From: a virus
IMG/VR virus record: IMGVR_UViG_3300033074_002003
Reading direction: 5' to 3' (one strand)
Length of the DNA: 64,000 nucleotides
Shown here: positions 1 through 64,000 of the stretch, piece by piece
Numbering within the stretch: position 1 is the stretch's first letter
Layout of the letters: each line of letters starts with the position of its first letter
Position numbers and translations under genes: made by a program
Notes under the pieces: generated by a model
Databases searched by the model: none
What the model saw: only the letters and a program-made list of their open reading frames with translations
What the model was told of the DNA's origin: nothing

Positions 1-254
1 ACAAGGACGGTGACATCCCGTTCTGAGGGATATATAACGGTCTTAGGTCCCCGTGACGGTCGCCAATGCGGGGCTCGGACACCAGAGCGACGGCTGCGCA
101 CCCAGCTTGATCAGGTGCATCGCGGGAAGACGCTCAGGAAGGGCACGGGTGGTGCCGCCTGCAAGGGTCGAGCGTGTCAGGCTGGGTTCAACTCCCGGCT
201 TCCCGACAAGAGCGAGCTCGTGTAAGTGATCCCGAGAGGGGGTACTATCGAGTC

Positions 255-461
255 ATGAAGCAAATCGGATCTGTCAACGTGTCCGAGGTCCTGTGGGGTC
301 GCCTGCACGTCGCGGAGGAAGCGCGTCGACGCGACCTCGTCTTCATCAGACAGGTCACCGTTCCCAACGACACGCCCGGGAGTGACTCGAGCACGTTTGT
401 GCTCTATCACGGGTACGACGGGAAGCTCACGGTGTTCCAGGTCGACCCCAACGGTGAGTAG
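255..461 (+). CDS. Small early protein (69 aa)
   Basis: ATG at 255 preceded by gggggtactatcgagtc (TACTAT -10-like). ORF-track frame 174..461 trimmed to the promoter-proximal Met. Confidence 0.4.
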   Translation: MKQIGSVNVSEVLWGRLHVAEEARRRDLVFIRQVTVPNDTPGSDSSTFVLYHGYDGKLTVFQVDPNGE

Positions 462-596
462 GTACGGTGCCTCGCCGGGAGGCGCTCGGGCAGCTTCAGG
501 CCCGGGATGGGTGTGCCTACCTCAGTGAGACGGTGGGTCACCGCGAGGCACGAGATCGAGCGTGTAATCGAGTGAGTGGAAGGATATACTCTCATC

Positions 597-875
597 ATGA
601 GCAAAACCCTCGCAGACGAAATCGACCGGCTCGACCTCAACGCGAAGTCCATGGCCGAGATGGCGGAGCTCCTGGGATACACGGATCCCTGGGGACAGCT
701 CCAGTTCGACAACCGCGCGTACGCGAGTAACCTCATCAACTTCCTCAACGACAATCCCGACGCCTGCGCGGCGCTGGTCACGTGGGTGCTCGACCACGGG
801 TACACGCGTGAGGGGATGAGGCCGCAATCGGTCGAGGTCGAGAGCGACGAGGAAGAGGAAGAGGAGGACACGTGA
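597..875 (+). CDS. Small early protein (93 aa) with poly-acidic C-terminal tail (ESDEEEEEEDT)
   Basis: aggatatactctcatcATG cassette. ORF-track frame 576..875 trimmed to the internal Met after the promoter. Confidence 0.55.
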   Translation: MSKTLADEIDRLDLNAKSMAEMAELLGYTDPWGQLQFDNRAYASNLINFLNDNPDACAALVTWVLDHGYTREGMRPQSVEVESDEEEEEEDT

Positions 876-1082
876 AGATCACAGGTTCACTTCTCTGTGA
901 CTGTTGCAAGACGATTCAGGTGACGTGCCTGAAGAACCGGGACGCGAACGGGCAGTCGCTCTGCGACTCGTGCCTGCGCTCCCTCCGCAGCGGGTACCGT
1001 CCCGCGAAGTGGCGCTCGGAAGATCGTCAGAGCTCGTGACCCCGATCTCGATTCGAGATAGATTCATCTCAAGGAGCCAATC

Positions 1083-1295
1083 ATGAACATCGACGCCTTC
1101 TCCCCCGCCCGCGGTCACCTGTTCGTCAAGATGTCCGAGCTCGGTGCCGTCATCACCGCCCCCGGCACCCCCGAGGACGTGGCCGCACGCGAGCTCGTCG
1201 CCTTCGGTCGCGCCTACCGCATGCCCGGGAGCATCTCGTGCTACGCCCCGGAGCGTCGCATCGATCCCGCTCGCGAGAACCGCGTGACCCTCTGA
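1083..1295 (+). CDS. Small early protein (70 aa)
   Basis: ATG preceded by aaggagccaatc (SD-like) and gagatagattc (-10-like). Confidence 0.5.
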   Translation: MNIDAFSPARGHLFVKMSELGAVITAPGTPEDVAARELVAFGRAYRMPGSISCYAPERRIDPARENRVTL

Positions 1296-1299
1296 GCCC

Positions 1300-1327
1300 G
1301 GTGGGATAGAGTCTCATCATGGACAAC
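1300..1327 (+). promoter_or_regulatory. Extended -10 leaderless promoter (ggtgggatagagtctcatcATGgacaac)
   Basis: TGgGATAGAGT-type extended -10, then 7 nt, then ATG. Matches the repeated cassette. Confidence 0.6.
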
Positions 1328-1639
1328 ACCAACAAGTCAAGGCTTCAGATCTTCCTCGAGGAAACCTACGAGGGCCGCGTGATGGAGTACTCGGGCAGGG
1401 GAATGTACGGTAAGAAGTGCCTCGCGGTGAACCTCGAGTTCTCGCGTGACGAGGCCGCCCTGATCCTCGCGGCCGACATCATCGCGGCTTCCCACTCGAT
1501 CGCAGAGCGTGATTTGCACGAGATCGGTGATGCTGTGAAGAATACCCGGGTCGATAACCTCGGGAAGGGCAGCGTGTGTTACTGGCCCTGTGAGGCGTTC
1601 GTCGAGGACGAAGAGGAAGAGGATCTCGAGGACGCGTGA
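1319..1639 (+). CDS. Small early protein (106 aa), acidic C-terminus (EDEEEEDLEDA)
   Basis: Cassette promoter; starts MDNT. Confidence 0.6.
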   Translation: MDNTNKSRLQIFLEETYEGRVMEYSGRGMYGKKCLAVNLEFSRDEAALILAADIIAASHSIAERDLHEIGDAVKNTRVDNLGKGSVCYWPCEAFVEDEEEEDLEDA

Positions 1640-1653
1640 AATCGGCGGGGGAG

Positions 1654-1679
1654 GGTGGTAGAGTCTATCCATGGACAAC
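1654..1679 (+). promoter_or_regulatory. Extended -10 leaderless promoter (ggtggtagagtctatccATGgacaacaac)
   Basis: TGgTAGAGT then 8 nt then ATGGACAAC. Confidence 0.6.
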
Positions 1680-1985
1680 AACACTCCCTCCCCCATCGAA
1701 GTCGGCACGGGCGTCACCTTCCACTGCGGTAGCGACTGCTACCCCTACACGATCGTCGAGGTGAAGTCGCCCCGAAAGATCATCGTCCAGAGTGACAACT
1801 GGAAGCGGACGGACAAGAACGGGATCTCCGAGGACCAGACATACGAGTACATGCCCAACCCGAACGGCGAGCGGCGTGTCATCACCCTCCGGAAGAACGG
1901 GCGGTGGTGCGAGGTCGGGTCGAACGCCAGCTCGTGTCCCTACACTGTGGGCCACCGGCGGATGTACAGCGACCCCTGCAAGTAG
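1671..1985 (+). CDS. Small early protein (104 aa)
   Basis: Cassette promoter; starts MDNN. Confidence 0.6.
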   Translation: MDNNTPSPIEVGTGVTFHCGSDCYPYTIVEVKSPRKIIVQSDNWKRTDKNGISEDQTYEYMPNPNGERRVITLRKNGRWCEVGSNASSCPYTVGHRRMYSDPCK

Positions 1986-2024
1986 GCGCGTGACTCCGAT
2001 CACCGAGAAGGGTATAGTTCGATC

Positions 2025-2231
2025 ATGGACAACATCAACATCGGTGATCGCGTGACGCAGGCCCGTGCAATGGAGGGCATGCGCGAGAGTCAGAAGTACG
2101 TGGGCCTGCGCGGTGTGGTCCAGGAGATCTTCGTTGACGAGCGTGGCAACACCCACGCGTTCGTGAAGTGCGACCCTGGACAGTGGCTCGTGGAGTTCTG
2201 GGCGCCCGCCCACCTCTTCGACCGCGAATAG
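2025..2231 (+). CDS. Small early protein (68 aa), KOW/SH3-like (IGDRV...GVV)
   Basis: Cassette promoter gggtatagttcgatcATG. Followed by hairpin 2276-2305. Confidence 0.6.
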   Translation: MDNINIGDRVTQARAMEGMRESQKYVGLRGVVQEIFVDERGNTHAFVKCDPGQWLVEFWAPAHLFDRE

Positions 2232-2370
2232 TGCCTCGCGGGTGACCCGAGAGGGTCCCGGACATCGCGGGCAGGGTGTGACCCATTGGGTGAGGTGGGT
2301 CACACTCGGGTGGACGTCGGGGTCGAGTGCGTGAGTGTAGGTGAGTGAGAGGGATGGTATAGTCTTCATC

Positions 2371-2667
2371 ATGGACAAGGACATCTCTCTCTCCACCCTC
2401 GCCTCGGCTATCCTCTATGCACTTAACAACGTGCAACAGGAGGGCACCGGCTCCACACGCTTCCCGTCCTCCGAAGCCTACACCGAGTTCGACAACACCA
2501 TCGAGAGCTACGACCTCCGCCCACAGGTTAACGGTGATGGCACCGTCGACATCAACTTCTACCGCGAGGTGAACGACCTCCGCACGTGCAAAGACGGCGA
2601 TGTCTTCCGTAAGGTCTGGTGTGTCACCATGACCATGAAGGTCATCGAGGACAAGTTCGAGGAGTGA
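2371..2667 (+). CDS. Small early protein (98 aa)
   Basis: Cassette ggtatagtcttcatcATGgacaag. Trimmed from ORF 2341..2667. Confidence 0.55.
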   Translation: MDKDISLSTLASAILYALNNVQQEGTGSTRFPSSEAYTEFDNTIESYDLRPQVNGDGTVDINFYREVNDLRTCKDGDVFRKVWCVTMTMKVIEDKFEE

Positions 2668-2718
2668 CACGGGCGTGAGCGCGTGCTGGCCCGTGATCGA
2701 GATGTTATAGTCTCGATC

Positions 2719-2934
2719 ATGGACCGGCACACCAAAGACCAAATCGACAACTTCGCGTGGGACTGTGTCGTCGGCTCTGGGATGGGTCCCGAGTGGGCCG
2801 AGCTCGGTGTCGAGCCCGACCGTGACGTGCTACGTGCGCTGTCAGGCCTCCTCGGGCACCGGCTCACGGGTGAGGAACACAGCGCGTTCGTCGACGCGTG
2901 GAACAAGTGTCTCCAGGAGTGTGCCCACCCGTGA
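2719..2934 (+). CDS. Small early protein (71 aa)
   Basis: Cassette gatgttatagtctcgatcATGgaccgg. Trimmed from ORF 2683..2934. Confidence 0.55.
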   Translation: MDRHTKDQIDNFAWDCVVGSGMGPEWAELGVEPDRDVLRALSGLLGHRLTGEEHSAFVDAWNKCLQECAHP

Positions 2935-2965
2935 TAGGATGCGGGTGATGTGGTAGAGTTCGATC

Positions 2966-3355
2966 ATGGTGTGCTACCCGACGATCAGGTGCAACTGCGC
3001 AGAGCCGTTCTTGTACACACCCATCGGGTGGGACGCGGGTGACTACGTCTACATGCCGATGTGGAGCACTGTGATCGCCGCCCGCGCCCACCTGCGTCGA
3101 GACAGTATCATGACGCGTTGGGAGGCCACACGTGACGAGTTTCTCTGTCGCATCCCGAAAGGAGCGGCGCTGAGAGCACGCGATCTCTTCCCCGACGCAA
3201 AGGAGTTCTACACCATCCCCCGCGATCTCGGGACGATGGCTGAGGTGACACAGGCGGGTGCACTGCTTCGACTCATCGAGGCTCGCGACCCGTATATCAC
3301 GTGGGCAATTGCACACCTCGACGGGCGCGTACTCGTGCAAAACGTGAGAGGGTAG
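2966..3355 (+). CDS. Small early protein (129 aa)
   Basis: Cassette gtggtagagttcgatcATG. Confidence 0.55.
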   Translation: MVCYPTIRCNCAEPFLYTPIGWDAGDYVYMPMWSTVIAARAHLRRDSIMTRWEATRDEFLCRIPKGAALRARDLFPDAKEFYTIPRDLGTMAEVTQAGALLRLIEARDPYITWAIAHLDGRVLVQNVRG

Positions 3356-3396
3356 TTCCCGTGTAACGATGTGTGGGTGATGATATAGTCTCGATC

Positions 3397-3696
3397 ATGG
3401 ACAACAACCCCAAGTTCAAGTTCACCAGCAACCCCCACGCTTCGCTCAATGGCACGTCGTTCCACAACATCGAGCTACGTGCACCCATCGAGCGCCTCGT
3501 CGAGCTCTTCGGGGAACCCATCACGGGCTGCGACTCGAAGACCAAACACGAGTGGATCCTCGAGGGGTCCGACGGGTCAGTCGTCTCGCTCTACGACTAC
3601 AAATACGACGGCGCCCGTGAGGGGTACTGGCACGTGGGTGGGCGCACCGTTGGCGCGTGCAGGACCTTCGTTCTCTGGTTCTGCGACCAGGGATGA
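3397..3696 (+). CDS. Small early protein (99 aa)
   Basis: Cassette gatgatatagtctcgatcATGgacaacaac. Trimmed from ORF 3373..3696. Confidence 0.55.
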   Translation: MDNNPKFKFTSNPHASLNGTSFHNIELRAPIERLVELFGEPITGCDSKTKHEWILEGSDGSVVSLYDYKYDGAREGYWHVGGRTVGACRTFVLWFCDQG

Positions 3697-3738
3697 GAAT
3701 CTCGTGTTGATCCATGGGTAGGGTGTTATACTCTACCC

Positions 3739-4215
3739 ATGGACCCCACATACATCGACCGAGCGTACGTGTACGCACTGGACACGTGCTCGCAGGCGCT
3801 CGACCTCCTCACGGCGCACTGCTGGCACAGCATCGAACCCGACCAGCGGTGGTGGCTCGATGTGAAAGCGGGTGCTCTTCCCCCGTGGGCCAACGAAGAA
3901 GACGCCCGCTTCCGCGAGCGGTTGGAGATGTGGACGTGCGGCTTCTGTGAAGAGCTCGAGCACGGTACGTGCTTCTCGCTCGAGAGACAGTTCGCGAGCA
4001 TCGTTCGGTGTGCTGCCAGCATGGCAGACGAGAACAGGCACCTGATGCACAAGATGGCGAACGAGCTGATCGCCAGGTGCCACGCTCGGTTCGCCTGGGT
4101 GAAGAACGTGCTCGTCCCACGCGACAGGTTCGCCGGGACAGGACTCACCGAGGTGGCACAGATGAAGTCGCTGCGCCTCCAACTCGAGGGACCCGTGTCT
4201 CCCGAGAGAGAGTGA
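3739..4215 (+). CDS. Early protein (158 aa)
   Basis: Cassette gtgttatactctacccATGgacccc. Confidence 0.55.
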   Translation: MDPTYIDRAYVYALDTCSQALDLLTAHCWHSIEPDQRWWLDVKAGALPPWANEEDARFRERLEMWTCGFCEELEHGTCFSLERQFASIVRCAASMADENRHLMHKMANELIARCHARFAWVKNVLVPRDRFAGTGLTEVAQMKSLRLQLEGPVSPERE

Positions 4216-4239
4216 GATATAGTCTCGATCATGGACAAC
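4210..4239 (+). promoter_or_regulatory. Extended -10 leaderless promoter (gagtgagatatagtctcgatcATGgacaac)
   Basis: TGaGATATAGT then 7 nt then ATGGACAAC. Near-consensus copy. Confidence 0.6.
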
Positions 4240-4506
4240 ATTCCTGCCTCAGCCCGTCGCCCCATCGTCCGCATCATCGACGCGCTGACGAACGCAGAGT
4301 GCAAAATCACGTGCACGAGCGCGGAAGAGCTCGAGCTCGCCGCGAAGCTTCTAACGTCTGCTGGATGTATCCAGCACGAGCGCCGACTCCTGAACATCAT
4401 GCAGATGCTCAACATCGTGTCTGCCGAGATGAACGACATCCGTGAACAGCTCGTCGGCATCGCCCGTGCGGAGGCGAAGATGAAGGCCCGTCCCGAGGGC
4501 GCGTGA
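4231..4506 (+). CDS. Small early protein (91 aa)
   Basis: Consensus cassette; starts MDNI. Confidence 0.6.
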   Translation: MDNIPASARRPIVRIIDALTNAECKITCTSAEELELAAKLLTSAGCIQHERRLLNIMQMLNIVSAEMNDIREQLVGIARAEAKMKARPEGA

Positions 4507-4538
4507 CCCCGACTCGCGGGTGAGATAGAGTCTACTTC

Positions 4539-4904
4539 ATGGACAACATCATCGCCCTCGCGGAAAAGATCGTCAAGGCCATCCCGGGACTCCGGGACGA
4601 GACACAGGAGTTCTCGTGTGAGGACAACATTTCGTCGTTCGACGGGTTCTCTGTTTCGGAGAATCGGGACGACGAGTGGGACGTGTACCTCACTTACACT
4701 TCACCGTACGCGAAGGTCGAAGGGGCCCTCGAGGTGACCCTCGGCGAACCACACGAGTCGCACTGTCGTGGTGGGGACGACGCCTCTGACGTCTGGAAGA
4801 TCGACGGTGTCACGATCGTCCACTGTCGCGGGCGAATCGAACTCCACGGTGAGTTCGTGAAGGTCCCGAAGAGGGCCAAGAAGAAGTCCATGAAGAAGAA
4901 GTGA
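4539..4904 (+). CDS. Small early protein (121 aa), Lys-rich C-terminus (KRAKKKSMKKK)
   Basis: Cassette gtgagatagagtctacttcATGgacaac. Confidence 0.6.
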   Translation: MDNIIALAEKIVKAIPGLRDETQEFSCEDNISSFDGFSVSENRDDEWDVYLTYTSPYAKVEGALEVTLGEPHESHCRGGDDASDVWKIDGVTIVHCRGRIELHGEFVKVPKRAKKKSMKKK

Positions 4905-4945
4905 ACCCGCGTGTCGGTCTGTGGGTAGGGTGATACATTCTACCC

Positions 4946-5194
4946 ATGGACAACACCAAGACCGCCAAGTCGATCGCCTCTGTTGACGCGCAGCTCTCGA
5001 TGGCCGCCGATGCACTCTGTGATGCCCTCGAGACCCAGAACGACTTCGCCGACAACATCGAGGCCCTTCAGGACGTTACACCGTCCCAGTGGGCTGGGCA
5101 GGTTGCACGTGCGCAGGCCGAGCTCCGCGAGCGTGTCACGAAGCTGTACGAGGAGATGAACGACAAGCTCCTCGGTGGCGAGTTCGCCCAGTAA
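4946..5194 (+). CDS. Small early protein (82 aa)
   Basis: Cassette ggtgatacattctacccATGgacaac. Followed by the 91-nt structured element. Confidence 0.6.
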   Translation: MDNTKTAKSIASVDAQLSMAADALCDALETQNDFADNIEALQDVTPSQWAGQVARAQAELRERVTKLYEEMNDKLLGGEFAQ

Positions 5195-5348
5195 CTGATT
5201 CAGGAGGCACCTCACCCGTGCCTCGCAGTGACCCACGGAACAACTCTGTCCAGGTCGACAGGTAATTCCACCTTCGGCGTTCCGTGGGTCACTGCGAGGC
5301 ACGGGGATCGCGAGTGCAATGGCGTGTGCGTGAGGGTATACTCTACCC

Positions 5349-5678
5349 ATGGCCACACACCACTACTCCCAACTTCGTCCCTCCTCTCGTAAGATGATCC
5401 AGACCACCCTCTCAGAGAAGGGTGTTCCAACCAACTCAGATGGTGCACTCGACCGGACGGACTCGGATGCGTACAGTCACGCATTCTACATCATGGAGAA
5501 GTGTCCGAAGGGTCACAAGATCCTCGAGATCCGAAACGGGTCAGATGACGTATCGTTCTGGTACTACAAGACCGAAAAGGAGCTCGTGCACAAGTTCACC
5601 AGTGCACAGCACCACAACCAGTACGAGGGTGATGACGAGGACGGGGATTTCGAGGAGGAAGAGGGTGACGAGGACTGA
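5349..5678 (+). CDS. Small early protein (109 aa), acidic tail (DDEDGDFEEEEGDED)
   Basis: Cassette gagggtatactctacccATGgcc. Confidence 0.6.
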   Translation: MATHHYSQLRPSSRKMIQTTLSEKGVPTNSDGALDRTDSDAYSHAFYIMEKCPKGHKILEIRNGSDDVSFWYYKTEKELVHKFTSAQHHNQYEGDDEDGDFEEEEGDED

Positions 5679-5721
5679 GAAGTCTGTGTAGGTGGTGGTG
5701 AGGGGTGATATAGTCTTGATC

Positions 5722-6009
5722 ATGGACACACCCCTCAACATCGCCATCGAGAAGCTCAAGGCCAAGGTCGCGACCCTCGAGTTGCTCAAACCCTTCCCGG
5801 GTGCATACGACGAACTCCTCGACCACATCGAGGTCACCTGGGGACCCATGTTGGAGGACGAGGGTGACATGGCGGAGGACTTCGTCTTCGAGCTGGGTCT
5901 CGACGTGACGGACGGCATCCTACAGTTCGAGATCGAGATGGACCACTCGTGGTGGTGTTGGGACCCTATCACGAAGACTTGGTTCAATCCCGAAGATGCG
6001 AGGGTCTGA
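5722..6009 (+). CDS. Small early protein (95 aa)
   Basis: Cassette ggtgatatagtcttgatcATGgacaca. Trimmed from ORF 5692..6009. Confidence 0.55.
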   Translation: MDTPLNIAIEKLKAKVATLELLKPFPGAYDELLDHIEVTWGPMLEDEGDMAEDFVFELGLDVTDGILQFEIEMDHSWWCWDPITKTWFNPEDARV

Positions 6010-6225
6010 GAGGTACGCGTGACACGCACCGGACAGGATGGTAATGTTCTGTCCGGTGCACGACACCGAAGATTCGGGGACAGCACTCGGCGTGCAGAGA
6101 CCCGCTGGCGCCTGCGTAAGTCAACCGCGATTTTGGATTCAGCTCCATCATTCAAGGCACTCGCAGGATGGGGTCTCCCGGGAGGTTCGAATCCTCCTGT
6201 CTCCACCCGTGTATGACTGCTGACT
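6010..6225 (+). ncRNA. Promoter-less structured non-coding gap: 10-bp hairpin (6027-6058) plus tRNA-like 3' module (T-arm GGAGG-TTCGAAT-CCTCC, acceptor TGTCTCC, ACC at 6181-6207)
   Basis: This is the only >200 bp interval in the early array without a promoter cassette. It carries a canonical T-loop TTCGAAT and an ACC end. GGGGACA at 6076 is a possible 5' acceptor partner (7 bp with one G.U), which would give a 132-nt element. Confidence 0.35.
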
Positions 6226-6243
6226 GTGAGGTATACTCTACCC

Positions 6244-6480
6244 ATGGACAACAACATCTCTAAGTGGAAGATCCCTTCGTGGATGATCGCTGGCGTGCGG
6301 TGTAAGGTCGTCCGTGGGCGAAAGGTGAAGATTGGTGAAGTTGGAACTATCATCGACACCTTCACCACGGGGAACGGACACAAAGCGCGTGTCCATTTGG
6401 ATTCGACGGGTCCCATCCAGCGCGTGAACCCGCAGCTGTCCTACACGCGTATCGCAGTCCAGAACCTAGAACCTATCTAA
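6244..6480 (+). CDS. Small early protein (78 aa), KOW-like
   Basis: Cassette gaggtatactctacccATGgacaacaac. Confidence 0.6.
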   Translation: MDNNISKWKIPSWMIAGVRCKVVRGRKVKIGEVGTIIDTFTTGNGHKARVHLDSTGPIQRVNPQLSYTRIAVQNLEPI

Positions 6481-6513
6481 CACTTCACTGAACGCGTGAA
6501 TGGCCGTGGGTGG

Positions 6514-6539
6514 GGTGATATACTCTATCCATGGACAAC
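6514..6539 (+). promoter_or_regulatory. Extended -10 leaderless promoter (ggtgatatactctatccATGgacaacacc)
   Basis: TGaTATACT then 8 nt then ATGGACAAC. Confidence 0.6.
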
Positions 6540-6770
6540 ACCTGCCCCGAACTTCCGCGAAGTCCCGCTATGCCCCCATGGCTCGACGGCCTCTGTGCCA
6601 TCTGGCTCGAGTGGGATGAGGGCGTCGGACACTGCCGGGACCTCGAGCTCGAGGAGCTCTGTGCGTGCCTCGACGCCGACTGGTCGATCGACTGTGGTGA
6701 GTTCTCGGGCCACCGGCAGTGGGACGACGTGATGTCACGGTGCTCGGATCGGATCGCCTACACGAGCTGA
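6531..6770 (+). CDS. Small early protein (79 aa), Cys-rich
   Basis: Cassette promoter; starts MDNT. Confidence 0.55.
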   Translation: MDNTCPELPRSPAMPPWLDGLCAIWLEWDEGVGHCRDLELEELCACLDADWSIDCGEFSGHRQWDDVMSRCSDRIAYTS

Positions 6771-6811
6771 GGGCACGTGATGGTCTGTGGCCAGTGAGGT
6801 ATCATCTATCC

Positions 6812-7135
6812 ATGGACCAAATCGCCATCGACTCAAACTACGCCATCCTCGCGAAGGAAGTGGTCGCCAAGGAGTTTCCCGCGGCAGTCACCGCCATCGC
6901 CAACCACGGCAACTGCGAGGGATGCAACCTCTTTGACGCGGGTGAGGTCTTCTACCTCTTCACCAACCCGGGAGGCGGCAAGGACCTTCACGTCGTCGTC
7001 GACCAGGACGCCGAGGTCTACAGCTGGGACGGTGACAGCTGGAATGAGTTGGAAAACTGGATGGCTGATGGCGAGACACGGTCGTGGCTTCGCCGCCACG
7101 CCAAGAAGCACGGGTTGGTCTACACCCAAGAGTAG
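6812..7135 (+). CDS. Small early protein (107 aa)
   Basis: Cassette gaggtatcatctatccATGgaccaaatc. Trimmed from ORF 6719..7135. Confidence 0.55.
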   Translation: MDQIAIDSNYAILAKEVVAKEFPAAVTAIANHGNCEGCNLFDAGEVFYLFTNPGGGKDLHVVVDQDAEVYSWDGDSWNELENWMADGETRSWLRRHAKKHGLVYTQE

Positions 7136-7193
7136 GTCTGGGTCGCGGGTCCCATCTCGTGTATGGATGGGACCCGCGTGGTAGAGTTTACCC

Positions 7194-7442
7194 ATGGACC
7201 AAATCTACAAGCTCGCACGCAAGATCGCCCGTTGCCTCTACAGCGACTCGCACGTGCCCGTTGCGGAGTCGCTCCCCAAGATCTCCGCTGGACTCGAGAG
7301 CGACATGTCGGTGCCAGGCTCGCGCCTCCCTGACGACGGTGAGGTCGAGTTCCTCGTGTACGGGGGCGATGAGGGTTCGACCCCCGAGGAGGTGATGGCA
7401 AAGTGGCCGAAGACCTACGAAGCCATCGGGTCGTTCTTCTGA
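7194..7442 (+). CDS. Small early protein (82 aa)
   Basis: Cassette ggtagagtttacccATGgaccaaatc. Confidence 0.55.
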   Translation: MDQIYKLARKIARCLYSDSHVPVAESLPKISAGLESDMSVPGSRLPDDGEVEFLVYGGDEGSTPEEVMAKWPKTYEAIGSFF

Positions 7443-7481
7443 GCGCGTGAATGCAGGTGGGCTTCGTGGTAGAGTCTTCTC

Positions 7482-7967
7482 ATGGCAAAGAAGACCACGA
7501 AGCCCAAGGCTCCCAAGTTCCTAGCGGGCGACCGCGTGAAACTCCTCCCGTTCGAGGGCCAACCCGAGGAGTTGGGTGTCGTCATCGAGTACGAGGGAAA
7601 CAACTTGTACTGTGTTAGCGTCGACCGTCGCTTCCGCACGAAGGAAGACGATGGCCTCAGAGAGGTCGACGGTGACCAGCTCGAGGCTTCTTCCGAGCCG
7701 CTCGAGCCCGTCAAAACCAAGATCACGACCCTCTTCCGCATCTCTGCGCGGGCCGCACAGAAGCTCTTCAAGAAGGAATTCAAAGAAGCGATGGTCGATC
7801 TCGACGACGTCGATCCGCGTGACATCGACTGGTTCATCGACTCGAAGGGAAACCTCTGGACGAACGACGCCCTCGACGACCACGGGTACACGTTCTTCAA
7901 CCTCGCGACGCCGACTTTGTCGTTCGACCGTTCGGAGGTCAAGGTCCTCGACGACCTCAACGACTAA
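7482..7967 (+). CDS. Early protein (161 aa), Lys-rich N-terminus, KOW-like AGDRVKLL
   Basis: Cassette ggtagagtcttctcATG. Confidence 0.6.
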   Translation: MAKKTTKPKAPKFLAGDRVKLLPFEGQPEELGVVIEYEGNNLYCVSVDRRFRTKEDDGLREVDGDQLEASSEPLEPVKTKITTLFRISARAAQKLFKKEFKEAMVDLDDVDPRDIDWFIDSKGNLWTNDALDDHGYTFFNLATPTLSFDRSEVKVLDDLND

Positions 7968-8007
7968 GCGCGTGAACCCGAGCGGGTGAGGGTGTAGAGT
8001 CTACTTC

Positions 8008-8268
8008 ATGGACACCACACTCACCGTTGCCATCGCCAAGTTCCCCTCGACCTTCGGCCTGCGCGCCTTCCCGGGCGACACGTTCCGCGTGAGCCCCTCG
8101 GCCTCGTACATGACCGACGCGTACCGCTGGGACCGTGAGACGAACACGACAGTGCGGGTCACCCCCGTCCCGATGCTCTACACCGAGCGCCTCTGCGAGG
8201 ACGGTGTGTGGCGCGACTTCGCGAAGGGGACCACCGAGGAGCTCCTCCAGAACGTCGTGAAGCTCTGA
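8008..8268 (+). CDS. Small early protein (86 aa)
   Basis: Cassette gtgtagagtctacttcATGgacacc. Confidence 0.55.
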   Translation: MDTTLTVAIAKFPSTFGLRAFPGDTFRVSPSASYMTDAYRWDRETNTTVRVTPVPMLYTERLCEDGVWRDFAKGTTEELLQNVVKL

Positions 8269-8291
8269 TCTCAGGGAGGTAGAGTCTCACT

Positions 8292-8579
8292 ATGGTCCAC
8301 ATCTTCTACCGTACCCTCGACGCCATCTCAGAGGCCCCTGTCGCCCTCACGGTGCCGACTGACGGGCTTCGAAAAGAAGACTACGAGCTTGTTCACGTGC
8401 TCGATAACTCGGCTCCGCACCTCGAGGCGATCTACCGGATGATGAACGTCATCTCGGGGAACGAGCTCCCTGTGCGGCTCGGCATCCGAACTATGACCGT
8501 GGGTGACGTCATTGTCGACGAGGACGGGACCGTGTGGTTTGCGGGCGCGTCTGACTGGGAAGAGACGAGCTGGTTCTGA
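8292..8579 (+). CDS. Small early protein (95 aa)
   Basis: Cassette gaggtagagtctcactATG. Followed by conserved terminator hairpin 8587-8625. Confidence 0.5.
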   Translation: MVHIFYRTLDAISEAPVALTVPTDGLRKEDYELVHVLDNSAPHLEAIYRMMNVISGNELPVRLGIRTMTVGDVIVDEDGTVWFAGASDWEETSWF

Positions 8580-8586
8580 CCTCGCC

Positions 8587-8625
8587 GTGACCCGCTCGGG
8601 CCCCCACGGGCCCGAGATGGGTTCC
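8587..8625 (+). terminator. Conserved GC hairpin gtgacccgCTCGGGCCCccacGGGCCCGAGatgggttcc (copy 1)
   Basis: 9-bp stem with 4-nt loop, 8 nt after the stop at 8579. 36/39 nt identical to the copy at 9588-9626. Confidence 0.55.
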
Positions 8626-8801
8626 CATACCACCCACACGTCCCGAGTGACCCCAGCCTCCCAGAAGGGATACAACTCACCTCATGGAACTCATCTACCT
8701 CGCGGTCGGTCTCGTCGTGGTCGCCCTCCCGGGCGCGGTCATCTCCCTCGCCGCCTTCGGCCTCGAGTGACAGTGTGGGCGGGAGAGGATAGGATCTGAA
8801 C

Positions 8802-8999
8802 ATGGTCAAGAGCAACGTCTCACGCCCCGTGAAGCGCTACATCGTGCGGTTCTTTCACCAGGACATGGGCGGGTGCGAGTGCCCGTTCGAGGCCGATGAA
8901 CATGACGATGCCCGCGAGCGCAGGGACGAGATCAACGCGGGACAGTACTCTCGCATGAGCGACGCTAGCATCGTGCGTGTCTACGCGAAGGGGAAGTGA
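8802..8999 (+). CDS. Small early protein (65 aa)
   Basis: Cassette ggataggatctgaacATG. Confidence 0.5.
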   Translation: MVKSNVSRPVKRYIVRFFHQDMGGCECPFEADEHDDARERRDEINAGQYSRMSDASIVRVYAKGK

Positions 9000-9011
9000 T
9001 AGAGTCTACCC

Positions 9012-9197
9012 ATGGAAGAAATCGCTAGCAAGCCGCACGAGCACGCCTGGGGTTACGACAAGTGGGAGACCCTCTGCCACAACGGCCGTCGCATCGTGCA
9101 CCAGTGTAACGACTGCCTCGCCGTACGGGTCACCTTTCGCACCCACAACGCGGGCGACAAGGTGGTCGTCATCGACCCGCCCTACGTGAAGGACTGA
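9012..9197 (+). CDS. Small early protein (61 aa), His/Cys-rich (possible Zn binding)
   Basis: Cassette gtgatagagtctacccATGgaagaa. Confidence 0.5.
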   Translation: MEEIASKPHEHAWGYDKWETLCHNGRRIVHQCNDCLAVRVTFRTHNAGDKVVVIDPPYVKD

Positions 9198-9220
9198 ACG
9201 CGAGGGTGTAGAGTCTGGTT

Positions 9221-9574
9221 ATGGACAACAACATCGCCATCGACTTCGCGCGCCTCACCCCCGCCCAGTCCGCGCTGCTCGCCCGCATCCGCGTGTCCCT
9301 CGCCACGAACTCCCTCGCGGTGGAGCGGGCCATCACGGTCCTCTACGCGAACCAGACCACCGACGAGCGGGCGGTCTCCGCGACCAAGCACCAGAACGCC
9401 AAGGGGTTCAACTCCGCCGACGCGAGTCGGCTCTCGTACTACGCCCGCTGGGTCGGGTCGGGTCGCCACCTCACGGGTCACCACCTCGACCGTGCGCGTG
9501 CCACGGTCGGCAAGTACTGGCGCCAGCTCCTGCGCGCGGCGGTTGCGAAGGCGCAGGTGGCACAGGGCGCCTGA
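9221..9574 (+). CDS. Small early protein (117 aa)
   Basis: Cassette ggtgtagagtctggttATGgacaacaac. Followed by hairpin copy 2. Confidence 0.55.
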   Translation: MDNNIAIDFARLTPAQSALLARIRVSLATNSLAVERAITVLYANQTTDERAVSATKHQNAKGFNSADASRLSYYARWVGSGRHLTGHHLDRARATVGKYWRQLLRAAVAKAQVAQGA

Positions 9575-9587
9575 CCCGGGCCTCGCG

Positions 9588-9626
9588 GTGACCCGCTCGG
9601 GCCCTCACGGGCCCGGGATGGGTTCC
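9588..9626 (+). terminator. Conserved GC hairpin gtgacccgCTCGGGCCCtcacGGGCCCGGGatgggttcc (copy 2)
   Basis: Same element as 8587-8625, 14 nt after the stop at 9574. Confidence 0.55.
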
Positions 9627-9707
9627 ACCACCTCGGCGGGCTCGACCTCTCTGCGAGGCACGAGCCGAGAACGTGAATCCCCGTGCGCGGGAGGATAGAG
9701 TACTCTC

Positions 9708-10439
9708 ATGCCGCTCATCACCCAGAAGCATGGTTTCGATGTCGCGACCCAGCGCTACACCCGGAAGGGTGACCCCATCACGGAGCACGAGGGCCGGGTG
9801 GTCGCCCGGTACGACCTGCACCTCACCCGCAACCACTCCGACACGCTGGACTACACCGACTTCCAGACCGCCCAGGTCGTGAAGATCGTCGTGAAGCTCG
9901 ACGCTCCCCTCGCGGATCCCTACCACTACTACTCCAACCCGCTCTACCGGAAGGGCGACCCCTTCGTGGAGATCGAGGTGTTCTCCTCCCAGTACACGTG
10001 GCGATGCCCGAGCGACTTCGTGAGTGCCACGGTGGACGCCTCCCCCGAGCTCATCGCGGAGCACGAGGCCTTCCTCGCCGGTCGGCGAGCGGAGATGGCC
10101 GCTGAGGCCGCTCGGGTGGCCCAGGAGAAGCTCGAGGCCGAGAAGAAGGAGGCTGCCAAGCGAGCGGTCGCGGAGGCCCGAGAGGCCGCTCGGAAGGCTC
10201 AGGCGGAGGCCGTCCTCGCTGGGATGCCCGAGAAGGGAACCCGCGTCACGGTGTGCGGGATGAAGTATCCCGAGCCTGTGGTCGGCACGGTGTTCTGGAA
10301 GGGAGTCACGAAGTACCGCGGGAAGTGGGCCGCGAAGATCGGCGTGAAGCGCAACCCGAAGGACCGGGACGAGGACCCGATGTGGGTGGGGGACGGCGAG
10401 TACACCGTGGAGCGGGTCGTGAAGTTGGGCGCCGCGTGA
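9708..10439 (+). CDS. Early protein (243 aa) with Ala/Glu/Lys-rich coiled-coil segment
   Basis: Cassette ggaggatagagtactctcATG. Largest gene of the array. Confidence 0.6.
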   Translation: MPLITQKHGFDVATQRYTRKGDPITEHEGRVVARYDLHLTRNHSDTLDYTDFQTAQVVKIVVKLDAPLADPYHYYSNPLYRKGDPFVEIEVFSSQYTWRCPSDFVSATVDASPELIAEHEAFLAGRRAEMAAEAARVAQEKLEAEKKEAAKRAVAEAREAARKAQAEAVLAGMPEKGTRVTVCGMKYPEPVVGTVFWKGVTKYRGKWAAKIGVKRNPKDRDEDPMWVGDGEYTVERVVKLGAA

Positions 10440-10453
10440 AATCTGTGCGGGTG

Positions 10454-10479
10454 GGTGGTAGAGTCTACCCATGGACAAC
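10454..10479 (+). promoter_or_regulatory. Extended -10 leaderless promoter (ggtggtagagtctacccATGgacaacaac)
   Basis: Same cassette; last copy of the early array. Confidence 0.6.
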
Positions 10480-10686
10480 AACGTACCGAAGTACGAACTC
10501 GCCGTGGGCGCCCGTGTCGTCGTCTACAAGGGAACCGGACAGATTGTCCCGCGCGGGTCGACTGGCGTCATCCTTCGCTTCCGACCCACGGGCTCCGCGA
10601 TCGATGACCTCGTGTGTGTTGACTTCGACAACGATGGGTGCGGACACTGGGTCCACCGGTCCCACCTCGCGATCATCGCCGACTGA
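10471..10686 (+). CDS. Small early protein (71 aa), KOW/SH3-like (VGARVVVYKGTG)
   Basis: Consensus cassette; starts MDNN. Confidence 0.6.
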   Translation: MDNNVPKYELAVGARVVVYKGTGQIVPRGSTGVILRFRPTGSAIDDLVCVDFDNDGCGHWVHRSHLAIIAD

Positions 10687-10689
10687 CAC

Positions 10690-10800
10690 GCACGTGACGG
10701 GGCGGCCGGGGCCTGGTGGCTCTAACGGGGCTGCCGCCCCGGGGGCCCCCTGACACGCTGTAACGGGGCCCCCCGGCCCCCCGGCCCCGTGCATTCCTCC
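10690..10800 (+). terminator. Cluster of GC-only hairpins (ggggcggccggggcc ... ggccccccggcccc) closing the early array
   Basis: Several G/C-run inverted repeats directly after the last early gene. No T-tract. Confidence 0.4.
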
Positions 10801-10918
10801 TGAGGGGCCCTCTGGGGGCCACAGGGCGCTAACTGCCCGCGCAAATCTCGGGACAAATTTCTCGAGCGGTTGTCACTCCTCACTAGACCACAATCCCAAA
10901 AATTTCTCGGGACAAATT

Positions 10919-11380
10919 TCACTTCGATCGCCTTGAAGCTTCAGCACCCAAGCGTCCCCACTCGCGAAACCTCGAGCGTTCCTCTTCTGTCATGTCCTCT
11001 GCTCTCCGAGAATGCTGCGATTTCTTGGGCGTGAACCGCCCGTGTTCGCCCCAAGCGATTGGGTCAGGCAGCTCGTGCGAGACGTACATGAGGAGCCTCT
11101 GAAGGGTCTCGAGGGTGTTATCAGATTTCATGCGATTCGCGCGGTGACTTATGACAGCGATGTTGCCCGGAATGTAACCCTTGGAGTTATCGATTCGATC
11201 GATCGAGGGCGCGCGCTCGGGATCTGTGATGTCTAGCTCGACACCGAGAATGGGACAGAATTGAGGAATGACGATGTCTTCGGGCAAGATTGAGAAATCG
11301 CGTCCCGTCCTCCTCACCCTTCGTTTTATCTGGTGATACAGTCTGACGTTGTGTGGCTGAATCTTGCGTCGCTTCTGCAT
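10919..11380 (-). CDS. HNH homing endonuclease (HNH_3-like)
   Basis: CPILGVELD...DRIDNSKGYIPGNIAVISHRANRMK is the classic HNH motif. GC content is lower than the flanks. Confidence 0.8.
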   Translation of the reverse strand: MQKRRKIQPHNVRLYHQIKRRVRRTGRDFSILPEDIVIPQFCPILGVELDITDPERAPSIDRIDNSKGYIPGNIAVISHRANRMKSDNTLETLQRLLMYVSHELPDPIAWGEHGRFTPKKSQHSRRAEDMTEEERSRFREWGRLGAEASRRSK

Positions 11381-11443
11381 GATTGCATCATACTAGCGAT
11401 GTAACGGATGTTCGTGTCAGCCAGTGTTCACATACTTAGTGGG

Positions 11444-12190
11444 ATGGCAAGTGACGCGCTCATTCGCGCCCTCCTGAGGGAGATCCTCGTCGAGGGGCGG
11501 GTAGACGATGCGGCCGCTGTGTGGGCGGCGGGCGGGGGTTCGCCCGAGACGTTCAGGGACATCGTCGCGGCACAGCCGCTCAAGAGCTCGAACAAGTTCC
11601 TCGGGTGGACGGTGCGGGCGATCCTGAGAGATCCCGGGATGGGTACCGACGTCGACGCGATCGGGTTGGACGTCGTGTTCAACCTCCTGAAGGAGTTTGA
11701 GGGCGTGGTCGAGTTCCTGCCGCGGGAGAGGCGAGACATCTCGGGGTACTCGAGCTTCAAGGAGCTCTCCCACGTGGTGCTCGACGCGGCCGCCCTGAGG
11801 TCCGAAGCCCTGAGCGCCAGGGTGGGTCCCGGTGACGTTGATCGCGTCTGGGAGGGCGGCGGGTGGATCGTCGTTCGGCCCCGGACGATGGGCGCGGCGA
11901 TCAAGTACGGGAAGGGGACGAAGTGGTGCATCTCGGCGCTCCGTCACAACAAGTTCGATGACTACGACGAGTCGGGATCGGTGCACTTCTTCGCGATCGA
12001 CCGCTCGCCCCTCGCGGACGGTGACGACATGTCGAGGATCGCGGTGACAGTTGCGGTTGACGGTGATGAGGAGTTCCACGACGCCCGGGACAGGGAGATC
12101 GACGAGTCGCTCGTGGAGCTGCACCTCGGTCGCGAGGTGTGGGGCGAGATCCGTCGCGCGATCTCATCGAACCTGAAGTCCCATACTTAG
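11444..12190 (+). CDS. Hypothetical protein (249 aa), very GC-rich
   Basis: Start taken at the ATG inside the motif catacttagtgggATGg. ORF-track frame 11408..12190. Confidence 0.45.
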   Translation: MASDALIRALLREILVEGRVDDAAAVWAAGGGSPETFRDIVAAQPLKSSNKFLGWTVRAILRDPGMGTDVDAIGLDVVFNLLKEFEGVVEFLPRERRDISGYSSFKELSHVVLDAAALRSEALSARVGPGDVDRVWEGGGWIVVRPRTMGAAIKYGKGTKWCISALRHNKFDDYDESGSVHFFAIDRSPLADGDDMSRIAVTVAVDGDEEFHDARDREIDESLVELHLGREVWGEIRRAISSNLKSHT

Positions 12191-12194
12191 TGTG

Positions 12195-14021
12195 ATGGGA
12201 ATCAAAACGAGGGTTACGAGCCGCGGGATCGTGTCGTCGCTCTCTCCGGGCGAGGGCGACTCCTTTGACTGCGATGTGTCGCTCGGTACGGGCGCGATCG
12301 GTGGCGTGATCGGGAACACCTGGGTCGTGACGCCCACATCGTCGTCCGCGGGCGACCTCGCGGCGTGGAGGGAGGCCGCGGGGGCCGCCGCGCTCGTGGG
12401 CGGTCGCGTCCTCGTGAGGTCTGGGACGCTCAGCATCGCGTCCGACGTGACGAGCTCGCTGGGCGTCACTGTCGAGTTCCAGAGGGGCGCGGTCCTCGAC
12501 GTCGCGACGGGCTCTGTGGCGCTCTTCTGCGGTCCAGTCGTCGGTGGAGACATCGTGAAGGTCACGGGCGCGGGCGTCGCTCGGTGGCGCGGGCGGTCGG
12601 TGCAGTCGCTCTGGCTCGTGGGGGATTCCCTCGGCGTGGGTTCTGGCGTCCCGTTTGTGGGCGGCTGGCGCACGGGCATCGAGGCGTCCCTGCGCCGCTT
12701 CAGGTCCGATTTCGATTTTGTGGGCGACAGGATGACGCTCGCCTCTTCCTCGGCGGGAACGGGCCTCGCGTGGCACTCCTGCGTCTCGGGCGAGACCATC
12801 GGGGGCGCGACGGCGCTCGTCACCCAGCAGCTCTCGGGCTGCCTCGTGACACCGGACGCCGTCGTGGCCGTCCTCGGGACGAACGATATCGTTGGCGGGC
12901 AGACGCTCGCGCAGATGAAAGCCTCGTGGGCGTCGTACGAGTCGGCGCTCTTCTCCGCCCTTCCGAACGCCCAGCTCTTCGCCGTCGCGCCGCCTGTCTT
13001 TGTCGCGGGTTCGTCGGTGGGCGCGAACCTCTCCGCCTGGAACTCGACGCGGTCGTCGTACGCCGCCTGGCTCTCCGCGAGGTCGCTCGCCGATACCCGC
13101 CTCGTTTTCGTCGACCCCTGCGCGTCTCCTGGGATGTCGGCCGCCGAATTCCAGAGCGACGGCGTGCACTTCAACAGGCTGGGCAACGCGTCGTTCGGCG
13201 GGGCGATCGCAGACGCGATCGACACGTGGCTGGGTCCTGTGAGGAAGGGCGCGCTGCCCGTCCCGCGGATGTTCAGGCAGCGCAACGTCGCGGGTTCCGT
13301 CCTCGTCGATGCCGCGGGCGACGTGCGCGTCGTCACGGGCGCCGGGTGTGACATTCCCGCCGTCGGCGGGTTCGCTGTCGCGATTGACGTCTACCCGACG
13401 GCTCTCGGCGCGGGCCCGCTTGCGGTGCTCGCGATCGGCCCGAGGAACGCGAACCCGGCGATGTGGCTCTGCATCAGGCAGCTCGGTGCCGCGCTCGACC
13501 TCGGGGGTTACAGCGGCGCGGGGACGTGGGTCACGTCGGCGTTCTCGTCTCCGGAGGATCGCTGCCTCGTCGTGAACAAGTGGCACAGGATCGTCGCGAT
13601 CATTCACAGGGGGACAGGGTCGCTGCAGGGGTCTGCGGGCCTCTACGTGAACGGTCGCCTCGTGGGCACGATCTACGGGCTCGCGAACACGTGGCCCGCG
13701 TCGGCGCAGACGCTCTACCTGGGAAACTCTCCCGATTACGTCTCGTGTCCCGGGTACTACTCCTCGCTCCGCGTCTGGTCCGGGCCGCTCGTCCCACGGC
13801 CGGGATCGATGGCCGCCCTTCGCGCTGTGGAGGCGAACTTCTTCAACGACGAGCCCGTCGTCCCGGGCGCAACGACGTCTGTCAGGGAGTTCGACGGCGA
13901 CCTCCTCGACGCTGTGAGCGGTTCGGTGGCTGCTGGGCTCTTCAACGGTTCGACGGCGCTCGCCTCCGCGTACCCGCAGGGAACACCCCTGCGCCCCTGG
14001 GAGATCGGCGCCGATTACTGA
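12195..14021 (+). CDS. SGNH/GDSL hydrolase fused to C-terminal LamG/ConA-like domain (putative virion-associated polysaccharide esterase/depolymerase)
   Basis: LWLVGDSLGVG (GDS block), GTNDI, DGVHFN (SGNH blocks III/V). C-terminal ~200 aa is Gly/Ser-rich beta-rich, LamG-like. Starts at the second copy of catacttagtgtgATGg. The 788-aa antisense ORF is a GC artefact. Confidence 0.6.
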   Translation: MGIKTRVTSRGIVSSLSPGEGDSFDCDVSLGTGAIGGVIGNTWVVTPTSSSAGDLAAWREAAGAAALVGGRVLVRSGTLSIASDVTSSLGVTVEFQRGAVLDVATGSVALFCGPVVGGDIVKVTGAGVARWRGRSVQSLWLVGDSLGVGSGVPFVGGWRTGIEASLRRFRSDFDFVGDRMTLASSSAGTGLAWHSCVSGETIGGATALVTQQLSGCLVTPDAVVAVLGTNDIVGGQTLAQMKASWASYESALFSALPNAQLFAVAPPVFVAGSSVGANLSAWNSTRSSYAAWLSARSLADTRLVFVDPCASPGMSAAEFQSDGVHFNRLGNASFGGAIADAIDTWLGPVRKGALPVPRMFRQRNVAGSVLVDAAGDVRVVTGAGCDIPAVGGFAVAIDVYPTALGAGPLAVLAIGPRNANPAMWLCIRQLGAALDLGGYSGAGTWVTSAFSSPEDRCLVVNKWHRIVAIIHRGTGSLQGSAGLYVNGRLVGTIYGLANTWPASAQTLYLGNSPDYVSCPGYYSSLRVWSGPLVPRPGSMAALRAVEANFFNDEPVVPGATTSVREFDGDLLDAVSGSVAAGLFNGSTALASAYPQGTPLRPWEIGADY

Positions 14022-14056
14022 TCCCCTCTCTCCCTGTAAACTGCCCCCTGTGCGGA

Positions 14057-14075
14057 GTACAGTGGCTCCATGGGA
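14057..14075 (+). promoter_or_regulatory. Early-type leaderless promoter gtacagtggctccATGg for the 14.07-19.93 kb operon
   Basis: TACAGT -10-like then 6 nt then ATGG. Same geometry as the early cassettes (ggtagagtctacccATGg). Confidence 0.45.
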
Positions 14076-14480
14076 AATCGGACTGAGAAGAAGAGCGACG
14101 TCGAGCGCCCGCTCGACGAGCTGGAACGCGAGTACGACGAGATGTGCGATCGGTTCGAGGACTCTCTCGTAGACCTGCGCCTCGCGATCCGCGACCACGC
14201 GAAGAAAGAGAAGAAGGGCGGCGGGCCCCCGGGCGATCAGGTGATCCTCGGCTGGCTCGTGAAGCACCTGAACTCCCCCGACGACCAGGTGTGGTACACG
14301 AGTGGGGGATGGTGGCGATCTACCCTTCGCGAGTGTAACAAGTTCTCTATTCGCGAAGAGGCGATCGAGGCGCTCCGTTCACAGCGACGGTACTGGTCCG
14401 ATATACACCCAGAGTGGCGATTCGGTCTCGTGAGGATCGTCCCCCGCGGGACCCGTGGGAAGAAGAAGGGCGGGAAGTGA
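14070..14480 (+). CDS. GW-KKKGG family protein A (136 aa)
   Basis: C-terminus GWLVKHL...SGGWWRS...EAIEALRSQ...LVRIVPRGTRGKKKGGK shares ~70 aa with three other operon members. Stop overlaps the next start (TGATG). Confidence 0.55.
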   Translation: MGNRTEKKSDVERPLDELEREYDEMCDRFEDSLVDLRLAIRDHAKKEKKGGGPPGDQVILGWLVKHLNSPDDQVWYTSGGWWRSTLRECNKFSIREEAIEALRSQRRYWSDIHPEWRFGLVRIVPRGTRGKKKGGK

Positions 14481-15076
14481 TGGAGAACCACAGCGATGTT
14501 TGGCCCGTCCGCGTGGGGGTCATCTCGGAGCTCAACTCCCGTGAGCTGCCGTCACCCGAACGGGTCGCGAAGATCAGGAGCGGGTTGCAACGCTACATTA
14601 CCGCGAAGTTCGGCTGGCTCTCGGAGATCCGGCGCGAGACGTGCCACTACATCACCCTCCGCGGTCCCCTGCGCGGGTGTACGCAGTACGTTGACGCCTA
14701 CATCGAGGCGGACGACGAGAGCGTCACCCTTACCCTGAGGGTTAGCGAGGACGCGGTGCCTGATCCCAGGAACGTGGGAGAGTCGTGCGCTGTCGCGTGG
14801 CGGTGGCGAGAAGGTGCGGCCGTCGACCTTGATTGTCCGGAAGATTACTTCGAGTGGGTTGTCGCGCTTCCCTGGCTCGCAGAGCGGCTGCCGCTCGCGA
14901 TGTTCGAGAGGGTTGAGAACGAGCGCGAACAGCTGCGCGCACTCGCGGAGATCGAGGCGCTCGGAGATCCTGAGGACCTCGAGGAGGGTGTAGAAGACGA
15001 TCTCGAAGAAGAAGAGACTCTGTGCGAGACCTGTGAGTGCAATACCTGCGAGTGCTGGAAGGGCGGGCGGCTATGA
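14480..15076 (+). CDS. Acidic, Cys-rich protein (198 aa; C-terminus CETCECNTCECWKGG)
   Basis: Start ATG 14480 overlaps the upstream stop. The ORF-track N-terminal extension (14414) lies inside the previous gene and is spurious. Confidence 0.5.
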   Translation: MENHSDVWPVRVGVISELNSRELPSPERVAKIRSGLQRYITAKFGWLSEIRRETCHYITLRGPLRGCTQYVDAYIEADDESVTLTLRVSEDAVPDPRNVGESCAVAWRWREGAAVDLDCPEDYFEWVVALPWLAERLPLAMFERVENEREQLRALAEIEALGDPEDLEEGVEDDLEEEETLCETCECNTCECWKGGRL

Positions 15077-15447
15077 AGAAGAAGAGCGAAGCGAGCGAAT
15101 CTCTGTGTGACCGCGTTTCCGCGGGTGCTGCCGCAGAGCTCGTCGCGGCGAACGGGCGGCTGCGCGAGCGGGTCCTCTCGGCATTTGCCGTGTACGACGC
15201 GGAACTGTCTCGGCTGTTCAATTCCACGAGGGAGATCGTTGGGTGGGTGTTCAGAGACGACGAGAGCGAGGAATACTTCGGCGCGGGCGGGTGGGAGGAG
15301 ACGAGGTCACGGGCCGTTCCTTTCTCGTCTCCCGCGGCGGCTCGCGAGGCTCTCGCCGAGTTTTTCAGGAGTTGCGACGCGGATCCTACACCCACAACGC
15401 TCGTGCGGGTGTGGCGCAAGAAGAAGAAGGGCGGGGCCGCGAGATGA
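15073..15447 (+). CDS. GW-KKKGG family protein C (124 aa)
   Basis: VGWVFRDD...GAGGWEET...AAREALAEF...LVRVWRKKKKGGAAR. ATGA overlap with the upstream stop. Confidence 0.55.
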   Translation: MKKKSEASESLCDRVSAGAAAELVAANGRLRERVLSAFAVYDAELSRLFNSTREIVGWVFRDDESEEYFGAGGWEETRSRAVPFSSPAAAREALAEFFRSCDADPTPTTLVRVWRKKKKGGAAR

Positions 15448-15950
15448 GCTCCACGGGATATGCTGCACACCTGCGAACGATCACCCGGGCTGCGATCGAG
15501 AAGCGAGAGGCCGATGACGCCGCACGTGCGGATCGCGAGTTCATGGACCTCTGGAAATCGTTCACTGCTGTCGCGGCGAACAGGGCCGCTGACGGGAAGT
15601 TTGATGCTCCGTTCTCTTTCGTTGAGCGAGGGAGCAACGCGATCTTCCCCGGCGCCGTGGAGCGGTTCTACGCGAGGCTGTCGGCGGAGGGTTTCACGCG
15701 GGGCGAGCGTTGGATCGATTGCGAACTCACGACGGTAAAGATCGGGTGGGAGGAGTCTGCTGACCCTTCGGCGCCCGCCAAAGAAGTTGTAGAGCGTACC
15801 GTCGTAGAAGTGTGCTCGTGCTCGTGCGGCGGCGACCCGGACGCATGCCTTGCGTGCAACCCGGACGAGGATTCATGCTGGCGCGGGATGTCGGCAGAGC
15901 GCAGGGCGCGCTCGAGGAGGCTCGAGGAGGCTCGAGGCGACTCGCCCTGA
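15443..15950 (+). CDS. Cys-cluster protein (168 aa; CSCSCGGDPDACLACNPDEDSC)
   Basis: ATGA overlap with the upstream gene. The ORF-track frame 15243..15950 has a spurious Arg-rich N-terminus. Confidence 0.5.
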
Positions 15951-15972
15951 CTCGCAGCGGAAGGAGGAGTAG

Positions 15973-16333
15973 CGTGACGTTCTCAATCGCTGTTATCATC
16001 GCGCTCCTCATGGGCGAGGGCGTCGGGCGGGCCCTGCTCGTTGGGCTGCTCGCGGAGCTCGTGTGGAGCGGGATCGCCGAGGGGCTGGGTGCCGAGGGCG
16101 GCAATGTTTTCTTCTGGTTTCGCCGGTGGCACGCGAGGAGGAAGAGGGCGAAGCGTCGCGAGGAGCTCATGAAGATGCGCGTCGGCACGGCGATCCCACC
16201 CACGACCTACCGCGCCGTCCCAGCACCCGGGGGTCACACGGACGAGGAACTGCGTCGCATCGAGGAGGAGCTCGATGCAGAGCTCTCGGGCGAAACAGTG
16301 AACAAGAAGGGCGTGCTGAAGGGCCTGAGGTGA
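15973..16333 (+). CDS. Small membrane protein (120 aa, GTG start after GGAGG)
   Basis: Hydrophobic N-terminal half (FSIAVIIALLMGEGVGRALLVGLLAELVW). SD ggaaggagg 6 nt upstream of GTG. Confidence 0.4.
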
Positions 16334-16448
16334 GAGCAGAATATCGAGCTCGGGAGCGCGCAATCCTTGTCGTGATGTGCAGTGAGGAATTTGGCCCGGG
16401 TGATCGGGTGCAACCCGTCGTCCCGTGTGTTAGGATGGTGAGAAGAGC

Positions 16449-17534
16449 ATGAACAAAGAAGACGATAAGAAGGCGGCGACTTGGGGACCCGTGAGTCACG
16501 AGACTGTGGGTGGTTCGATGGTGCGGCTCACGGGTCTCATGCCCACGCGCGCAGTGCTGGAGATCGTCCGGCCTAGCAACGAGATCTACCGGGGTTCCCC
16601 TCCTTCGCTGTTCACGGGCATCGATCGCGGGGACGCAAGAGACATCATACTCACGCTCGAGGCGTGGCTGAAGAGCGATGCGCCTGACGACAGTGTGACT
16701 GCGGTCGACATCGCAGACGAGGTCTTTGCCCGCGAGCTCGTGCGGCGACTCAATCACGGGATCGAATCGTGCGAGTCGATGCGCACGATGTGTGACCGTG
16801 CCCTCAACCAGGAGGGCCGATGGGCGCCGTGGATGCTCGGGTTCGTCAGCGAGACGCTCGGTTCTGACTTTGTGGTTGGGCTCGTGAACGGGCCCGGCGG
16901 CGAGTTCTGCGGGTTCGAGCTCTTGCGAGGCGACGGTGCCGCGCGCGAGGCCGTTCCCGGGACATCGCCCGGGGAGAGACCCGCCGCGACCGATCACCTC
17001 GCTGTTCGTGTCGAGGCGCTCGAGCGCGCGCTCGAAGATCTCAGGCTGGCGAAGAACAGGGAGGTCGAGACGCTCGAGGGCCTGGTTCACGGGCTCGACG
17101 AGCGCCTCAGTGATGTCGAGGGCGAGACGTGCGACACACACCTCGTCTCGTGTGCCGCTGCGAGGCGCGCGACTAGCGATGGTCGTGACGACGAAGTGTT
17201 TCTCGGAACCGTCCTCGAGAACATCATCGCGCGCCTCGAGGACCTCGAGATTGCGGCGGATGACGCGAGTGCAGAGGTGAAGTATAAACCGGAGAAGAAA
17301 GAGAAGGAAGAGCGCGTCGTCACTGGATGGCTGTGGAAGCACGCGGCGCCCTGTACGAATCCCTACGGCGGCGAGAACGGCTGGAAGGGCTCTGTAAAGG
17401 CCGCCAGCCCGTTCAGGACGCGAGTGGCCGCTCGAGAGTTCGCGGATCGCCACGGCGACGTGCGCAACAACATCCTCGCGGGCTACACCAAGCTCGTGCC
17501 CGTGACGCGAAAGAAGAAGGGCGGTGGGAAGTGA
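16449..17534 (+). CDS. GW-KKKGG family protein G (361 aa), central coiled-coil
   Basis: C-terminus VVTGWLWKHAAPCTNPYGGENGWKGS...AAREFADR...LVPVTRKKKGGGK. Confidence 0.55.
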   Translation: MNKEDDKKAATWGPVSHETVGGSMVRLTGLMPTRAVLEIVRPSNEIYRGSPPSLFTGIDRGDARDIILTLEAWLKSDAPDDSVTAVDIADEVFARELVRRLNHGIESCESMRTMCDRALNQEGRWAPWMLGFVSETLGSDFVVGLVNGPGGEFCGFELLRGDGAAREAVPGTSPGERPAATDHLAVRVEALERALEDLRLAKNREVETLEGLVHGLDERLSDVEGETCDTHLVSCAAARRATSDGRDDEVFLGTVLENIIARLEDLEIAADDASAEVKYKPEKKEKEERVVTGWLWKHAAPCTNPYGGENGWKGSVKAASPFRTRVAAREFADRHGDVRNNILAGYTKLVPVTRKKKGGGK

Positions 17535-18535
17535 AAATCAACGGGCTCAAGAGTTCGGACGATGGAATTGGGACGCTTCACGTCAATGTCGATCAATCTG
17601 AGGGTGGTGGCAGAGCGAGTGTTGACATCGCAATCAACGTCTGGAACGATAAGAAGCAGTTCTTTAGCGCGTCACCGGCTATCGCGGTATCATTTTCTGA
17701 CATCGGCACGCTGATCGAAGAGCTGCAAGCGTGGCGATCCCGCGTCTGTGCGCACACGATCCAAGAGAAGTGTGGCTGTCTCATCGAGCCGCTTGACGCG
17801 GCAACGCCGCCCTGTGAGCTCGAGGTCGGACACGCGGGGCCGCACGAGTTCACTGACAGGACGGGAACCACGAAGTGGCCCCAGGGATCGGGCGTGGATA
17901 TCTGTCCCGCGAAGAGCCCAAAGACCGGGAAGAGGTGCACGTGGCACCGTGAGCACGTCGCGATCGATCACAAGGCAGATGAGCTCGGCGATAGCTGGTC
18001 ACTTGCGACGGGGCGGCGCGTCGCCACGATCACCGACCCGGGCGCTTACTATCCCGGTATCAGCTCCCAAGATCACGTATCTATGCCCTGGCCCAGCGAA
18101 CACGTGAGGAAGCTCGCGGGTGAAGACAGCTGGGGCGATTGGCGTCCGGTGATCGGCATGCGGGGGTTCATTGTCTCTGAGGAGATGAGGCACCCCACAT
18201 CACATGCGAAACTATACCTCATCGACTTCGGTGAGAACCACTATGCTGTGTTCGCCACGAGGGGCGTTGATGTCTCGGAAGGGGCGGGCGAGATCGCCAA
18301 AGAGCCCAAAGAGGCCAAGGAGATCGTCGGCTGGATCTGGCGGTCTGAAACGCTCAGCGCGGGCCTTTTCTTCTTCGGAACGAACGGTTGGAAGGGAACT
18401 CGGCGAGGTGCTGGGATTTTTCCGACAATCGATGCGGCAAGAGCTGCTCGAAAGTCTGATTGTCCTTCTGCTGTCCTGAAGAGGGTCGTGCGCAAGCGAA
18501 AACTGGCCGACAGCACGGGTGAGGGAGCGAAGTGA
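17530..18535 (+). CDS. GW-KKKGG family protein H (335 aa) with Cys clusters
   Basis: GTG start overlapping the upstream stop (GTGA). CGCLIEP...PPCELEV / CPAKSPKTGKRCTWHREH. C-terminus IVGWIWRSETLSAGLFFFGTNGWKGT...AARAARKS...LKRVVRKRK. Confidence 0.5.
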
Positions 18536-19005
18536 TGGCTGACGATCGAGATCCAGAGGGGAAGTTCAAGGCCTTTGAGGACGCCCTCACGGAAGCGCTG
18601 CACGCGGTGGGTAGCACCCTGAATCGTCCCAGAACGCGCGGCTACGCCAAAGACGTCACTTCGGCCCTTCGCGAGCTCCTGGTGCCACCCGAAGCTTCTG
18701 TTGCAGAACAACAGCAAGTGGAACCAGGTGACGAGTTCTTGAGAGCCCACTGCGAGTGTCCGTCACCGAAGATGAGCAGCGCTCCGGACGGTGCGTGGCA
18801 GTCCGGTGACGATTACTACTGCACAACCTGTAGCGGCGTCGTGAGAAGTGGCGCGCCAAATTACTGGTGTTGGCACACCAACAGAGAGATCTCGTCGGTG
18901 CTCAGAGATTGCTACACCGCAGCGTACGAACCCAAAAGAGCATCTGAGATGCAGACGGCTCTCAGTCGAGCTATCAACCTCTTGAAGAAGCTGGAGAAGC
19001 GATGA
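18535..19005 (+). CDS. Cys-rich protein (157 aa)
   Basis: TGATG overlap. CECPSPK...YYCTTCSG...YWCWH. Confidence 0.45.
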   Translation: MADDRDPEGKFKAFEDALTEALHAVGSTLNRPRTRGYAKDVTSALRELLVPPEASVAEQQQVEPGDEFLRAHCECPSPKMSSAPDGAWQSGDDYYCTTCSGVVRSGAPNYWCWHTNREISSVLRDCYTAAYEPKRASEMQTALSRAINLLKKLEKR

Positions 19006-19583
19006 TGAGCGAGAGAGACGCAGATTTTATCGCAGCATCGACAGAGAAGCGCCTCGTCGAGGCCGAAGCGCAGCTGAAGTTCTACCGGGACCGCGAGGAA
19101 CACTTCGCGCGTGTCCTGATGGTGAGCGACGGCGGGCAATACAGGGCGGACTGGGACTCGCGGATCAGGGCGATCATCGCGGAACGCGATCGGGCGATCG
19201 GAGATGCGAAGCGACTCGAGCACGAGCTTCACGAGGTCGTGAGAGCGTTCGAGAAATTCGGAGAGGCTGACGCGCTCGCAGACGCGAATGGGAACATCAC
19301 GCCGTACCTCGGCGTCCTACGCACGCTCGAGAGGCTTCACTCGGCCGAAGACAGCGCCGAGCTGCTTGGACTCGGCGTCGCAAAAATTAGCAGGCACATC
19401 ACAGAGAGGCTTCCCTACGTGCGCGCGACGCTCTCGCCGGGAAATCGCAGAGCACTCACGAACGGAATGTGCAGCATTGACGCCGGCAGAGCGGAACAAT
19501 CATATTTGTTCATCGAACACATTCTCGATATCGTAAAATCGGTTGTGTCTGAAGTGACGAAAGGTGACGGGAAAGAAAAATGA
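19002..19583 (+). CDS. Hypothetical protein (193 aa)
   Basis: ATGATGA overlap with the upstream gene. Helical. Confidence 0.5.
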   Translation: MMSERDADFIAASTEKRLVEAEAQLKFYRDREEHFARVLMVSDGGQYRADWDSRIRAIIAERDRAIGDAKRLEHELHEVVRAFEKFGEADALADANGNITPYLGVLRTLERLHSAEDSAELLGLGVAKISRHITERLPYVRATLSPGNRRALTNGMCSIDAGRAEQSYLFIEHILDIVKSVVSEVTKGDGKEK

Positions 19584-19933
19584 AACTAGAGATGACGCTC
19601 GTTGACCTGATGATTCGCGTCGCGATCGGCTGCGTGTTCCTCGCACTTGTCGTGGGCGGCGTGTTCAAGGTGAGCTCTGGGTGTTCTGGCATCGATCACC
19701 AGTACGCAGAGAGCGAGGCGAGGCGGTGGTCGCAGCAGATGGGCATCGAGCCCGTCGGTGTGTCCTGTGCGAACGTCGACTCTGACGGTGACGGGTACGT
19801 GTCGTGCACCGTCTCGAGCAGGGGACCCGACGGCAAGGTCGACCTTCATCCGATCGAGTGCGCTGTCAGGGTGTCGATCAACTCGGGATGCAGGTCGCAG
19901 CGCCCTGGTGTGTGGGGCGGTGTGAAGCAGTAA
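19580..19933 (+). CDS. Signal-anchored/secreted Cys-rich protein (117 aa)
   Basis: N-terminal hydrophobic segment IRVAIGCVFLALVVGGVF, then 8 Cys. ATGA overlap. Confidence 0.5.
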   Translation: MKLEMTLVDLMIRVAIGCVFLALVVGGVFKVSSGCSGIDHQYAESEARRWSQQMGIEPVGVSCANVDSDGDGYVSCTVSSRGPDGKVDLHPIECAVRVSINSGCRSQRPGVWGGVKQ

Positions 19934-19950
19934 TCACTCGCGCTGCTAAC

Positions 19951-19993
19951 ACAAAGGGTGGTGGAGCGACGCTCCACCACCCTTTGTTGTTTG
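19951..19993 (+). terminator. Rho-independent terminator of the 14.07-19.93 kb operon
   Basis: Perfect 18-bp stem ACAAAGGGTGGTGGAGCG / CGCTCCACCACCCTTTGT followed by TTGTTGTTTG. Confidence 0.75.
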
Positions 19994-20072
19994 CCCTCCG
20001 TGACACACGTGAAAATTGCCGGGTGATGTGTTATGTTTCCACCATGCCCATGGTCCTCATCTCTGGTGCCAA

Positions 20073-20549
20073 ATGAGCTACGTCACGATGGAGTCGAAGG
20101 ACGTCCTCGCGCTCCACGCGAAGCTGGCGGCCAGCATCTTACATTCGGAAGAGGTTCACCTGAGCATGTCTCGCGCGCCCATCAACATGCTCAGAGAGTC
20201 GTGGGAACTCGTCAGCTCGTCAGTCAGCGGCGACGTCGTATTCGTCAGCTCGATAGAAGTCGTCACGACCGTGAACGCGACAATCGAAGCGATCGACAGC
20301 TTCAACAGAGACTTCGTCGTCTCTTACGCGTCGCTGGGTGTCAGGGAACGCATCAGGAAATGGCTAACGCTCCGTGAGGCACGCGCGGCGACGGTGAAAA
20401 TACGCACGTCCCTCGTCGATTTCAGGCGGCAGCTGATGAAGCACGGCTCGTGGGAGAGGCGTGACGTCGCAGTCGACAGCAACTTCATCGAGGCGGCACA
20501 CAAGTTTGTGAAACGGTTTGCAGAGGAGCACACGGAGCGGTACAGGTAA
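20073..20549 (+). CDS. Hypothetical protein (~158 aa)
   Basis: First ATG (MSYVTMESKD) in the frame of ORF 20016..20549, whose listed start is TTG. Confidence 0.4.
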   Translation: MSYVTMESKDVLALHAKLAASILHSEEVHLSMSRAPINMLRESWELVSSSVSGDVVFVSSIEVVTTVNATIEAIDSFNRDFVVSYASLGVRERIRKWLTLREARAATVKIRTSLVDFRRQLMKHGSWERRDVAVDSNFIEAAHKFVKRFAEEHTERYR

Positions 20550-20556
20550 GTCCCTC

Positions 20557-20642
20557 AGTGACACACAGGGGGGTTGATGTGACTTGTATGGGTACCAACC
20601 CACCAAATCCACCAACCTCCCTGTGTGTCACTCGTGGGTCGT
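20557..20642. terminator. Bidirectional hairpin between convergent genes
   Basis: AGTGACACACAGGG.GG / CC.CCCTGTGTGTCACT arms (~16 bp) with a ~50-nt loop. Confidence 0.45.
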
Positions 20643-20650
20643 AAATTACG

Positions 20651-21181
20651 TCACGGGACTTTAGAGTGCCAGAAACTTTCGCTCCCGCAGAATCGACAGC
20701 GAAACGACAAGTGCGACACGGTCTGCGAGCATTTTGCGCACTGTTTGTATCTTGGCGTTACCGCGGGTGTCTCTTTTAGCTGTGTGGCCTCTTCTAGACG
20801 AGCGACGCGGTCCTCGAGTGCCTTGATGCGATCCGAACCCGCGTCTGTGGGACCGCACACACCGTATTTTTCGATGATTTCTTTGCTGGCTGGCTGCGGG
20901 GTTAGTAATTCTCGGATCGCTGGTACGCTATCGGACGTCTCGAGAAGGAAACGTTTGTCGCGCTTCCCATTTGGCCATTCTACGAGCTCTTCGAACTCGC
21001 GCTCCTTTCGGACCCAGAGGGTGTTGGCATTTGGGCGGCCCGCGCCGACTGCACGGTAGACGATAAGCGTCAACTCGGGATCATCCGAAGAGCGTGCTCG
21101 GTGAAGGATCTCGTAGAGGGTACCCTTGAAGTGACGGTAGAAGAGGTCTTCTGTGACCATTGTTTTCCCTATTTCTCGCAC
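20651..21181 (-). CDS. DUF1653-like domain protein with C-terminal CxxC...CxxC zinc ribbon
   Basis: YRHFKGTLYEILHRARSSDDPELTLIVYRA resembles DUF1653 as I recall it. C-terminal CAKCS...CRFCG. Confidence 0.5.
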   Translation of the reverse strand: MREIGKTMVTEDLFYRHFKGTLYEILHRARSSDDPELTLIVYRAVGAGRPNANTLWVRKEREFEELVEWPNGKRDKRFLLETSDSVPAIRELLTPQPASKEIIEKYGVCGPTDAGSDRIKALEDRVARLEEATQLKETPAVTPRYKQCAKCSQTVSHLSFRCRFCGSESFWHSKVP

Positions 21182-21522
21182 ATGAGTACAGTGCGAACGT
21201 ATTGTTCATCTGTCAGATCACACGCAGTACACCCGAGGTGAAACTCGTCGTGGGCCGAACAGGACCTCGTGCGAAGGGCAGAGATTCGAGCCTGTAGCTC
21301 TTTGATCTGCCTCCGACAATCGTCGATCGCCGCGTGTCTCTCTTCGCGTGTGCAGGGATGGGTCATGGTGTTTCTTCCTGATGCAAGCTCGTAATCACCG
21401 CCCTGAGCGCGGATCTGGCGCCTGAGGTCTGTGTTCTCCTCGTACGAGCGGAAGAGGAGGACACCCATGAGAAGCGTGCCGAGAGCAAAAGCGATCGCCG
21501 ACACAAAGAAGACAAACATCAT
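21169..21522 (-). CDS. N-terminal TM plus periplasmic coiled-coil protein (i-spanin-like candidate)
   Basis: MMFVFFVSAIAFALGTLLMGVLLF, then helical heptads and C-terminal Cys residues. Start trimmed from ORF 21169..21621. Confidence 0.35.
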   Translation of the reverse strand: MMFVFFVSAIAFALGTLLMGVLLFRSYEENTDLRRQIRAQGGDYELASGRNTMTHPCTREERHAAIDDCRRQIKELQARISALRTRSCSAHDEFHLGCTACDLTDEQYVRTVLMCEK

Positions 21523-21542
21523 CTTCTTCAGGTCTGCGCGCG

Positions 21543-21812
21543 TCACTTCTCCTTCGGTACCGGCGGGTGTGCGCACAGGCACGTGTCCTTCTCTACGATC
21601 GCGGTGTTCGGCGGCGGACATAGCTTGCGACAGGAGTTGAGGTCGTCGAGGTACGTCACATAACTTGCCGTCGTGAGCACCGCAAACAGAGCAAATACGG
21701 CGACCCAGAAATATGTAACCTGAGTACGTTCAGACGCATTACTGCCAGCTGTGGGCAAATCCTCATGCGAGGGCATTAAACTTTCTCCGTATCTGCTAGT
21801 GCCTCTGGACAC
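21543..21812 (-). CDS. Small single-TM protein (89 aa)
   Basis: Hydrophobic segment FWVAVFALFAVLTTASYV. Confidence 0.3.
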   Translation of the reverse strand: MSRGTSRYGESLMPSHEDLPTAGSNASERTQVTYFWVAVFALFAVLTTASYVTYLDDLNSCRKLCPPPNTAIVEKDTCLCAHPPVPKEK

Positions 21813-22147
21813 CAGCTCGGCAGCGATCTATACACGACGGGACATCCGAGGTCCGTTGCGTGTTTGATTCCCAGTTCCATCCCTCGCGACGTTCCGAGGT
21901 CAGTGTAAACAACGGTCTTGCACCGCACTGCCTCGCGCCACGCGAATCCCGCTGCTATGCCATGAGCGCGCTCTGCGGGATCTGCGTCGCTGAGAACGCC
22001 AGGCTGAGTGTAAAGCGCGTGTGAGGCAAACGGTGCTTCTCCTCTCAGGAGACAGTCACGCATCGCGGCCCTCGCGTACGCTAGATTTTTTTCGATATCA
22101 CCGGCAAATGGTGACTCAAGGATGACAGTCTCAAATTTTGTGGGCAT
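21776..22147 (-). CDS. DUF4406 / nucleoside 2-deoxyribosyltransferase-like protein
   Basis: MPTKFETVILESPFAGD...ARAAMRDCLLRGEAPFASH...VVYTDLGTSRGMELG pattern. Start trimmed to the internal Met adjoining the upstream stop. Confidence 0.45.
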   Translation of the reverse strand: MPTKFETVILESPFAGDIEKNLAYARAAMRDCLLRGEAPFASHALYTQPGVLSDADPAERAHGIAAGFAWREAVRCKTVVYTDLGTSRGMELGIKHATDLGCPVVYRSLPSWCPEALADTEKV

Positions 22148-22581
22148 CACTTGAGCACCCGCGTAAGGAAATCGAGCGCCCCTTCGATGGCTCGTTCGCG
22201 CAGTGAGGGTTTCTCGACTGGCTTCATTCTGATCCACCTATTGAGCTCTTCGAAATCGAGCTTAGCGTCCTCGAGCTCTTCCTCCAGTCGCTCGCACTCT
22301 TCCTCGAGGCGAAGCCTCTCGCCATTCGCAGTGAGATAATCTTGCTGCCAATTGTCCGCGCCCTGGGCCGTCGTGCTGAGATCGCGTTCGAGTCGGTTCA
22401 CTCTGACGAGCTGTAGATTATCAGGATCCCAGTTCCGCATGCGCCACAACTTCTTCGCGAGAGCCTTCCACGTCGCGGCCCTGCGAAGAAGTGTCTCCTG
22501 CTCGTCCTCCGCCCAAGCTCCCTCTGTCTCTAGGAGCGCGTCGAGATCGCTCAAATCAAAGTCTTTGTTCACGGTTTCCAT
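22147..22581 (-). CDS. Coiled-coil protein (144 aa)
   Basis: Glu/Leu-rich heptads. Confidence 0.45.
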   Translation of the reverse strand: METVNKDFDLSDLDALLETEGAWAEDEQETLLRRAATWKALAKKLWRMRNWDPDNLQLVRVNRLERDLSTTAQGADNWQQDYLTANGERLRLEEECERLEEELEDAKLDFEELNRWIRMKPVEKPSLRERAIEGALDFLTRVLK

Positions 22582-23014
22582 CTCCGAGGTAGCGGTTGCG
22601 TCGCGCTCTGCCTAATCTTCTGCGTGTCTTTGACGTCTAACTGTCGCCCGCAGTGAACACACTTCACGTGCGTATCGACTGAACACGCCGAGAAATTCGT
22701 CTGTCCCCCGCACTCGCAGGCGAGGTCTTCCTTGCTACACATGCAGCCCGCGGGCTGGACCAATGTTACGACAGCAGTTTTCACGGGATGACATCCCCAT
22801 AGATGTTCTGGGCCCTCGCGGCGAGCGCACTGAGCTGCTTGCGCAGGTCGTACACCCACTGTGCCTGTGCTCGCGCGGACTTGCGCGCTGCGATAAGCTC
22901 TTCGAACGCTGCAATGAGCATGTGTGCCTCAGCCTGTCGCGCGGAATTCAGGAGACCGTTGAGCTCTTCGTCAGTGAGCAACTTTGACATGCAGAAATTA
23001 TCTGCTTCGTCACA

Positions 23015-23311
23015 TCAGTGTACAAGCGTCGGGTCGCAGTGCGGGTGCCCGCCCACTCTCACGACGATGCCGCGGCGCCCATCGAGCGTCAGGCACGGTT
23101 CGCCGGGAAGCGCGTCGCACGGGAACGTGAGAAGCGGGCGCGGTCCCGGCCTCTCGGGGAGCGTCCCATCGTGACACTGCAGGGGTTCGGGCCGCGATTC
23201 GACAGCGGGCGCGAGATGCTTCTTTTCGGGAGCTGGGAGGATGTCGGGGCGCTCTGCACATCCAGAGACACAACAAAGACAAACGATCGCAAGGGACACA
23301 AGCTTCTTCAC
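23015..23311 (-). CDS. Pro-rich lipoprotein (o-spanin-like candidate)
   Basis: MKKLVSLAIVCLCCVSGC has lipobox VSGC. Mature part is Pro-rich with 5 Cys. Preferred over the antisense ORF 23018..23341. Confidence 0.5.
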   Translation of the reverse strand: MKKLVSLAIVCLCCVSGCAERPDILPAPEKKHLAPAVESRPEPLQCHDGTLPERPGPRPLLTFPCDALPGEPCLTLDGRRGIVVRVGGHPHCDPTLVH

Positions 23312-23314
23312 ATT

Positions 23315-23515
23315 TCACCTCACGACGGTAAAACCCTCTAGCTCGTCTGCTGTGCGAACGAACTCTTTGCGAGTTTCGTTGAGATCGTTCCAGAATATCT
23401 GAAATCGATTGTCAGCATATTCGATCGGCTCTGCGTGACGAGTCGCGACACCCATCCACGCAAATCGCTGACTCACGATCAGATCACCGATGTGAAGGAA
23501 TTTGTCGCGCGTCAT
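23315..23515 (-). CDS. RVGDL-IFW small beta-barrel family, tandem copy 1 (66 aa)
   Basis: HIGDLIV...WMGVAT...FQIFWNDL...FTVVR. 4-nt overlap with the next copy. Confidence 0.55.
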   Translation of the reverse strand: MTRDKFLHIGDLIVSQRFAWMGVATRHAEPIEYADNRFQIFWNDLNETRKEFVRTADELEGFTVVR

Positions 23516-23706
23516 CGAACGATCCTGTAGATTTCGCTGAAGCCCTGATCGACAGTGTTAGTCTCAATCCGCATCAAATCTATCCAGAATATATCACACT
23601 TTGCGCCCTGTTCTAGAACAGTAGTTGTCAGCGCGGCGCCTATGAAAGCACCGACGTGACTGTGAATGCACAGGTCACCCACGCGGATAATTTCGCCCGC
23701 CCTCAT
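23512..23706 (-). CDS. RVGDL-IFW family, tandem copy 2
   Basis: RVGDLCIHSHVGAFIGAAL...CDIFWIDL...YRIVR. Confidence 0.55.
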   Translation of the reverse strand: MRAGEIIRVGDLCIHSHVGAFIGAALTTTVLEQGAKCDIFWIDLMRIETNTVDQGFSEIYRIVR

Positions 23707-23930
23707 CTGACGATCCTATAGTTTTTGAGGACGTCGCAATTGAACAATCCCTCTTCAGCTCTCATAGAATCTGACCAAAATATGTCACACGCCGCCGGTG
23801 TTAGACGATCTCGCGCGCCGGGCCTCAATACGACAGTGTCAAGCGCGATGCCGATATATCGCGCGACATGGTGAGAGATGCAAAGATCGCCCACGCGAAT
23901 GATTACGCTCGCTTTCATCGCGTGAGCCAA
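23703..23930 (-). CDS. RVGDL-IFW family, tandem copy 3
   Basis: RVGDLCISHHVARYIGIAL...CDIFWSDS...YRIVR. Confidence 0.55.
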   Translation of the reverse strand: MAHAMKASVIIRVGDLCISHHVARYIGIALDTVVLRPGARDRLTPAACDIFWSDSMRAEEGLFNCDVLKNYRIVR

Positions 23931-24133
23931 TTGACAGCACCGCCAGTCACGAGCTCAAATGCTTGTTCGAGTAAGTTGTTGTTTTCTCGATCTGCCCACA
24001 TCGCAAAGGTTCTGTCTTCCACTCGACGTGTCACGACACCGAGTTCAATCATTGTCCTCGAGCGCAGGCGCCAGCGAAATTCGACGAGGTCCCCCACGCG
24101 ACATGCTTCAGTTGATGTAGGGATCGCAGTCAC
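23915..24133 (-). CDS. RVGDL-IFW family, tandem copy 4 (divergent)
   Basis: RVGDLVEFRW...LGVVTRRV...FAMWADRE. Confidence 0.45.
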   Translation of the reverse strand: MTAIPTSTEACRVGDLVEFRWRLRSRTMIELGVVTRRVEDRTFAMWADRENNNLLEQAFELVTGGAVNWLTR

Positions 24134-24134
24134 G

Positions 24135-24332
24135 TTACCTCACTCGTAAGTAGATAGCAGGAAGAGTCCACCACCACGAAGGGAGCTCACCGGTGCCGTC
24201 AGCCCAGAAAATGTCAAAGTAGGCTTCACCATCAGAGCGTGTTGGGCCGCTTCTGGTGACGACTCCGATCAACGATGATCGCTTCCGATGTACCAGCAGA
24301 TCACCCAGGCGCATGTCATCGTGATCACTCAT
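24135..24332 (-). CDS. RVGDL-IFW family, tandem copy 5
   Basis: RLGDLLVHRKRSSLIGVVTR...FDIFWADG...YLRVR. Confidence 0.55.
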   Translation of the reverse strand: MSDHDDMRLGDLLVHRKRSSLIGVVTRSGPTRSDGEAYFDIFWADGTGELPSWWWTLPAIYLRVR

Positions 24333-24601
24333 CGCTCGAGCACCCTGATGTGCGGATTGTCGAGGGGTTCAAATTCGGTGTGAAATCCCTCCGAACCGTA
24401 AACACAAAAATACGATGGCACAGCGTCGTAAGCGTCAATTCGTTCCTGATACGACACAGACTTCGTAATGACACCGATAGCCGCGATGGCATTGCTCTCT
24501 AGGGAGGGAATGAGGCAGATCAGGTCGCCCACCCTGTGATTCAGAAACTTGTGAGGAGCGGTTACGCGACCCACTACACGATGAGTTGTGATTTCGATCA
24601 T
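24329..24601 (-). CDS. RVGDL-IFW family, tandem copy 6
   Basis: RVGDLICLIP...AIGVITKS...IRVLER. Confidence 0.5.
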   Translation of the reverse strand: MIEITTHRVVGRVTAPHKFLNHRVGDLICLIPSLESNAIAAIGVITKSVSYQERIDAYDAVPSYFCVYGSEGFHTEFEPLDNPHIRVLER

Positions 24602-24819
24602 CGCGCGATCAATTTGATCGAATTGTTCCGGTGCGGCTGGAACTGGGTTTCTTGGCCCGTGTTGCTACTTCCTATTTGACAATTCCACACGCAGAAAGAA
24701 TACTCGGCTGCCCATTCCGCTTCGTGTAACGTGACCAATTTTGTGATGACGCCGACGGGACTGTGTGGAGGATTCATCACGATGAGATCGCCGACCCTGT
24801 AGTCAAGGATAGAACTCAC
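24598..24819 (-). CDS. RVGDL-IFW family, tandem copy 7 (GTG start after AAGGAG)
   Basis: VSSILDYRVGDLIVMNPPHSPVGVITKL...IKLIAR. The ORF-track N-terminal extension to 24924 looks spurious. Confidence 0.45.
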   Translation of the reverse strand: MSSILDYRVGDLIVMNPPHSPVGVITKLVTLHEAEWAAEYSFCVWNCQIGSSNTGQETQFQPHRNNSIKLIAR

Positions 24820-24976
24820 TCGCGCTCCTTGTACCACATATAGATCACAGCAATGACTACAGCGGGCCACAGCAAGATCGTGAACATAGTGTCGTCCCAC
24901 CGCACAGGGTTGTTGTCCGTCCACGCGACCACAACGCCGACGAGGAAGTAAGTCGCGTAGAGCGCGTAGAAGAGTG

Positions 24977-25414
24977 TCACTGTGTCGCCTCGACTTTCTC
25001 GATCAGTTCAAACGCTCGTGCTGCAGCACACGAGTACGGGACGGGGTGTTCGTCGCCCAAGTGCCCGCACTGTCCGATATCGGCTATGCTACAGCGAGCG
25101 CGAAATGGGCACACGGTGTGAGCTGGGATTCGACCGTCCGCTAGACGCGGTAGACTCAGCACGCGTCGCTGCCGAATTTCGGCCCGTGCGGTTGTTTCCG
25201 CTGCACCGAGCTTCACTGCAGCTCTTCTGCGTGCAGGTGTGAGATCGTAGTGATTCGCGACGCGGTGCGACTGAAACCACTCGCGCTTCATCCCGAGCCT
25301 CGCCGCGAACTCGTGAAGCTCCTCGTCGCTGTCGGCAAATAGGTGACACGACCCGCGAGAAAAAATCCCGCGCGCACCTGGGTAAATTCGCAGCTCGTCG
25401 ACCCTGACTGCCAT
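24977..25414 (-). CDS. DUF4031-like protein
   Basis: MAVRVDELR...GSCHLFADSDEELHEFAARLGMKREWFQ...HYDLTP matches my recollection of DUF4031. Confidence 0.5.
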   Translation of the reverse strand: MAVRVDELRIYPGARGIFSRGSCHLFADSDEELHEFAARLGMKREWFQSHRVANHYDLTPARRRAAVKLGAAETTARAEIRQRRVLSLPRLADGRIPAHTVCPFRARCSIADIGQCGHLGDEHPVPYSCAAARAFELIEKVEATQ

Positions 25415-34996: not shown

Positions 34997-35371
34997 ATGA
35001 AAAAGATCGCCGACATGATGCGCTCTGAGCTCATAGCTGAGGTAGCACGCCTGCGCGCACATGTCGGCGCACTCGAGGACAAGCTGAGGTCGCAGGTTGA
35101 GGAGTGTGAGCTCCTGAGATCTCAGAACGATTACCTGCAAGAACTCCTTGAAGAGGACAAGAGCAACCACGCGAGGACGCTTCCTGTCCCGTCTGACGGA
35201 CCGACAACGCGCCCGTCCTCGCCCAGGGCAATTCACCTCGACGAGCTTGCTGCTGCGCTTGAGGCGTCAGAGACAGCGCGCAAAGAGCGCGCGAGCGAGG
35301 CATGCCCGCTGTGTGGGAAGACTGAGATCCACGCTCACGAGTTTGAGTGGGACGATGAAGACGTCAACTGA
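34997..35371 (+). CDS. Coiled-coil protein (124 aa)
   Basis: Leu/Glu heptads. Confidence 0.45.
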   Translation: MKKIADMMRSELIAEVARLRAHVGALEDKLRSQVEECELLRSQNDYLQELLEEDKSNHARTLPVPSDGPTTRPSSPRAIHLDELAAALEASETARKERASEACPLCGKTEIHAHEFEWDDEDVN

Positions 35372-35439
35372 TACCGCGTGAATTCACACCGCCCGTGTGG
35401 TAATTTGTCACCTGCAGCGCACAGAGCGCAGGAGGAAAC

Positions 35440-36582
35440 ATGACCGATTTTGCCACTAGCGGGAACCGTGAGATCGTCATTTCGTTCGACGATACGGGCA
35501 GCATGCACACGATCAGGGCGCGCGTGCGTCGCCACGTCAACGATCTTACGAGGCGGCTCTTCTCGACGGATCCAAGCATTCGCCTGGGAGTCGTGGCACA
35601 CGGTGACTACTGTGACGACCTCGATTCGAATCGCAGGGCACACGGCTTCTACCTCATGAAGTCGTGCCCGCTCACGAACGATCCCATGGCGATCTCGAGG
35701 TTCATCAACGAGGTGGGTCCGACGGGCGGCTGTGGCCCTTACGCGGCGTACGAGTACGTCCTCAACAAGATGCGTACCTTCAACTGGACTGCCGGCATCT
35801 CGAAGGCGATCGTGCTCATCGGCGACGAGCCCCCGCACGACACGTCGTGGCCCGAAATGCGATCGCTGGTGGGTCACACCATCGACTGGCGCAACGAGGC
35901 GGCGATCCTGCGCGACGCGGGCATCAAGGTCTTCGCGGTCCAGGCCCTTCGCAAGGGATACGCGACGCCGTTCTATCGCGATCTCGCGCAGATGACGAAC
36001 GGCTTTTACCTCGAGCTCGACCAGTTCGACAGCATCGTCGAGATCATCGAGGCGATCGCGATGAAGCAAGTGAGCGACGATCACCTCACCTCGTTCGAGG
36101 AGAGGCTCCTGCAGCAGGGTAGGATGAATCGAAACCTCGATAGCGTCATCGGAACGCTCTCGGGTCGCACTCCCGCAGTCCAGTCGAAGTTCGCCCAGAA
36201 GTGGGGTGGCGGGCCGAGCCTCGACGCTGTGGTGCCAGGTCGCTTCCAGTCGATGCTCGTGTACAACGACACCGTGATCAAGGGCTTCGTGGAGGAGAAC
36301 GCGCTGAAGTTCGAGAAGGGCAAGGGCTTCTACGAGCTCACGAAGTCCGAGACGATCCAGCCCTACAAGGAGATCGTGCTCGAGGACAAGAACACGGGTG
36401 ACATGTTCACGGGTCGCAAGGCGCGAGATCTCATCGGGCTCGCGCAGGACCAGGAGGTCTCTTTCACCTCTACGCGCAAGTCGTGGTCGAGCCAGTACCG
36501 CGTCTTCGTGCAGTCCACGTCCTACAATCGCAAGCTCGTCGCTGGGACGCGATTCCTGTACGAGGTCGACCAGAACGCGTGA
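35440..36582 (+). CDS. von Willebrand factor A (vWA) domain protein
   Basis: MIDAS DxTxS in IVISFDDTGSMH. Rossmann-like alternation. SD GGAGGAAAC upstream. The 430-aa antisense ORF is an artefact. Confidence 0.6.
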   Translation: MTDFATSGNREIVISFDDTGSMHTIRARVRRHVNDLTRRLFSTDPSIRLGVVAHGDYCDDLDSNRRAHGFYLMKSCPLTNDPMAISRFINEVGPTGGCGPYAAYEYVLNKMRTFNWTAGISKAIVLIGDEPPHDTSWPEMRSLVGHTIDWRNEAAILRDAGIKVFAVQALRKGYATPFYRDLAQMTNGFYLELDQFDSIVEIIEAIAMKQVSDDHLTSFEERLLQQGRMNRNLDSVIGTLSGRTPAVQSKFAQKWGGGPSLDAVVPGRFQSMLVYNDTVIKGFVEENALKFEKGKGFYELTKSETIQPYKEIVLEDKNTGDMFTGRKARDLIGLAQDQEVSFTSTRKSWSSQYRVFVQSTSYNRKLVAGTRFLYEVDQNA

Positions 36583-36800
36583 CCTACAAACGAGGTCGCA
36601 ACGACTACGATACGGACGAGCGGACACGGGCCGTAGATTCGCACCTGCTCTACGCCCGCGTCGGCGACCTCGTCTATGATTCCGTATACCTCGTCGCAGG
36701 TGTGGTTCTCAGAACAGAATACACGCACGTAGTACTGTTCTTGATGGACGACGGGTGCCCTTTCAACGTTCCGATCGAGTACGTGCGGAGACTCGCGTAA
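36578..36800 (+). CDS. RVGDL-family paralog (GTG start, 73 aa)
   Basis: ARVGDLVYDSVYLVAGVVLRTE...VRRLA. Confidence 0.35.
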
Positions 36801-36804
36801 GTTA

Positions 36805-36821
36805 CCTATTTAGCTCTCGTG
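36805..36821 (+). promoter_or_regulatory. Late-type leaderless promoter CCTATTTAGCTCTC-GTG
   Basis: Matches the late motif. Confidence 0.45.
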
Positions 36822-37715
36822 TCGGAAAAGTTGACGCTACGAGAGCTGCTGGGTACTGACAGCGCGAATCTGGTGACGGAGCGCGAGTTTCGCGACCAGA
36901 ATTTTTGCAGGTATGAGAGACTGGTGATCCGCTCTCTGCGTCGCGCGGGCATCATCGGAAACATTCGCAGTGCGAACTGCAACGACTCGAACGCCCCTGA
37001 CGCTGACATGGTGGTGGGCGACGAAATCTACTACGTGGAGGTGAAAGCCTCTGATCGCGCTCGAATGGGATCCGCGTCAGTCGGATATTCCTATCTCGAG
37101 CGCGAGTTCTATTCGACTGGTCTCAACGTCGAGCTGAGCGAACTCGTTGTGTCGCTACTTGAGACTTCGTCGTCGACGCTCAAGAAATCGCTAGATCGCC
37201 TCGTGCGAGCGGTCGCGGTCGGATCGCCTGACAGGAAGCGCGTCCTCAGGGGCTTTCCGATGAGCGGATTCACCGCATCAGCGTGGTCAGGCGCGCGCGA
37301 AGCGGGACTGTTGCAACCGCTTAACTCGCAGTTCGAGGGAAGCATAGACATCATCGGTTCGCACTACGCCCGCAAAGGCGTTTCATACATCCAGGTGGGC
37401 GGCCGCGGCCTGTTCTACCTCTCTTCGAACCCGGCGAACCTACCCGTTCCGAAACTAGAGGGTACAGTCGTCCTAGAGGTTACGGTGAGCAAAGCCGGCG
37501 ATATTCCGGGTCGCGAGACGTCTCGTGCGGCGATCCGCGTGCACCCGCGCATCGAAATTTCGGGAGAATCTCCCTACACGCTCGACGATCCCGCGAGCGT
37601 CATTGCGCTCATTGCCGCGACGGAAAATGTAAATCCGCCGCAGGGGGCTGTACAATCCCCCAATGGGATCTCGAATTCTCGCGCAGGGCGTCCTGGAGCA
37701 ACTGTCAGTTCGTGA
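36819..37715 (+). CDS. PD-(D/E)XK nuclease-fold protein (tentative)
   Basis: DADMVVGDEIYYVEVKA (D...E-V-K). Confidence 0.35.
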   Translation: MSEKLTLRELLGTDSANLVTEREFRDQNFCRYERLVIRSLRRAGIIGNIRSANCNDSNAPDADMVVGDEIYYVEVKASDRARMGSASVGYSYLEREFYSTGLNVELSELVVSLLETSSSTLKKSLDRLVRAVAVGSPDRKRVLRGFPMSGFTASAWSGAREAGLLQPLNSQFEGSIDIIGSHYARKGVSYIQVGGRGLFYLSSNPANLPVPKLEGTVVLEVTVSKAGDIPGRETSRAAIRVHPRIEISGESPYTLDDPASVIALIAATENVNPPQGAVQSPNGISNSRAGRPGATVSS

Positions 37716-38883
37716 GCTGGAGGAGAGGTGGGGCGTAAACATCAGCGTCTCTGGCTCGCGCCCACGTAAGTTCAGCATCAACTACGACCAGATCGAGAGC
37801 AAGCCGAGCCCGCTGGTGAACGAGTGCCGTGGAGTGGTCCTCCTCGCGAACAGGGAGTTGCCACGCCTCAAGTCAGAGCTCGCAGACGTGATCATCGGTG
37901 AGACGCAGTTGCTCGCTCGCCCGTTCGATCGCTTCTTCAATCACGGCGATCCGAACGCCGCGAACATCGACTGGGACGATCCTGGGCTCACTGTCGTCGA
38001 GAAGCTCGATGGCACTCTCGCGATCGTGTACTACGACGACCCTGCGAGCGAGTGGTGCATGGCGACGCGCTCTGTCCCAGACGCCGACCTCCCGTTCGAC
38101 GGTGGCAGCATGACGTTCAGGAAGCTGTTCGACCGAGCGCTCGTCGAGACGACCGGTAGCGACTCGCTTGGGTTCTTCATGGACACGACCGACCGCGACC
38201 TCACATTTTGCTTCGAGCTCACGACTCCCCTCAACAGGATCGTCGTAGAGTACAATACGTACGACCTCACTTGGATCGGGACGCGCCACCGCAAGACGGG
38301 TAAGGAGCTGACCTATCGCGATACCTTGAAGCGCGTTGCGCCCCACACCGCGCGGCACATGCCCCCGGCCGCGAAGACGTGGGCAGTTGGGTCGCTCGAG
38401 GAGATCACTGTCGCACTCGAGGCGTCTAGCCCAACAGAGCTCGAGGGCGTCGTTGTCGTCGACAGCGAGTTCCAAAGGCTGAAGATCAAGTCGCTTGCGT
38501 GGCTCTCGGCCAACAAGGCGAAGTCGTCGTGCTCGTCACCGCGCGCGATCCTGACACTGATCCTGCAGGAGAAGATCGACGACGTGCTTCCCCTGCTGCC
38601 GCCCGACATTTGCCTCACCGTTGACCGCATGAAGGCCTCACTCACCGAGCTGTATCACACCACCGACAGGCGGTACAGTGAGTTTCTAGCGGCCTCTGGG
38701 GGCAACAGAAAGGCCTTCGCACTGTCCGTGCAGGCTGACCCAAGCGTGTGGCCCGCGGCAATGTTTGGGCTGTACGTGAAGCCGCAGTCGATGCGCGAGT
38801 GGGTTGCCTCGCGCGGCGGCGAAGGCGGGTGGCCCGATTCGTTCCTCGACAACATCCTGAAGGCGATCGGTGAGAAGCAGTGA
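37663..38883 (+). CDS. ATP-dependent RNA ligase (Rnl-like nucleotidyltransferase)
   Basis: Motif I KLDGT, motif IV EGVVVVD, motif V LKIKS. The true start may lie downstream of 37663, because this frame overlaps the previous gene. Confidence 0.55.
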   Translation: MGSRILAQGVLEQLSVRELEERWGVNISVSGSRPRKFSINYDQIESKPSPLVNECRGVVLLANRELPRLKSELADVIIGETQLLARPFDRFFNHGDPNAANIDWDDPGLTVVEKLDGTLAIVYYDDPASEWCMATRSVPDADLPFDGGSMTFRKLFDRALVETTGSDSLGFFMDTTDRDLTFCFELTTPLNRIVVEYNTYDLTWIGTRHRKTGKELTYRDTLKRVAPHTARHMPPAAKTWAVGSLEEITVALEASSPTELEGVVVVDSEFQRLKIKSLAWLSANKAKSSCSSPRAILTLILQEKIDDVLPLLPPDICLTVDRMKASLTELYHTTDRRYSEFLAASGGNRKAFALSVQADPSVWPAAMFGLYVKPQSMREWVASRGGEGGWPDSFLDNILKAIGEKQ

Positions 38884-39278
38884 GTCACTCTCCATTTCCG
38901 AAGTACGTGAAGCATGCTATCGATCTCGTTAGCGAGCACACGTATGAGTCGCACCTCGAGTATAACCTCGCAGCCGTAATTGTCGCGGGCGGAAGTGTGC
39001 TGTCTGTCGGGTACAACTCATCGAAGGTGACGAGCTTCATAAGAGCGTTCGGACTCGAGCGCAATCACATGCACGCCGAGTGCGACGCTATCCTCAGTGC
39101 GCGAAACAAGATCGATCTCAACGGATCGAAACTCTATGTCGCGAGGCTGACCCTCAAGCGAGGTGTCGTCGGGAACGCGAAGCCGTGTGACATGTGCATG
39201 CACGCGGCATTCATGTACGGGATCAAGAGGATCTACTACACGGTGAACGAGAACACGTACGCTGTTATCAGACCGTGA
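38880..39278 (+). CDS. CDA-fold zinc deaminase (TadA / dCMP deaminase-like)
   Basis: HAECDAI (HAE) and PCDMCMHAAFMYGIKRIYY (PCxxC) zinc motifs. N-terminal helix resembles TadA. Confidence 0.65.
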   Translation: MSHSPFPKYVKHAIDLVSEHTYESHLEYNLAAVIVAGGSVLSVGYNSSKVTSFIRAFGLERNHMHAECDAILSARNKIDLNGSKLYVARLTLKRGVVGNAKPCDMCMHAAFMYGIKRIYYTVNENTYAVIRP

Positions 39279-39281
39279 AGC

Positions 39282-41897
39282 TTACATTCCGATGTTGAAT
39301 TTCTGCCCAAAGTATTTCATGACTTTGAACACTTGATCTGGACGCAGTGCTGGGCTGTAAATAGCTATCGCGGCTATAGAGCCTGACAGTCCAAACGTCG
39401 GCGATGTTACGGGTCGAGCGTTCCCTCGTGCGCCGATGTACATGGTGTCTGTACATACATTCGATGTGCCAGGGTCATTTGTCGTTCCGTCGTTCATTCT
39501 TTCGTCGACATTTCGGACAAAAAGTCGATGCGATGCGTGTGTACCGTTAAATTGGTGTACAAGCACGGTGGGATACGTCTGTTGGGCGCCCCACGATCCA
39601 CCGTAAGTGTTGTCTTTAGTGGATTGAACGCCAGCTCTTTTCACCAGTGCAGAACTTCCGATACCAGTGTACAGGTATGAAGCGCTGGTGAATGACAGCT
39701 GATTGGGGGTGTGCTCGTAAATGAATCCAGAGTTGTTTTTTGTAGACAGCACGAAGAACATTGAAAATGAAGACAGTGCCATAGGCAGGGACGATGTCAG
39801 TATTTGTGCTGCTTGAAATTCCACCGTGGGCAGGTTTCCCCAATCAAAATTCGCTGGCTGCCAAATTGGTTGAAGAGCTTTGGTTGCTATTCCGAGGTGA
39901 TTGCTACCCGTGCTTAGGTCGCGCCACTCGCGGACGCTGGGCGTTCCTGTGCCGTCTAGTGTGATGCTGCCTGTTTGCGCTTCATACCAGCCTACAAGCC
40001 CAGGAAAGTCAGCTGGTGAACCCGCGACGAACGATGAGCTGATTATGATCTGGCTCTGCGAGCCAGTTGTTATCGTGATTCCATTAGAAGCTGTTAGCAA
40101 CAACGTGCTGCTACTTCCTCCGCCACCATCATTCAGAACAACAGAAGAGCTGACGTGATACTTGTACAGCCCAGTTTGGTAGAGCGTCATGATCTCGTCT
40201 GCTGTCCTAGCACACGTTTCTATTCTTACGTCGTCAATAGACCCGGAGTAGTATTCACCGGACGCGGGATTGCCGCCAATGAGCCAGTCTCCGCTACCGT
40301 TTGTTACGGGTCCGCTAACTGCTACTGTTGCGGCAAATTCGCCATTGACATACCCTCTGAGCCTATCGCCGGTCCAAACAAGAGCTAGATGATTCCAGCG
40401 ATCATAGGCTATCTTGTAATCGACGAGCGTTGTTACCGTCGTTCCGTTGAGACGAAATTCGATCAAGCGATTGTCTGACAAGGCTTGGTACATCGAAAGT
40501 GGCGAAGCAAAGGGCGAAGTGTGTGTTCCTGTCGCGTGTTGTTTTGCTATGATGCTACGCCACGCATTTGTTCCGACAAATGCGGGCTTAATCCAGAGGT
40601 GAACAGTCAGTCTGCTTAGAGCTGCAAGGCTTCCCCAACGGGCCCCGCCCGCATATGACGATCCGTTGAATCCGATACCATTGTTGTACATGGCACCGCT
40701 AGTGAGATTTGTTACGCCGACATTCGTGCCTGTAAGGTGCCACGAACCCGTAGTGCCAGTATCAGCGAAACTAAGCCCACTCGTCTCGTCAAATTTCCAG
40801 TGAACCAGCGTTTGGCTTCCCGCCGCGGGATAAATGGGAGAAAATTTAGCAGCTGCAGAGCTTCCCCCGGTGGAACTGATGACAATTTGCCCGTTAGATT
40901 GTGATGTAATCGTAACGTTTGATCCCGCGACCAGATATGACACACCGGATGTCGTCTGTTGTAGCGAACCAGAGAGTCCATTTCCCGCATTGACGACGCC
41001 GCGAAATGTGGAGCCAGACAGGCTCGCGAAGATCGCGTCGTTCACACCGACCGTGACGCTGCTGTTTGCACCGCCGTCAGCGATATACGCTCCGACTCCC
41101 GCTGTTAGCGCTCTTTCGGCCGTTAGAGTGCCGTCGTTTCCGATTGTGACATAAGCAGATCCGATCGGTGCTCCGCTCCCACCTCCCGTACCGTTTGACG
41201 CGGACGTGATTCTACCTTTTGCATCTACAGCAAATCCAGCGTTTGTATACGTTCCGGCAACTACTGTCGTCGAGGAGAGCCCTAGCGTGACGCTGCTGTT
41301 TGCGCCACCGTCAGCGAGCGAGAGGTCAGAGCTTACTGCGAGGGCGCGTTCCTGTGTCAACGAACCGTTATTTGTGAGCGTAACGTACGTAGCATTTGTC
41401 GGAGCGCCGCCTCCACCGCCCGCGGTGTTTGACACGAAAATCACAGACCATTCAGTGCCGGTCCACATGAACCCAACACCCAAATAATCTAGTGTCAACT
41501 CATAAGATGTGGCACCGTCGATCGTTTTTGTTCCGGAAGGAATGACACGTGGGACGATCGTCGCCGCGGTACCCCCGACGTCTTTCACGACGTGGAGCTG
41601 CCCGATAGCAGGATCGCTGGGCAACATGACGTCGAACCTATTTCCGGACGAGTCATATCCTGACGCTGGCGCGACGCAGATCGTAACGTCGCTCTTCCGA
41701 ACTGCTACGGGCCCGCGCGTCTTCGAAACAGACTGCAGTGATAGGCCCGTTCGCAGCACGGTCGTCGCGTCTGGTCCGTCGGCGTTCGTTCCGACGTGAA
41801 GCGAGTTCGGGAAGATGATCCTCATGATCTTCCCGTCCTTCGATTCAACGAGGTACGGCGAAGTTTTGAGGTCCTGTATCGTGGGATTGATCTTCAC
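39282..41897 (-). CDS. Tail fibre protein with LamG/ConA-like domain and internal tandem repeats
   Basis: LTVHLWIKP...WNHLALVWTGDRLRGYVNGEF (LamG). Repeated ~70-aa Gly/Ser/Thr-rich segments. GTG start directly after the late motif. Confidence 0.65.
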   Translation of the reverse strand: MKINPTIQDLKTSPYLVESKDGKIMRIIFPNSLHVGTNADGPDATTVLRTGLSLQSVSKTRGPVAVRKSDVTICVAPASGYDSSGNRFDVMLPSDPAIGQLHVVKDVGGTAATIVPRVIPSGTKTIDGATSYELTLDYLGVGFMWTGTEWSVIFVSNTAGGGGGAPTNATYVTLTNNGSLTQERALAVSSDLSLADGGANSSVTLGLSSTTVVAGTYTNAGFAVDAKGRITSASNGTGGGSGAPIGSAYVTIGNDGTLTAERALTAGVGAYIADGGANSSVTVGVNDAIFASLSGSTFRGVVNAGNGLSGSLQQTTSGVSYLVAGSNVTITSQSNGQIVISSTGGSSAAAKFSPIYPAAGSQTLVHWKFDETSGLSFADTGTTGSWHLTGTNVGVTNLTSGAMYNNGIGFNGSSYAGGARWGSLAALSRLTVHLWIKPAFVGTNAWRSIIAKQHATGTHTSPFASPLSMYQALSDNRLIEFRLNGTTVTTLVDYKIAYDRWNHLALVWTGDRLRGYVNGEFAATVAVSGPVTNGSGDWLIGGNPASGEYYSGSIDDVRIETCARTADEIMTLYQTGLYKYHVSSSVVLNDGGGGSSSTLLLTASNGITITTGSQSQIIISSSFVAGSPADFPGLVGWYEAQTGSITLDGTGTPSVREWRDLSTGSNHLGIATKALQPIWQPANFDWGNLPTVEFQAAQILTSSLPMALSSFSMFFVLSTKNNSGFIYEHTPNQLSFTSASYLYTGIGSSALVKRAGVQSTKDNTYGGSWGAQQTYPTVLVHQFNGTHASHRLFVRNVDERMNDGTTNDPGTSNVCTDTMYIGARGNARPVTSPTFGLSGSIAAIAIYSPALRPDQVFKVMKYFGQKFNIGM

Positions 41898-41911
41898 GTG
41901 TCTAAATAGCG
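41898..41911 (-). promoter_or_regulatory. Late leaderless promoter CGCTATTTAGACAC-GTG
   Basis: Motif shared with 49576-49590, 53468-53483, 33331 and 36805. Confidence 0.55.
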
Positions 41912-41915
41912 ATCA

Positions 41916-44903
41916 TCAGCTCAATACGAATGGCGCGGCGAGCGACGTGCCGAGGCGGGCGTATAGAATCGGATTTCTGTTTGTTGACACTCCATCAACG
42001 AAAGGCAACGATGATGTCGCTTCCAGCGATAGGTTAGAACAGCTCGTTGATTCTGGATCTACTGACACTCCGTCGGTGCCGACGAATCTGGCAGACACGG
42101 GAGACGTCTGCCTGCCGATGATGCCGCCGAACGTACCGTCAGACTTGTACCCGACAGTATCGTAGAAAGAAGAATACGCGCGCTGCTCGAGCATATCACG
42201 CACGTGTCCAAATCGATCTCTTCTGAAAATGGCGCGTGAGTACTGCGGGACGCCGTTCAGAATACCGTATTTCCAGCCGCGAATTTCAACTCCGACAATA
42301 GCTGTCGCCGAACCACCGCCAGTGTATACAGTAGCAGACATTCTCTTTCTGAACCGCGGAAACGATGTACACCCGTAAGGAACATCGGGATAATCTGGAT
42401 CTGCAACGTGCGAATCATTCATCGTATTCTCGTCGCCGATACCAAAGAAAAATTTGTTGATGTCATTCTTGGATGCCGCAACGAGCTGCGTACCAGCGTA
42501 GACATTGCTATCACCAAACAGTGCGGGTGAACGGCCCGTCTCGAACAGTAGCGCGGCACCAATTGTTTCGGGACGAACTTCTACAATTGCAGCTGTCACC
42601 ATTTTGTTCGCGCCCTTGAAGCGTTTGACTTCTAGCTTCCTGTCGAGCGTAGAATATTGTGGAGCGAACGGGTATCCTTTGCTAAATTCATAGTCAGCAC
42701 GCAGTACACCTTTAGCGTCAACAGCAAGAGTGATTACGTCATCTCCGGGAATAGCAGCATTGGCAAACGAGTTCCAGCCCATCCACGCTCTGGCACCATC
42801 AGCGAGAGCAATTTCGTCAACGCCCGGAACCATCGAATCCCAGAACCTCTCGTTCGGTGACGAGGCTTGCGCAAATAGTTGCGTGCCCGCGACGATTTCA
42901 TACGGGTATTTGAGGCGGTCTGAGAGCATCTGCGAAGTTGCGATCGACGATGTGATGGATGATCTCGATCCAATCGCTCCGCGAGCACTTGAACCGTTGA
43001 CCAGCGCGGCGCTGCCCGTAACGTAGACATCTGTGTATGATCCACTGTATGTAGACCGCGCTTCAAGGTTCCACTGATCGACGACAGGTGATCCGACGAT
43101 TGTTGAGTAGTGAACTGCGTTGGATGTCACGTTCTGGTTCAGCGTATCGTGAAACTCTGCCTGCTCTCTCACCTGAGAGCCGAACAGTGTCATCTTGATC
43201 GTTCCTACTGGAATGGTAACGTCGTGCGACGCCGTGAGTGGGAACGAGTTGTAAGAAGCCGAAACTGTCTGCTCTTGCGGCGAAGAGTGATACTTTGACA
43301 CAACGAGGACGAGATTGTCTGTTGACGTCAAGAGATACGGCGAAATTACGTTTCCCTGAACGTTCTGAATCGCGAGATCGCTTAGACTTCCGGACGCTGT
43401 TCCGTATACATCGAGGCGCGCGCCCAACTCTTTGAGGCGTACAATTTTTGAGTTACCAGGAGATCCCACGTCACGACCAAATATCGATCTTCCTGAAACC
43501 TCACCTGACTTGCTTCTTCCGAAAGGAGAAACCGTGTAAACGTAACCCGCTGGTTCACTCTGAAATGGAGACAGTGGAGCTGTCGTCGTCGTATAAGACG
43601 CATAATCAGCGTACGTGCGGAAATAGGGCTTCATGTACACGAGGCCATTTGACACACGCGCTTCCATGTCAAATCTCAACGTACCAGCGAATTGGTGTGA
43701 GCTGCCTGAGGGAATTACTACAGTTGGTTTTGCGCCGAGAGCCGTAAATCCTTGAACTGAACGGTACTGCTTGTACCCGGGTGCTGGCGCGAATGGTGGT
43801 ACAGACGTCGAGCGAATGATTTCAGACGTATCATCTCCTTGCGGGATGATTGATGCTGACATGATTAGTTCTCGGCGCGTGGGCGAAATCTGATTGAACA
43901 GTGAAACCATGACACACGGTCCACCGAGACCCAAACAAGTTTCGTCATTCACACCGTGCGATTGCGCGACGCGTGTCCTATCATTGAACCAGTTACTGCC
44001 CGCCTGAAAAGGAAATTCAAGTGTCGCCCTTTCGAGAAGAAATGGCGTATCAGAAAAATCACCGACGTTAAATGACTGTGATGTCGACGCGGCGTATTTT
44101 GAATTTCGCGTGACGCCAGCATCATCATTTGATATTAGCGTTTCGACGCCCTCTTCCTGAAGTGCATTTGAGTAGAATGGCGCAAAACGAGCATATGATG
44201 CGAATGAGTATACGTCAGAGATGTATGACACCATCTTCCCGAACGCGCCCGAAGACGCGTAATTGCCGAGAGCGTCAAAAAACTTCACATCGAGGAATGG
44301 GTACGAAAATGCAAAACGTGATGGTGTCCCCTGAATGATCGGATTCGGATCTGTCTTCTCAGAGGGAGCGATTTCTTGGAACGTGCCTTCAACCTTGTTG
44401 TAGTAGTACGCGCTGGACGTAAGTGGATCTAGCGTCACGGCTGTCTTTACAGGAAGCTCAAATCGTATCTTTGTCTTCTCACCGAGCGGGGCTTTGAACC
44501 CAAGCCCTAGCTCACTGACGTTGCTGCCCGTTCGATACATGACACTCGACTTATCGAGGTCCTGTTCGTGCAGGCCCAATTCGATGAATGGTTTGTACGT
44601 GCTGAGTGTTCTAGTGACCGTGACGAAATTTTCTGCCACGCCTTGTGTGAATGAACCGACAGCAGAAATGCTACTCGTGAGGTCAGACGCGAGATTTCTG
44701 TTGTCTGTTGGCAGTGTTGTCGGGTACGAAACAGTTCTGCTTCGCGAGTAGATCAACGTGTCGTTGTCGTTGAACGGACCACCAGATGTACCGATGCGAG
44801 GATCGCCCGTCCTGCGTGTGTGTGGGTACCTCGACTCAGCGTTGTCGAGATTTCTCAGCGTTGTCCTGGGCAGAAGTCGTCTCATGTTAGAATTTGAACC
44901 CAC
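41916..44903 (-). CDS. Large virion structural protein (995 aa)
   Basis: Ser/Thr/Gly/Asn-rich beta protein in the late operon. No enzymatic motif seen. Confidence 0.5.
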   Translation of the reverse strand: MGSNSNMRRLLPRTTLRNLDNAESRYPHTRRTGDPRIGTSGGPFNDNDTLIYSRSRTVSYPTTLPTDNRNLASDLTSSISAVGSFTQGVAENFVTVTRTLSTYKPFIELGLHEQDLDKSSVMYRTGSNVSELGLGFKAPLGEKTKIRFELPVKTAVTLDPLTSSAYYYNKVEGTFQEIAPSEKTDPNPIIQGTPSRFAFSYPFLDVKFFDALGNYASSGAFGKMVSYISDVYSFASYARFAPFYSNALQEEGVETLISNDDAGVTRNSKYAASTSQSFNVGDFSDTPFLLERATLEFPFQAGSNWFNDRTRVAQSHGVNDETCLGLGGPCVMVSLFNQISPTRRELIMSASIIPQGDDTSEIIRSTSVPPFAPAPGYKQYRSVQGFTALGAKPTVVIPSGSSHQFAGTLRFDMEARVSNGLVYMKPYFRTYADYASYTTTTAPLSPFQSEPAGYVYTVSPFGRSKSGEVSGRSIFGRDVGSPGNSKIVRLKELGARLDVYGTASGSLSDLAIQNVQGNVISPYLLTSTDNLVLVVSKYHSSPQEQTVSASYNSFPLTASHDVTIPVGTIKMTLFGSQVREQAEFHDTLNQNVTSNAVHYSTIVGSPVVDQWNLEARSTYSGSYTDVYVTGSAALVNGSSARGAIGSRSSITSSIATSQMLSDRLKYPYEIVAGTQLFAQASSPNERFWDSMVPGVDEIALADGARAWMGWNSFANAAIPGDDVITLAVDAKGVLRADYEFSKGYPFAPQYSTLDRKLEVKRFKGANKMVTAAIVEVRPETIGAALLFETGRSPALFGDSNVYAGTQLVAASKNDINKFFFGIGDENTMNDSHVADPDYPDVPYGCTSFPRFRKRMSATVYTGGGSATAIVGVEIRGWKYGILNGVPQYSRAIFRRDRFGHVRDMLEQRAYSSFYDTVGYKSDGTFGGIIGRQTSPVSARFVGTDGVSVDPESTSCSNLSLEATSSLPFVDGVSTNRNPILYARLGTSLAAPFVLS

Positions 44904-45621
44904 CGAAAGCTAGCGAGTCTGTACCCTTTTGCGCTCCGTCGTAAGTAAACCCGACGCCCATCGATTTCGATCCGCTCAAGAGTCGAGTATTAGCATCAGT
45001 CCCACTCATCGCAAGTCGTGCTGATACGTGAAGTTGCGATGCACTAACTGGCAACACGAGCCCGATTTTATACGGAAATGCGTCGCTGTAAGGCGAAATC
45101 ACCGCAAATTTCGGAACACGACCGGTTCGATACGTTTCGCGCGTGATGAGCGCCCGGCTGTCGACAAATGGGCCCATTGTTCCCGTTCGTCCGGGCACGA
45201 ACTGGTCGGCAATGTCATCAACTTCGCCGAACTCATTTTCGTTGCCCGATTGAATCGCGCCTTTGATTCCCAGCACTTCTTTTGGGAAGAATTCGTTCGA
45301 TCCTGACGCAGAACCGAGAGGATGCAGCGCACCGTCGAAGTAACGTGCTACCCTATCACGGGTCATTCTCTCGAAGCACGCCCGGCCCTGACTTGTTTGT
45401 ATGAATTCGGACGACACGTAGCGCTGCTGTTCTTCAAATGGCGCGGGGTAATCAAACTGTCCAACTTGCCCGAACTCAACCTGTGGCAGTTTGTGATCGT
45501 CGTACCCAGACCAGATTTTTGCGACACCGGCCGCTACGTGCTCTGGTGCTGTTATTTCGACGCCCTGACGGTATCCGTCTACTTCACGTGTATCGATTGT
45601 GCCACTCGGGTGCGTTGCCAT
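44887..45621 (-). CDS. Structural protein (244 aa)
   Basis: Late operon. Confidence 0.5.
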   Translation of the reverse strand: MATHPSGTIDTREVDGYRQGVEITAPEHVAAGVAKIWSGYDDHKLPQVEFGQVGQFDYPAPFEEQQRYVSSEFIQTSQGRACFERMTRDRVARYFDGALHPLGSASGSNEFFPKEVLGIKGAIQSGNENEFGEVDDIADQFVPGRTGTMGPFVDSRALITRETYRTGRVPKFAVISPYSDAFPYKIGLVLPVSASQLHVSARLAMSGTDANTRLLSGSKSMGVGFTYDGAQKGTDSLAFGGFKF

Positions 45622-46098
45622 TTACACCCTCCTCTTGACGATATTTCGCTGTGCATCATTGAATGCGGGTGCTTTTCCGTAACTTCCCGGCGGCGCGATG
45701 AGACGCGTCGAAAGCGCGGTGGGTTGATCTCTGCTGGCAAGGCTTGCGTCGGTGACTTCGCCCGAAACAACGGCTATTGTGTACTGAACATCAGGTATGT
45801 CTGAGTATGCGGTGATGGCGTAGATGCCCGATTGCGTCGCTGTGAAGACTACTGATTTTTTTCCGACGCCCGTCCATGTCGCGACGACGGGTGTAGCTGG
45901 TGGTAGAGGCGGCGTGGGCCACGAAATTAGAACTGTCATCCCAGTCGTAGGGAAGTTCACAATGCAAGAATAGACGCCGCCAGCAACGTCAATGTTGCAA
46001 GAGTGAACTCTTTGGTAGCGTCCCTTTGATGCGCACGCGGCAGTAAGCGTTTCGGACGTTTCAACGCCAATAGTCGACGTTCCAGTACAACCTGCCAT
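45622..46098 (-). CDS. Structural protein (158 aa), Ig-like
   Basis: Late operon. Confidence 0.45.
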   Translation of the reverse strand: MAGCTGTSTIGVETSETLTAACASKGRYQRVHSCNIDVAGGVYSCIVNFPTTGMTVLISWPTPPLPPATPVVATWTGVGKKSVVFTATQSGIYAITAYSDIPDVQYTIAVVSGEVTDASLASRDQPTALSTRLIAPPGSYGKAPAFNDAQRNIVKRRV

Positions 46099-49000
46099 TA
46101 GAACTTCCTCATAGAACCGACGACCTGCTGTACCAAAATATCCCGTGGTGACAGAATTCTCGCGGTTTCACCGAGGTACGTGTCACCGTGGAAATACCTC
46201 TTCCTCGCCCTCTCCAACATGTGAGATTCTACTACGAAGTTCGTTCCGAAGAAGCGTGTCTTGCGTGGGATGAGCTGCTCGATGAAAGAGCTGATCGACG
46301 CATCAAACCACTTGAAGTACTCAAAGAACGCGCGCAGGTTTACTTTTCCCGTGAGGCGATTGAAGTAAATGTCCCTGATGTTTACGAGACCGGGATAATC
46401 GGAATCAAACATCAGCTGCGGATCTCCCAGAGAGTTGTCGAGATCGCTGAGCGTCGCAAAGATGTTCGTGATGTCGCGGTTGAGCGCATCGATGACTGAA
46501 AACTCGATAGTGAATCGCGTATCGTCAGTTGGTGTCTCGCTCGGTTCTGGGTCGTAGACAGGCGCGACACCCGCAACATCTGACTCGACGACGTTCTTAT
46601 ACGATAGGAAGCTGCGCGCTCGTACCTTGTCTGTTGTCGCCGCCTCGTCGATCGCCGGCGAGATCATAGAGTACGAGAACGTGTCAGAGAGAAGGTATTT
46701 TCTGTTCGCTGTGAGCCCACTGCCCGCGAGGTGAAATGCGTTCTGCGAGAAATCGAAGAGTTGCAGCGTCCCCTGCGAAGACGCGCTAAGCGTTGTTTGT
46801 TCGATCGAGATGTCTGTCCTCAGCCTCCCGAAAGTGCCTGTGGCGACTGTGTTGAAAGAGAACTGTGACCATGGCGATGACACACCGACAGAACGATAGT
46901 TTCGCGCGTGTTCGCGCCACTCGTCTTCTGTGAGCGCTCGCGACCAGAACTTGATCATGCTGAACTGACCTTCGAACGTCGACGCGCGGGCTTCTGCTAC
47001 TACGTTTGTCGAATCGTTCAAGAAGTCAAGCGACGCACCAGATGATACCGTTCGATTTCCGATGACAATGCAGCTGCCCGACGCATTTGTCGAGCCTGTA
47101 ATGAACTCAAACGCGGGTTTGATCGACGACGAGCCGCGATCGCTAAAGTAAGACGACGTCACGTAGCTCTCTACGATCTCAGAACCATCCTGTCTCGCGA
47201 GGCGAAGGAAGTAAGAAGACGATGCGTACGATCCGAACTCGTCGTTCCTGCTCCTGCCGAATGACACGCTCCACTTTTCGCCGTCAAATACGTTCGCGCC
47301 CGTAATCTGCATGACAAGTGTGGGAGCGATTGCACCCAGATTTTCTCTGCCTCTGACATACGCGCGAACGGCGGGAATGTCGGTGAACGTACTGCCCGAG
47401 GTCGCCACAATGTTTACCAACGTACCCCAGCCGTCAGACGTGCCCGTAAACGCCGATCCGGTAACAACCAGTCTTACGAGGCTCTGCGTAGAGACGGGAG
47501 TGATTCTCCTACCGATAGGGTACTTGTACGTGCCCTCGAAAGTAAAAGATCCAGACGTTAGCAGCGCATCGCTCGCGGAGTTAGAAATACCGTGCGGCGG
47601 GTACGTCTCTTTTCGCACCATCGTCCCAACGGGTAGCGGGAATCCGACCTCAGTTCTACTGCCCGATAGCGGTGGTGAGACAAAGTATCCCGACCTGTCA
47701 CTCATGTCAACGACATAGTGCTGCTGTGTGCGCCTCTCACGCACAGACGACAGTTGGCGCCGCGTCGGTCCACCGAACTCTCGAATCCTGATACTGTTGT
47801 CTGGGTCGATTCCGATTGCTCGTATGAAAGCCTTCACCGAGTGAATCGTTCCCTTTGACTTGATGACATCACTGAGATTTGTCAGGATTCGACGGTGAAT
47901 TTGGTTCTGCACGTACTGCAGGGCGTGCTGATTTGTGCCGAAGTCACCCTGAATGTTCTCGGCGTCAATGTACTGTTGGATCGACGCATCAGAGAAGAAC
48001 GACGGTACCTCGAATCCCATTTGTGAGAAGAGAAACGGGAGGAAGTTGTCGGGCGCCGTGTCAGGGTTGTTGTAATCGATGTTGTTCAGCGTCGCGAAGG
48101 CGTCTATGTAGAGCTTCATTTCGTCGAAAAACTTTGCCCAGACATACAGGAACGAAGATAGAAGCTGTGCAGCGCCGAGCTCGCCGGTACCAGGAGCGCC
48201 GGTTCCCGTGTACGAATCACCGATCGTTCCCTCTTCTGACTCCATGCCATCAAGCTCTTTCCCTTCCCTGAAATAATGCGAGGGAACGAGACGGGTAATG
48301 AGGTTTGGGTTGGTCCCGTCATATTCTGAGGCCGAAAGAAGTAGGTTTGTGTTTAGCGACAGGGTGTCAGTAAATGCTGGGAAGAGAACGGGCGAGAGCT
48401 CTACTTTTTCGTTCGTGATGGGTGGTGTCAGGCTTCCCGTAGAGCGATTTGCAAACGAAAAATTCGAGACGTACGCGTGAAGCTCATTACCAGAACTGTC
48501 AATGACAATTCCATTGTCTGCTGCTGTCGTCGAACCAAGTAGCGTACCAGAGGGTTCGTTGAACTTGTAGTACAGTTTCAGCGCGGGTGACGCAAAGACG
48601 CTCTTGGTTGCCGAAGCGCGCAGTGCTTCTTCGCTCCTCGCCTCGTGATAAAATCTGAACTCATCGATCGATCCGGAGAATGTCTGTCCTGGCGTGACAG
48701 TGATGCCGTTGAATCTCACGGCAGAGCCAGAACCGATTGTAAGTGCGGCGGCAGCAGAACCCAGATTTCCTAGAGCGTACGAGCTCGTCGATTCGGCCAC
48801 GAGTCGCGCGTCTACGAAGATCTGTGCTTTGTTCTTGCGCGGCGAACGATCGAAAGATACGCAGATGTGATTGAAACGTCCCTTTGTCAGTGGGAACGAC
48901 GTGAAAACACACTCGCTGCCAGACACTACGGCGAGCGTTCCGACACACTGTGTCGTAGAACCCGTCTGTTCGAGGTGGAAAGAGAAACCGTTCGTGCCGC

Positions 49001-49571
49001 CAGAGAGCTTCTGGAAAACGATTTGGTTTCCGTTTGTCTGTTGCGGGATGTAGACGTGTGACTCGAGGGAAAATGACCTGAGCCCAGGATCTAGGACGTT
49101 TGTTCCCAGCTTGTCCGTCGACAGGGTGGGAATGCCCGCGCCATTTAGGCCGCTGACAGAGATGAACGTGCCGACAGATCCGGTAGCCGCACTGCCACTG
49201 AAGTTGAGGTACCCGACGTTCTTTGGGAAGCGATCGTATACCCATTTTTCGAACCCGGTGAGGCTCTCGAAGAACTTCTCGAGGTCTCGCTTCGCACCGT
49301 CAAACGGAAAGTGATTGACGACCCTGTCAAAAGCAACGTTCGTGCTTACCTCAGCAGAGTTGAAGAAGACGTGATTCTGAAACTTTGACCAGTCTACATT
49401 TAGCTGCTGTGTTGACTTTAGCCCGCTTCCGGGAACGTCGTAGTAGAACGACGCGGTACTCTCGGAGTTCGTGTCAGACATCTCAGAAAGAGTCGCTCGC
49501 ACCTCTCTATTTCTTGAGAGAAGCGCTTTTACGAAGGAAGGTGATCCGAGCTGCCCGAGCGAAGATGCCAT
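46098..49571 (-). CDS. Very large baseplate/fibre-associated protein (1157 aa) with LamG-like region
   Basis: HVYIPQQTNGNQIVFQKLSGGTNGFSFHLEQ (LamG-like). ATG preceded by the late motif. Confidence 0.55.
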   Translation of the reverse strand: MASSLGQLGSPSFVKALLSRNREVRATLSEMSDTNSESTASFYYDVPGSGLKSTQQLNVDWSKFQNHVFFNSAEVSTNVAFDRVVNHFPFDGAKRDLEKFFESLTGFEKWVYDRFPKNVGYLNFSGSAATGSVGTFISVSGLNGAGIPTLSTDKLGTNVLDPGLRSFSLESHVYIPQQTNGNQIVFQKLSGGTNGFSFHLEQTGSTTQCVGTLAVVSGSECVFTSFPLTKGRFNHICVSFDRSPRKNKAQIFVDARLVAESTSSYALGNLGSAAAALTIGSGSAVRFNGITVTPGQTFSGSIDEFRFYHEARSEEALRASATKSVFASPALKLYYKFNEPSGTLLGSTTAADNGIVIDSSGNELHAYVSNFSFANRSTGSLTPPITNEKVELSPVLFPAFTDTLSLNTNLLLSASEYDGTNPNLITRLVPSHYFREGKELDGMESEEGTIGDSYTGTGAPGTGELGAAQLLSSFLYVWAKFFDEMKLYIDAFATLNNIDYNNPDTAPDNFLPFLFSQMGFEVPSFFSDASIQQYIDAENIQGDFGTNQHALQYVQNQIHRRILTNLSDVIKSKGTIHSVKAFIRAIGIDPDNSIRIREFGGPTRRQLSSVRERRTQQHYVVDMSDRSGYFVSPPLSGSRTEVGFPLPVGTMVRKETYPPHGISNSASDALLTSGSFTFEGTYKYPIGRRITPVSTQSLVRLVVTGSAFTGTSDGWGTLVNIVATSGSTFTDIPAVRAYVRGRENLGAIAPTLVMQITGANVFDGEKWSVSFGRSRNDEFGSYASSSYFLRLARQDGSEIVESYVTSSYFSDRGSSSIKPAFEFITGSTNASGSCIVIGNRTVSSGASLDFLNDSTNVVAEARASTFEGQFSMIKFWSRALTEDEWREHARNYRSVGVSSPWSQFSFNTVATGTFGRLRTDISIEQTTLSASSQGTLQLFDFSQNAFHLAGSGLTANRKYLLSDTFSYSMISPAIDEAATTDKVRARSFLSYKNVVESDVAGVAPVYDPEPSETPTDDTRFTIEFSVIDALNRDITNIFATLSDLDNSLGDPQLMFDSDYPGLVNIRDIYFNRLTGKVNLRAFFEYFKWFDASISSFIEQLIPRKTRFFGTNFVVESHMLERARKRYFHGDTYLGETARILSPRDILVQQVVGSMRKF

Positions 49572-49575
49572 TTCA

Positions 49576-49590
49576 GTGTCTTAAATAGAC
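49576..49590 (-). promoter_or_regulatory. Late leaderless promoter GTCTATTTAAGACAC-tgaa-ATG
   Basis: Late motif. Confidence 0.55.
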
Positions 49591-49614
49591 GTGCTGAAAT
49601 TATACTGCGCGCTC

Positions 49615-51135
49615 TCAACGAGGTTCGTTGACCCTGAAATTTCCGCCGACATTTCGGTGTATGACCCTTGAGTCGCCCTCTTTGATCATGACATCAACGG
49701 CGTAAGAACGACCCGCGACAAATGTATCCATGAACAGCTTGAACCTGAGACCCAGCGAGTCTGATGACATCTTCGTCGAGTTGCTCGATTCGTCAAATGG
49801 GATCACCACGTCATTCGTGACTGCGTCTCGAACGCTGTAGTGAACAGCCTCCGGTATGTAAGATTTTGCGAGCCGCGTGACTTTCGTACTTGTGTCAGCA
49901 ACACCGAGCTTGCGAACAAAGGCACGGAGATGTACAGCTTGATCAGTCGTATACTCTTCTTGCACGTTCGTAAGAGACACGACGTACTGGACTGGCATCA
50001 GACCGAACGTCTGCGCGTCCTGTGACTTTAGTGTGAGTGTCTGCGAAAGAAATGGAACTGTACCGTCTAGAGACGACCAGATTTCCGTGAACGTCACAGA
50101 CCCGCTGGTTGCGAGCTGCTCTCTGATCGCTGGGATCGACGTCGGCACAGCTACAGACGCGTAATACGTTCCGCTCGTGTACGGCGCAGATGTGTACTGT
50201 GATGCAGGGAACGTGAATGTGTAGATACCACCCGACACCGGTGTCTCGAGGCGAAGTGAGATGCAATTTGGTCCCGTAAGCGAAGACAGGGCCGCACCTG
50301 ACACGAGATTCTTCAGCCCGCCCGGGACGTGGTTGTAGAGAAACAGCGTGCCTGACACGTCGAGCGTCATGTTATTTCGATCGTCGCTCACCGCGTCGTT
50401 CCAACGGGCAATGAGTCGCGGGCGCTTCCAGGGATCGTTCGCAGATCGAGACCCGAATCTCTTGACAAACCTTGACTTTGTATCGTTCTCTTCTGCTGAC
50501 ACAAAAGAGATGCGGAAACCCTTGTCAGGGATCAACCCCGCAATCGTCGCGGATATCAGAGAGGTGATGTCTAGAAGCAGATCTTCTGTTCCGAGCGCAA
50601 AAGACTGCGACACGCCAAATTGTGTGATGCCGGCGCCGATGTTGCCGCTCGTAATGATGTCGATGTTCGATGAACCGAGAAGGCCCTGTCCGTTGGCACC
50701 CGAAGCAAACCACACGCTCACTCCGCCGCTCCATGACGCTGTCAAGAAATTAGCTGTGTCGCGGTCGCGATAGTATGCGACATCGCGGCCTGTACCCTCA
50801 TCAAATGAACGCGACAGTGGGTAGAGCACGAGCGAAAAGTTAGCGGGTGTTGTCTGCGAGCCGTAGACATCTGAGAGCTTCAACAGAACGCTGAACGTTG
50901 GGTCATTGACAGCGATCCCGGCAGATGACATCTGTGCTTGCAGGTCAGAGAGGTCAAATTTGATGAGGGCGCGCGACAACTCAACGTTCGGAACACTTCC
51001 GGACGACGTCACGCCGTAGAGCTTGAAGAGATCAAGCGTGCCAGCTCTTCCCAGATTTGCACCGGTGACGCGGCGACCGGAAATCACGCGATCCGTGATG
51101 TACGTGTCTTTTTCGGCAAACAGAATTCGGTACAT
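49615..51135 (-). CDS. Baseplate protein (506 aa)
   Basis: Translationally coupled (TAATG) to the upstream 616-aa gene. Confidence 0.5.
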   Translation of the reverse strand: MYRILFAEKDTYITDRVISGRRVTGANLGRAGTLDLFKLYGVTSSGSVPNVELSRALIKFDLSDLQAQMSSAGIAVNDPTFSVLLKLSDVYGSQTTPANFSLVLYPLSRSFDEGTGRDVAYYRDRDTANFLTASWSGGVSVWFASGANGQGLLGSSNIDIITSGNIGAGITQFGVSQSFALGTEDLLLDITSLISATIAGLIPDKGFRISFVSAEENDTKSRFVKRFGSRSANDPWKRPRLIARWNDAVSDDRNNMTLDVSGTLFLYNHVPGGLKNLVSGAALSSLTGPNCISLRLETPVSGGIYTFTFPASQYTSAPYTSGTYYASVAVPTSIPAIREQLATSGSVTFTEIWSSLDGTVPFLSQTLTLKSQDAQTFGLMPVQYVVSLTNVQEEYTTDQAVHLRAFVRKLGVADTSTKVTRLAKSYIPEAVHYSVRDAVTNDVVIPFDESSNSTKMSSDSLGLRFKLFMDTFVAGRSYAVDVMIKEGDSRVIHRNVGGNFRVNEPR

Positions 51136-52985
51136 TAGGTCGCGATCCCCACTAGATCTATGTCAGGAAACCTAACTTCAAACATGCCACCGGGCGGTGG
51201 GATAAGCATATCGTGCTTTGTGTTTGAGTCTACATCGAAAGAAAAATCGCTGTAAGTGTTCGAACCAACAACACCAGCAGCACTCACGAACTTAATCTGA
51301 TTCACAGATACGACGCCCGAAGTGTTGAAGATGATGTTGTGTACGTCAGAGAGCACGATCGGTTTGTCTATCGTGAAGTTCTTCACATCAAAGAAACGCT
51401 TCAGTTTCGTCAAGATTGACTGCAATACCAGGTTCTTGTTCATTCCTGGCTCTACTGTCACGCGAAATCTCAGCTGGAGATCGACGATCTTGCCGTCGTA
51501 GATGTCTATCGCATCGGAGATCATCCTGTACGTGTTCAAGTACGTTACGAGATTTTTCTTCAGCGTGTCTGGCGAGGTGATGAGGCGACCGTCCTCATCG
51601 CGACTGATTACATAGAGCTCAGTGACGAGCGGATTGCTCGAACTGGAACGGATACCCGCCCGGAAGACGCGCCCGAAGTTAGACGGTAGCGTGTAGATGC
51701 GCGCGAGAATGTCGGGCCGGGTTACGATCCTCGACTGTGCGCTACGTGCTGCTGGGATGAGGCGCTTCAACTCGTCTGTCGTCGGTGGATCTTCACCGCC
51801 TGACGCGCGAAACGGGTTTCTGACATCTACAGAGTTCCGTACGCGCGAGGCGAGGGCGGCCGAAGGTCCACCCGGGAATACCATTTTCACCGTCGGGATC
51901 GCATTGATCGTACCAGCTGCGACGTTGTGGCTGAGACCCCCGCCGTGTTGGTACGCGATTGTCAGCGTAGTATTCGTGCCAGCTACACCCAACGTCCTCG
52001 TGTTGAGAAGTGTGCCAGGATCGATAGACGTCCGCGTAAATGTCCTCTTGCCGTAGAGCGGTAGCGCAAAATCTGTGGGATCTGGGATGGCGTCATCTTC
52101 TAGCGTGTCTGCTGACCCACCACCGAAAACAAGCGTTGTTGTGCGGGACGACGTTGACGTTTTTCTGACGTATCTGTACGGAGCGGGTGTGAGCATCAGA
52201 ACGTCAGTGACCACATCGCCGTCGTCATTTACGTTTGGGACTCGTGAATAGACGACGTCCTGTGTGTGACGCTCGACCTCGTAGTACGTATTTCCGATGT
52301 CGTCGCTGACCTTCATGATCTCTGTCACGTTAGGATTGGACAGAGATACCTCACGGAACTGCACGAAATCGGAGCCGATCGCAAAGCTCTCCTGCGTTCG
52401 AAATCCAGACATGCACACGCCGACGGCAGTAACGACATATGTTGCTGGTGAACCGTCTGACAACACGTCTGCGAACCTGACAGTTGCCTTGAGATCACCG
52501 AGTTTGTTTCTCTCCGAGAAGTCAAGGTCGTCAAGAAGAACAAATTCTGTACCATTGTCAGCGATGCAGATCGTTCCCTCTTGCAAGACTGGTAGTGCGC
52601 TCGTTTGTACTCGCTTGCCACCAAAGCTGTCAGGTTCCGCTGGGACTTCGATGCTGAACTCGCAGAGGACAACTGCGGGTGACGCGCCCGTAATCTTTAC
52701 GTCTGCAGAGCGCAGGGCACGCTCGATGTTCTGATTTTCAACGGCGTCTTCTGAGCTCAGCTCTGAAAATTGGTGATCAAGGTAGAATGAGAGGTTGTCA
52801 CCGACGAATGCAGCAAAATCGATGAGGACACCGCCAAGACCTGATTCTGAAAAATCGCGGATCTTGTCGTCATAGTACGTCCGCGCGTACTCAACGATGT
52901 CCTGCCTGAGTCCCGCAAAGCTCTTGTTGAGGTAGCGTCGGGCCCTGACTGACTGGATTACGTCTTTCTTTGTGTCTACGGCCAT
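51135..52985 (-). CDS. Baseplate wedge protein, gp6/J-like candidate (616 aa)
   Basis: Size and position immediately downstream of the gp25-like gene. Confidence 0.45.
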   Translation of the reverse strand: MAVDTKKDVIQSVRARRYLNKSFAGLRQDIVEYARTYYDDKIRDFSESGLGGVLIDFAAFVGDNLSFYLDHQFSELSSEDAVENQNIERALRSADVKITGASPAVVLCEFSIEVPAEPDSFGGKRVQTSALPVLQEGTICIADNGTEFVLLDDLDFSERNKLGDLKATVRFADVLSDGSPATYVVTAVGVCMSGFRTQESFAIGSDFVQFREVSLSNPNVTEIMKVSDDIGNTYYEVERHTQDVVYSRVPNVNDDGDVVTDVLMLTPAPYRYVRKTSTSSRTTTLVFGGGSADTLEDDAIPDPTDFALPLYGKRTFTRTSIDPGTLLNTRTLGVAGTNTTLTIAYQHGGGLSHNVAAGTINAIPTVKMVFPGGPSAALASRVRNSVDVRNPFRASGGEDPPTTDELKRLIPAARSAQSRIVTRPDILARIYTLPSNFGRVFRAGIRSSSSNPLVTELYVISRDEDGRLITSPDTLKKNLVTYLNTYRMISDAIDIYDGKIVDLQLRFRVTVEPGMNKNLVLQSILTKLKRFFDVKNFTIDKPIVLSDVHNIIFNTSGVVSVNQIKFVSAAGVVGSNTYSDFSFDVDSNTKHDMLIPPPGGMFEVRFPDIDLVGIAT

Positions 52986-52986
52986 T

Positions 52987-53466
52987 TTATCCGATCGTGT
53001 ACAGCGTTACCAGGAGCTGACGTTCCTTGATGCTAAGTAGCGGGATGTTGTACGTTATGCGAATCTGCACGATCGCCGCGTTATTGGGATCGGTGAAATC
53101 TATGTTTGACACGTAGTCGACGGGCTGCACGTACGGCATCCACTTGTTGATCGCTCCCGCGATTCTTACGATCGCCTCCGAATCGAAATCCTCCTCAGAA
53201 GACAGTTCGGTGGTCAGTTCACGCAGGTTTGCGCCAAAATCGTACAACATGACGCGCTCACCCCAGTTCGTCAGGATCAGATTCCTGAGGTTGTCGTGAA
53301 GTTGGTCCGCGAGCGAGTAGTGCATTGCAAACACACCTTCAGAATTTCCGCCGAATCGGAGCGGTGTCATGAACCCAATGGGTGTCAGCGATCCGGACAC
53401 GGCAGAAGCGTCTTCTGCGCGCTTCTGAGACGTTTTGCCCACGCTCTTGAAGCTGATTGTTCCCAT
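52987..53466 (-). CDS. Baseplate wedge protein gp25/GPW-like
   Basis: LRNLILTNWGERVMLYDFGANLREL...AINKWMPY conserved core. Confidence 0.65.
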   Translation of the reverse strand: MGTISFKSVGKTSQKRAEDASAVSGSLTPIGFMTPLRFGGNSEGVFAMHYSLADQLHDNLRNLILTNWGERVMLYDFGANLRELTTELSSEEDFDSEAIVRIAGAINKWMPYVQPVDYVSNIDFTDPNNAAIVQIRITYNIPLLSIKERQLLVTLYTIG

Positions 53467-53467
53467 T

Positions 53468-53483
53468 GAGTCCTAAATAGGCG
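53468..53483 (-). promoter_or_regulatory. Late leaderless promoter GCCTATTTAGGACTCA-ATG
   Basis: Late motif. Confidence 0.55.
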
Positions 53484-53492
53484 CGACCGCAA

Positions 53493-54425
53493 TCACACGA
53501 GCCCGCAAAGCTTCGCCCCTGTCTTTGCGAAATTTCCCGAACCAACGAGCATCCCGATTATCACTGTCACGATCATCCCGACGACATTTTTCAGGTACAC
53601 GAGGAGGCACGCGATGAGAAGCTTCGGTGTTATGAGCAAGAGATTGAGTTCTGTCAGAATCCCGAGAAGTGATTCGAAACAGAGATCGAACACTTTCAAC
53701 GGAAGCTCGGGTAGTTTCAGCGCAAGATCTAGAGAGGGTGGAATGATGAGCTTCTTCAGGACAATGAATGGCAACTCGAGAAGTTTGGTTACGAATTCTG
53801 GTAGGATGAGCGTCGGCGGAGGCAGTGGAATTGTCGGGAGGTCGGGTGGAATTCCCGGGGGTGGGAAGGGAATTGCGAAGGGTGGGATGGGCGGTGGGAA
53901 CTTGATGCCCAACTTTGCCATCAACACCGGGATCGTAAGCTCAGGTATCGTTAGTTTCAACTCTCCGAGCTTCGGAATGAAATCGTCAGGAAATTTCGGT
54001 GGGAAAGGAAAATCGGGGCCGAACGCGAATGACATATCACACACGGGCGCAAAGGGTGTCGAGCCCGCGAGGTCAAGGGCGTTTGCTGTGCCCTCGAAGA
54101 GCGTGTCTAGGAAGATAGTGTGAAGTATGGGCGCGTTAGCTCGCGTTTTGATGTGTGCCGCTTGTTCTGCGGCGAATGGGTCAGCTCCGAACCAGAAAAT
54201 CTTCTCTTTCTGCAGAGTGGTAACATTGACAATTTCAGGTAGCGGATCTACGGGTGGGAGGGCAAATAGAGACGTGAGCCCGCCCTTCAGACCGTGACCG
54301 CCCTCGTTCCCGGCTACGAGAAGTGTCGTCACTTCTTCGAAGTACTTATCACGCGCCGCAGAGGTCAATTTCTTGGCGCTCAGGAGACCGACAGACGTGA
54401 GAATTGGATCGTAGAGTCCCATCAC
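53493..54425 (-). CDS. Pro-rich virion protein (310 aa) with hydrophobic C-terminus
   Basis: PPIPPFAIPFPPPGIPPDLPTIPLPPP. GTGA overlap with the upstream gene. Confidence 0.4.
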   Translation of the reverse strand: MMGLYDPILTSVGLLSAKKLTSAARDKYFEEVTTLLVAGNEGGHGLKGGLTSLFALPPVDPLPEIVNVTTLQKEKIFWFGADPFAAEQAAHIKTRANAPILHTIFLDTLFEGTANALDLAGSTPFAPVCDMSFAFGPDFPFPPKFPDDFIPKLGELKLTIPELTIPVLMAKLGIKFPPPIPPFAIPFPPPGIPPDLPTIPLPPPTLILPEFVTKLLELPFIVLKKLIIPPSLDLALKLPELPLKVFDLCFESLLGILTELNLLLITPKLLIACLLVYLKNVVGMIVTVIIGMLVGSGNFAKTGAKLCGLV

Positions 54426-55765
54426 TTCACCAAGACGCGCGTCGCGAATTTCCCGTTCAGTCCGTCAGCTCCGCCCTGCGAGCCGCCCATACTGTCAACG
54501 ATAGGACTTGCAGATACGCGACCTGATGCATTTACGACACCGGCGTGTGTCCCTAGAAGTGCCATGTCTGCATCGTCGCCACCGAGCTTTATCACACCCT
54601 TCTCTGAGGGAATGAAGACAATATCACCGCTCTTCTTTATGACGATCATCGCAGCGTCAGAATCAGGTGTCTCGGCTGTGGCTTTCACGAGAAGCTTGAT
54701 ATCTTCGCGCGCAATGATCCTCACCTGATCCGCTTTGACAACGGCCGCGGACGCTTGTGCAGAAGATGTGTCTTTGAGCTTCCCGTGCTTCACAGCAAAG
54801 TTTCGATCTGCTTTCGTTGACATAGAGAGCACGATCGTTGCGGCGTCATTGTCAAAATCAAAGTCGCCCTCACTACGCGATTCTTGCGTGCCAACAGTCT
54901 TGTCGATCTCGTCTTTTCCACGCGCGTTCTTGACCCTCTTACCAGAAGTCTTCGGCTTCCGTCCCCTACCGACACTCGCCGTGATTGTTCCGGACTTTGC
55001 AGTAACGTCTGCGGCAGGCAGCGAACCGTCCGGATTTGCCGCGAGAGAAGATCGATCTGTGCCCAAGACAAGCAATGCGTTATTTGCACCCTGAAGCGCG
55101 AGATCACCTGGTCGCTTTGTGAAGCGCGGGACATCTTCCATCTCGGTAGCTCGCGCGGCTTTCGACACAGAGACAATGTTCTTGTACGCGTCTGGGCCGC
55201 CCGGGATGCTGCCTGTGCCCTTCAACGTGACGTCTTCGCCGTCAAGCAGCCCGACTGCTCCGTTGTGAAATCCCGGAACGGGCGGGGGCGTACCGAGACC
55301 TTTGTCGGAAGTTTTCTTTGACGCGCGCCTATCAAACTTGCGGTCTGCGTGTGTGTAGTTGACATCATCGACGGAGCGCATCTCAGCAACGCGATCGATC
55401 CAGAACCCCTGTGCATCGACCATCGACGGGTCCTCAAACATAACCCAAACTTGCTCACCGGGACTTACGGGGAGGCACAGGTGCGGCGAGAAAAATGGAT
55501 AGAAGATCTCTGGGCCGTTTACTTCCGTTGCGCCGGTCCTTATTCTCTCGGCAATGACGGAATTTCGCGGCAGATTGCGGATGTTGTTTGTGAACCTAAC
55601 GCGCGAACGTATTGAGTCAATCTCTTCGTCAGTAAGCGAAACAGGATCGAAAATGACATCATGCACAACAGCTCTCTGATAGAGAGGTGCTGACCCCGCG
55701 GCACCGCCGCGACCATGTGGGCCAACAGAGCCGTCTGCAATAGATTTTGAACCGTTATTGTCCAT
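54422..55765 (-). CDS. Baseplate hub/central spike candidate (447 aa)
   Basis: OB-fold-like N-terminus (VSPGEQVWVMFEDPSMVDAQGFWIDRV). Start trimmed from ORF 54422..56020 to MDNNGSK, which overlaps the upstream stop (ATGA). Confidence 0.4.
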   Translation of the reverse strand: MDNNGSKSIADGSVGPHGRGGAAGSAPLYQRAVVHDVIFDPVSLTDEEIDSIRSRVRFTNNIRNLPRNSVIAERIRTGATEVNGPEIFYPFFSPHLCLPVSPGEQVWVMFEDPSMVDAQGFWIDRVAEMRSVDDVNYTHADRKFDRRASKKTSDKGLGTPPPVPGFHNGAVGLLDGEDVTLKGTGSIPGGPDAYKNIVSVSKAARATEMEDVPRFTKRPGDLALQGANNALLVLGTDRSSLAANPDGSLPAADVTAKSGTITASVGRGRKPKTSGKRVKNARGKDEIDKTVGTQESRSEGDFDFDNDAATIVLSMSTKADRNFAVKHGKLKDTSSAQASAAVVKADQVRIIAREDIKLLVKATAETPDSDAAMIVIKKSGDIVFIPSEKGVIKLGGDDADMALLGTHAGVVNASGRVSASPIVDSMGGSQGGADGLNGKFATRVLVK

Positions 55766-56118
55766 CACCTGAGAGCTTTTGCTTTTCCGAAAATCTCGTC
55801 TTGGTTCAAGTTCTCGCTCGCTCGCTGGGCCGCGGAGATCATCTCGGCGAGCTTCATCAGCTGGTCGGTGCTCCTGCTCATTCTTTCGATGTACTTTGCG
55901 AGCTGTGGTCCCTGGATTGCGTGCTGCGTCGGATCGCTCTGCACGAGATCGTGAAGCTCGGTGAAGAGCATGTGCGCGTTGATTCGATCCGTGATCGCGT
56001 TCTCGTAGATTTCCACCCACAGCGCGCGGACCTTGTCGTCGAGTGACTCGATATCCTCAAGAAGGCCGGAAAAGTCCTTGACGTGTTTCTCGATTGTTGT
56101 GGGATCTGTATTTGCCAT
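55765..56118 (-). CDS. Hypothetical protein (117 aa)
   Basis: Helical. Possible weak late motif CTATGTAATC upstream. Confidence 0.45.
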   Translation of the reverse strand: MANTDPTTIEKHVKDFSGLLEDIESLDDKVRALWVEIYENAITDRINAHMLFTELHDLVQSDPTQHAIQGPQLAKYIERMSRSTDQLMKLAEMISAAQRASENLNQDEIFGKAKALR

Positions 56119-56122
56119 GAGA

Positions 56123-56938
56123 TTACATAGTTTCGCTCTTGATTTTTCGATACTGCTTCTTGAGAGAGTGCAGCGTTGCTGTCAGTTGCTTCGGAGACAT
56201 GCCGGAGAGCTCGCGGATGTAGAGAAGAATCGCACTCTTGCTCAGCAAGTCAACGCTGTCAATGTTCTCAAAGATGGTCATGATCGAGTTCATGCAAGCG
56301 AGCTCGTTCTGCGTCTTCACAGAGTCACGGATCGTGTTCAACATGTCGGTGAGACCGTTCACGAAATTTGCCGATTCGATCATCGTCTCTTGCGAGGGGA
56401 CGACGTTTCGCTCCTCCATGATCTTCATCTCACGCGCTGACATTCCATCTATATCATCGAGACTGACATTTCTCTTGATACGCGTCGACTTCTGCTTCGT
56501 ACGGATGATGAGCCAATTTTTGGCGATGATGTTGAAGTACGAAAACGCGTTCGTGCCGCGACTGTTGTCAAACTTCCTGATCTGCTCAAAGAGAAACGTG
56601 ACACAGTCGTTCTTCAGATCGTCGTATGAATCATACAGGCCCGAGAACTTGTGAATGTTGATCAGATTCTCGACGAGTTTTTCGAACGCGGGAAAGATCT
56701 CTGTGACGTAAATCTGTTCCCTCTTCTTCTGTTCCGTCGCGTTCTGGTACTCGACGATCGCCGCCTGCGTCGCAGGTGTGAAGTAATACTTGCCGCCCGT
56801 ACCCTTCTTGCGACGCCTGATGATCCGCCTCTGCGGGGGCGCGGCAGGTGGAGATGATGTCTCACCCGCGTCTGTTGGCACCGCGACTGTCGTTGGTGCT
56901 GTAGGCTCAGCGATTTTCGTTTTCTTCTTCATTTTCAT
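56123..56938 (-). CDS. Phage sigma-70-like factor
   Basis: Region 2-like FEKLVENLINIHKFSGLYDSYDDLKNDCVTFLFEQIRKFDNSRGTNAFSYFNIIAKNW. Region 4-like C-terminal HTH. Start trimmed to MKMKKK. Confidence 0.55.
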   Translation of the reverse strand: MKMKKKTKIAEPTAPTTVAVPTDAGETSSPPAAPPQRRIIRRRKKGTGGKYYFTPATQAAIVEYQNATEQKKREQIYVTEIFPAFEKLVENLINIHKFSGLYDSYDDLKNDCVTFLFEQIRKFDNSRGTNAFSYFNIIAKNWLIIRTKQKSTRIKRNVSLDDIDGMSAREMKIMEERNVVPSQETMIESANFVNGLTDMLNTIRDSVKTQNELACMNSIMTIFENIDSVDLLSKSAILLYIRELSGMSPKQLTATLHSLKKQYRKIKSETM

Positions 56939-57217
56939 TCTCTTGCATCGTGACAAGCCGTGCAGCGGTAAGAACACTTCTCTGTGCCGCGCGAATTGTC
57001 GCCAGCACTCTCCTTGTGATTGGGTCATCCATGAGGACGGGCTTGCTCAGTGCGTCTTCGATGGCAAAATATGCGTCATTTAGGACATTTTGCGCGTCTT
57101 CGTAATTGTTCTCGAACCTCTCAACGAACTCGCTCTGCTTCAGATTTAGACGCACGCTCCACACTAGCGCTACTGACAGCGCAATTACAAGCAAAGAAAG
57201 TATGACGACTACGACAA

Positions 57218-58489
57218 TCACGGTGAGACGTACTTTCCGAGAGCATCGTCGTAGAGCGACGAGATCGCCTCAAAATTGTAGCGCTTTCGAATCTCTGCGC
57301 CGAGCTCTTTCGCCCACGAGGTCGGAACCTCGGGAGACGACCTGAACTTGAGAATCTTCTTCTTTGCGTCGTCAAGCTTCGGTTCCGCCCACCTCGAACC
57401 GCGTACGAAGATCGAGCCGTCTACTCTGCTACTCGGTACCTCTACGAGAGAGTACCCGATCTTGATGAACTTTCCGACGTCGAGGAAATCGCGGTGACCC
57501 GACCAGTCTGTCGCGATCACGGGAAGGCCAACAGCCGCTGCTTCTAGCAGAGGCAGTCCCCAACCCTCTCCTCGTGTGAGAGATACGAGCGCACGCGTAT
57601 TCGGGTGTGACATCAGCGTCTTCACACCGATATCAGTCGTGCTGCCGTGAAATACGTGGATGCGCGGTCGCCCGGGTTTGTTCTCGCCGAGAGCCTGTCT
57701 CAGCACTGACATCGTTACCTCCCTGTCGATCCGTGTGTTGCGCCCTGAGTTCGTCTTCAGGATGATTCCCACGTCACTGTCGCCCGCGAACGTCTCAGAG
57801 AGAAGCGATAGCGTATTGAACGTATTCTTGCGATCGCTCTTCGCGTCTCCCGTAAGCTGGCCAAAGACAAGGATGTTGAATGTTGTGTCGATGGCATTGA
57901 GCGCTGACTGTACGCGGGAATCGTGCGCGTAGCTCGAAAGCGCTAGAACGTCCGGAAATGACTCGGGAACGATGGACACCGGGACGCTGATCCTGCCCGC
58001 GGCCTCGAACGCGGCGAGGACATGCTTCGATGGGAACACGACGTGTGACATCCTGTTGCACGCAGCAACCCAGTCTGGGTGACAGCGATCTGACTCGACG
58101 CCCGCTGTCATTCCGATGTTCACGACACCCGGCTTTGGCTCCCACTCGTTCGGCAGCTTCAGCTGGATCGACACGTCGTGCTGTTCCGTCGGCGCGACAC
58201 TTCGCAGTTGAAGCGCGCCGATAAATCCGCCGTCGGCTTTCCCGTCGAGAATCCAGGGAGTGTTCCCCCACGGCACGGCGTGGATAAGCAGCTCGATCTG
58301 CCCCGCCTGGTGCTTCGCAAACAGCCAACGCGCCACCTGACGGGAGTGGACACCGTAGCCAGACTCGGTGAAAACTGGTGCTGACAACATGACACGCGGC
58401 TTCTTGCGCGAGGCACCAGAGATGAGGCGATTGAAATCTCCGATGCTCTTCTCGAGCTGCTCGGGGGTGAATGCGTCGAAACTCTTCAC
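57218..58489 (-). CDS. Glycosyltransferase, GT-B fold (GT4-like)
   Basis: EGWGLPLLEAAAVGLPVIATDWSGHRDF (E-x7-E donor-binding motif). Confidence 0.7.
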   Translation of the reverse strand: MKSFDAFTPEQLEKSIGDFNRLISGASRKKPRVMLSAPVFTESGYGVHSRQVARWLFAKHQAGQIELLIHAVPWGNTPWILDGKADGGFIGALQLRSVAPTEQHDVSIQLKLPNEWEPKPGVVNIGMTAGVESDRCHPDWVAACNRMSHVVFPSKHVLAAFEAAGRISVPVSIVPESFPDVLALSSYAHDSRVQSALNAIDTTFNILVFGQLTGDAKSDRKNTFNTLSLLSETFAGDSDVGIILKTNSGRNTRIDREVTMSVLRQALGENKPGRPRIHVFHGSTTDIGVKTLMSHPNTRALVSLTRGEGWGLPLLEAAAVGLPVIATDWSGHRDFLDVGKFIKIGYSLVEVPSSRVDGSIFVRGSRWAEPKLDDAKKKILKFRSSPEVPTSWAKELGAEIRKRYNFEAISSLYDDALGKYVSP

Positions 58490-59745
58490 AGCGTCCTCAT
58501 TTCCCAGGGCTTGTATCCCTCACCGCGCTTGAACTTCTCGATGGTCTCTTCCATTGTTGTGTCCCACGTCTCAACGATCTTCTCGTGAACGAACTCGGTG
58601 TTCACATAGTTGCGAGCTTTCTCGCCGAGCTTCGCTCGTCCCTCGGGACCGAGCTCGTACATCTCCATGAACGCCTTCGCCACCGTCTCGTGTGAGATGT
58701 GGTCCTCGACGATGAACGGAATGTTCTGCGAGCCGCAGACGCGCTTCACTTCTGGCTCCAGCGCGATTCCGTTCAGCGAACCGTCGCGGTGGTCAACGAC
58801 CTGCCGCGTGAGCCCTCCCGTCTTCAGCGCGATAGCCGGCCGTCCGACATATGCCGCCTCGAGCGTCGGTAGGCCGAAACCTTCTGCCGACGAGATGTTG
58901 ACAGTGAAGTCACACATGTTGTAGAAGGCGTTCATGTCTGGGAACGACACGCGGTTGACAGAGAACGTCACGTTCTCGAACAGCTTCAGGTGCTCCACGA
59001 TCTTGATGAGGTTCGGTCCCTCGTGATCGTGTGGGTCAGTGTGCATCACGAGCGTCGCCTTCGTGTGCCCGTGTTTCTCCTTCAGCGCGTCAATGAAGAG
59101 GCGCCACGACATCAGGACGTCACCGGGACGTTTCCTGTGCGCGTTCCTGTTTACCCAGAGGCCAACAAACTCGTCTTGTGGCTTGCCAGGGAGCGCTTGC
59201 GCCCTGATCGACGCGCGCTGCTCGGGTGTCATCTGGAAGTAGAGACCCTTTGGGAGGGCGTGTGGCACCCAGTTGGTCCGCTCGGGCACCCAGGACTTCA
59301 CTGCGGTATACGTCGGCCAGTTAATACAGTTCACCAGGTCCGTCGACTCGTAGAGCACCCGATTGAAATCAGGCGGCATATCGCACTGGTCCCACAGGTG
59401 CCAGTACACGATCGGACAAATTTGGTGGACCTCTTCTTCCATTTCCCAGACCCAAAGGAAGAATCTAGGGTCTGTAAACAGGAAAAGCGCGTCAGGACGC
59501 TCTTTCGCAAGCATGATTCGCAGCCGATCACGGCCACCAAATCCATCAACTGGTACGATCGTCAGATCGGGATGTGGTTTTACCACTTCGTACGACTCGT
59601 GTTTAATCGCGCCGCCCAACACAATGAATTCGTATTTTCCCGTCCGTAGAAGCCCATCTATCAGGAATCTTGCTTGGGTCCCCACACCCGAAGTCGATAA
59701 CGGGTGATCCGTTAGCATCAAAATCTTCTTTTTTGCCGTTGCCAT
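58486..59745 (-). CDS. Glycosyltransferase, GT-B fold (GT1/GT4-like)
   Basis: AEGFGLPTLEAAYVGRPAIALKTGGL. Confidence 0.7.
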   Translation of the reverse strand: MATAKKKILMLTDHPLSTSGVGTQARFLIDGLLRTGKYEFIVLGGAIKHESYEVVKPHPDLTIVPVDGFGGRDRLRIMLAKERPDALFLFTDPRFFLWVWEMEEEVHQICPIVYWHLWDQCDMPPDFNRVLYESTDLVNCINWPTYTAVKSWVPERTNWVPHALPKGLYFQMTPEQRASIRAQALPGKPQDEFVGLWVNRNAHRKRPGDVLMSWRLFIDALKEKHGHTKATLVMHTDPHDHEGPNLIKIVEHLKLFENVTFSVNRVSFPDMNAFYNMCDFTVNISSAEGFGLPTLEAAYVGRPAIALKTGGLTRQVVDHRDGSLNGIALEPEVKRVCGSQNIPFIVEDHISHETVAKAFMEMYELGPEGRAKLGEKARNYVNTEFVHEKIVETWDTTMEETIEKFKRGEGYKPWEMRTL

Positions 59746-59765
59746 TCCTCAGAACTATAGGACGA
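59746..59765 (-). promoter_or_regulatory. Early-type leaderless promoter CCTATAGTTCTGAGGA-ATG for the GT-GT-sigma operon
   Basis: TATAGT hexamer 8 nt before the ATG, the same geometry as the early cassettes. Confidence 0.45.
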
Positions 59766-59817
59766 CAAACGAGCAAGTATATGCGTCACGCGTCAAAAGT
59801 CAACGAGAAAATGCTTG

Positions 59818-60453
59818 TTATGATTTAGCATTATGAAGTGAAGACAGAGCAGAACGACTTGACCCGTCTCTCTTCCGACGCGGGCGTTTGGTGACCGCAG
59901 CACGCATCTGATGCCATAGCTGTTTTCTAATTTCCGCTGTAGCGGGATCGTCTTTGATCTCAGAATCAAGGAGACCCCTGAGCCATGGCGGTATCAACTT
60001 GCGACTATAGTATGTCGCTTCTGGCCCATCACCGAAGATTCGTAGTTTTCCGGGCAATTTCTTGTCCGTGAGGCCGTGATTTACACAAATCGTATCGCCG
60101 AGCAGTTCATCAATTTCAGTGAACTCTTGTGGCACGATACAGACTTCTCCGCCGCCATAAAACTGAATCATCTTGCCACCACAACAGTCTCCAGACTTCA
60201 CGTCTTCAACTCTTGCCGTCGGTGTGTATTGTGATCTGAGTCCTCGTTTGCTAATTTCGTTGGCAAGATGTGGCCACCAACCGTGTGACATGCTCGTGAC
60301 ACCGCACGCGACATCTAGTGCCATTTGTACAAGCGCTTCATCTGAAGCTTCGTCACACTTGCGCGCGAACGCCTGAAATTCTCGCTGTCGTTGTTCTTGA
60401 TACTGTTTGCTGAATTCTGCGAGTTGTGACTTTATCTGTTCGTCATTTAGCAT
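59818..60453 (-). CDS. Hypothetical protein (211 aa)
   Basis: No recognisable motif. Confidence 0.4.
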   Translation of the reverse strand: MLNDEQIKSQLAEFSKQYQEQRQREFQAFARKCDEASDEALVQMALDVACGVTSMSHGWWPHLANEISKRGLRSQYTPTARVEDVKSGDCCGGKMIQFYGGGEVCIVPQEFTEIDELLGDTICVNHGLTDKKLPGKLRIFGDGPEATYYSRKLIPPWLRGLLDSEIKDDPATAEIRKQLWHQMRAAVTKRPRRKRDGSSRSALSSLHNAKS

Positions 60454-60880
60454 GAGAATAAGTATAGTGCAACTAAGTACGAACTACCTCAAATACAATG
60501 TCGTTGGGCACAACTCTCCAGATTTTACGACACTTTTCCGTCTTCGCCGATCCGAGATACAGGCGGATTGCCAGCCGCGAGTCTTACGGGATGCTGGGCA
60601 CAATGCGTCTCTGCCTGAGTGAGAAGCGACTCTACTATTGAATCTAACACTTCTGATCGTGAGAGTTCGAAGCGTAAACTTTCCATCAATACCCTCTTCA
60701 TGTCTTCGTGATCATAGTCAGGGTGCTCTAATGTCCACGATCCCATGAGTGGGATTCGAAATCTCATCGATGTTTGGAAGCGCTCGTGATCAGGAGGAAA
60801 ATCATCGCGACCGCGATTGTGACATGATGTATTGCCGTCCAGCATTGCTAGTTCGAATATCGCGCGAAATATGCTGCGAC

Positions 60881-61756
60881 TCATGGACAGTGCTCACTAT
60901 TTTTGAAATCGCACCAGGTGCAGTTGTTCCTGTTCTTCAGGAAGACGTTTCGCTCCAAGGACGCTAGCATGTTTGAGACGATCTTGAGCGCCCGCGTGAG
61001 GGTGACCTCACCGACAGACACCTTCATGAGCTCGCACTTCTTCCCGGGCTTCGGGCGGCGCTTCAGGATGACGAAGCCGCACCTCACGTCACGCAGTGCC
61101 GGGACCTCCTCACCAGCAGTGCCAACTTGGTCCATCCAGAACTTCTTGTAGAGCGTCAGCTGCAGGCCCAGGAGCGGCTCGCGCTTCTTCATGGGTGTCC
61201 AACCCGACCCGCTCGTCTTCCAGTCGAGGATCCAGACCTTCTCCTTGCCCTTCGCGTCGGGAGCGGCAATGATACAGTCGATGAAGCCCTTGAACTTTGC
61301 GCCCTTCGCGTTGATCGCCTCGTAGAGCGCCCTCTCGGCGTCAATGAGCCGCCAACCTGGGAAGTTCTTCTCGAGGAACTCTGGGACGTCGGCAAGGATC
61401 TCTGTCGCCTGCAGCTTCAGCTTGTCGAGCGAGAAGTCTTTCTCTTTCGGCTCGGCCCTCGCGTACTCAGGACGCCAGAGCTTGTCTAGCTGCTCGTACG
61501 CAATCTCGGGCTTCATCTCGCGCGTCTTGAGGTAGTGCTCGAGCGCGGCGTGGACAGCAGTTCCGAACGCCAGGTGGTACGAAGGCCGAAATACGTTGAT
61601 CTTGTCAACGTGTTTCAGCTTGTGGCGAAACGAACAGTCGTTCCAGTCTTTCAGCTCAGAGAAGCTGATGTGAGGCTTGCCCGTGATGAGTGTGAACTTC
61701 GGCGTCTCTTCTTCGACGGGCGCATCTAGAACCGAACCAGTGACTTCTTCTGACAT
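60881..61756 (-). CDS. Cas4/RecB-family PD-(D/E)XK exonuclease with 4-Cys cluster
   Basis: GFIDCI...WILDWKTS...QLTLYK (D, DxK, QxxxY). Cys in DWNDCSF plus C-terminal CTWCDFKNSEHC. Confidence 0.55.
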   Translation of the reverse strand: MSEEVTGSVLDAPVEEETPKFTLITGKPHISFSELKDWNDCSFRHKLKHVDKINVFRPSYHLAFGTAVHAALEHYLKTREMKPEIAYEQLDKLWRPEYARAEPKEKDFSLDKLKLQATEILADVPEFLEKNFPGWRLIDAERALYEAINAKGAKFKGFIDCIIAAPDAKGKEKVWILDWKTSGSGWTPMKKREPLLGLQLTLYKKFWMDQVGTAGEEVPALRDVRCGFVILKRRPKPGKKCELMKVSVGEVTLTRALKIVSNMLASLERNVFLKNRNNCTWCDFKNSEHCP

Positions 61757-62036
61757 GCAGAAGAATATACTGCATCTTCTACACTTGATCAGTCTTCAGT
61801 CAAGTTCAACCATCGCGAGGTGGTGTCGAACCTCGGCGATTGCAAGCCTCACGACAGCGGGATGACCGTCGGTGTCCTTCTTCTTGCGAAGCGCTCCGTC
61901 GCCGCTCCGCGTGATCCACGCATCATGCTTCTCTTTGCCACTCTCGATGACCACGTAGTAGTCAGTCTGCCAAGGATAGTAGATGATGTCGCGAATCGTG
62001 ATCATGCGCCCCCGTATATGAATATAGAGAACGTTT

Positions 62037-62111
62037 GCGCCCGTGACGAGAATCGAACTCGCACATACCGGAACATAACCTCCGGAGTTCTTCCTTTGAA
62101 CTACACGGACT
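62037..62111 (-). tRNA. tRNA gene (anticodon uncertain; 8-nt anticodon loop GGUUAUGU in my fold; 3' end ...G-CA, CCA not fully encoded)
   Basis: The reverse complement folds with acceptor GTCCGTG/CACGGGC, D stem GTTC/GAAC, anticodon stem CCGGA/TCCGG, variable TATGT, T-arm GCGAG-TTCGATT-CTCGT. Confidence 0.5.
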
Positions 62112-62730
62112 TACTGTGCTTGTCTAGCTTCAAAGAGTGTTCTTGGTTGTAGAGCTCCTGGGTGATGAGATTCTTCAGAGTGTGCAGCTTCACGAGATTT
62201 GCGTCGTGTGTGAGTGTGACCATCTTGTCGAAGAGCGGGATGTATTTTGTGCGCGTCTCTGCGAGCTGCTTCTCACGGAAAGCAAAGTCAGTTCCCGCGA
62301 GCGAACGGAGGTTGTCCAACCTGTCGCACGCTTTGATGGCGAACGGACGCCAATCAACACAGTCGTGGAACCGATCGAGGTAACCGTCAGCGGGACATTT
62401 GCTCAGCACCTTGACGATGCGTGTGACCTCCGGTCCGAAACAGTGCTCGATCATGTCAGCTGAAATGTCTTCGGTATCTTCCAACGAGTCGTGGAGGAGC
62501 GCGGCGATGGCAAGCTCTGAAGAGTAACAGCGAGCTTCATCAAGCAGTGAGATGGCCACGCGCCGCAGGTGTTCGAAGTACCTGAGAGCGTGACCTTCGC
62601 TATCGACCTCTTTGCGCGTTTGTGCACGGTGTCCGAATTTGGCGAGCATGTACGCAAGCCGAATGTCTCGCACCTCAGAGGGCGTAAAGTGAATCTCGAT
62701 GCGCTTGAAGAAGCTCGCCTTGTTTTCCAC
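62101..62730 (-). CDS. HD-domain hydrolase, RelA/SpoT (Mesh1/SAH-like) (p)ppGpp or alarmone hydrolase
   Basis: HD pair in FGHRAQTRK...AALLHDSLEDT. Confidence 0.65.
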   Translation of the reverse strand: MENKASFFKRIEIHFTPSEVRDIRLAYMLAKFGHRAQTRKEVDSEGHALRYFEHLRRVAISLLDEARCYSSELAIAALLHDSLEDTEDISADMIEHCFGPEVTRIVKVLSKCPADGYLDRFHDCVDWRPFAIKACDRLDNLRSLAGTDFAFREKQLAETRTKYIPLFDKMVTLTHDANLVKLHTLKNLITQELYNQEHSLKLDKHSKSV

Positions 62731-63089
62731 TATCCCACCCTCACACCTGGTAGTGCATCGGCTGGGGGCGTGATCATAGCCAGACCGCGTGTGGGATCGA
62801 GAGGCCCTAGCGGGTTAGTATCGACGGCAAGAAGCATGCCGTGACTCTCGACTCCCATCATGTTCCGCGGAGCGAGGTTGACAACAGCCAGAACTTTCAC
62901 GCCGACCAATGATTCGGGAGTGTAAGCTGTGGCAATACCAGCCAAGATCGTTCTTATGCTGAGCTCTGGCCCGAGGTAGACAGAGAGCTTCAAGAGCTTC
63001 TTGCTCTTCGGCACTGTCTCGGCCGTGAGAATGATGCCCACGCGAATGTCGACCTTCTGAAACTCTTCGAATGTGATCTCTTCGGTCAT
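62730..63089 (-). CDS. tRNA-binding domain protein (CsaA/Trbp111/EMAP-like OB fold)
   Basis: FQKVDIRVGIILTAETVPKSKKLLKLSVYLG...LVGVKVLAVVNL. Confidence 0.65.
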   Translation of the reverse strand: MTEEITFEEFQKVDIRVGIILTAETVPKSKKLLKLSVYLGPELSIRTILAGIATAYTPESLVGVKVLAVVNLAPRNMMGVESHGMLLAVDTNPLGPLDPTRGLAMITPPADALPGVRVG

Positions 63090-63538
63090 GGCGATCCTTT
63101 CAGTGCGAGGGGCAGGTGTTCGCACAGCTTGCGCGTCCGTTCGCCAGGACCGAGCGCGATAGCCGTGATCTTCCCACCGACGTCCGGTTCTCGGAATGCC
63201 GACGCCGGAACGTCGGCATCGTGTGCTGAAACCAACAGACGCATCAGCTCGATCTCAGACGGAGCGGACAGCAGCGCGAGGTAGTTCGAGTTCGTGAACC
63301 ACACCGAATCAACGTCCGGGTGATCGTGCGTAAACTGACGCATCGCGTGGCACGACTGGACGGCCTGGTAGCCCGGCGCAAGGTCCGCTCGGGTCACCAG
63401 ATAAAGCTTGTCTCCCGGCTTCACAGTGTGACCTGTCGTTCCGACGTGGGAATTTCCTGCGGTCCCTGTGTGTTTCCCGTCCACTTTGACTTTGGACGAG
63501 GCGCCTGCTTTTCCGCTGCGGGCTCTGCTAGCAACCAT
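63086..63538 (-). CDS. Peptidyl-tRNA hydrolase, PTH2 (archaeal/eukaryotic type)
   Basis: KLYLVTRADLAPGYQAVQSCHA...ITAIALGPG aligns with the PTH2 core (KMVLVVRxDLxMGxGKxAAQCxHA...TVLxIGPG). Confidence 0.6.
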   Translation of the reverse strand: MVASRARSGKAGASSKVKVDGKHTGTAGNSHVGTTGHTVKPGDKLYLVTRADLAPGYQAVQSCHAMRQFTHDHPDVDSVWFTNSNYLALLSAPSEIELMRLLVSAHDADVPASAFREPDVGGKITAIALGPGERTRKLCEHLPLALKGSP

Positions 63539-63879
63539 TTCGTAATATCACTTTCGCTGATACGCTTGTAGGTGAACTGCTCGGCGAGCTTTGCGATCCT
63601 CCCGGCAAGGAACGCCGTTGCGTCACTCGTACCGAGCTCAGTGCGACTCTCGACGACGCGGAAACTGACACCGCGCAGGTACGCATACGCCAAGAAGTAC
63701 AGGCGAGCACGCTCGCCGAGGGACCTCTTGATCGTCCAGTGACCGAAACGCTCATCGCCCGATGAGGACTGAATGAGCTTCCTAGATTTGGCGCCCGCAC
63801 CTGCAAGGCCCCTGACGATTCCCTTCAAAACAATGTGATTGATTTTGTCCATAATATCCTCCGATTCACTCAATTGCAC
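63421..63879 (-). CDS. Hypothetical protein (152 aa)
   Basis: SD GGAGG 9 nt upstream. Confidence 0.4.
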   Translation of the reverse strand: MQLSESEDIMDKINHIVLKGIVRGLAGAGAKSRKLIQSSSGDERFGHWTIKRSLGERARLYFLAYAYLRGVSFRVVESRTELGTSDATAFLAGRIAKLAEQFTYKRISESDITKWLLAEPAAEKQAPRPKSKWTGNTQGPQEIPTSERQVTL

Positions 63880-64000
63880 GCAAACTGCAGTGACAACGAG
63901 CGGAGGTGGACCCCTTATTCGAGTGCGGTTACAAGCCGCTTCACATTATCGACATATTTCTATCCTAATCACCATTTTTGCGTTGTACAGGCATCGTATT

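Follow-up and report, generated by a model that had tools for sequence, protein, structure and literature searches.

A short box, TA(T/C)TTA, usually preceded by C, lies immediately upstream of start codons in the DNA analysed here (the window, a stretch of 64,000 nt with a G+C content of 52–65%), and this box is probably a late promoter: a -10-like element read without a -35 element by a gp55-type sigma factor that the phage encodes at 56123–56938, giving leaderless or near-leaderless mRNAs. Late promoters of an uncultured jumbo phage of about 306 kb, organised as a variation of the T4 scheme and not as a new kind of system, are the most likely identity of these boxes. In the proposed mechanism the sigma factor and the host core RNA polymerase would together recognize the box; since it ends 5–7 nt (once 10 nt) upstream of the start codon, transcription would begin at the A or G of that codon or within a few bases of it, and the mRNAs of baseplate, tail-fibre and other late genes would have almost no leader or none. 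The sigma gene belongs to a glycosyltransferase operon with a sigma-70-type promoter, so that the sigma factor, made by the host holoenzyme, would precede the late set.

Placement of the box in the window

The heptamer CTATTTA occurs in six copies in the window against 0.84 expected, and none of 100 shuffled windows had six or more. Five of the six copies are located 5–10 nt upstream of a start codon on the same strand (Table 1); these are the five gene-start sites from which the original prediction had been made, all found where it had placed them. The core hexamer, TA(T/C)TTA, is present in 15 copies (6.9 expected), seven of them 5–10 nt 5' of the first ATG or GTG of an ORF of at least 90 aa, where 0.14 are expected in this gene-model-free count. 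Two further copies precede non-first starts, yielding nine exact sites, to which a one-mismatch site, CTATGTA, is added. The pattern is thus wider than first described, by four exact sites and CTATGTA. At all ten sites the box has the orientation of its gene, at eight the start codon following it is the earliest possible one in the ORF, and the distances from the end of the box to the start codon are 5, 5, 5, 5, 6, 6, 7, 7, 7 and 10 nt. One CTATTTA and five TACTTA do not adjoin any start codon.

Table 1. Features of the window discussed in the text.
Feature	Position	Strand	Remarks
Late-type box caTACTTAgtggg (TACTTA)	11433-11438	+	5 nt before ATG 11444 (248-aa protein); this start is less certain because of an in-frame ATG at 11408; absent from the original prediction
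Late-type box caTACTTAgtgtg (TACTTA)	12184-12189	+	5 nt before ATG 12195 (608-aa GDSL esterase + Laminin_G_3 protein); shares bases with the preceding gene's stop codon; absent from the original prediction
CTATTTA	33331-33337	+	6 nt before ATG 33344 (93-aa protein); directly after a G+C-rich hairpin that follows an 850-aa gene
TATTTA	34984-34989	+	7 nt before ATG 34997 (124-aa protein); absent from the original prediction
CTATTTA	36806-36812	+	6 nt before GTG 36819 (298-aa protein, just 5' of an Rnl1-like RNA ligase gene)
Orphan CTATTTA	39358-39364	-	internal to the 871-aa gene, in its 3' end; not followed by a start codon
CTATTTA	41903-41909	-	5 nt before GTG 41897, 871-aa tail-fibre-like protein (39282-41897)
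CTATTTA	49582-49588	-	10 nt before ATG 49571, 1157-aa Laminin_G_3 protein (46098-49571)
CTATTTA	53474-53480	-	7 nt before ATG 53466, gp25-like baseplate wedge gene (52987-53466, PF04965); position conserved in relatives
p117	55765..56118	-	conserved helical 117-aa protein; beside sigma in 79 of 80 loci
CTATGTA (one mismatch)	56124-56130	-	5 nt before ATG 56118 (p117); shares bases with the stop codon of the sigma gene
Phage sigma factor, 271 aa	56123..56938	-	sigma-2 domain, residues ~52-156; sigma-4-like C-terminal domain, ~183-270
Co-oriented, packed genes ahead of sigma	56907..59745	-	GT1, GT2, small ORF
Small ORF	56907-57164 as called here	-	overlaps the sigma start; 104-aa product in the L083 annotation
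GT2	57218-58489	-	PF00534, GT4-type glycosyltransferase
GT1	58486-59745	-	PF00534, GT4-type glycosyltransferase
Operon promoter region	59746..59803	-	TTGACT (59798-59803)-N16-TATACT (59776-59781)-N16-TATAGT (59754-59759)-N8-ATG 59745
Tandem TACTTA pair	60459-60479	-	proximal copy 5 nt before ATG 60453 (211-aa gene, immediately 5' of the glycosyltransferase-sigma operon)

In the alignment of the ten sites, information is confined to the hexamer and the base preceding it: no conserved -35 partner and no extended -10 accompany the box, and its final base is A at every site, as opposed to the conserved T of TAnnnT. The longer form originally proposed, CTATTTA(A)GAC, was not recovered, CTATTTARGAC matching only two sites with one mismatch allowed (non-significant), and the (A)GAC extension is outside the conserved element. 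At four sites the box is directly followed by GGA or AGA, a possible weak Shine-Dalgarno sequence at very short distance.

Among the genes behind a box, gp25 is a virion structural gene. The 871-aa protein, which weakly matches PHROG 972 (tail fibre), and the 1157-aa protein are fibre-like and likely late. No function could be assigned to the other six box-bearing genes, and the term late is therefore limited to gp25 and, as likely, to the fibre-like proteins.

The sigma factor and its operon

The 271-aa protein matches PHROG 234, annotated as "late sigma transcription factor", and has no match to Pfam sigma-70 region 2 or region 4 even at E 10. In its AlphaFold model (pLDDT 82) the sigma-2 domain has T4 gp55 as the best PDB match, and the C-terminal domain, a helix-turn-helix, matches sigma region 4 of SigE, SigA and SigR; at the sequence level gp55 is matched only marginally (hhalign E 0.2). 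The assignment of this gene as a sigma factor is thus upheld by the predicted fold, and, in agreement with its description as the only sigma-like gene of the window, no second sigma-like ORF was found there. The presence of a sigma-4-like domain is in tension with the lack of a visible -35 element at the box.

The family of this protein comprises more than 1500 homologues and 337 IMG/VR loci in genomes of up to ~370 kb, has no Pfam match and is "hypothetical" in every source. Eighty two of 120 family members (~70%) carry a C-terminal motif of the type DPKFKLF or DPKFKFW, a hydrophobic tail that could bind a clamp; the sigma factor of the window ends in ...RKIKSETM, without such a tail, and the nine cluster representatives nearest to it have no hydrophobic tail either. 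Among the window proteins scanned (64 kb of the ~306-kb genome) neither a gp33 nor a gp45 homologue was recognisable. The adjacent p117, for which only unspecific helical-bundle structure matches were found, may be a sigma partner.

As predicted, the sigma gene shares an operon with two glycosyltransferases; it is the fourth gene, following GT1, GT2 and the small ORF. Sigma-70-type spacing occurs twice upstream of GT1, in TTGACT-N16-TATACT and in TATACT-N16-TATAGT, and the element CCTATAGTTCTGAGGA-ATG reported for this start is present at 59745-59761. The early class of the window consists of about 30 promoters with a -35-like element and a -10 element 6–7 nt before ATG, following the pattern CgCGTGaa..GtGgTAgAGTCTaccC-ATG, and its -10 elements end in T. 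A -10 element set close to the start codon, as proposed for the box, thus recurs elsewhere in this phage, which favours the late-promoter reading. On a weight matrix of 43 columns made from 28 early sites (training range 4.4–43.3, median 31.6), values of -10.0 and -12.0 were obtained for the candidate promoters of GT1, and matches above 12 bits are found only at 1–10.8 kb and at 20032. The promoter called "early host-type" in the original prediction is of the sigma-70 type, with two elements, but falls outside the early class of the window. For this reason at least three promoter classes have to be assumed, and the two-tier cascade is too simple. With a late-type TACTTA pair 5' of the operon and CTATGTA just behind the sigma gene, late promoters may also contribute read-through or feedback.

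Conservation in related loci and other readings of the box

Gene order around the sigma gene is well preserved, sigma-p117-...-gp25 in 73–79 and GT1-GT2-small ORF-sigma in 72–78 of 80 IMG/VR loci. The cultured Flavobacterium phage immuto has the same gene order. TAnTTA is found 4–12 nt before the start of gp25 in 51% of 59 related loci (background, 2%), and a de novo EM search of 59 distinct gp25 upstream regions returned aTA[G/T/C]TTA, mostly 4–7 nt before the start. In GT1 regions TAnTTA is present in only 2% and TAnnnT in 61%; T(T/A)ACA-N16-18-TAnnnT-N6-11-start was observed in 28 of 54 GT1 regions of relatives, and TTACA-N16-18-TAnnnT next to the start is absent from the gp25, p117, p506 and p1157 sets. 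No promoter directly before the sigma gene is conserved in relatives. In a scan of all 4096 hexamers 4–8 nt before ORF starts (77 loci), TAGTTA was the most enriched (20-fold), with TACTTA enriched 14-fold and TAATTA 10-fold; the box variants of relatives are TAGTTA, TACTTA, TATTTA and TAATTA.

The closest relative examined (L081), the sigma factor of which is 75% identical to that of the window, has CTATTTA before the 1157-aa orthologue (gtCTATTTAagggaacATG), TAATTA before gp25 and CTATTTA in the sigma-p117 spacer. In more distant relatives the 1157-aa orthologue has no TAnTTA at the usual distance, and one subclade has GATACGTAG farther upstream. The position of the box is conserved across relatives with A+T-rich to G+C-rich genomes. 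The placement ascribed to the box has held up: it is situated where a -10 element must be if the mRNA is to have little or no leader, it lacks a -35 element, as T4 late promoters do, and before gp25 it is kept across about 60 relatives. The comparison also supports the proposed cascade from sigma to late promoters, since in relatives gp25 has TAnTTA and the glycosyltransferase operon a sigma-70-type promoter. By analogy with T4 and from co-conservation, we infer that the 271-aa sigma factor would be the one reading the box.

It is unlikely that the box is the -10 element of a primary or alternative sigma factor of the host, with the phage sigma serving other promoters. T1 and A2 of the sigma-70 -10 consensus are indeed present in TATTTA and TACTTA, the box and the early -10 elements are equally far from the start codon, and a consensus TATAAT is located 11 nt 5' of CTATTTA at 49582; however, the box always ends in A whereas the early -10 elements and those of GT1 in relatives end in T, it has neither a -35 nor an extended -10, and the two promoter types separate cleanly by gene (TAnTTA at gp25, sigma-70-type at GT1) in about 60 relatives.

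To a similar degree improbable is a signal acting at the RNA level, an A/U-rich translation enhancer or a repressor operator within longer polycistronic mRNAs. Most box sites are only 0–50 nt after a same-strand gene, making read-through transcripts plausible, the box occupies exactly the position of the ribosome-binding region, and GGA follows it at some sites; T4 RegA is an example of a translational repressor acting near the start codon. What argues for a promoter is that the distance between box and start varies in relatives from 4 to ~15 nt, that in one of them (L030) a full AGGAG Shine-Dalgarno sequence separates the two, which places the box upstream of the ribosome site and not in its stead, that at 11433 and 60459-60479 the box stands first in a transcription unit, behind a divergent or intergenic region, and that no Rfam family was matched. 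Moreover, TAnnTA without a -35 is the type of sequence expected for gp55-type sigmas, and the phage encodes one.

The box could also be a true late promoter with another reader encoded outside the window, a second sigma factor or an activator of the host holoenzyme, and this we regard as slightly less probable again. The sigma factor at hand resembles gp55 most, and only gp55 is known to read a -10-only TA-rich box; its gene is syntenic with the box-bearing baseplate module in nearly all relatives, and the window has no other sigma-like ORF; still, the remaining ~240 kb could encode such a factor, and more than one type of sigma may be present in T4-like jumbo phages (PMC7824862). Finally, that A+T-rich hexamers have gathered by chance in the short gaps between genes of a G+C-rich genome, conceivable for an element of only 6–7 nt, is hardly credible and effectively refuted by the excess of CTATTTA, the placement of TA(T/C)TTA at first start codons, the constant orientation with the gene, the hexamer enrichment and the conserved position of the box in relatives over a wide range of base composition.

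Wider meaning and comparison with known systems

Under the late-promoter reading, a strongly conserved family so far only called "hypothetical" would receive a name, together with a target sequence open to testing. The rule that TAnTTA stands a few bases before the start would allow genes of uncultured jumbo phages to be sorted by time of expression from sequence, and the cultured phage immuto makes experiments possible. It would further mean that the gp55 solution, a minimal sigma at a -10-only late promoter, exists with a region-4-like domain and with or without a possible clamp tail, a form bearing on the origin of the clamp-coupled mechanism of T4, and that leaderless first genes are the norm in a phage lineage of any base composition for at least two promoter classes.

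A more far-reaching interpretation, possible but doubtful, is that of a large unannotated jumbo-phage clade with a gp33-free sigma of the gp55 lineage that has its own sigma-4-like domain and lost its tail in the subclade of the window, with leaderless late transcription independent of clamp and replication, and with p117 as a new sigma partner, either a co-activator or an anti-sigma factor providing late-promoter feedback. If this were true, gp33 would not be needed owing to the sigma-4-like domain, and the independence from clamp and replication would follow from the loss of the tail.

Late transcription in T4 involves the sigma factor gp55, the co-activator gp33 and the sliding clamp gp45 at the promoter TATAAATA (-13 to -6), and the late mRNAs of T4 have leaders with Shine-Dalgarno sites. 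The system described here is a variant of this type with a different box, a leaderless geometry, an extra sigma-4-like domain and, in the subclade of the window, no clamp-binding tail. Both have a diverged phage sigma, the sigma-2 domain here being structurally closest to gp55, and a sigma gene ahead of virion genes under a host-type promoter (predicted here). Both also have a short TA-rich -10-like late box without a conserved -35; T4 late promoters consist of such an element, read by gp55, which inserts AA at -9/-8 into pockets (PMC7892883). When CTATTTA is aligned to the seven 3'-terminal bases of the T4 box, the two have T-11, A-10, T-7 and A-6 in common, and the C of CTATTTA corresponds to the C at -12 that replaces TA in phage Aeh1 (PMC2988020). 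In contrast to T4, the box (C)TA(T/C)TTA departs from the consensus, with TT or CT instead of AA at -9/-8, and abuts the start codon, so that the mRNAs would be leaderless. The minimal architecture of gp55, which lacks region 4 and contacts the beta-flap via the separate gp33, also differs from that of the 271-aa protein with its sigma-4-like domain, and the hydrophobic/acidic clamp-binding C-terminal tail of gp55 has no counterpart in it.

Group 4 (ECF) sigma factors likewise combine a sigma-2 domain with a helix-turn-helix matching region 4, as predicted here. ECF promoters depend on a conserved -35, whereas the box has none, and the 271-aa protein has no Pfam sigma-70 region match. The sigmas of Bacillus phage SPO1 (gp28, then gp33/34) use two-element promoters and show no known preference for a gp55-like fold, and leaderless geometry is not a known SPO1 feature. 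The likeness to SPO1 lies in the relay, in which the host holoenzyme transcribes a phage sigma gene and the product redirects the core polymerase to later promoters (PMC13401047), as the host-transcribed sigma would do here. Leaderless transcripts are common in mycobacteria (PMC4633059), and the leaderless units of Actinobacteria and Deinococcus-Thermus resemble the sites described here in having a -10 element ~6–7 nt before ATG or GTG and a transcript beginning, here by prediction, with the start codon. There, however, the host primary sigma acts at TAnnnT, whereas a phage sigma at TAnTTA is proposed here, and the habit spans a phage clade with A+T-rich to G+C-rich genomes.

Distribution of the putative late box in the window

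The 64-kb window, with a G+C content of 52-65%, is derived from an uncultured jumbo phage. A 305,889-bp ENA contig encodes a protein found at the right end of the window; the right flank obtained from this source (L083) is 99.7% identical to window positions 52101-64000 and extends approximately 8.7 kb past the right end. Megablast of the 41-58 kb region against GenBank phages gave no DNA-level match. The minus strand carries a tightly packed series of genes running from ~60.5 kb to 39.3 kb (see the table).

The original prediction described the element CTATTTA(A)GAC before five gene starts. All five sites were found to be real; the longer form did not hold as a general element, CTATTTARGAC matching just two sites even when one mismatch was permitted. 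CTATTTA was observed six times in the window (0.84 expected; six copies in none of 100 shuffles), and five of the six copies are followed, after 5, 6, 6, 7 and 10 nt, by a start codon in the same orientation. What is conserved is the core TA(T/C)TTA, in most cases with a C before it. The core was observed 15 times (6.9 expected), and seven copies lie 5-10 nt before the first ATG or GTG in ORFs of 90 aa or more, compared with 0.14 expected in this count, which was made without a gene model. When ten sites were aligned, the information was confined to the hexamer and the preceding base, hence there is no -35 partner. Away from start codons, one CTATTTA and five TACTTA were found. Rfam identified no family at any box site, its sole match in the window being a tRNA (46.7 bits), which ARAGORN reports as 'tRNA-???' with a two-base anticodon 'ta'.

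Coordinates of box sites, genes and other features in the window
Feature	Position	Strand	Remarks
TACTTA	before ATG 11444		
TACTTA	before ATG 12195		
TATTTA	before ATG 34997		
TACTTA tandem pair	before ATG 60453		
CTATGTA	before ATG 56118		one mismatch; overlaps sigma stop codon
CTATTTA	39358-39364		away from start codons
TACTTA	44942-44947	-	38 nt ahead of GTG 44903 (995-aa gene)
TACTTA	53034-53039	-	in last gp25 codons
211-aa gene	from ~60.5 kb	-	first in minus-strand series
Two GT4-type glycosyltransferase genes (GT1, GT2)		-	after 211-aa gene
Small ORF		-	between glycosyltransferases and sigma-like gene
Sigma-like gene	56123-56938	-	after small ORF
117-aa gene (p117)	55765-56118	-	after sigma-like gene
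Two genes of unknown function		-	between p117 and gp25
gp25 baseplate wedge gene	52987-53466	-	PF04965; before gp6-like gene
gp6-like wedge gene		-	PHROG 219; after gp25
506-aa gene (p506)		-	after gp6-like gene
1157-aa Laminin_G_3 protein gene (p1157)		-	after 506-aa gene
Two small genes, 158 and 244 aa		-	after 1157-aa gene
995-aa protein gene		-	after 158- and 244-aa genes
871-aa tail-fibre-like protein gene	down to 39.3 kb	-	last of series
Copies of the early consensus	1-10.8 kb	+	plus one at 20032
850-aa protein gene	30729-33281	+	vault-protein-like
tRNA gene	62038-62110	-	
RNA-repair/NAD-related cluster	25887-30620, 37663-39278, 60881-63873		also L083 1-8700

The TACTTA ahead of the 995-aa gene sits within the 3' part of the gene before it and could act as a late promoter giving a short leader. 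A late box also follows the G+C-rich hairpin found 3' of the 850-aa gene. The product of this gene has matches to major vault protein of eukaryotes (MVP_shoulder PF11978, 3e-27; Vault_3; Band_7), which is unusual in a phage, and its third-codon G+C is 0.90 vs approximately 0.5-0.85 in most other genes. The RNA-repair/NAD-related cluster comprises a metallophosphoesterase, an HNH endonuclease, a CCA-adding enzyme, SIR2, an Rnl1-like RNA ligase, a dCMP deaminase, a PD-(D/E)XK nuclease, and HD, tRNA-binding and PTH2-like proteins; genes for NAMPT, NUDIX/NMNAT, a radical SAM protein and UDP-glucose dehydrogenase are found just past the window end.

Conservation in related loci and promoter classes

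Of 337 IMG/VR loci found around homologs of the sigma-like gene, 80 were fetched. The order GT1-GT2-sigma-p117-...-gp25-gp6-like is retained in 72-79 of them. Between gp25 and the stop codon upstream of it there is a short non-coding stretch, and in most loci TAGTTA, TACTTA or TATTTA lies a few bases ahead of the gp25 ATG. De novo EM on 59 distinct gp25 upstream sequences yielded aTA[G/T/C]TTA, mainly 4-7 nt from the start. TAnTTA ending 4-12 nt before the start was found in 51% of gp25 regions, vs 2% of the background and 2% of GT1 regions. An unbiased count of all 4096 hexamers 4-8 nt before ORF starts in 77 loci ranked TAGTTA first (20-fold), closely followed by TACTTA and TAATTA together with sigma-70-type TAATAT and Shine-Dalgarno-like words. 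The closest fetched relative, whose sigma is 75% identical, retains gtCTATTTAagggaacATG before the ortholog of the 1157-aa gene.

An apparently even stronger EM motif (TACTTA) upstream of p616 was rejected as not independent, since it lies where the conserved C terminus of gp25 is encoded. This TACTTA in the last gp25 codons is conserved across relatives, and in 17 loci the gp6-like gene begins 9-13 nt after it; it could serve as an internal late promoter or be simply conserved coding sequence.

The GT1 regions carry another element: TAnnnT is present in 61% of them, and the full T(T/A)ACA-N16-18-TA(A/C)(T/G)AT, 6-11 nt before the start, in 28 of 54, while this element is absent before gp25, p117, p506 and p1157. 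In the window, GT1 is preceded by TTGACT-N16-TATACT-N16-TATAGT-N8-ATG, the counterpart of the relatives' TTACA-N16-TAATAT promoter. The expectation that the sigma gene is expressed from a host-type promoter was thus supported by this sigma-70-consensus-like sequence. The relatives have no conserved promoter directly before sigma, which fits co-transcription with the glycosyltransferases.

The assignment of the sigma operon to the early class of the window had to be dropped. The early consensus (CgCGTGaa, ~17 nt, GtGgTAgAGT, 6-7 nt, ATG) has about 30 copies; against it the GT1 region scores -10 and -12, compared with a training median of 31.6, and has in common with it only the geometry, TATAGT being 8 nt before the ATG. 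Each of these tandem early units consists of the long promoter-like consensus, whose ATG is often part of ATGGAC, and a small ORF of 60-160 aa, so that positions 1-10800 of the plus strand are a dense array of apparently leaderless early transcription units. There are accordingly at least three promoter classes, namely the early array, sigma-70-consensus-like promoters including that of the sigma operon, and TA(T/C)TTA, and not the two tiers originally proposed. Late-type boxes flank the sigma operon, before the 211-aa gene and before p117, making late read-through or feedback possible. Scans of 39-59 kb for consensus sigma-70 promoters and for terminators were both rejected: the former gave fewer hits than shuffles, the latter no more.

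The sigma-like protein and its neighbor

The prediction of a sigma factor was supported by a match (E 2.2e-6) to PHROG 234, the family of T4 gp55, which is annotated 'late sigma transcription factor'. Pfam gave nothing even at E 10, a PDB sequence search gave no match, and hhalign of the family profile with a single gp55 sequence gave E 0.2, unusable by itself. The family is highly conserved (55-75% identity, 1509 hits, contigs up to ~370 kb), its members being labelled hypothetical in all sources. Unannotated homologs with 30-32% identity were found in two cultured phages, Microcystis phage Mel-JY01 (PP395634.1, 158815-159453) and Flavobacterium phage immuto (MW353176.1, 78130-78828). In a transcriptome study, Microcystis phage Ma-LMM01 has been reported to have no gp55 homolog (PMC5780444).

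The C-terminal tail fits (I/V)(D/E)PKF(K/R)(L/F)(F/W), for example DPKFKLF or DPKFKFW, in 82 of 120 homologs. The window sigma (end at 56123-56140) and its nine closest cluster representatives have a charged end without it. The tail could be sliding-clamp-binding and lost in one subclade. A search of IMG/VR for DNA encoding DPKFKLF-stop retrieved nine stretches, comprising sigma genes and three hits (on two contigs) to an unrelated protein family; this approach to the clamp-tail idea was set aside as uninformative.

The p117 gene adjoins sigma in 79 of 80 loci. The protein has invariant residues W34, E36, Y38, E39, N40, D44 and R45 and an acidic-hydrophobic tail, IDPDDMFDKI in relatives and NQDEIFGKAKALR in the window. 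It is modelled as a long bundle of helices, for which a structure search gave no specific match.

Proposed mechanism and comparison with known systems

We suggest that the host holoenzyme would transcribe the GT1-GT2-sigma operon; the gp55-like domain of sigma would then hold the core polymerase, with its own region-4-like domain probably on the flap. The sigma-bound polymerase would open TA(T/C)TTA promoters, yielding leaderless or near-leaderless late mRNAs. A clamp might take part in this scheme; the possible clamp-binding tail is missing in the window subclade. We regard the mechanism as a whole as fairly probable.

Another phage factor, with its gene in the remaining ~240 kb, may instead read the box. 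Reading by a host sigma is disfavored by the invariant final A of the box and by the fact that, across relatives, the two box types are cleanly split between different genes. A translation signal acting at the RNA level is likewise disfavored: the box-to-start distance varies, some boxes open transcription units, and in one relative AGGAG stands between the box and the ATG, placing the box upstream of the ribosome site rather than at it. Chance is excluded. The promoter-like nature and geometry originally ascribed to the box were retained.

In T4, late promoters have a -10-like element and no conserved -35; gp55 reads the non-template strand, with A-12, A-9 and A-8 inserted into pockets, gp33 occupies the beta-flap in place of region 4, and both gp55 and gp33 have a C-terminal tail to which the clamp gp45 binds (PMC7892883, PMC2988020). 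If CTATTTA is placed on the last seven bases of the T4 late box TATAAATA (-12 to -6), an alignment that we infer, T-11, A-10, T-7 and A-6 agree, and its C would correspond to the C described at -12 for phage Aeh1 (PMC2988020). Under this alignment, with a 5-nt gap, +1 would coincide with the first start-codon base; gaps of 5-7 nt predict leaders of 0-2 nt, and the 10-nt gap a leader of 5 nt.

The cultured phage immuto keeps the order sigma-116aa-...-gp25-gp6, and thus a system for testing is available. It has aCTATTTAttaatATG ahead of the baseplate module, which is only suggestive because TATTTA is very common in this stretch (36 on the plus strand in 18.6 kb, 32.5% G+C). Its sigma gene is preceded by an array comparable to the early units of the window but built from another repeat, TATATTTAGGTATCAATAATTAAAAC.

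Phage-encoded sigmas of jumbo phages without their own polymerase are a known group (PMC7824862), and PHROGs would label the protein a late sigma, so that the kind of system is known. New are the different box and its placement against the start codon; the gp55-like domain joined to a predicted region-4-like domain, with the C-terminal tail lost in the window subclade; the always-adjacent 117-aa putative partner; and the size of the unannotated clade. With at least three classes, the scheme of the window phage is nearer to the early/middle/late scheme of T4 than to two tiers.

What the first reader, a model, noticed from the sequence alone, without database searches (positions are those of the whole stretch)
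62037..62111. tRNA with an apparent 8-nt anticodon loop and no encoded CCA, next to the phage CCA-adding enzyme
The - strand sequence folds into a clean cloverleaf (7-bp acceptor, 4-bp D stem, 5-bp anticodon stem, 5-nt variable loop, canonical T-arm GCGAG-TTCGATT-CTCGT). The only 5-bp anticodon stem I can form (CCGGA/TCCGG) leaves an 8-nt loop, GGUUAUGU. Eight-membered anticodon loops are the hallmark of natural +1 frameshift suppressor tRNAs. The alternatives are a 7-nt loop with a mismatched stem, reading UAU (Ile-AUA) or UUA (ochre suppressor). The gene ends ...G-CA, so it depends on CCA addition, and the phage carries its own CCA enzyme. Its 5' end also overlaps the last codons of the HD-hydrolase ORF.
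Basis: seen in the sequence. Interest (0 to 1): 0.55.

Follow-up and report, generated by a model that had tools for sequence, protein, structure and literature searches.

The report
Phage tRNA with eight-base anticodon loop
A jumbo phage carries a well-formed tRNA gene whose anticodon loop has eight bases instead of seven; related phages keep such oversized loops at the same spot, so the oddity is selected, but nothing in this genome shows it is used to shift the reading frame.

Summary
The tRNA is real. It lies at window 62038-62110 on the minus strand (Rfam tRNA 46.7 bits; the cloverleaf is the minimum-energy fold). No standard pairing gives a 7-nt anticodon loop: the loop is GGUUAUGU. CCA is not encoded, and the 5' end overlaps the stop codon of the HD-hydrolase gene. 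The CCA-adding enzyme is 32.5 kb away, not adjacent.

The new result is context. The window comes from a ~306 kb jumbo phage. Relatives with the same PTH2 / tRNA-binding / HD gene order carry one or two tRNAs beside the HD gene. Of 32 distinct sequences, 27 have 8-nt loops, and 20 of 21 stem pairs covary. In 31 of them the loop core is U-UCA-A or U-CUA-A. This window alone has U-UAU-G.

The layout G|GU-UAU-GU matches the yeast mitochondrial tRNA-Thr loop UUUUAGGU, which reads triplets. It also matches the 5'-side insertion of the Salmonella frameshift suppressor SufJ.

My best reading (confidence about 0.4) is a zero-frame decoder of the rare AUA codon. There are 57 in-frame AUA codons and no split gene that needs a +1 shift. 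A frameshift, decoy or ochre-reading role is not excluded.

The relatives pose an unexplained puzzle: their loops are complementary to UGA, yet TGA ends 86% of their genes.

The parts
62038..62110 (-). tRNA gene: acceptor stem through discriminator G73, 73 nt. CCA is not encoded; the following bases are CAAAC.
   Evidence: ARAGORN; Rfam RF00005 46.7 bits; minimum-energy cloverleaf, z -3.1; family covariance model R1 63.9 bits.
62068..62085 (-). Anticodon arm: 5-bp stem CCGGA/UCCGG enclosing the 8-nt loop GGUUAUGU (62080-62073).
   Evidence: Sequence; cloverleaf parser; the Rfam alignment shows an 8-nt insert.
62075..62077 (-). Most likely anticodon UAU, preceded by U33 (62078) and followed by G37 (62074). 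The extra base is G at 62080, next to the stem.
   Evidence: Inference from three observations: 31 of 32 family members follow N-Y-U-NNN-A-N; the Ile-like tRNAs of the same phage clade share a U-NAU-G core; the yeast mitochondrial tRNA-Thr loop is UUUUAGGU (PMC3113583).
62101..62730 (-). HD_4 (SpoT/Mesh1-like) phosphohydrolase gene. Its last 10 nt, including the TAG stop, overlap the tRNA 5' end. It probably shares a transcript with the tRNA.
   Evidence: Pfam PF13328 9e-11; PHROG metal-dependent phosphohydrolase; 706 homologues, many on contigs of 100-460 kb.
62730..63125 (-). Gene for a tRNA-binding-domain protein (Trbp111/CsaA-like), part of the conserved cassette.
   Evidence: Pfam PF01588 3e-22; syntenic in L002-L012 and L144.
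63086..63538 (-). PTH2-type peptidyl-tRNA hydrolase gene, part of the conserved cassette. Some gene callers start it later, giving 112 aa.
   Evidence: Pfam PF01981 1.3e-6; conserved upstream of the HD gene in L013, L014, L072, L144, L147, L173 and L182.
28242..29543 (+). Phage CCA-adding enzyme (tRNA nucleotidyltransferase). It could finish the CCA-less tRNA, but it is 32.5 kb away.
   Evidence: Pfam PolyA_pol 7.7e-36 plus the RNA-binding and tRNA_NucTran2_2 domains; PHROG tRNA nucleotidyltransferase 7e-60.

Best explanation
This is a functional elongator-type tRNA gene of a jumbo phage. It is the positional orthologue of a conserved family of phage tRNAs with an enlarged anticodon loop. That family sits beside a PTH2 / tRNA-binding protein / HD-hydrolase cassette.

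In this phage the loop reads G | G32 U33 U34 A35 U36 G37 U38. That is a normal U-turn, anticodon and purine-37 core presenting UAU, with one extra base on the 5' side next to the stem.

Proposed mechanism; every step is inferred and none is shown:
1. The tRNA is transcribed with the HD operon.
2. It is trimmed, and CCA is added by the phage or host CCA-adding enzyme.
3. It is aminoacylated by an unidentified synthetase.
4. It pairs with the rare AUA codon in the zero frame. The extra base stacks or pairs across the loop, as C31.5 does in SufJ.

The enlarged loop is a lineage trait rather than a device for programmed frameshifting in this genome. It may make the loop a poor substrate for host factors that recognise anticodon loops.
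For: - The tRNA body is canonical: 21 of 21 stem pairs form, and U8, A14, G18G19, U54U55C56, A58 and a possible A15-U48 pair are present.
- The gene is unchanged in a strain with 3.8% flank divergence.
- The family is under selection: 33 tRNAs, 95.8% of cells paired, 20 of 21 pairs with compensatory changes, 0 of 500 shuffles as good.
- 27 of 32 distinct members have 8-nt loops, all built N-Y-U-NNN-A-N. The extra base is therefore 5' of a canonical core.
- Ile-like tRNAs elsewhere in the clade share U-NAU-G (GAU, AAU) in loops of 7-10 nt. The window's U-UAU-G fits that series.
- A more distant relative has a canonical tRNA-Ile(UAU).
- AUA is rare but used: 57 of 17,592 codons, including 10 in the 871-aa gene at 39282-41897.
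- The same phage also encodes a canonical tRNA-Arg(UCU) and a tRNA(CAU) just outside the window. This looks like a set of tRNAs for rare codons.
- Precedent: an identical loop layout reads triplets in yeast mitochondria (PMC3113583).
Against: - G73, G37 and U38 do not match the bacterial tRNA-Ile identity set of A73, t6A37 and A38 (my own knowledge of E. coli IleRS determinants), so the amino acid is unknown.
- If the phage tRNA(CAU) is a lysidine-type tRNA-Ile2, AUA is already covered.
- The 31 relatives present stop-complementary triplets, not sense anticodons. The family's ancestral role may therefore not be ordinary decoding.
- The G.U closure could give a 6-nt loop.
- There are no expression, charging or decoding data.
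- The host is unknown, so codon supplementation cannot be tested.
Confidence: 0.4

Rival explanations
1. It is a natural SufJ-like +1 frameshifting tRNA. It decodes AUA in the A site, and the distorted anticodon arm then lets the mRNA slip by +1. Equivalently, the four bases UUAU read AUAA or AUAG. The result would be a low level of trans-frame product from specific phage or host genes.
For: - The extra base occupies the 31.5 position of SufJ (PMC4238358).
- The 8-nt loop is conserved over large divergence.
- A peptidyl-tRNA hydrolase gene is always nearby. That would help if such tRNAs drop off the ribosome.
- One AUAA at 29846-29849 would join an 86-aa ORF to the next ORF.
Against: - That downstream gene (Sir2-like) has its own GGAGG ribosome-binding site and ATG at 29872.
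- 57 in-frame AUA codons lie in real genes, 37 of them followed by A or G.
- No frame-switched orthologue pairs were found in about 3000 aligned residues per syntenic relative.
- The yeast mitochondrial tRNA-Thr shows that this layout can be frame-faithful (PMC3113583).
Confidence: 0.13
2. It is a tRNA-shaped RNA that does not decode. It would act as a decoy, inhibitor or ligand: for example for a host anticodon nuclease or another tRNA-targeting defence, or for the neighbouring tRNA-binding, PTH2 or HD proteins.
For: - The phage invests heavily in tRNA protection and repair: CCA enzyme, T4 Rnl1-like ligase, PTH2, tRNA_bind and HD_4.
- Relatives carry opal-complementary loops although TGA ends 86% of their genes. 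That is hard to reconcile with efficient decoding.
- Related phages have a tRNA-like gene whose anticodon arm is a long helix capped by a GAAA tetraloop, so it has no anticodon (L097 1152-1225).
- Phage tRNAs with altered loops have been proposed to escape anticodon nucleases (PMC10264068).
Against: - The loop core keeps U33 and a purine at 37, which suggests ribosomal decoding.
- The acceptor and T arms are fully canonical, as needed for EF-Tu and the ribosome.
- The other two tRNAs of the same phage have ordinary 7-nt loops, so there is no genome-wide pressure on loops.
Confidence: 0.2
3. It reads the ochre codon. Either the anticodon is UUA in a 7-nt loop GGUUAUG (A31 paired with the last loop U, U39 bulged), or the four bases GUUA read UAA-C. 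It would then be the third member of an opal / amber / ochre series at this locus.
For: - All 31 orthologues are complementary to UGA or UAG.
- Bulges in the 3' strand of the anticodon stem are common in the family.
- The 244-aa gene 44887-45621 ends UAA-C-AUG, and that AUG (44885) is in frame with the 995-aa gene. A UAAC quadruplet reading would fuse the two.
Against: - This register needs G33 and U37, which violates the two most conserved loop positions. Every relative keeps U33 and A37.
- TAA is used as a genuine stop 11 times.
- Three junctions with a 1-nt gap exist in the window, so one matching UAAC is near chance expectation.
- There are no in-frame TAA codons in aligned genes.
Confidence: 0.08
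4. It is a decaying copy. The lineage lost the family's UCA or CUA function, and the loop has drifted.
For: The window is the only family member that departs from the UUCAA / UCUAA core, at 4 conserved loop columns. It also has the second-lowest model score in the family.
Against: - Every stem pair is intact and all tertiary-interaction bases are kept.
- The sequence is identical across strains whose flanks differ by 3.8-9%.
- The drifted loop still shows U33 and a purine at 37.
Confidence: 0.1

Closest known systems
Salmonella frameshift suppressor tRNA SufJ (tRNA-Thr with a C31.5 insertion)
   Same: It has an 8-nt anticodon loop with the extra base on the 5' side next to the stem, and an otherwise normal 33-37 core (PMC4238358).
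   Different: SufJ is a laboratory-selected mutant of a known tRNA-Thr and has a proven +1 activity at ACC-N. Here no 7-nt parent is known, the trait is conserved in nature, and no +1 target was found.
Yeast mitochondrial tRNA-Thr1 (UAG), loop UUUUAGGU
   Same: It is a natural, conserved 8-nt loop with the same layout N-NU-NNN-GU, including G37 and U38. It decodes triplets despite in-frame codons followed by a complementary fourth base (PMC3113583). The same argument applies here to AUAA and AUAG.
   Different: It is mitochondrial, derived from tRNA-His, tied to a codon reassignment and served by a dedicated ThrRS. None of this is known here.
AUA-reading tRNA-Ile(UAU) of some bacteria and phages
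   Same: The anticodon is UAU. A canonical version exists in a distant relative (L182 3098-3170, loop CUUAUAA).
   Different: The window tRNA has G73, G37, U38 and an 8-nt loop instead of A73, A37, A38 and 7 nt.
Phage suppressor tRNAs used for stop-codon recoding (codes 4 and 15)
   Same: The orthologues in related phages present UCA or CUA. Some CUA members have canonical 7-nt loops.
   Different: There are no in-frame stops in the window or in relatives. TGA is the preferred stop of the phages that carry UCA. Recoded phages, by contrast, deplete the cognate stop (bioRxiv 10.1101/2021.08.26.457843). The window's loop is not stop-complementary in the canonical register.
Phage tRNAs with anticodon-loop substitutions proposed to evade host anticodon nucleases
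   Same: They are phage-encoded with a non-host-like anticodon loop, in a genome rich in tRNA repair genes (PMC10264068).
   Different: The published cases are base substitutions in 7-nt loops of sense tRNAs. Here the loop size changes, and the other tRNAs of the phage are canonical.

Membership tests
tRNA (Rfam RF00005) | Cloverleaf scoring above the curated threshold, with conserved D-loop and T-loop bases | tested here: met
   46.7 bits against a gathering score of 29; ARAGORN call; G18G19 and U54U55C56 present.
tRNA (Rfam RF00005) | 7-nt anticodon loop | tested here: not met
   8-nt loop. The alternatives are a 6-nt loop closed by G.U, or a 7-nt loop with a bulged U39.
+1 frameshift suppressor tRNAs (sufD, SufJ, SufA6, SufB2 class) | Anticodon loop enlarged to 8 nt by one inserted base | tested here: met
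   Loop GGUUAUGU; the extra base is on the 5' side as in SufJ (PMC4238358).
+1 frameshift suppressor tRNAs (sufD, SufJ, SufA6, SufB2 class) | Genes whose expression requires a +1 shift at the cognate codon | tested here: not met
   The only AUAA fusion candidate has an independent ribosome-binding site and ATG. There are no frame-split orthologues. Only 73 kb of about 306 kb was examined.
+1 frameshift suppressor tRNAs (sufD, SufJ, SufA6, SufB2 class) | Measured +1 decoding activity | not testable with these tools
   Needs reporter or cell-free translation assays.
Triplet-decoding 8-nt-loop tRNAs (yeast mitochondrial tRNA-Thr1 type) | Loop layout N-NU-NNN-RN, together with many in-frame cognate codons (some followed by a complementary fourth base) in essential genes | tested here: met
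   G-GU-UAU-GU compared with U-UU-UAG-GU (PMC3113583); 57 in-frame AUA codons, 14 AUAA and 23 AUAG.
tRNA-Ile (AUA-reading, UAU anticodon) | UAU anticodon flanked by U33 and a purine at 37 | tested here: met
   U-UAU-G at 62078-62074, in the register shared by the family.
tRNA-Ile (AUA-reading, UAU anticodon) | Bacterial IleRS identity set: A73, A37 (t6A), A38 | tested here: not met
   G73, G37 and U38. The identity set is cited from my own knowledge of E. coli tRNA-Ile.
Phage suppressor tRNA for stop-codon recoding | Anticodon complementary to a stop codon in the canonical register | tested here: not met
   UUA is available only with G33 and U37.
Phage suppressor tRNA for stop-codon recoding | In-frame stop codons in phage genes, or depletion of the cognate stop | tested here: not met
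   Coding density is 83-93% in the standard code, and all three stops are used (TGA 57, TAG 13, TAA 11). No in-frame stops were seen in aligned orthologues.
HD-adjacent expanded-loop tRNA family of jumbo phages (defined here) | Position within about 0.6 kb of the HD_4 gene in the PTH2 / (tRNA_bind) / HD / PD-(D/E)XK gene order; class I tRNA with an 8-nt loop | tested here: met
   Synteny; model R1 63.9 bits; the G73 + CAA trailer is shared with L147, L152, L158, L169b and L179b.
HD-adjacent expanded-loop tRNA family of jumbo phages (defined here) | Loop core U-UCA-A or U-CUA-A | tested here: not met
   The window has U-UAU-G and is the only one of 32 distinct members to differ.

The most novel reading that the evidence does not exclude
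The HD-adjacent tRNAs could be a natural, virus-encoded family of SufJ-like tRNAs that act at specific codons to move ribosomes into the +1 frame or to bypass termination. Relatives would act at UGA-N or UAG-N; this phage would act at AUA-A/G or UAA-C. Possibly they work together with the adjacent PTH2 and tRNA-binding proteins. That would make them the first conserved natural quadruplet or frameshift decoders outside organelles and laboratory suppressors.
Probability: 0.12. Interest if true: 0.9.

Novelty: new variant of a known kind. Interest (0 to 1): 0.62.

Why it matters
Eight-base anticodon loops are known mainly from laboratory frameshift suppressors, from engineered quadruplet decoders and from one yeast mitochondrial tRNA.

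Here the oversized loop is a conserved, covarying trait of a tRNA family across many uncultured jumbo phages. The family is always beside genes for peptidyl-tRNA hydrolysis, tRNA binding and an HD hydrolase. I found no description of such a family in the searchable literature.

If these tRNAs decode normally, they show that natural ribosomes tolerate enlarged loops far more widely than assumed, and that standard tRNA finders miss or mislabel them. If they shift frames or interfere with termination, they would be a new viral way to manipulate translation and a natural source of parts for quadruplet-codon engineering.

The window's own copy is the odd member (UAU instead of UCA or CUA). That makes it a useful contrast for experiments.

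Tried and rejected
- Close relatives. Megablast of 61000-64000 against 50,697 phage records found nothing. The exact anticodon arm is absent from IMG/VR. A single-protein scan with the HD protein found nothing.
- The best GenBank phage hit for the HD protein is huge phage LR745208 at 50% identity. It has no tRNA at that locus.
- blastn of the tRNA against phage records gave only generic T-arm matches. Searches against E. coli genomes gave nothing useful, so no parent isoacceptor could be assigned.
- The 18-nt anticodon arm has 17 exact hits in 596 Gb of bacterial genomes. About 17 are expected by chance, and none is a tRNA.
- Stop-codon recoding is rejected for the window and for syntenic relatives.
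- Programmed +1 at AUAA (29846-29849) is rejected because of the downstream ribosome-binding site and ATG.
- Frame-split orthologues: none.
- Back-up stop codons after TGA in phages that carry UCA: no signal.
- Reading the family core as UUC (Glu) or UCU (Arg) with the extra base on the 3' side was considered. I judged it less likely because it needs C33 in about a third of members and A32 in most.
- A scan with a structural protein to fetch late genes of relatives failed. It was replaced by re-fetching the HD loci with 10 kb flanks.

Full report
**1. The observation**

The minus strand of 62038-62110 reads:

GUCCGUG UA GUUC AAAGGAA GAAC U CCGGA GGUUAUGU UCCGG UAUGU GCGAG UUCGAUU CUCGU CACGGGC G

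It is followed by CAAAC.

- ARAGORN finds this as the only tRNA in the 64 kb window and labels it 'tRNA-???' with a two-base 'anticodon' (ta).
- Rfam's tRNA model scores it 46.7 bits (threshold 29, E 8e-7). It has to insert eight bases where the seven-base loop belongs.
- The cloverleaf is the minimum-energy fold: -27.2 kcal/mol, z -3.1.
- An exhaustive cloverleaf parser finds the 5-bp stem with 8-nt loop to be the best solution. The only 7-nt alternative pairs A31 with the last loop U and bulges U39. That gives GGUUAUG with G33 and U37.
- ARAGORN's label arises because the first and last loop bases (G, U) can wobble-pair, which leaves six bases.
- CCA is not encoded.
- The HD_4 gene (62101-62730) ends with TAG at 62103-62101, inside the tRNA.
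- The CCA-adding enzyme is real, but it lies at 28242-29543 on the other strand, 32.5 kb away.

The direct neighbours are:
- the HD_4 phosphohydrolase gene;
- a tRNA-binding-domain protein gene (62730-63125);
- a PTH2 peptidyl-tRNA hydrolase gene (63086-63538).

The tRNA sequence is identical in ten independent assemblies from several samples. It is also identical in a strain whose surrounding 1.56 kb differs at 58 positions. The extra base is therefore not an artefact.

**2. Where the window comes from**

The HD protein is encoded on a 305,889-bp metagenomic contig and on a 151 kb contig.

The window carries:
- baseplate gp25-like and large fibre-like genes;
- a T4 Rnl1-like RNA ligase;
- glycosyltransferases.

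It is a jumbo myovirus-like phage with no close relative in GenBank phages or IMG/VR.

Under the standard code, 81 predicted genes cover 83% of the window. All three stop codons terminate genes: TGA 57, TAG 13, TAA 11. There is no stop-codon reassignment.

**3. The key result: a family**

The HD protein has 706 homologues at about 50-60% identity, many on contigs of 100-460 kb. I fetched 129 loci from IMG/VR and JGI metagenomes (soil, rhizosphere, freshwater sediment, groundwater), plus three from Logan assemblies.

The relatives that share the window's gene order run PTH2, sometimes tRNA_bind, HD, PD-(D/E)XK nuclease, two glycosyltransferases, then baseplate genes. Every one of them has one or two tRNAs beside the HD gene. 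A covariance model built from these tRNAs finds no others in the loci it was run on.

The 33 tRNAs (32 distinct) form a well-supported cloverleaf:
- 95.8% of cells are paired;
- 20 of 21 pairs show compensatory changes;
- 0 of 500 shuffles reach the observed scores;
- slid controls collapse.

Loop sizes by my parser:

| Loop size | Distinct tRNAs | Note |
|---|---|---|
| 8 nt | 27 | |
| 7 nt | 4 | closed by an A.C, C.A or A.A mismatch |
| 6 nt | 1 | |

Twelve tRNAs in one more distant relative (L160) all parse as canonical 7-nt loops. The two other tRNAs of the window's own phage also have canonical 7-nt loops in the ARAGORN calls and RNAfold folds. The method is therefore not biased toward large loops.

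Loop columns are N-Y-U-[UCA or CUA]-A-N in 31 of 32 sequences. That is one extra base next to the stem, followed by a textbook Y32-U33-anticodon-A37-N38 loop. The first and last loop bases are never Watson-Crick complementary in the relatives (A.C, A.G, A.A, C.U, U.C, C.C).

The alternative register is UUC or UCU with the extra base on the 3' side. It would need C33 in about a third of members and A32 in most, so I consider it less likely. It is not excluded.

**4. The window's copy within the family**

It shares these features with the family:
- the position, immediately 3' of the HD gene;
- the G73 discriminator;
- the G-CAA trailer, as in L147, L152, L158, L169b and L179b.

Its loop, however, is G-G-U-U-A-U-G-U. 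In the family register this is an extra G, then G32, U33, UAU, G37, U38.

Two further observations support UAU.
- Other members of the broader clade carry Ile-like tRNAs with the core U-NAU-G in loops of 7 to 10 nt. Examples are UUGAUGG, GUAAUGA, GGUGAUGAA and AUGAUGGA. GGUGAUGAA closely resembles GGUUAUGU.
- The only well-studied natural 8-nt loop, in yeast mitochondrial tRNA-Thr1, is UUUUAGGU. It has the same three-bases / anticodon / GU layout, and it reads CUN triplets (PMC3113583).

**5. Is it a frameshift suppressor?**

The extra base sits where C31.5 sits in SufJ. SufJ decodes ACC in the zero frame in the A site and then promotes a +1 shift (PMC4238358). The idea is therefore structurally reasonable. 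The genome does not ask for it, however.
- AUA occurs in frame 57 times in predicted genes (3.2 per 1000). Ten are in one 871-aa fibre-like gene, 14 are followed by A and 23 by G. Obligate quadruplet reading would wreck these genes. The authors of the yeast mitochondrial tRNA-Thr study used the same argument.
- I listed the +1 continuation of every in-frame AUA. One, AUAA at 29846-29849, runs on into the next gene. That gene (Sir2-like) has a GGAGG site and an ATG at 29872 of its own.
- No window protein aligns to relatives as two frame-shifted pieces.
- A TAA-C-ATG junction at 44889-44883 would be bridged by a GUUA:UAAC quadruplet reading. With three such 1-nt-gap junctions in the window, this is about what chance gives. 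That register also needs G33 and U37.

**6. What it most likely does**

The body is canonical in every position that EF-Tu, the ribosome and the processing enzymes need. I therefore favour a decoding tRNA.

The same phage encodes a canonical tRNA-Arg(UCU) and a tRNA(CAU) a few kb beyond the window start. Together with a UAU tRNA, this looks like the usual phage set for rare AGA/AGG and AUA codons.

The amino acid cannot be named. G73, G37 and U38 do not fit the E. coli tRNA-Ile identity set (my own knowledge).

The reason for the enlarged loop is open. One idea that fits the context is escape from host factors that recognise anticodon loops (PMC10264068). The phage has a CCA enzyme, an Rnl1-like ligase, PTH2, a tRNA-binding protein and an HD_4 hydrolase. 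But its other two tRNAs have normal loops, so the pressure, if any, is specific to this family.

**7. An unexplained family-level puzzle**

- Phages whose HD-adjacent tRNAs present UCA use TGA for 183 of 214 predicted stops (86%), even at 43-53% GC. The figure is 35 of 63 in phages with CUA (the same trend appears in orthologous genes).
- There is no in-frame TGA in about 3000 aligned residues per locus.
- There is no enrichment of back-up stops.

This is the opposite of what is described for recoded phages, which deplete the cognate stop (bioRxiv 10.1101/2021.08.26.457843).

These tRNAs could be very weak suppressors, SufJ-like shifters at UGA-N, or decoys. They could also take part in some termination-related process with the adjacent PTH2; that last idea is pure speculation. 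Related phages also have a tRNA-like gene with a GAAA-capped helix in place of the anticodon arm. At least some tRNA-shaped genes in this clade therefore cannot decode.

**8. Novelty**

Four full-text searches found nothing on natural phage tRNAs with enlarged anticodon loops. They found only laboratory suppressors, engineered quadruplet decoders, organellar cases and a chloroplast survey of ARAGORN calls.

I rate the finding a new variant of a known kind. The window's tRNA alone is a curiosity. Its membership in a conserved family is what makes it worth experiments.

**9. Limits**

- Only 73 kb of the roughly 306 kb genome was visible.
- The host is unknown.
- The sequences in the family are phylogenetically related, so counts are not independent events.
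- All mechanistic steps are inferred.

Noticed in passing
window 30690-33281 (+): An 863-aa protein matches the eukaryotic major vault protein domains (MVP_shoulder 3e-27, Vault_3 1.8e-9, Band_7). A vault-like shell protein in a jumbo phage is unusual.
   Followed up: no
window 29872-30620 (+); L002 3908-8279: A Sir2-like NAD-dependent deacetylase lies just after the CCA-adding enzyme. NAMPT and an NMN-adenylyltransferase/NUDIX gene lie just beyond the window end. Together they look like an NAD+ salvage and consumption module, possibly a counter to NAD-depleting defences.
   Followed up: no
window 37663-38883 (+), with 36819-37715 upstream: A T4 Rnl1-like RNA ligase is present (Pfam RNA_lig_T4_1 1e-12; PHROG 'RNA ligase and tail fiber attachment catalyst' 1e-41). 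The 298-aa ORF upstream has no clear kinase/phosphatase match. This may be part of a tRNA repair pathway.
   Followed up: partly
window 1300-10470, + strand intergenic spacers: The motif GGTAGAGTCT (one mismatch allowed) occurs 18 times in the window, against 5.6 expected; 0 of 100 shuffles reach 18. Seventeen of the 18 lie in the first 10.5 kb, mostly a few bases upstream of the start codons of an array of 60-160-aa ORFs. It may be a phage-specific promoter or translation signal.
   Followed up: partly
L212 2190-2264; L213 854-928 (same phage, about 3-5 kb beyond window position 1): The phage also encodes a canonical tRNA-Arg(UCU) and a tRNA(CAU), which could be Met or a lysidine-type Ile2. 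Both have 7-nt loops and neither encodes CCA.
   Followed up: partly
L097 / L100 / L102, about 1050-1440; L080 / L094, about 300-1400: Related jumbo phages carry clusters of aberrant tRNAs. One is a tRNA-like gene with a GAAA tetraloop-capped helix instead of an anticodon arm. One is an Arg(UCU) orthologue with a 6-nt loop UUCUAA. Others are Ile-like tRNAs (GAU, AAU) with G37 in loops of 7-10 nt.
   Followed up: partly
L144, L145, L149, L151-L153, L158, L169, L179, L181, L014: Phages whose HD-adjacent tRNAs present UCA end 86% of their genes with TGA, even at 43-53% GC. This is the opposite of the stop-codon depletion seen in recoded phages.
   Followed up: partly
window 62101-63538 (-): The HD_4 (SpoT/Mesh1-like small hydrolase), tRNA_bind and PTH2 genes form a conserved cassette. 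From my own knowledge, such enzymes can reverse toxin damage to tRNA: pyrophosphorylated CCA ends and N-acetylated aminoacyl-tRNA. The cassette may therefore be an anti-defence module. This was not tested.
   Followed up: no
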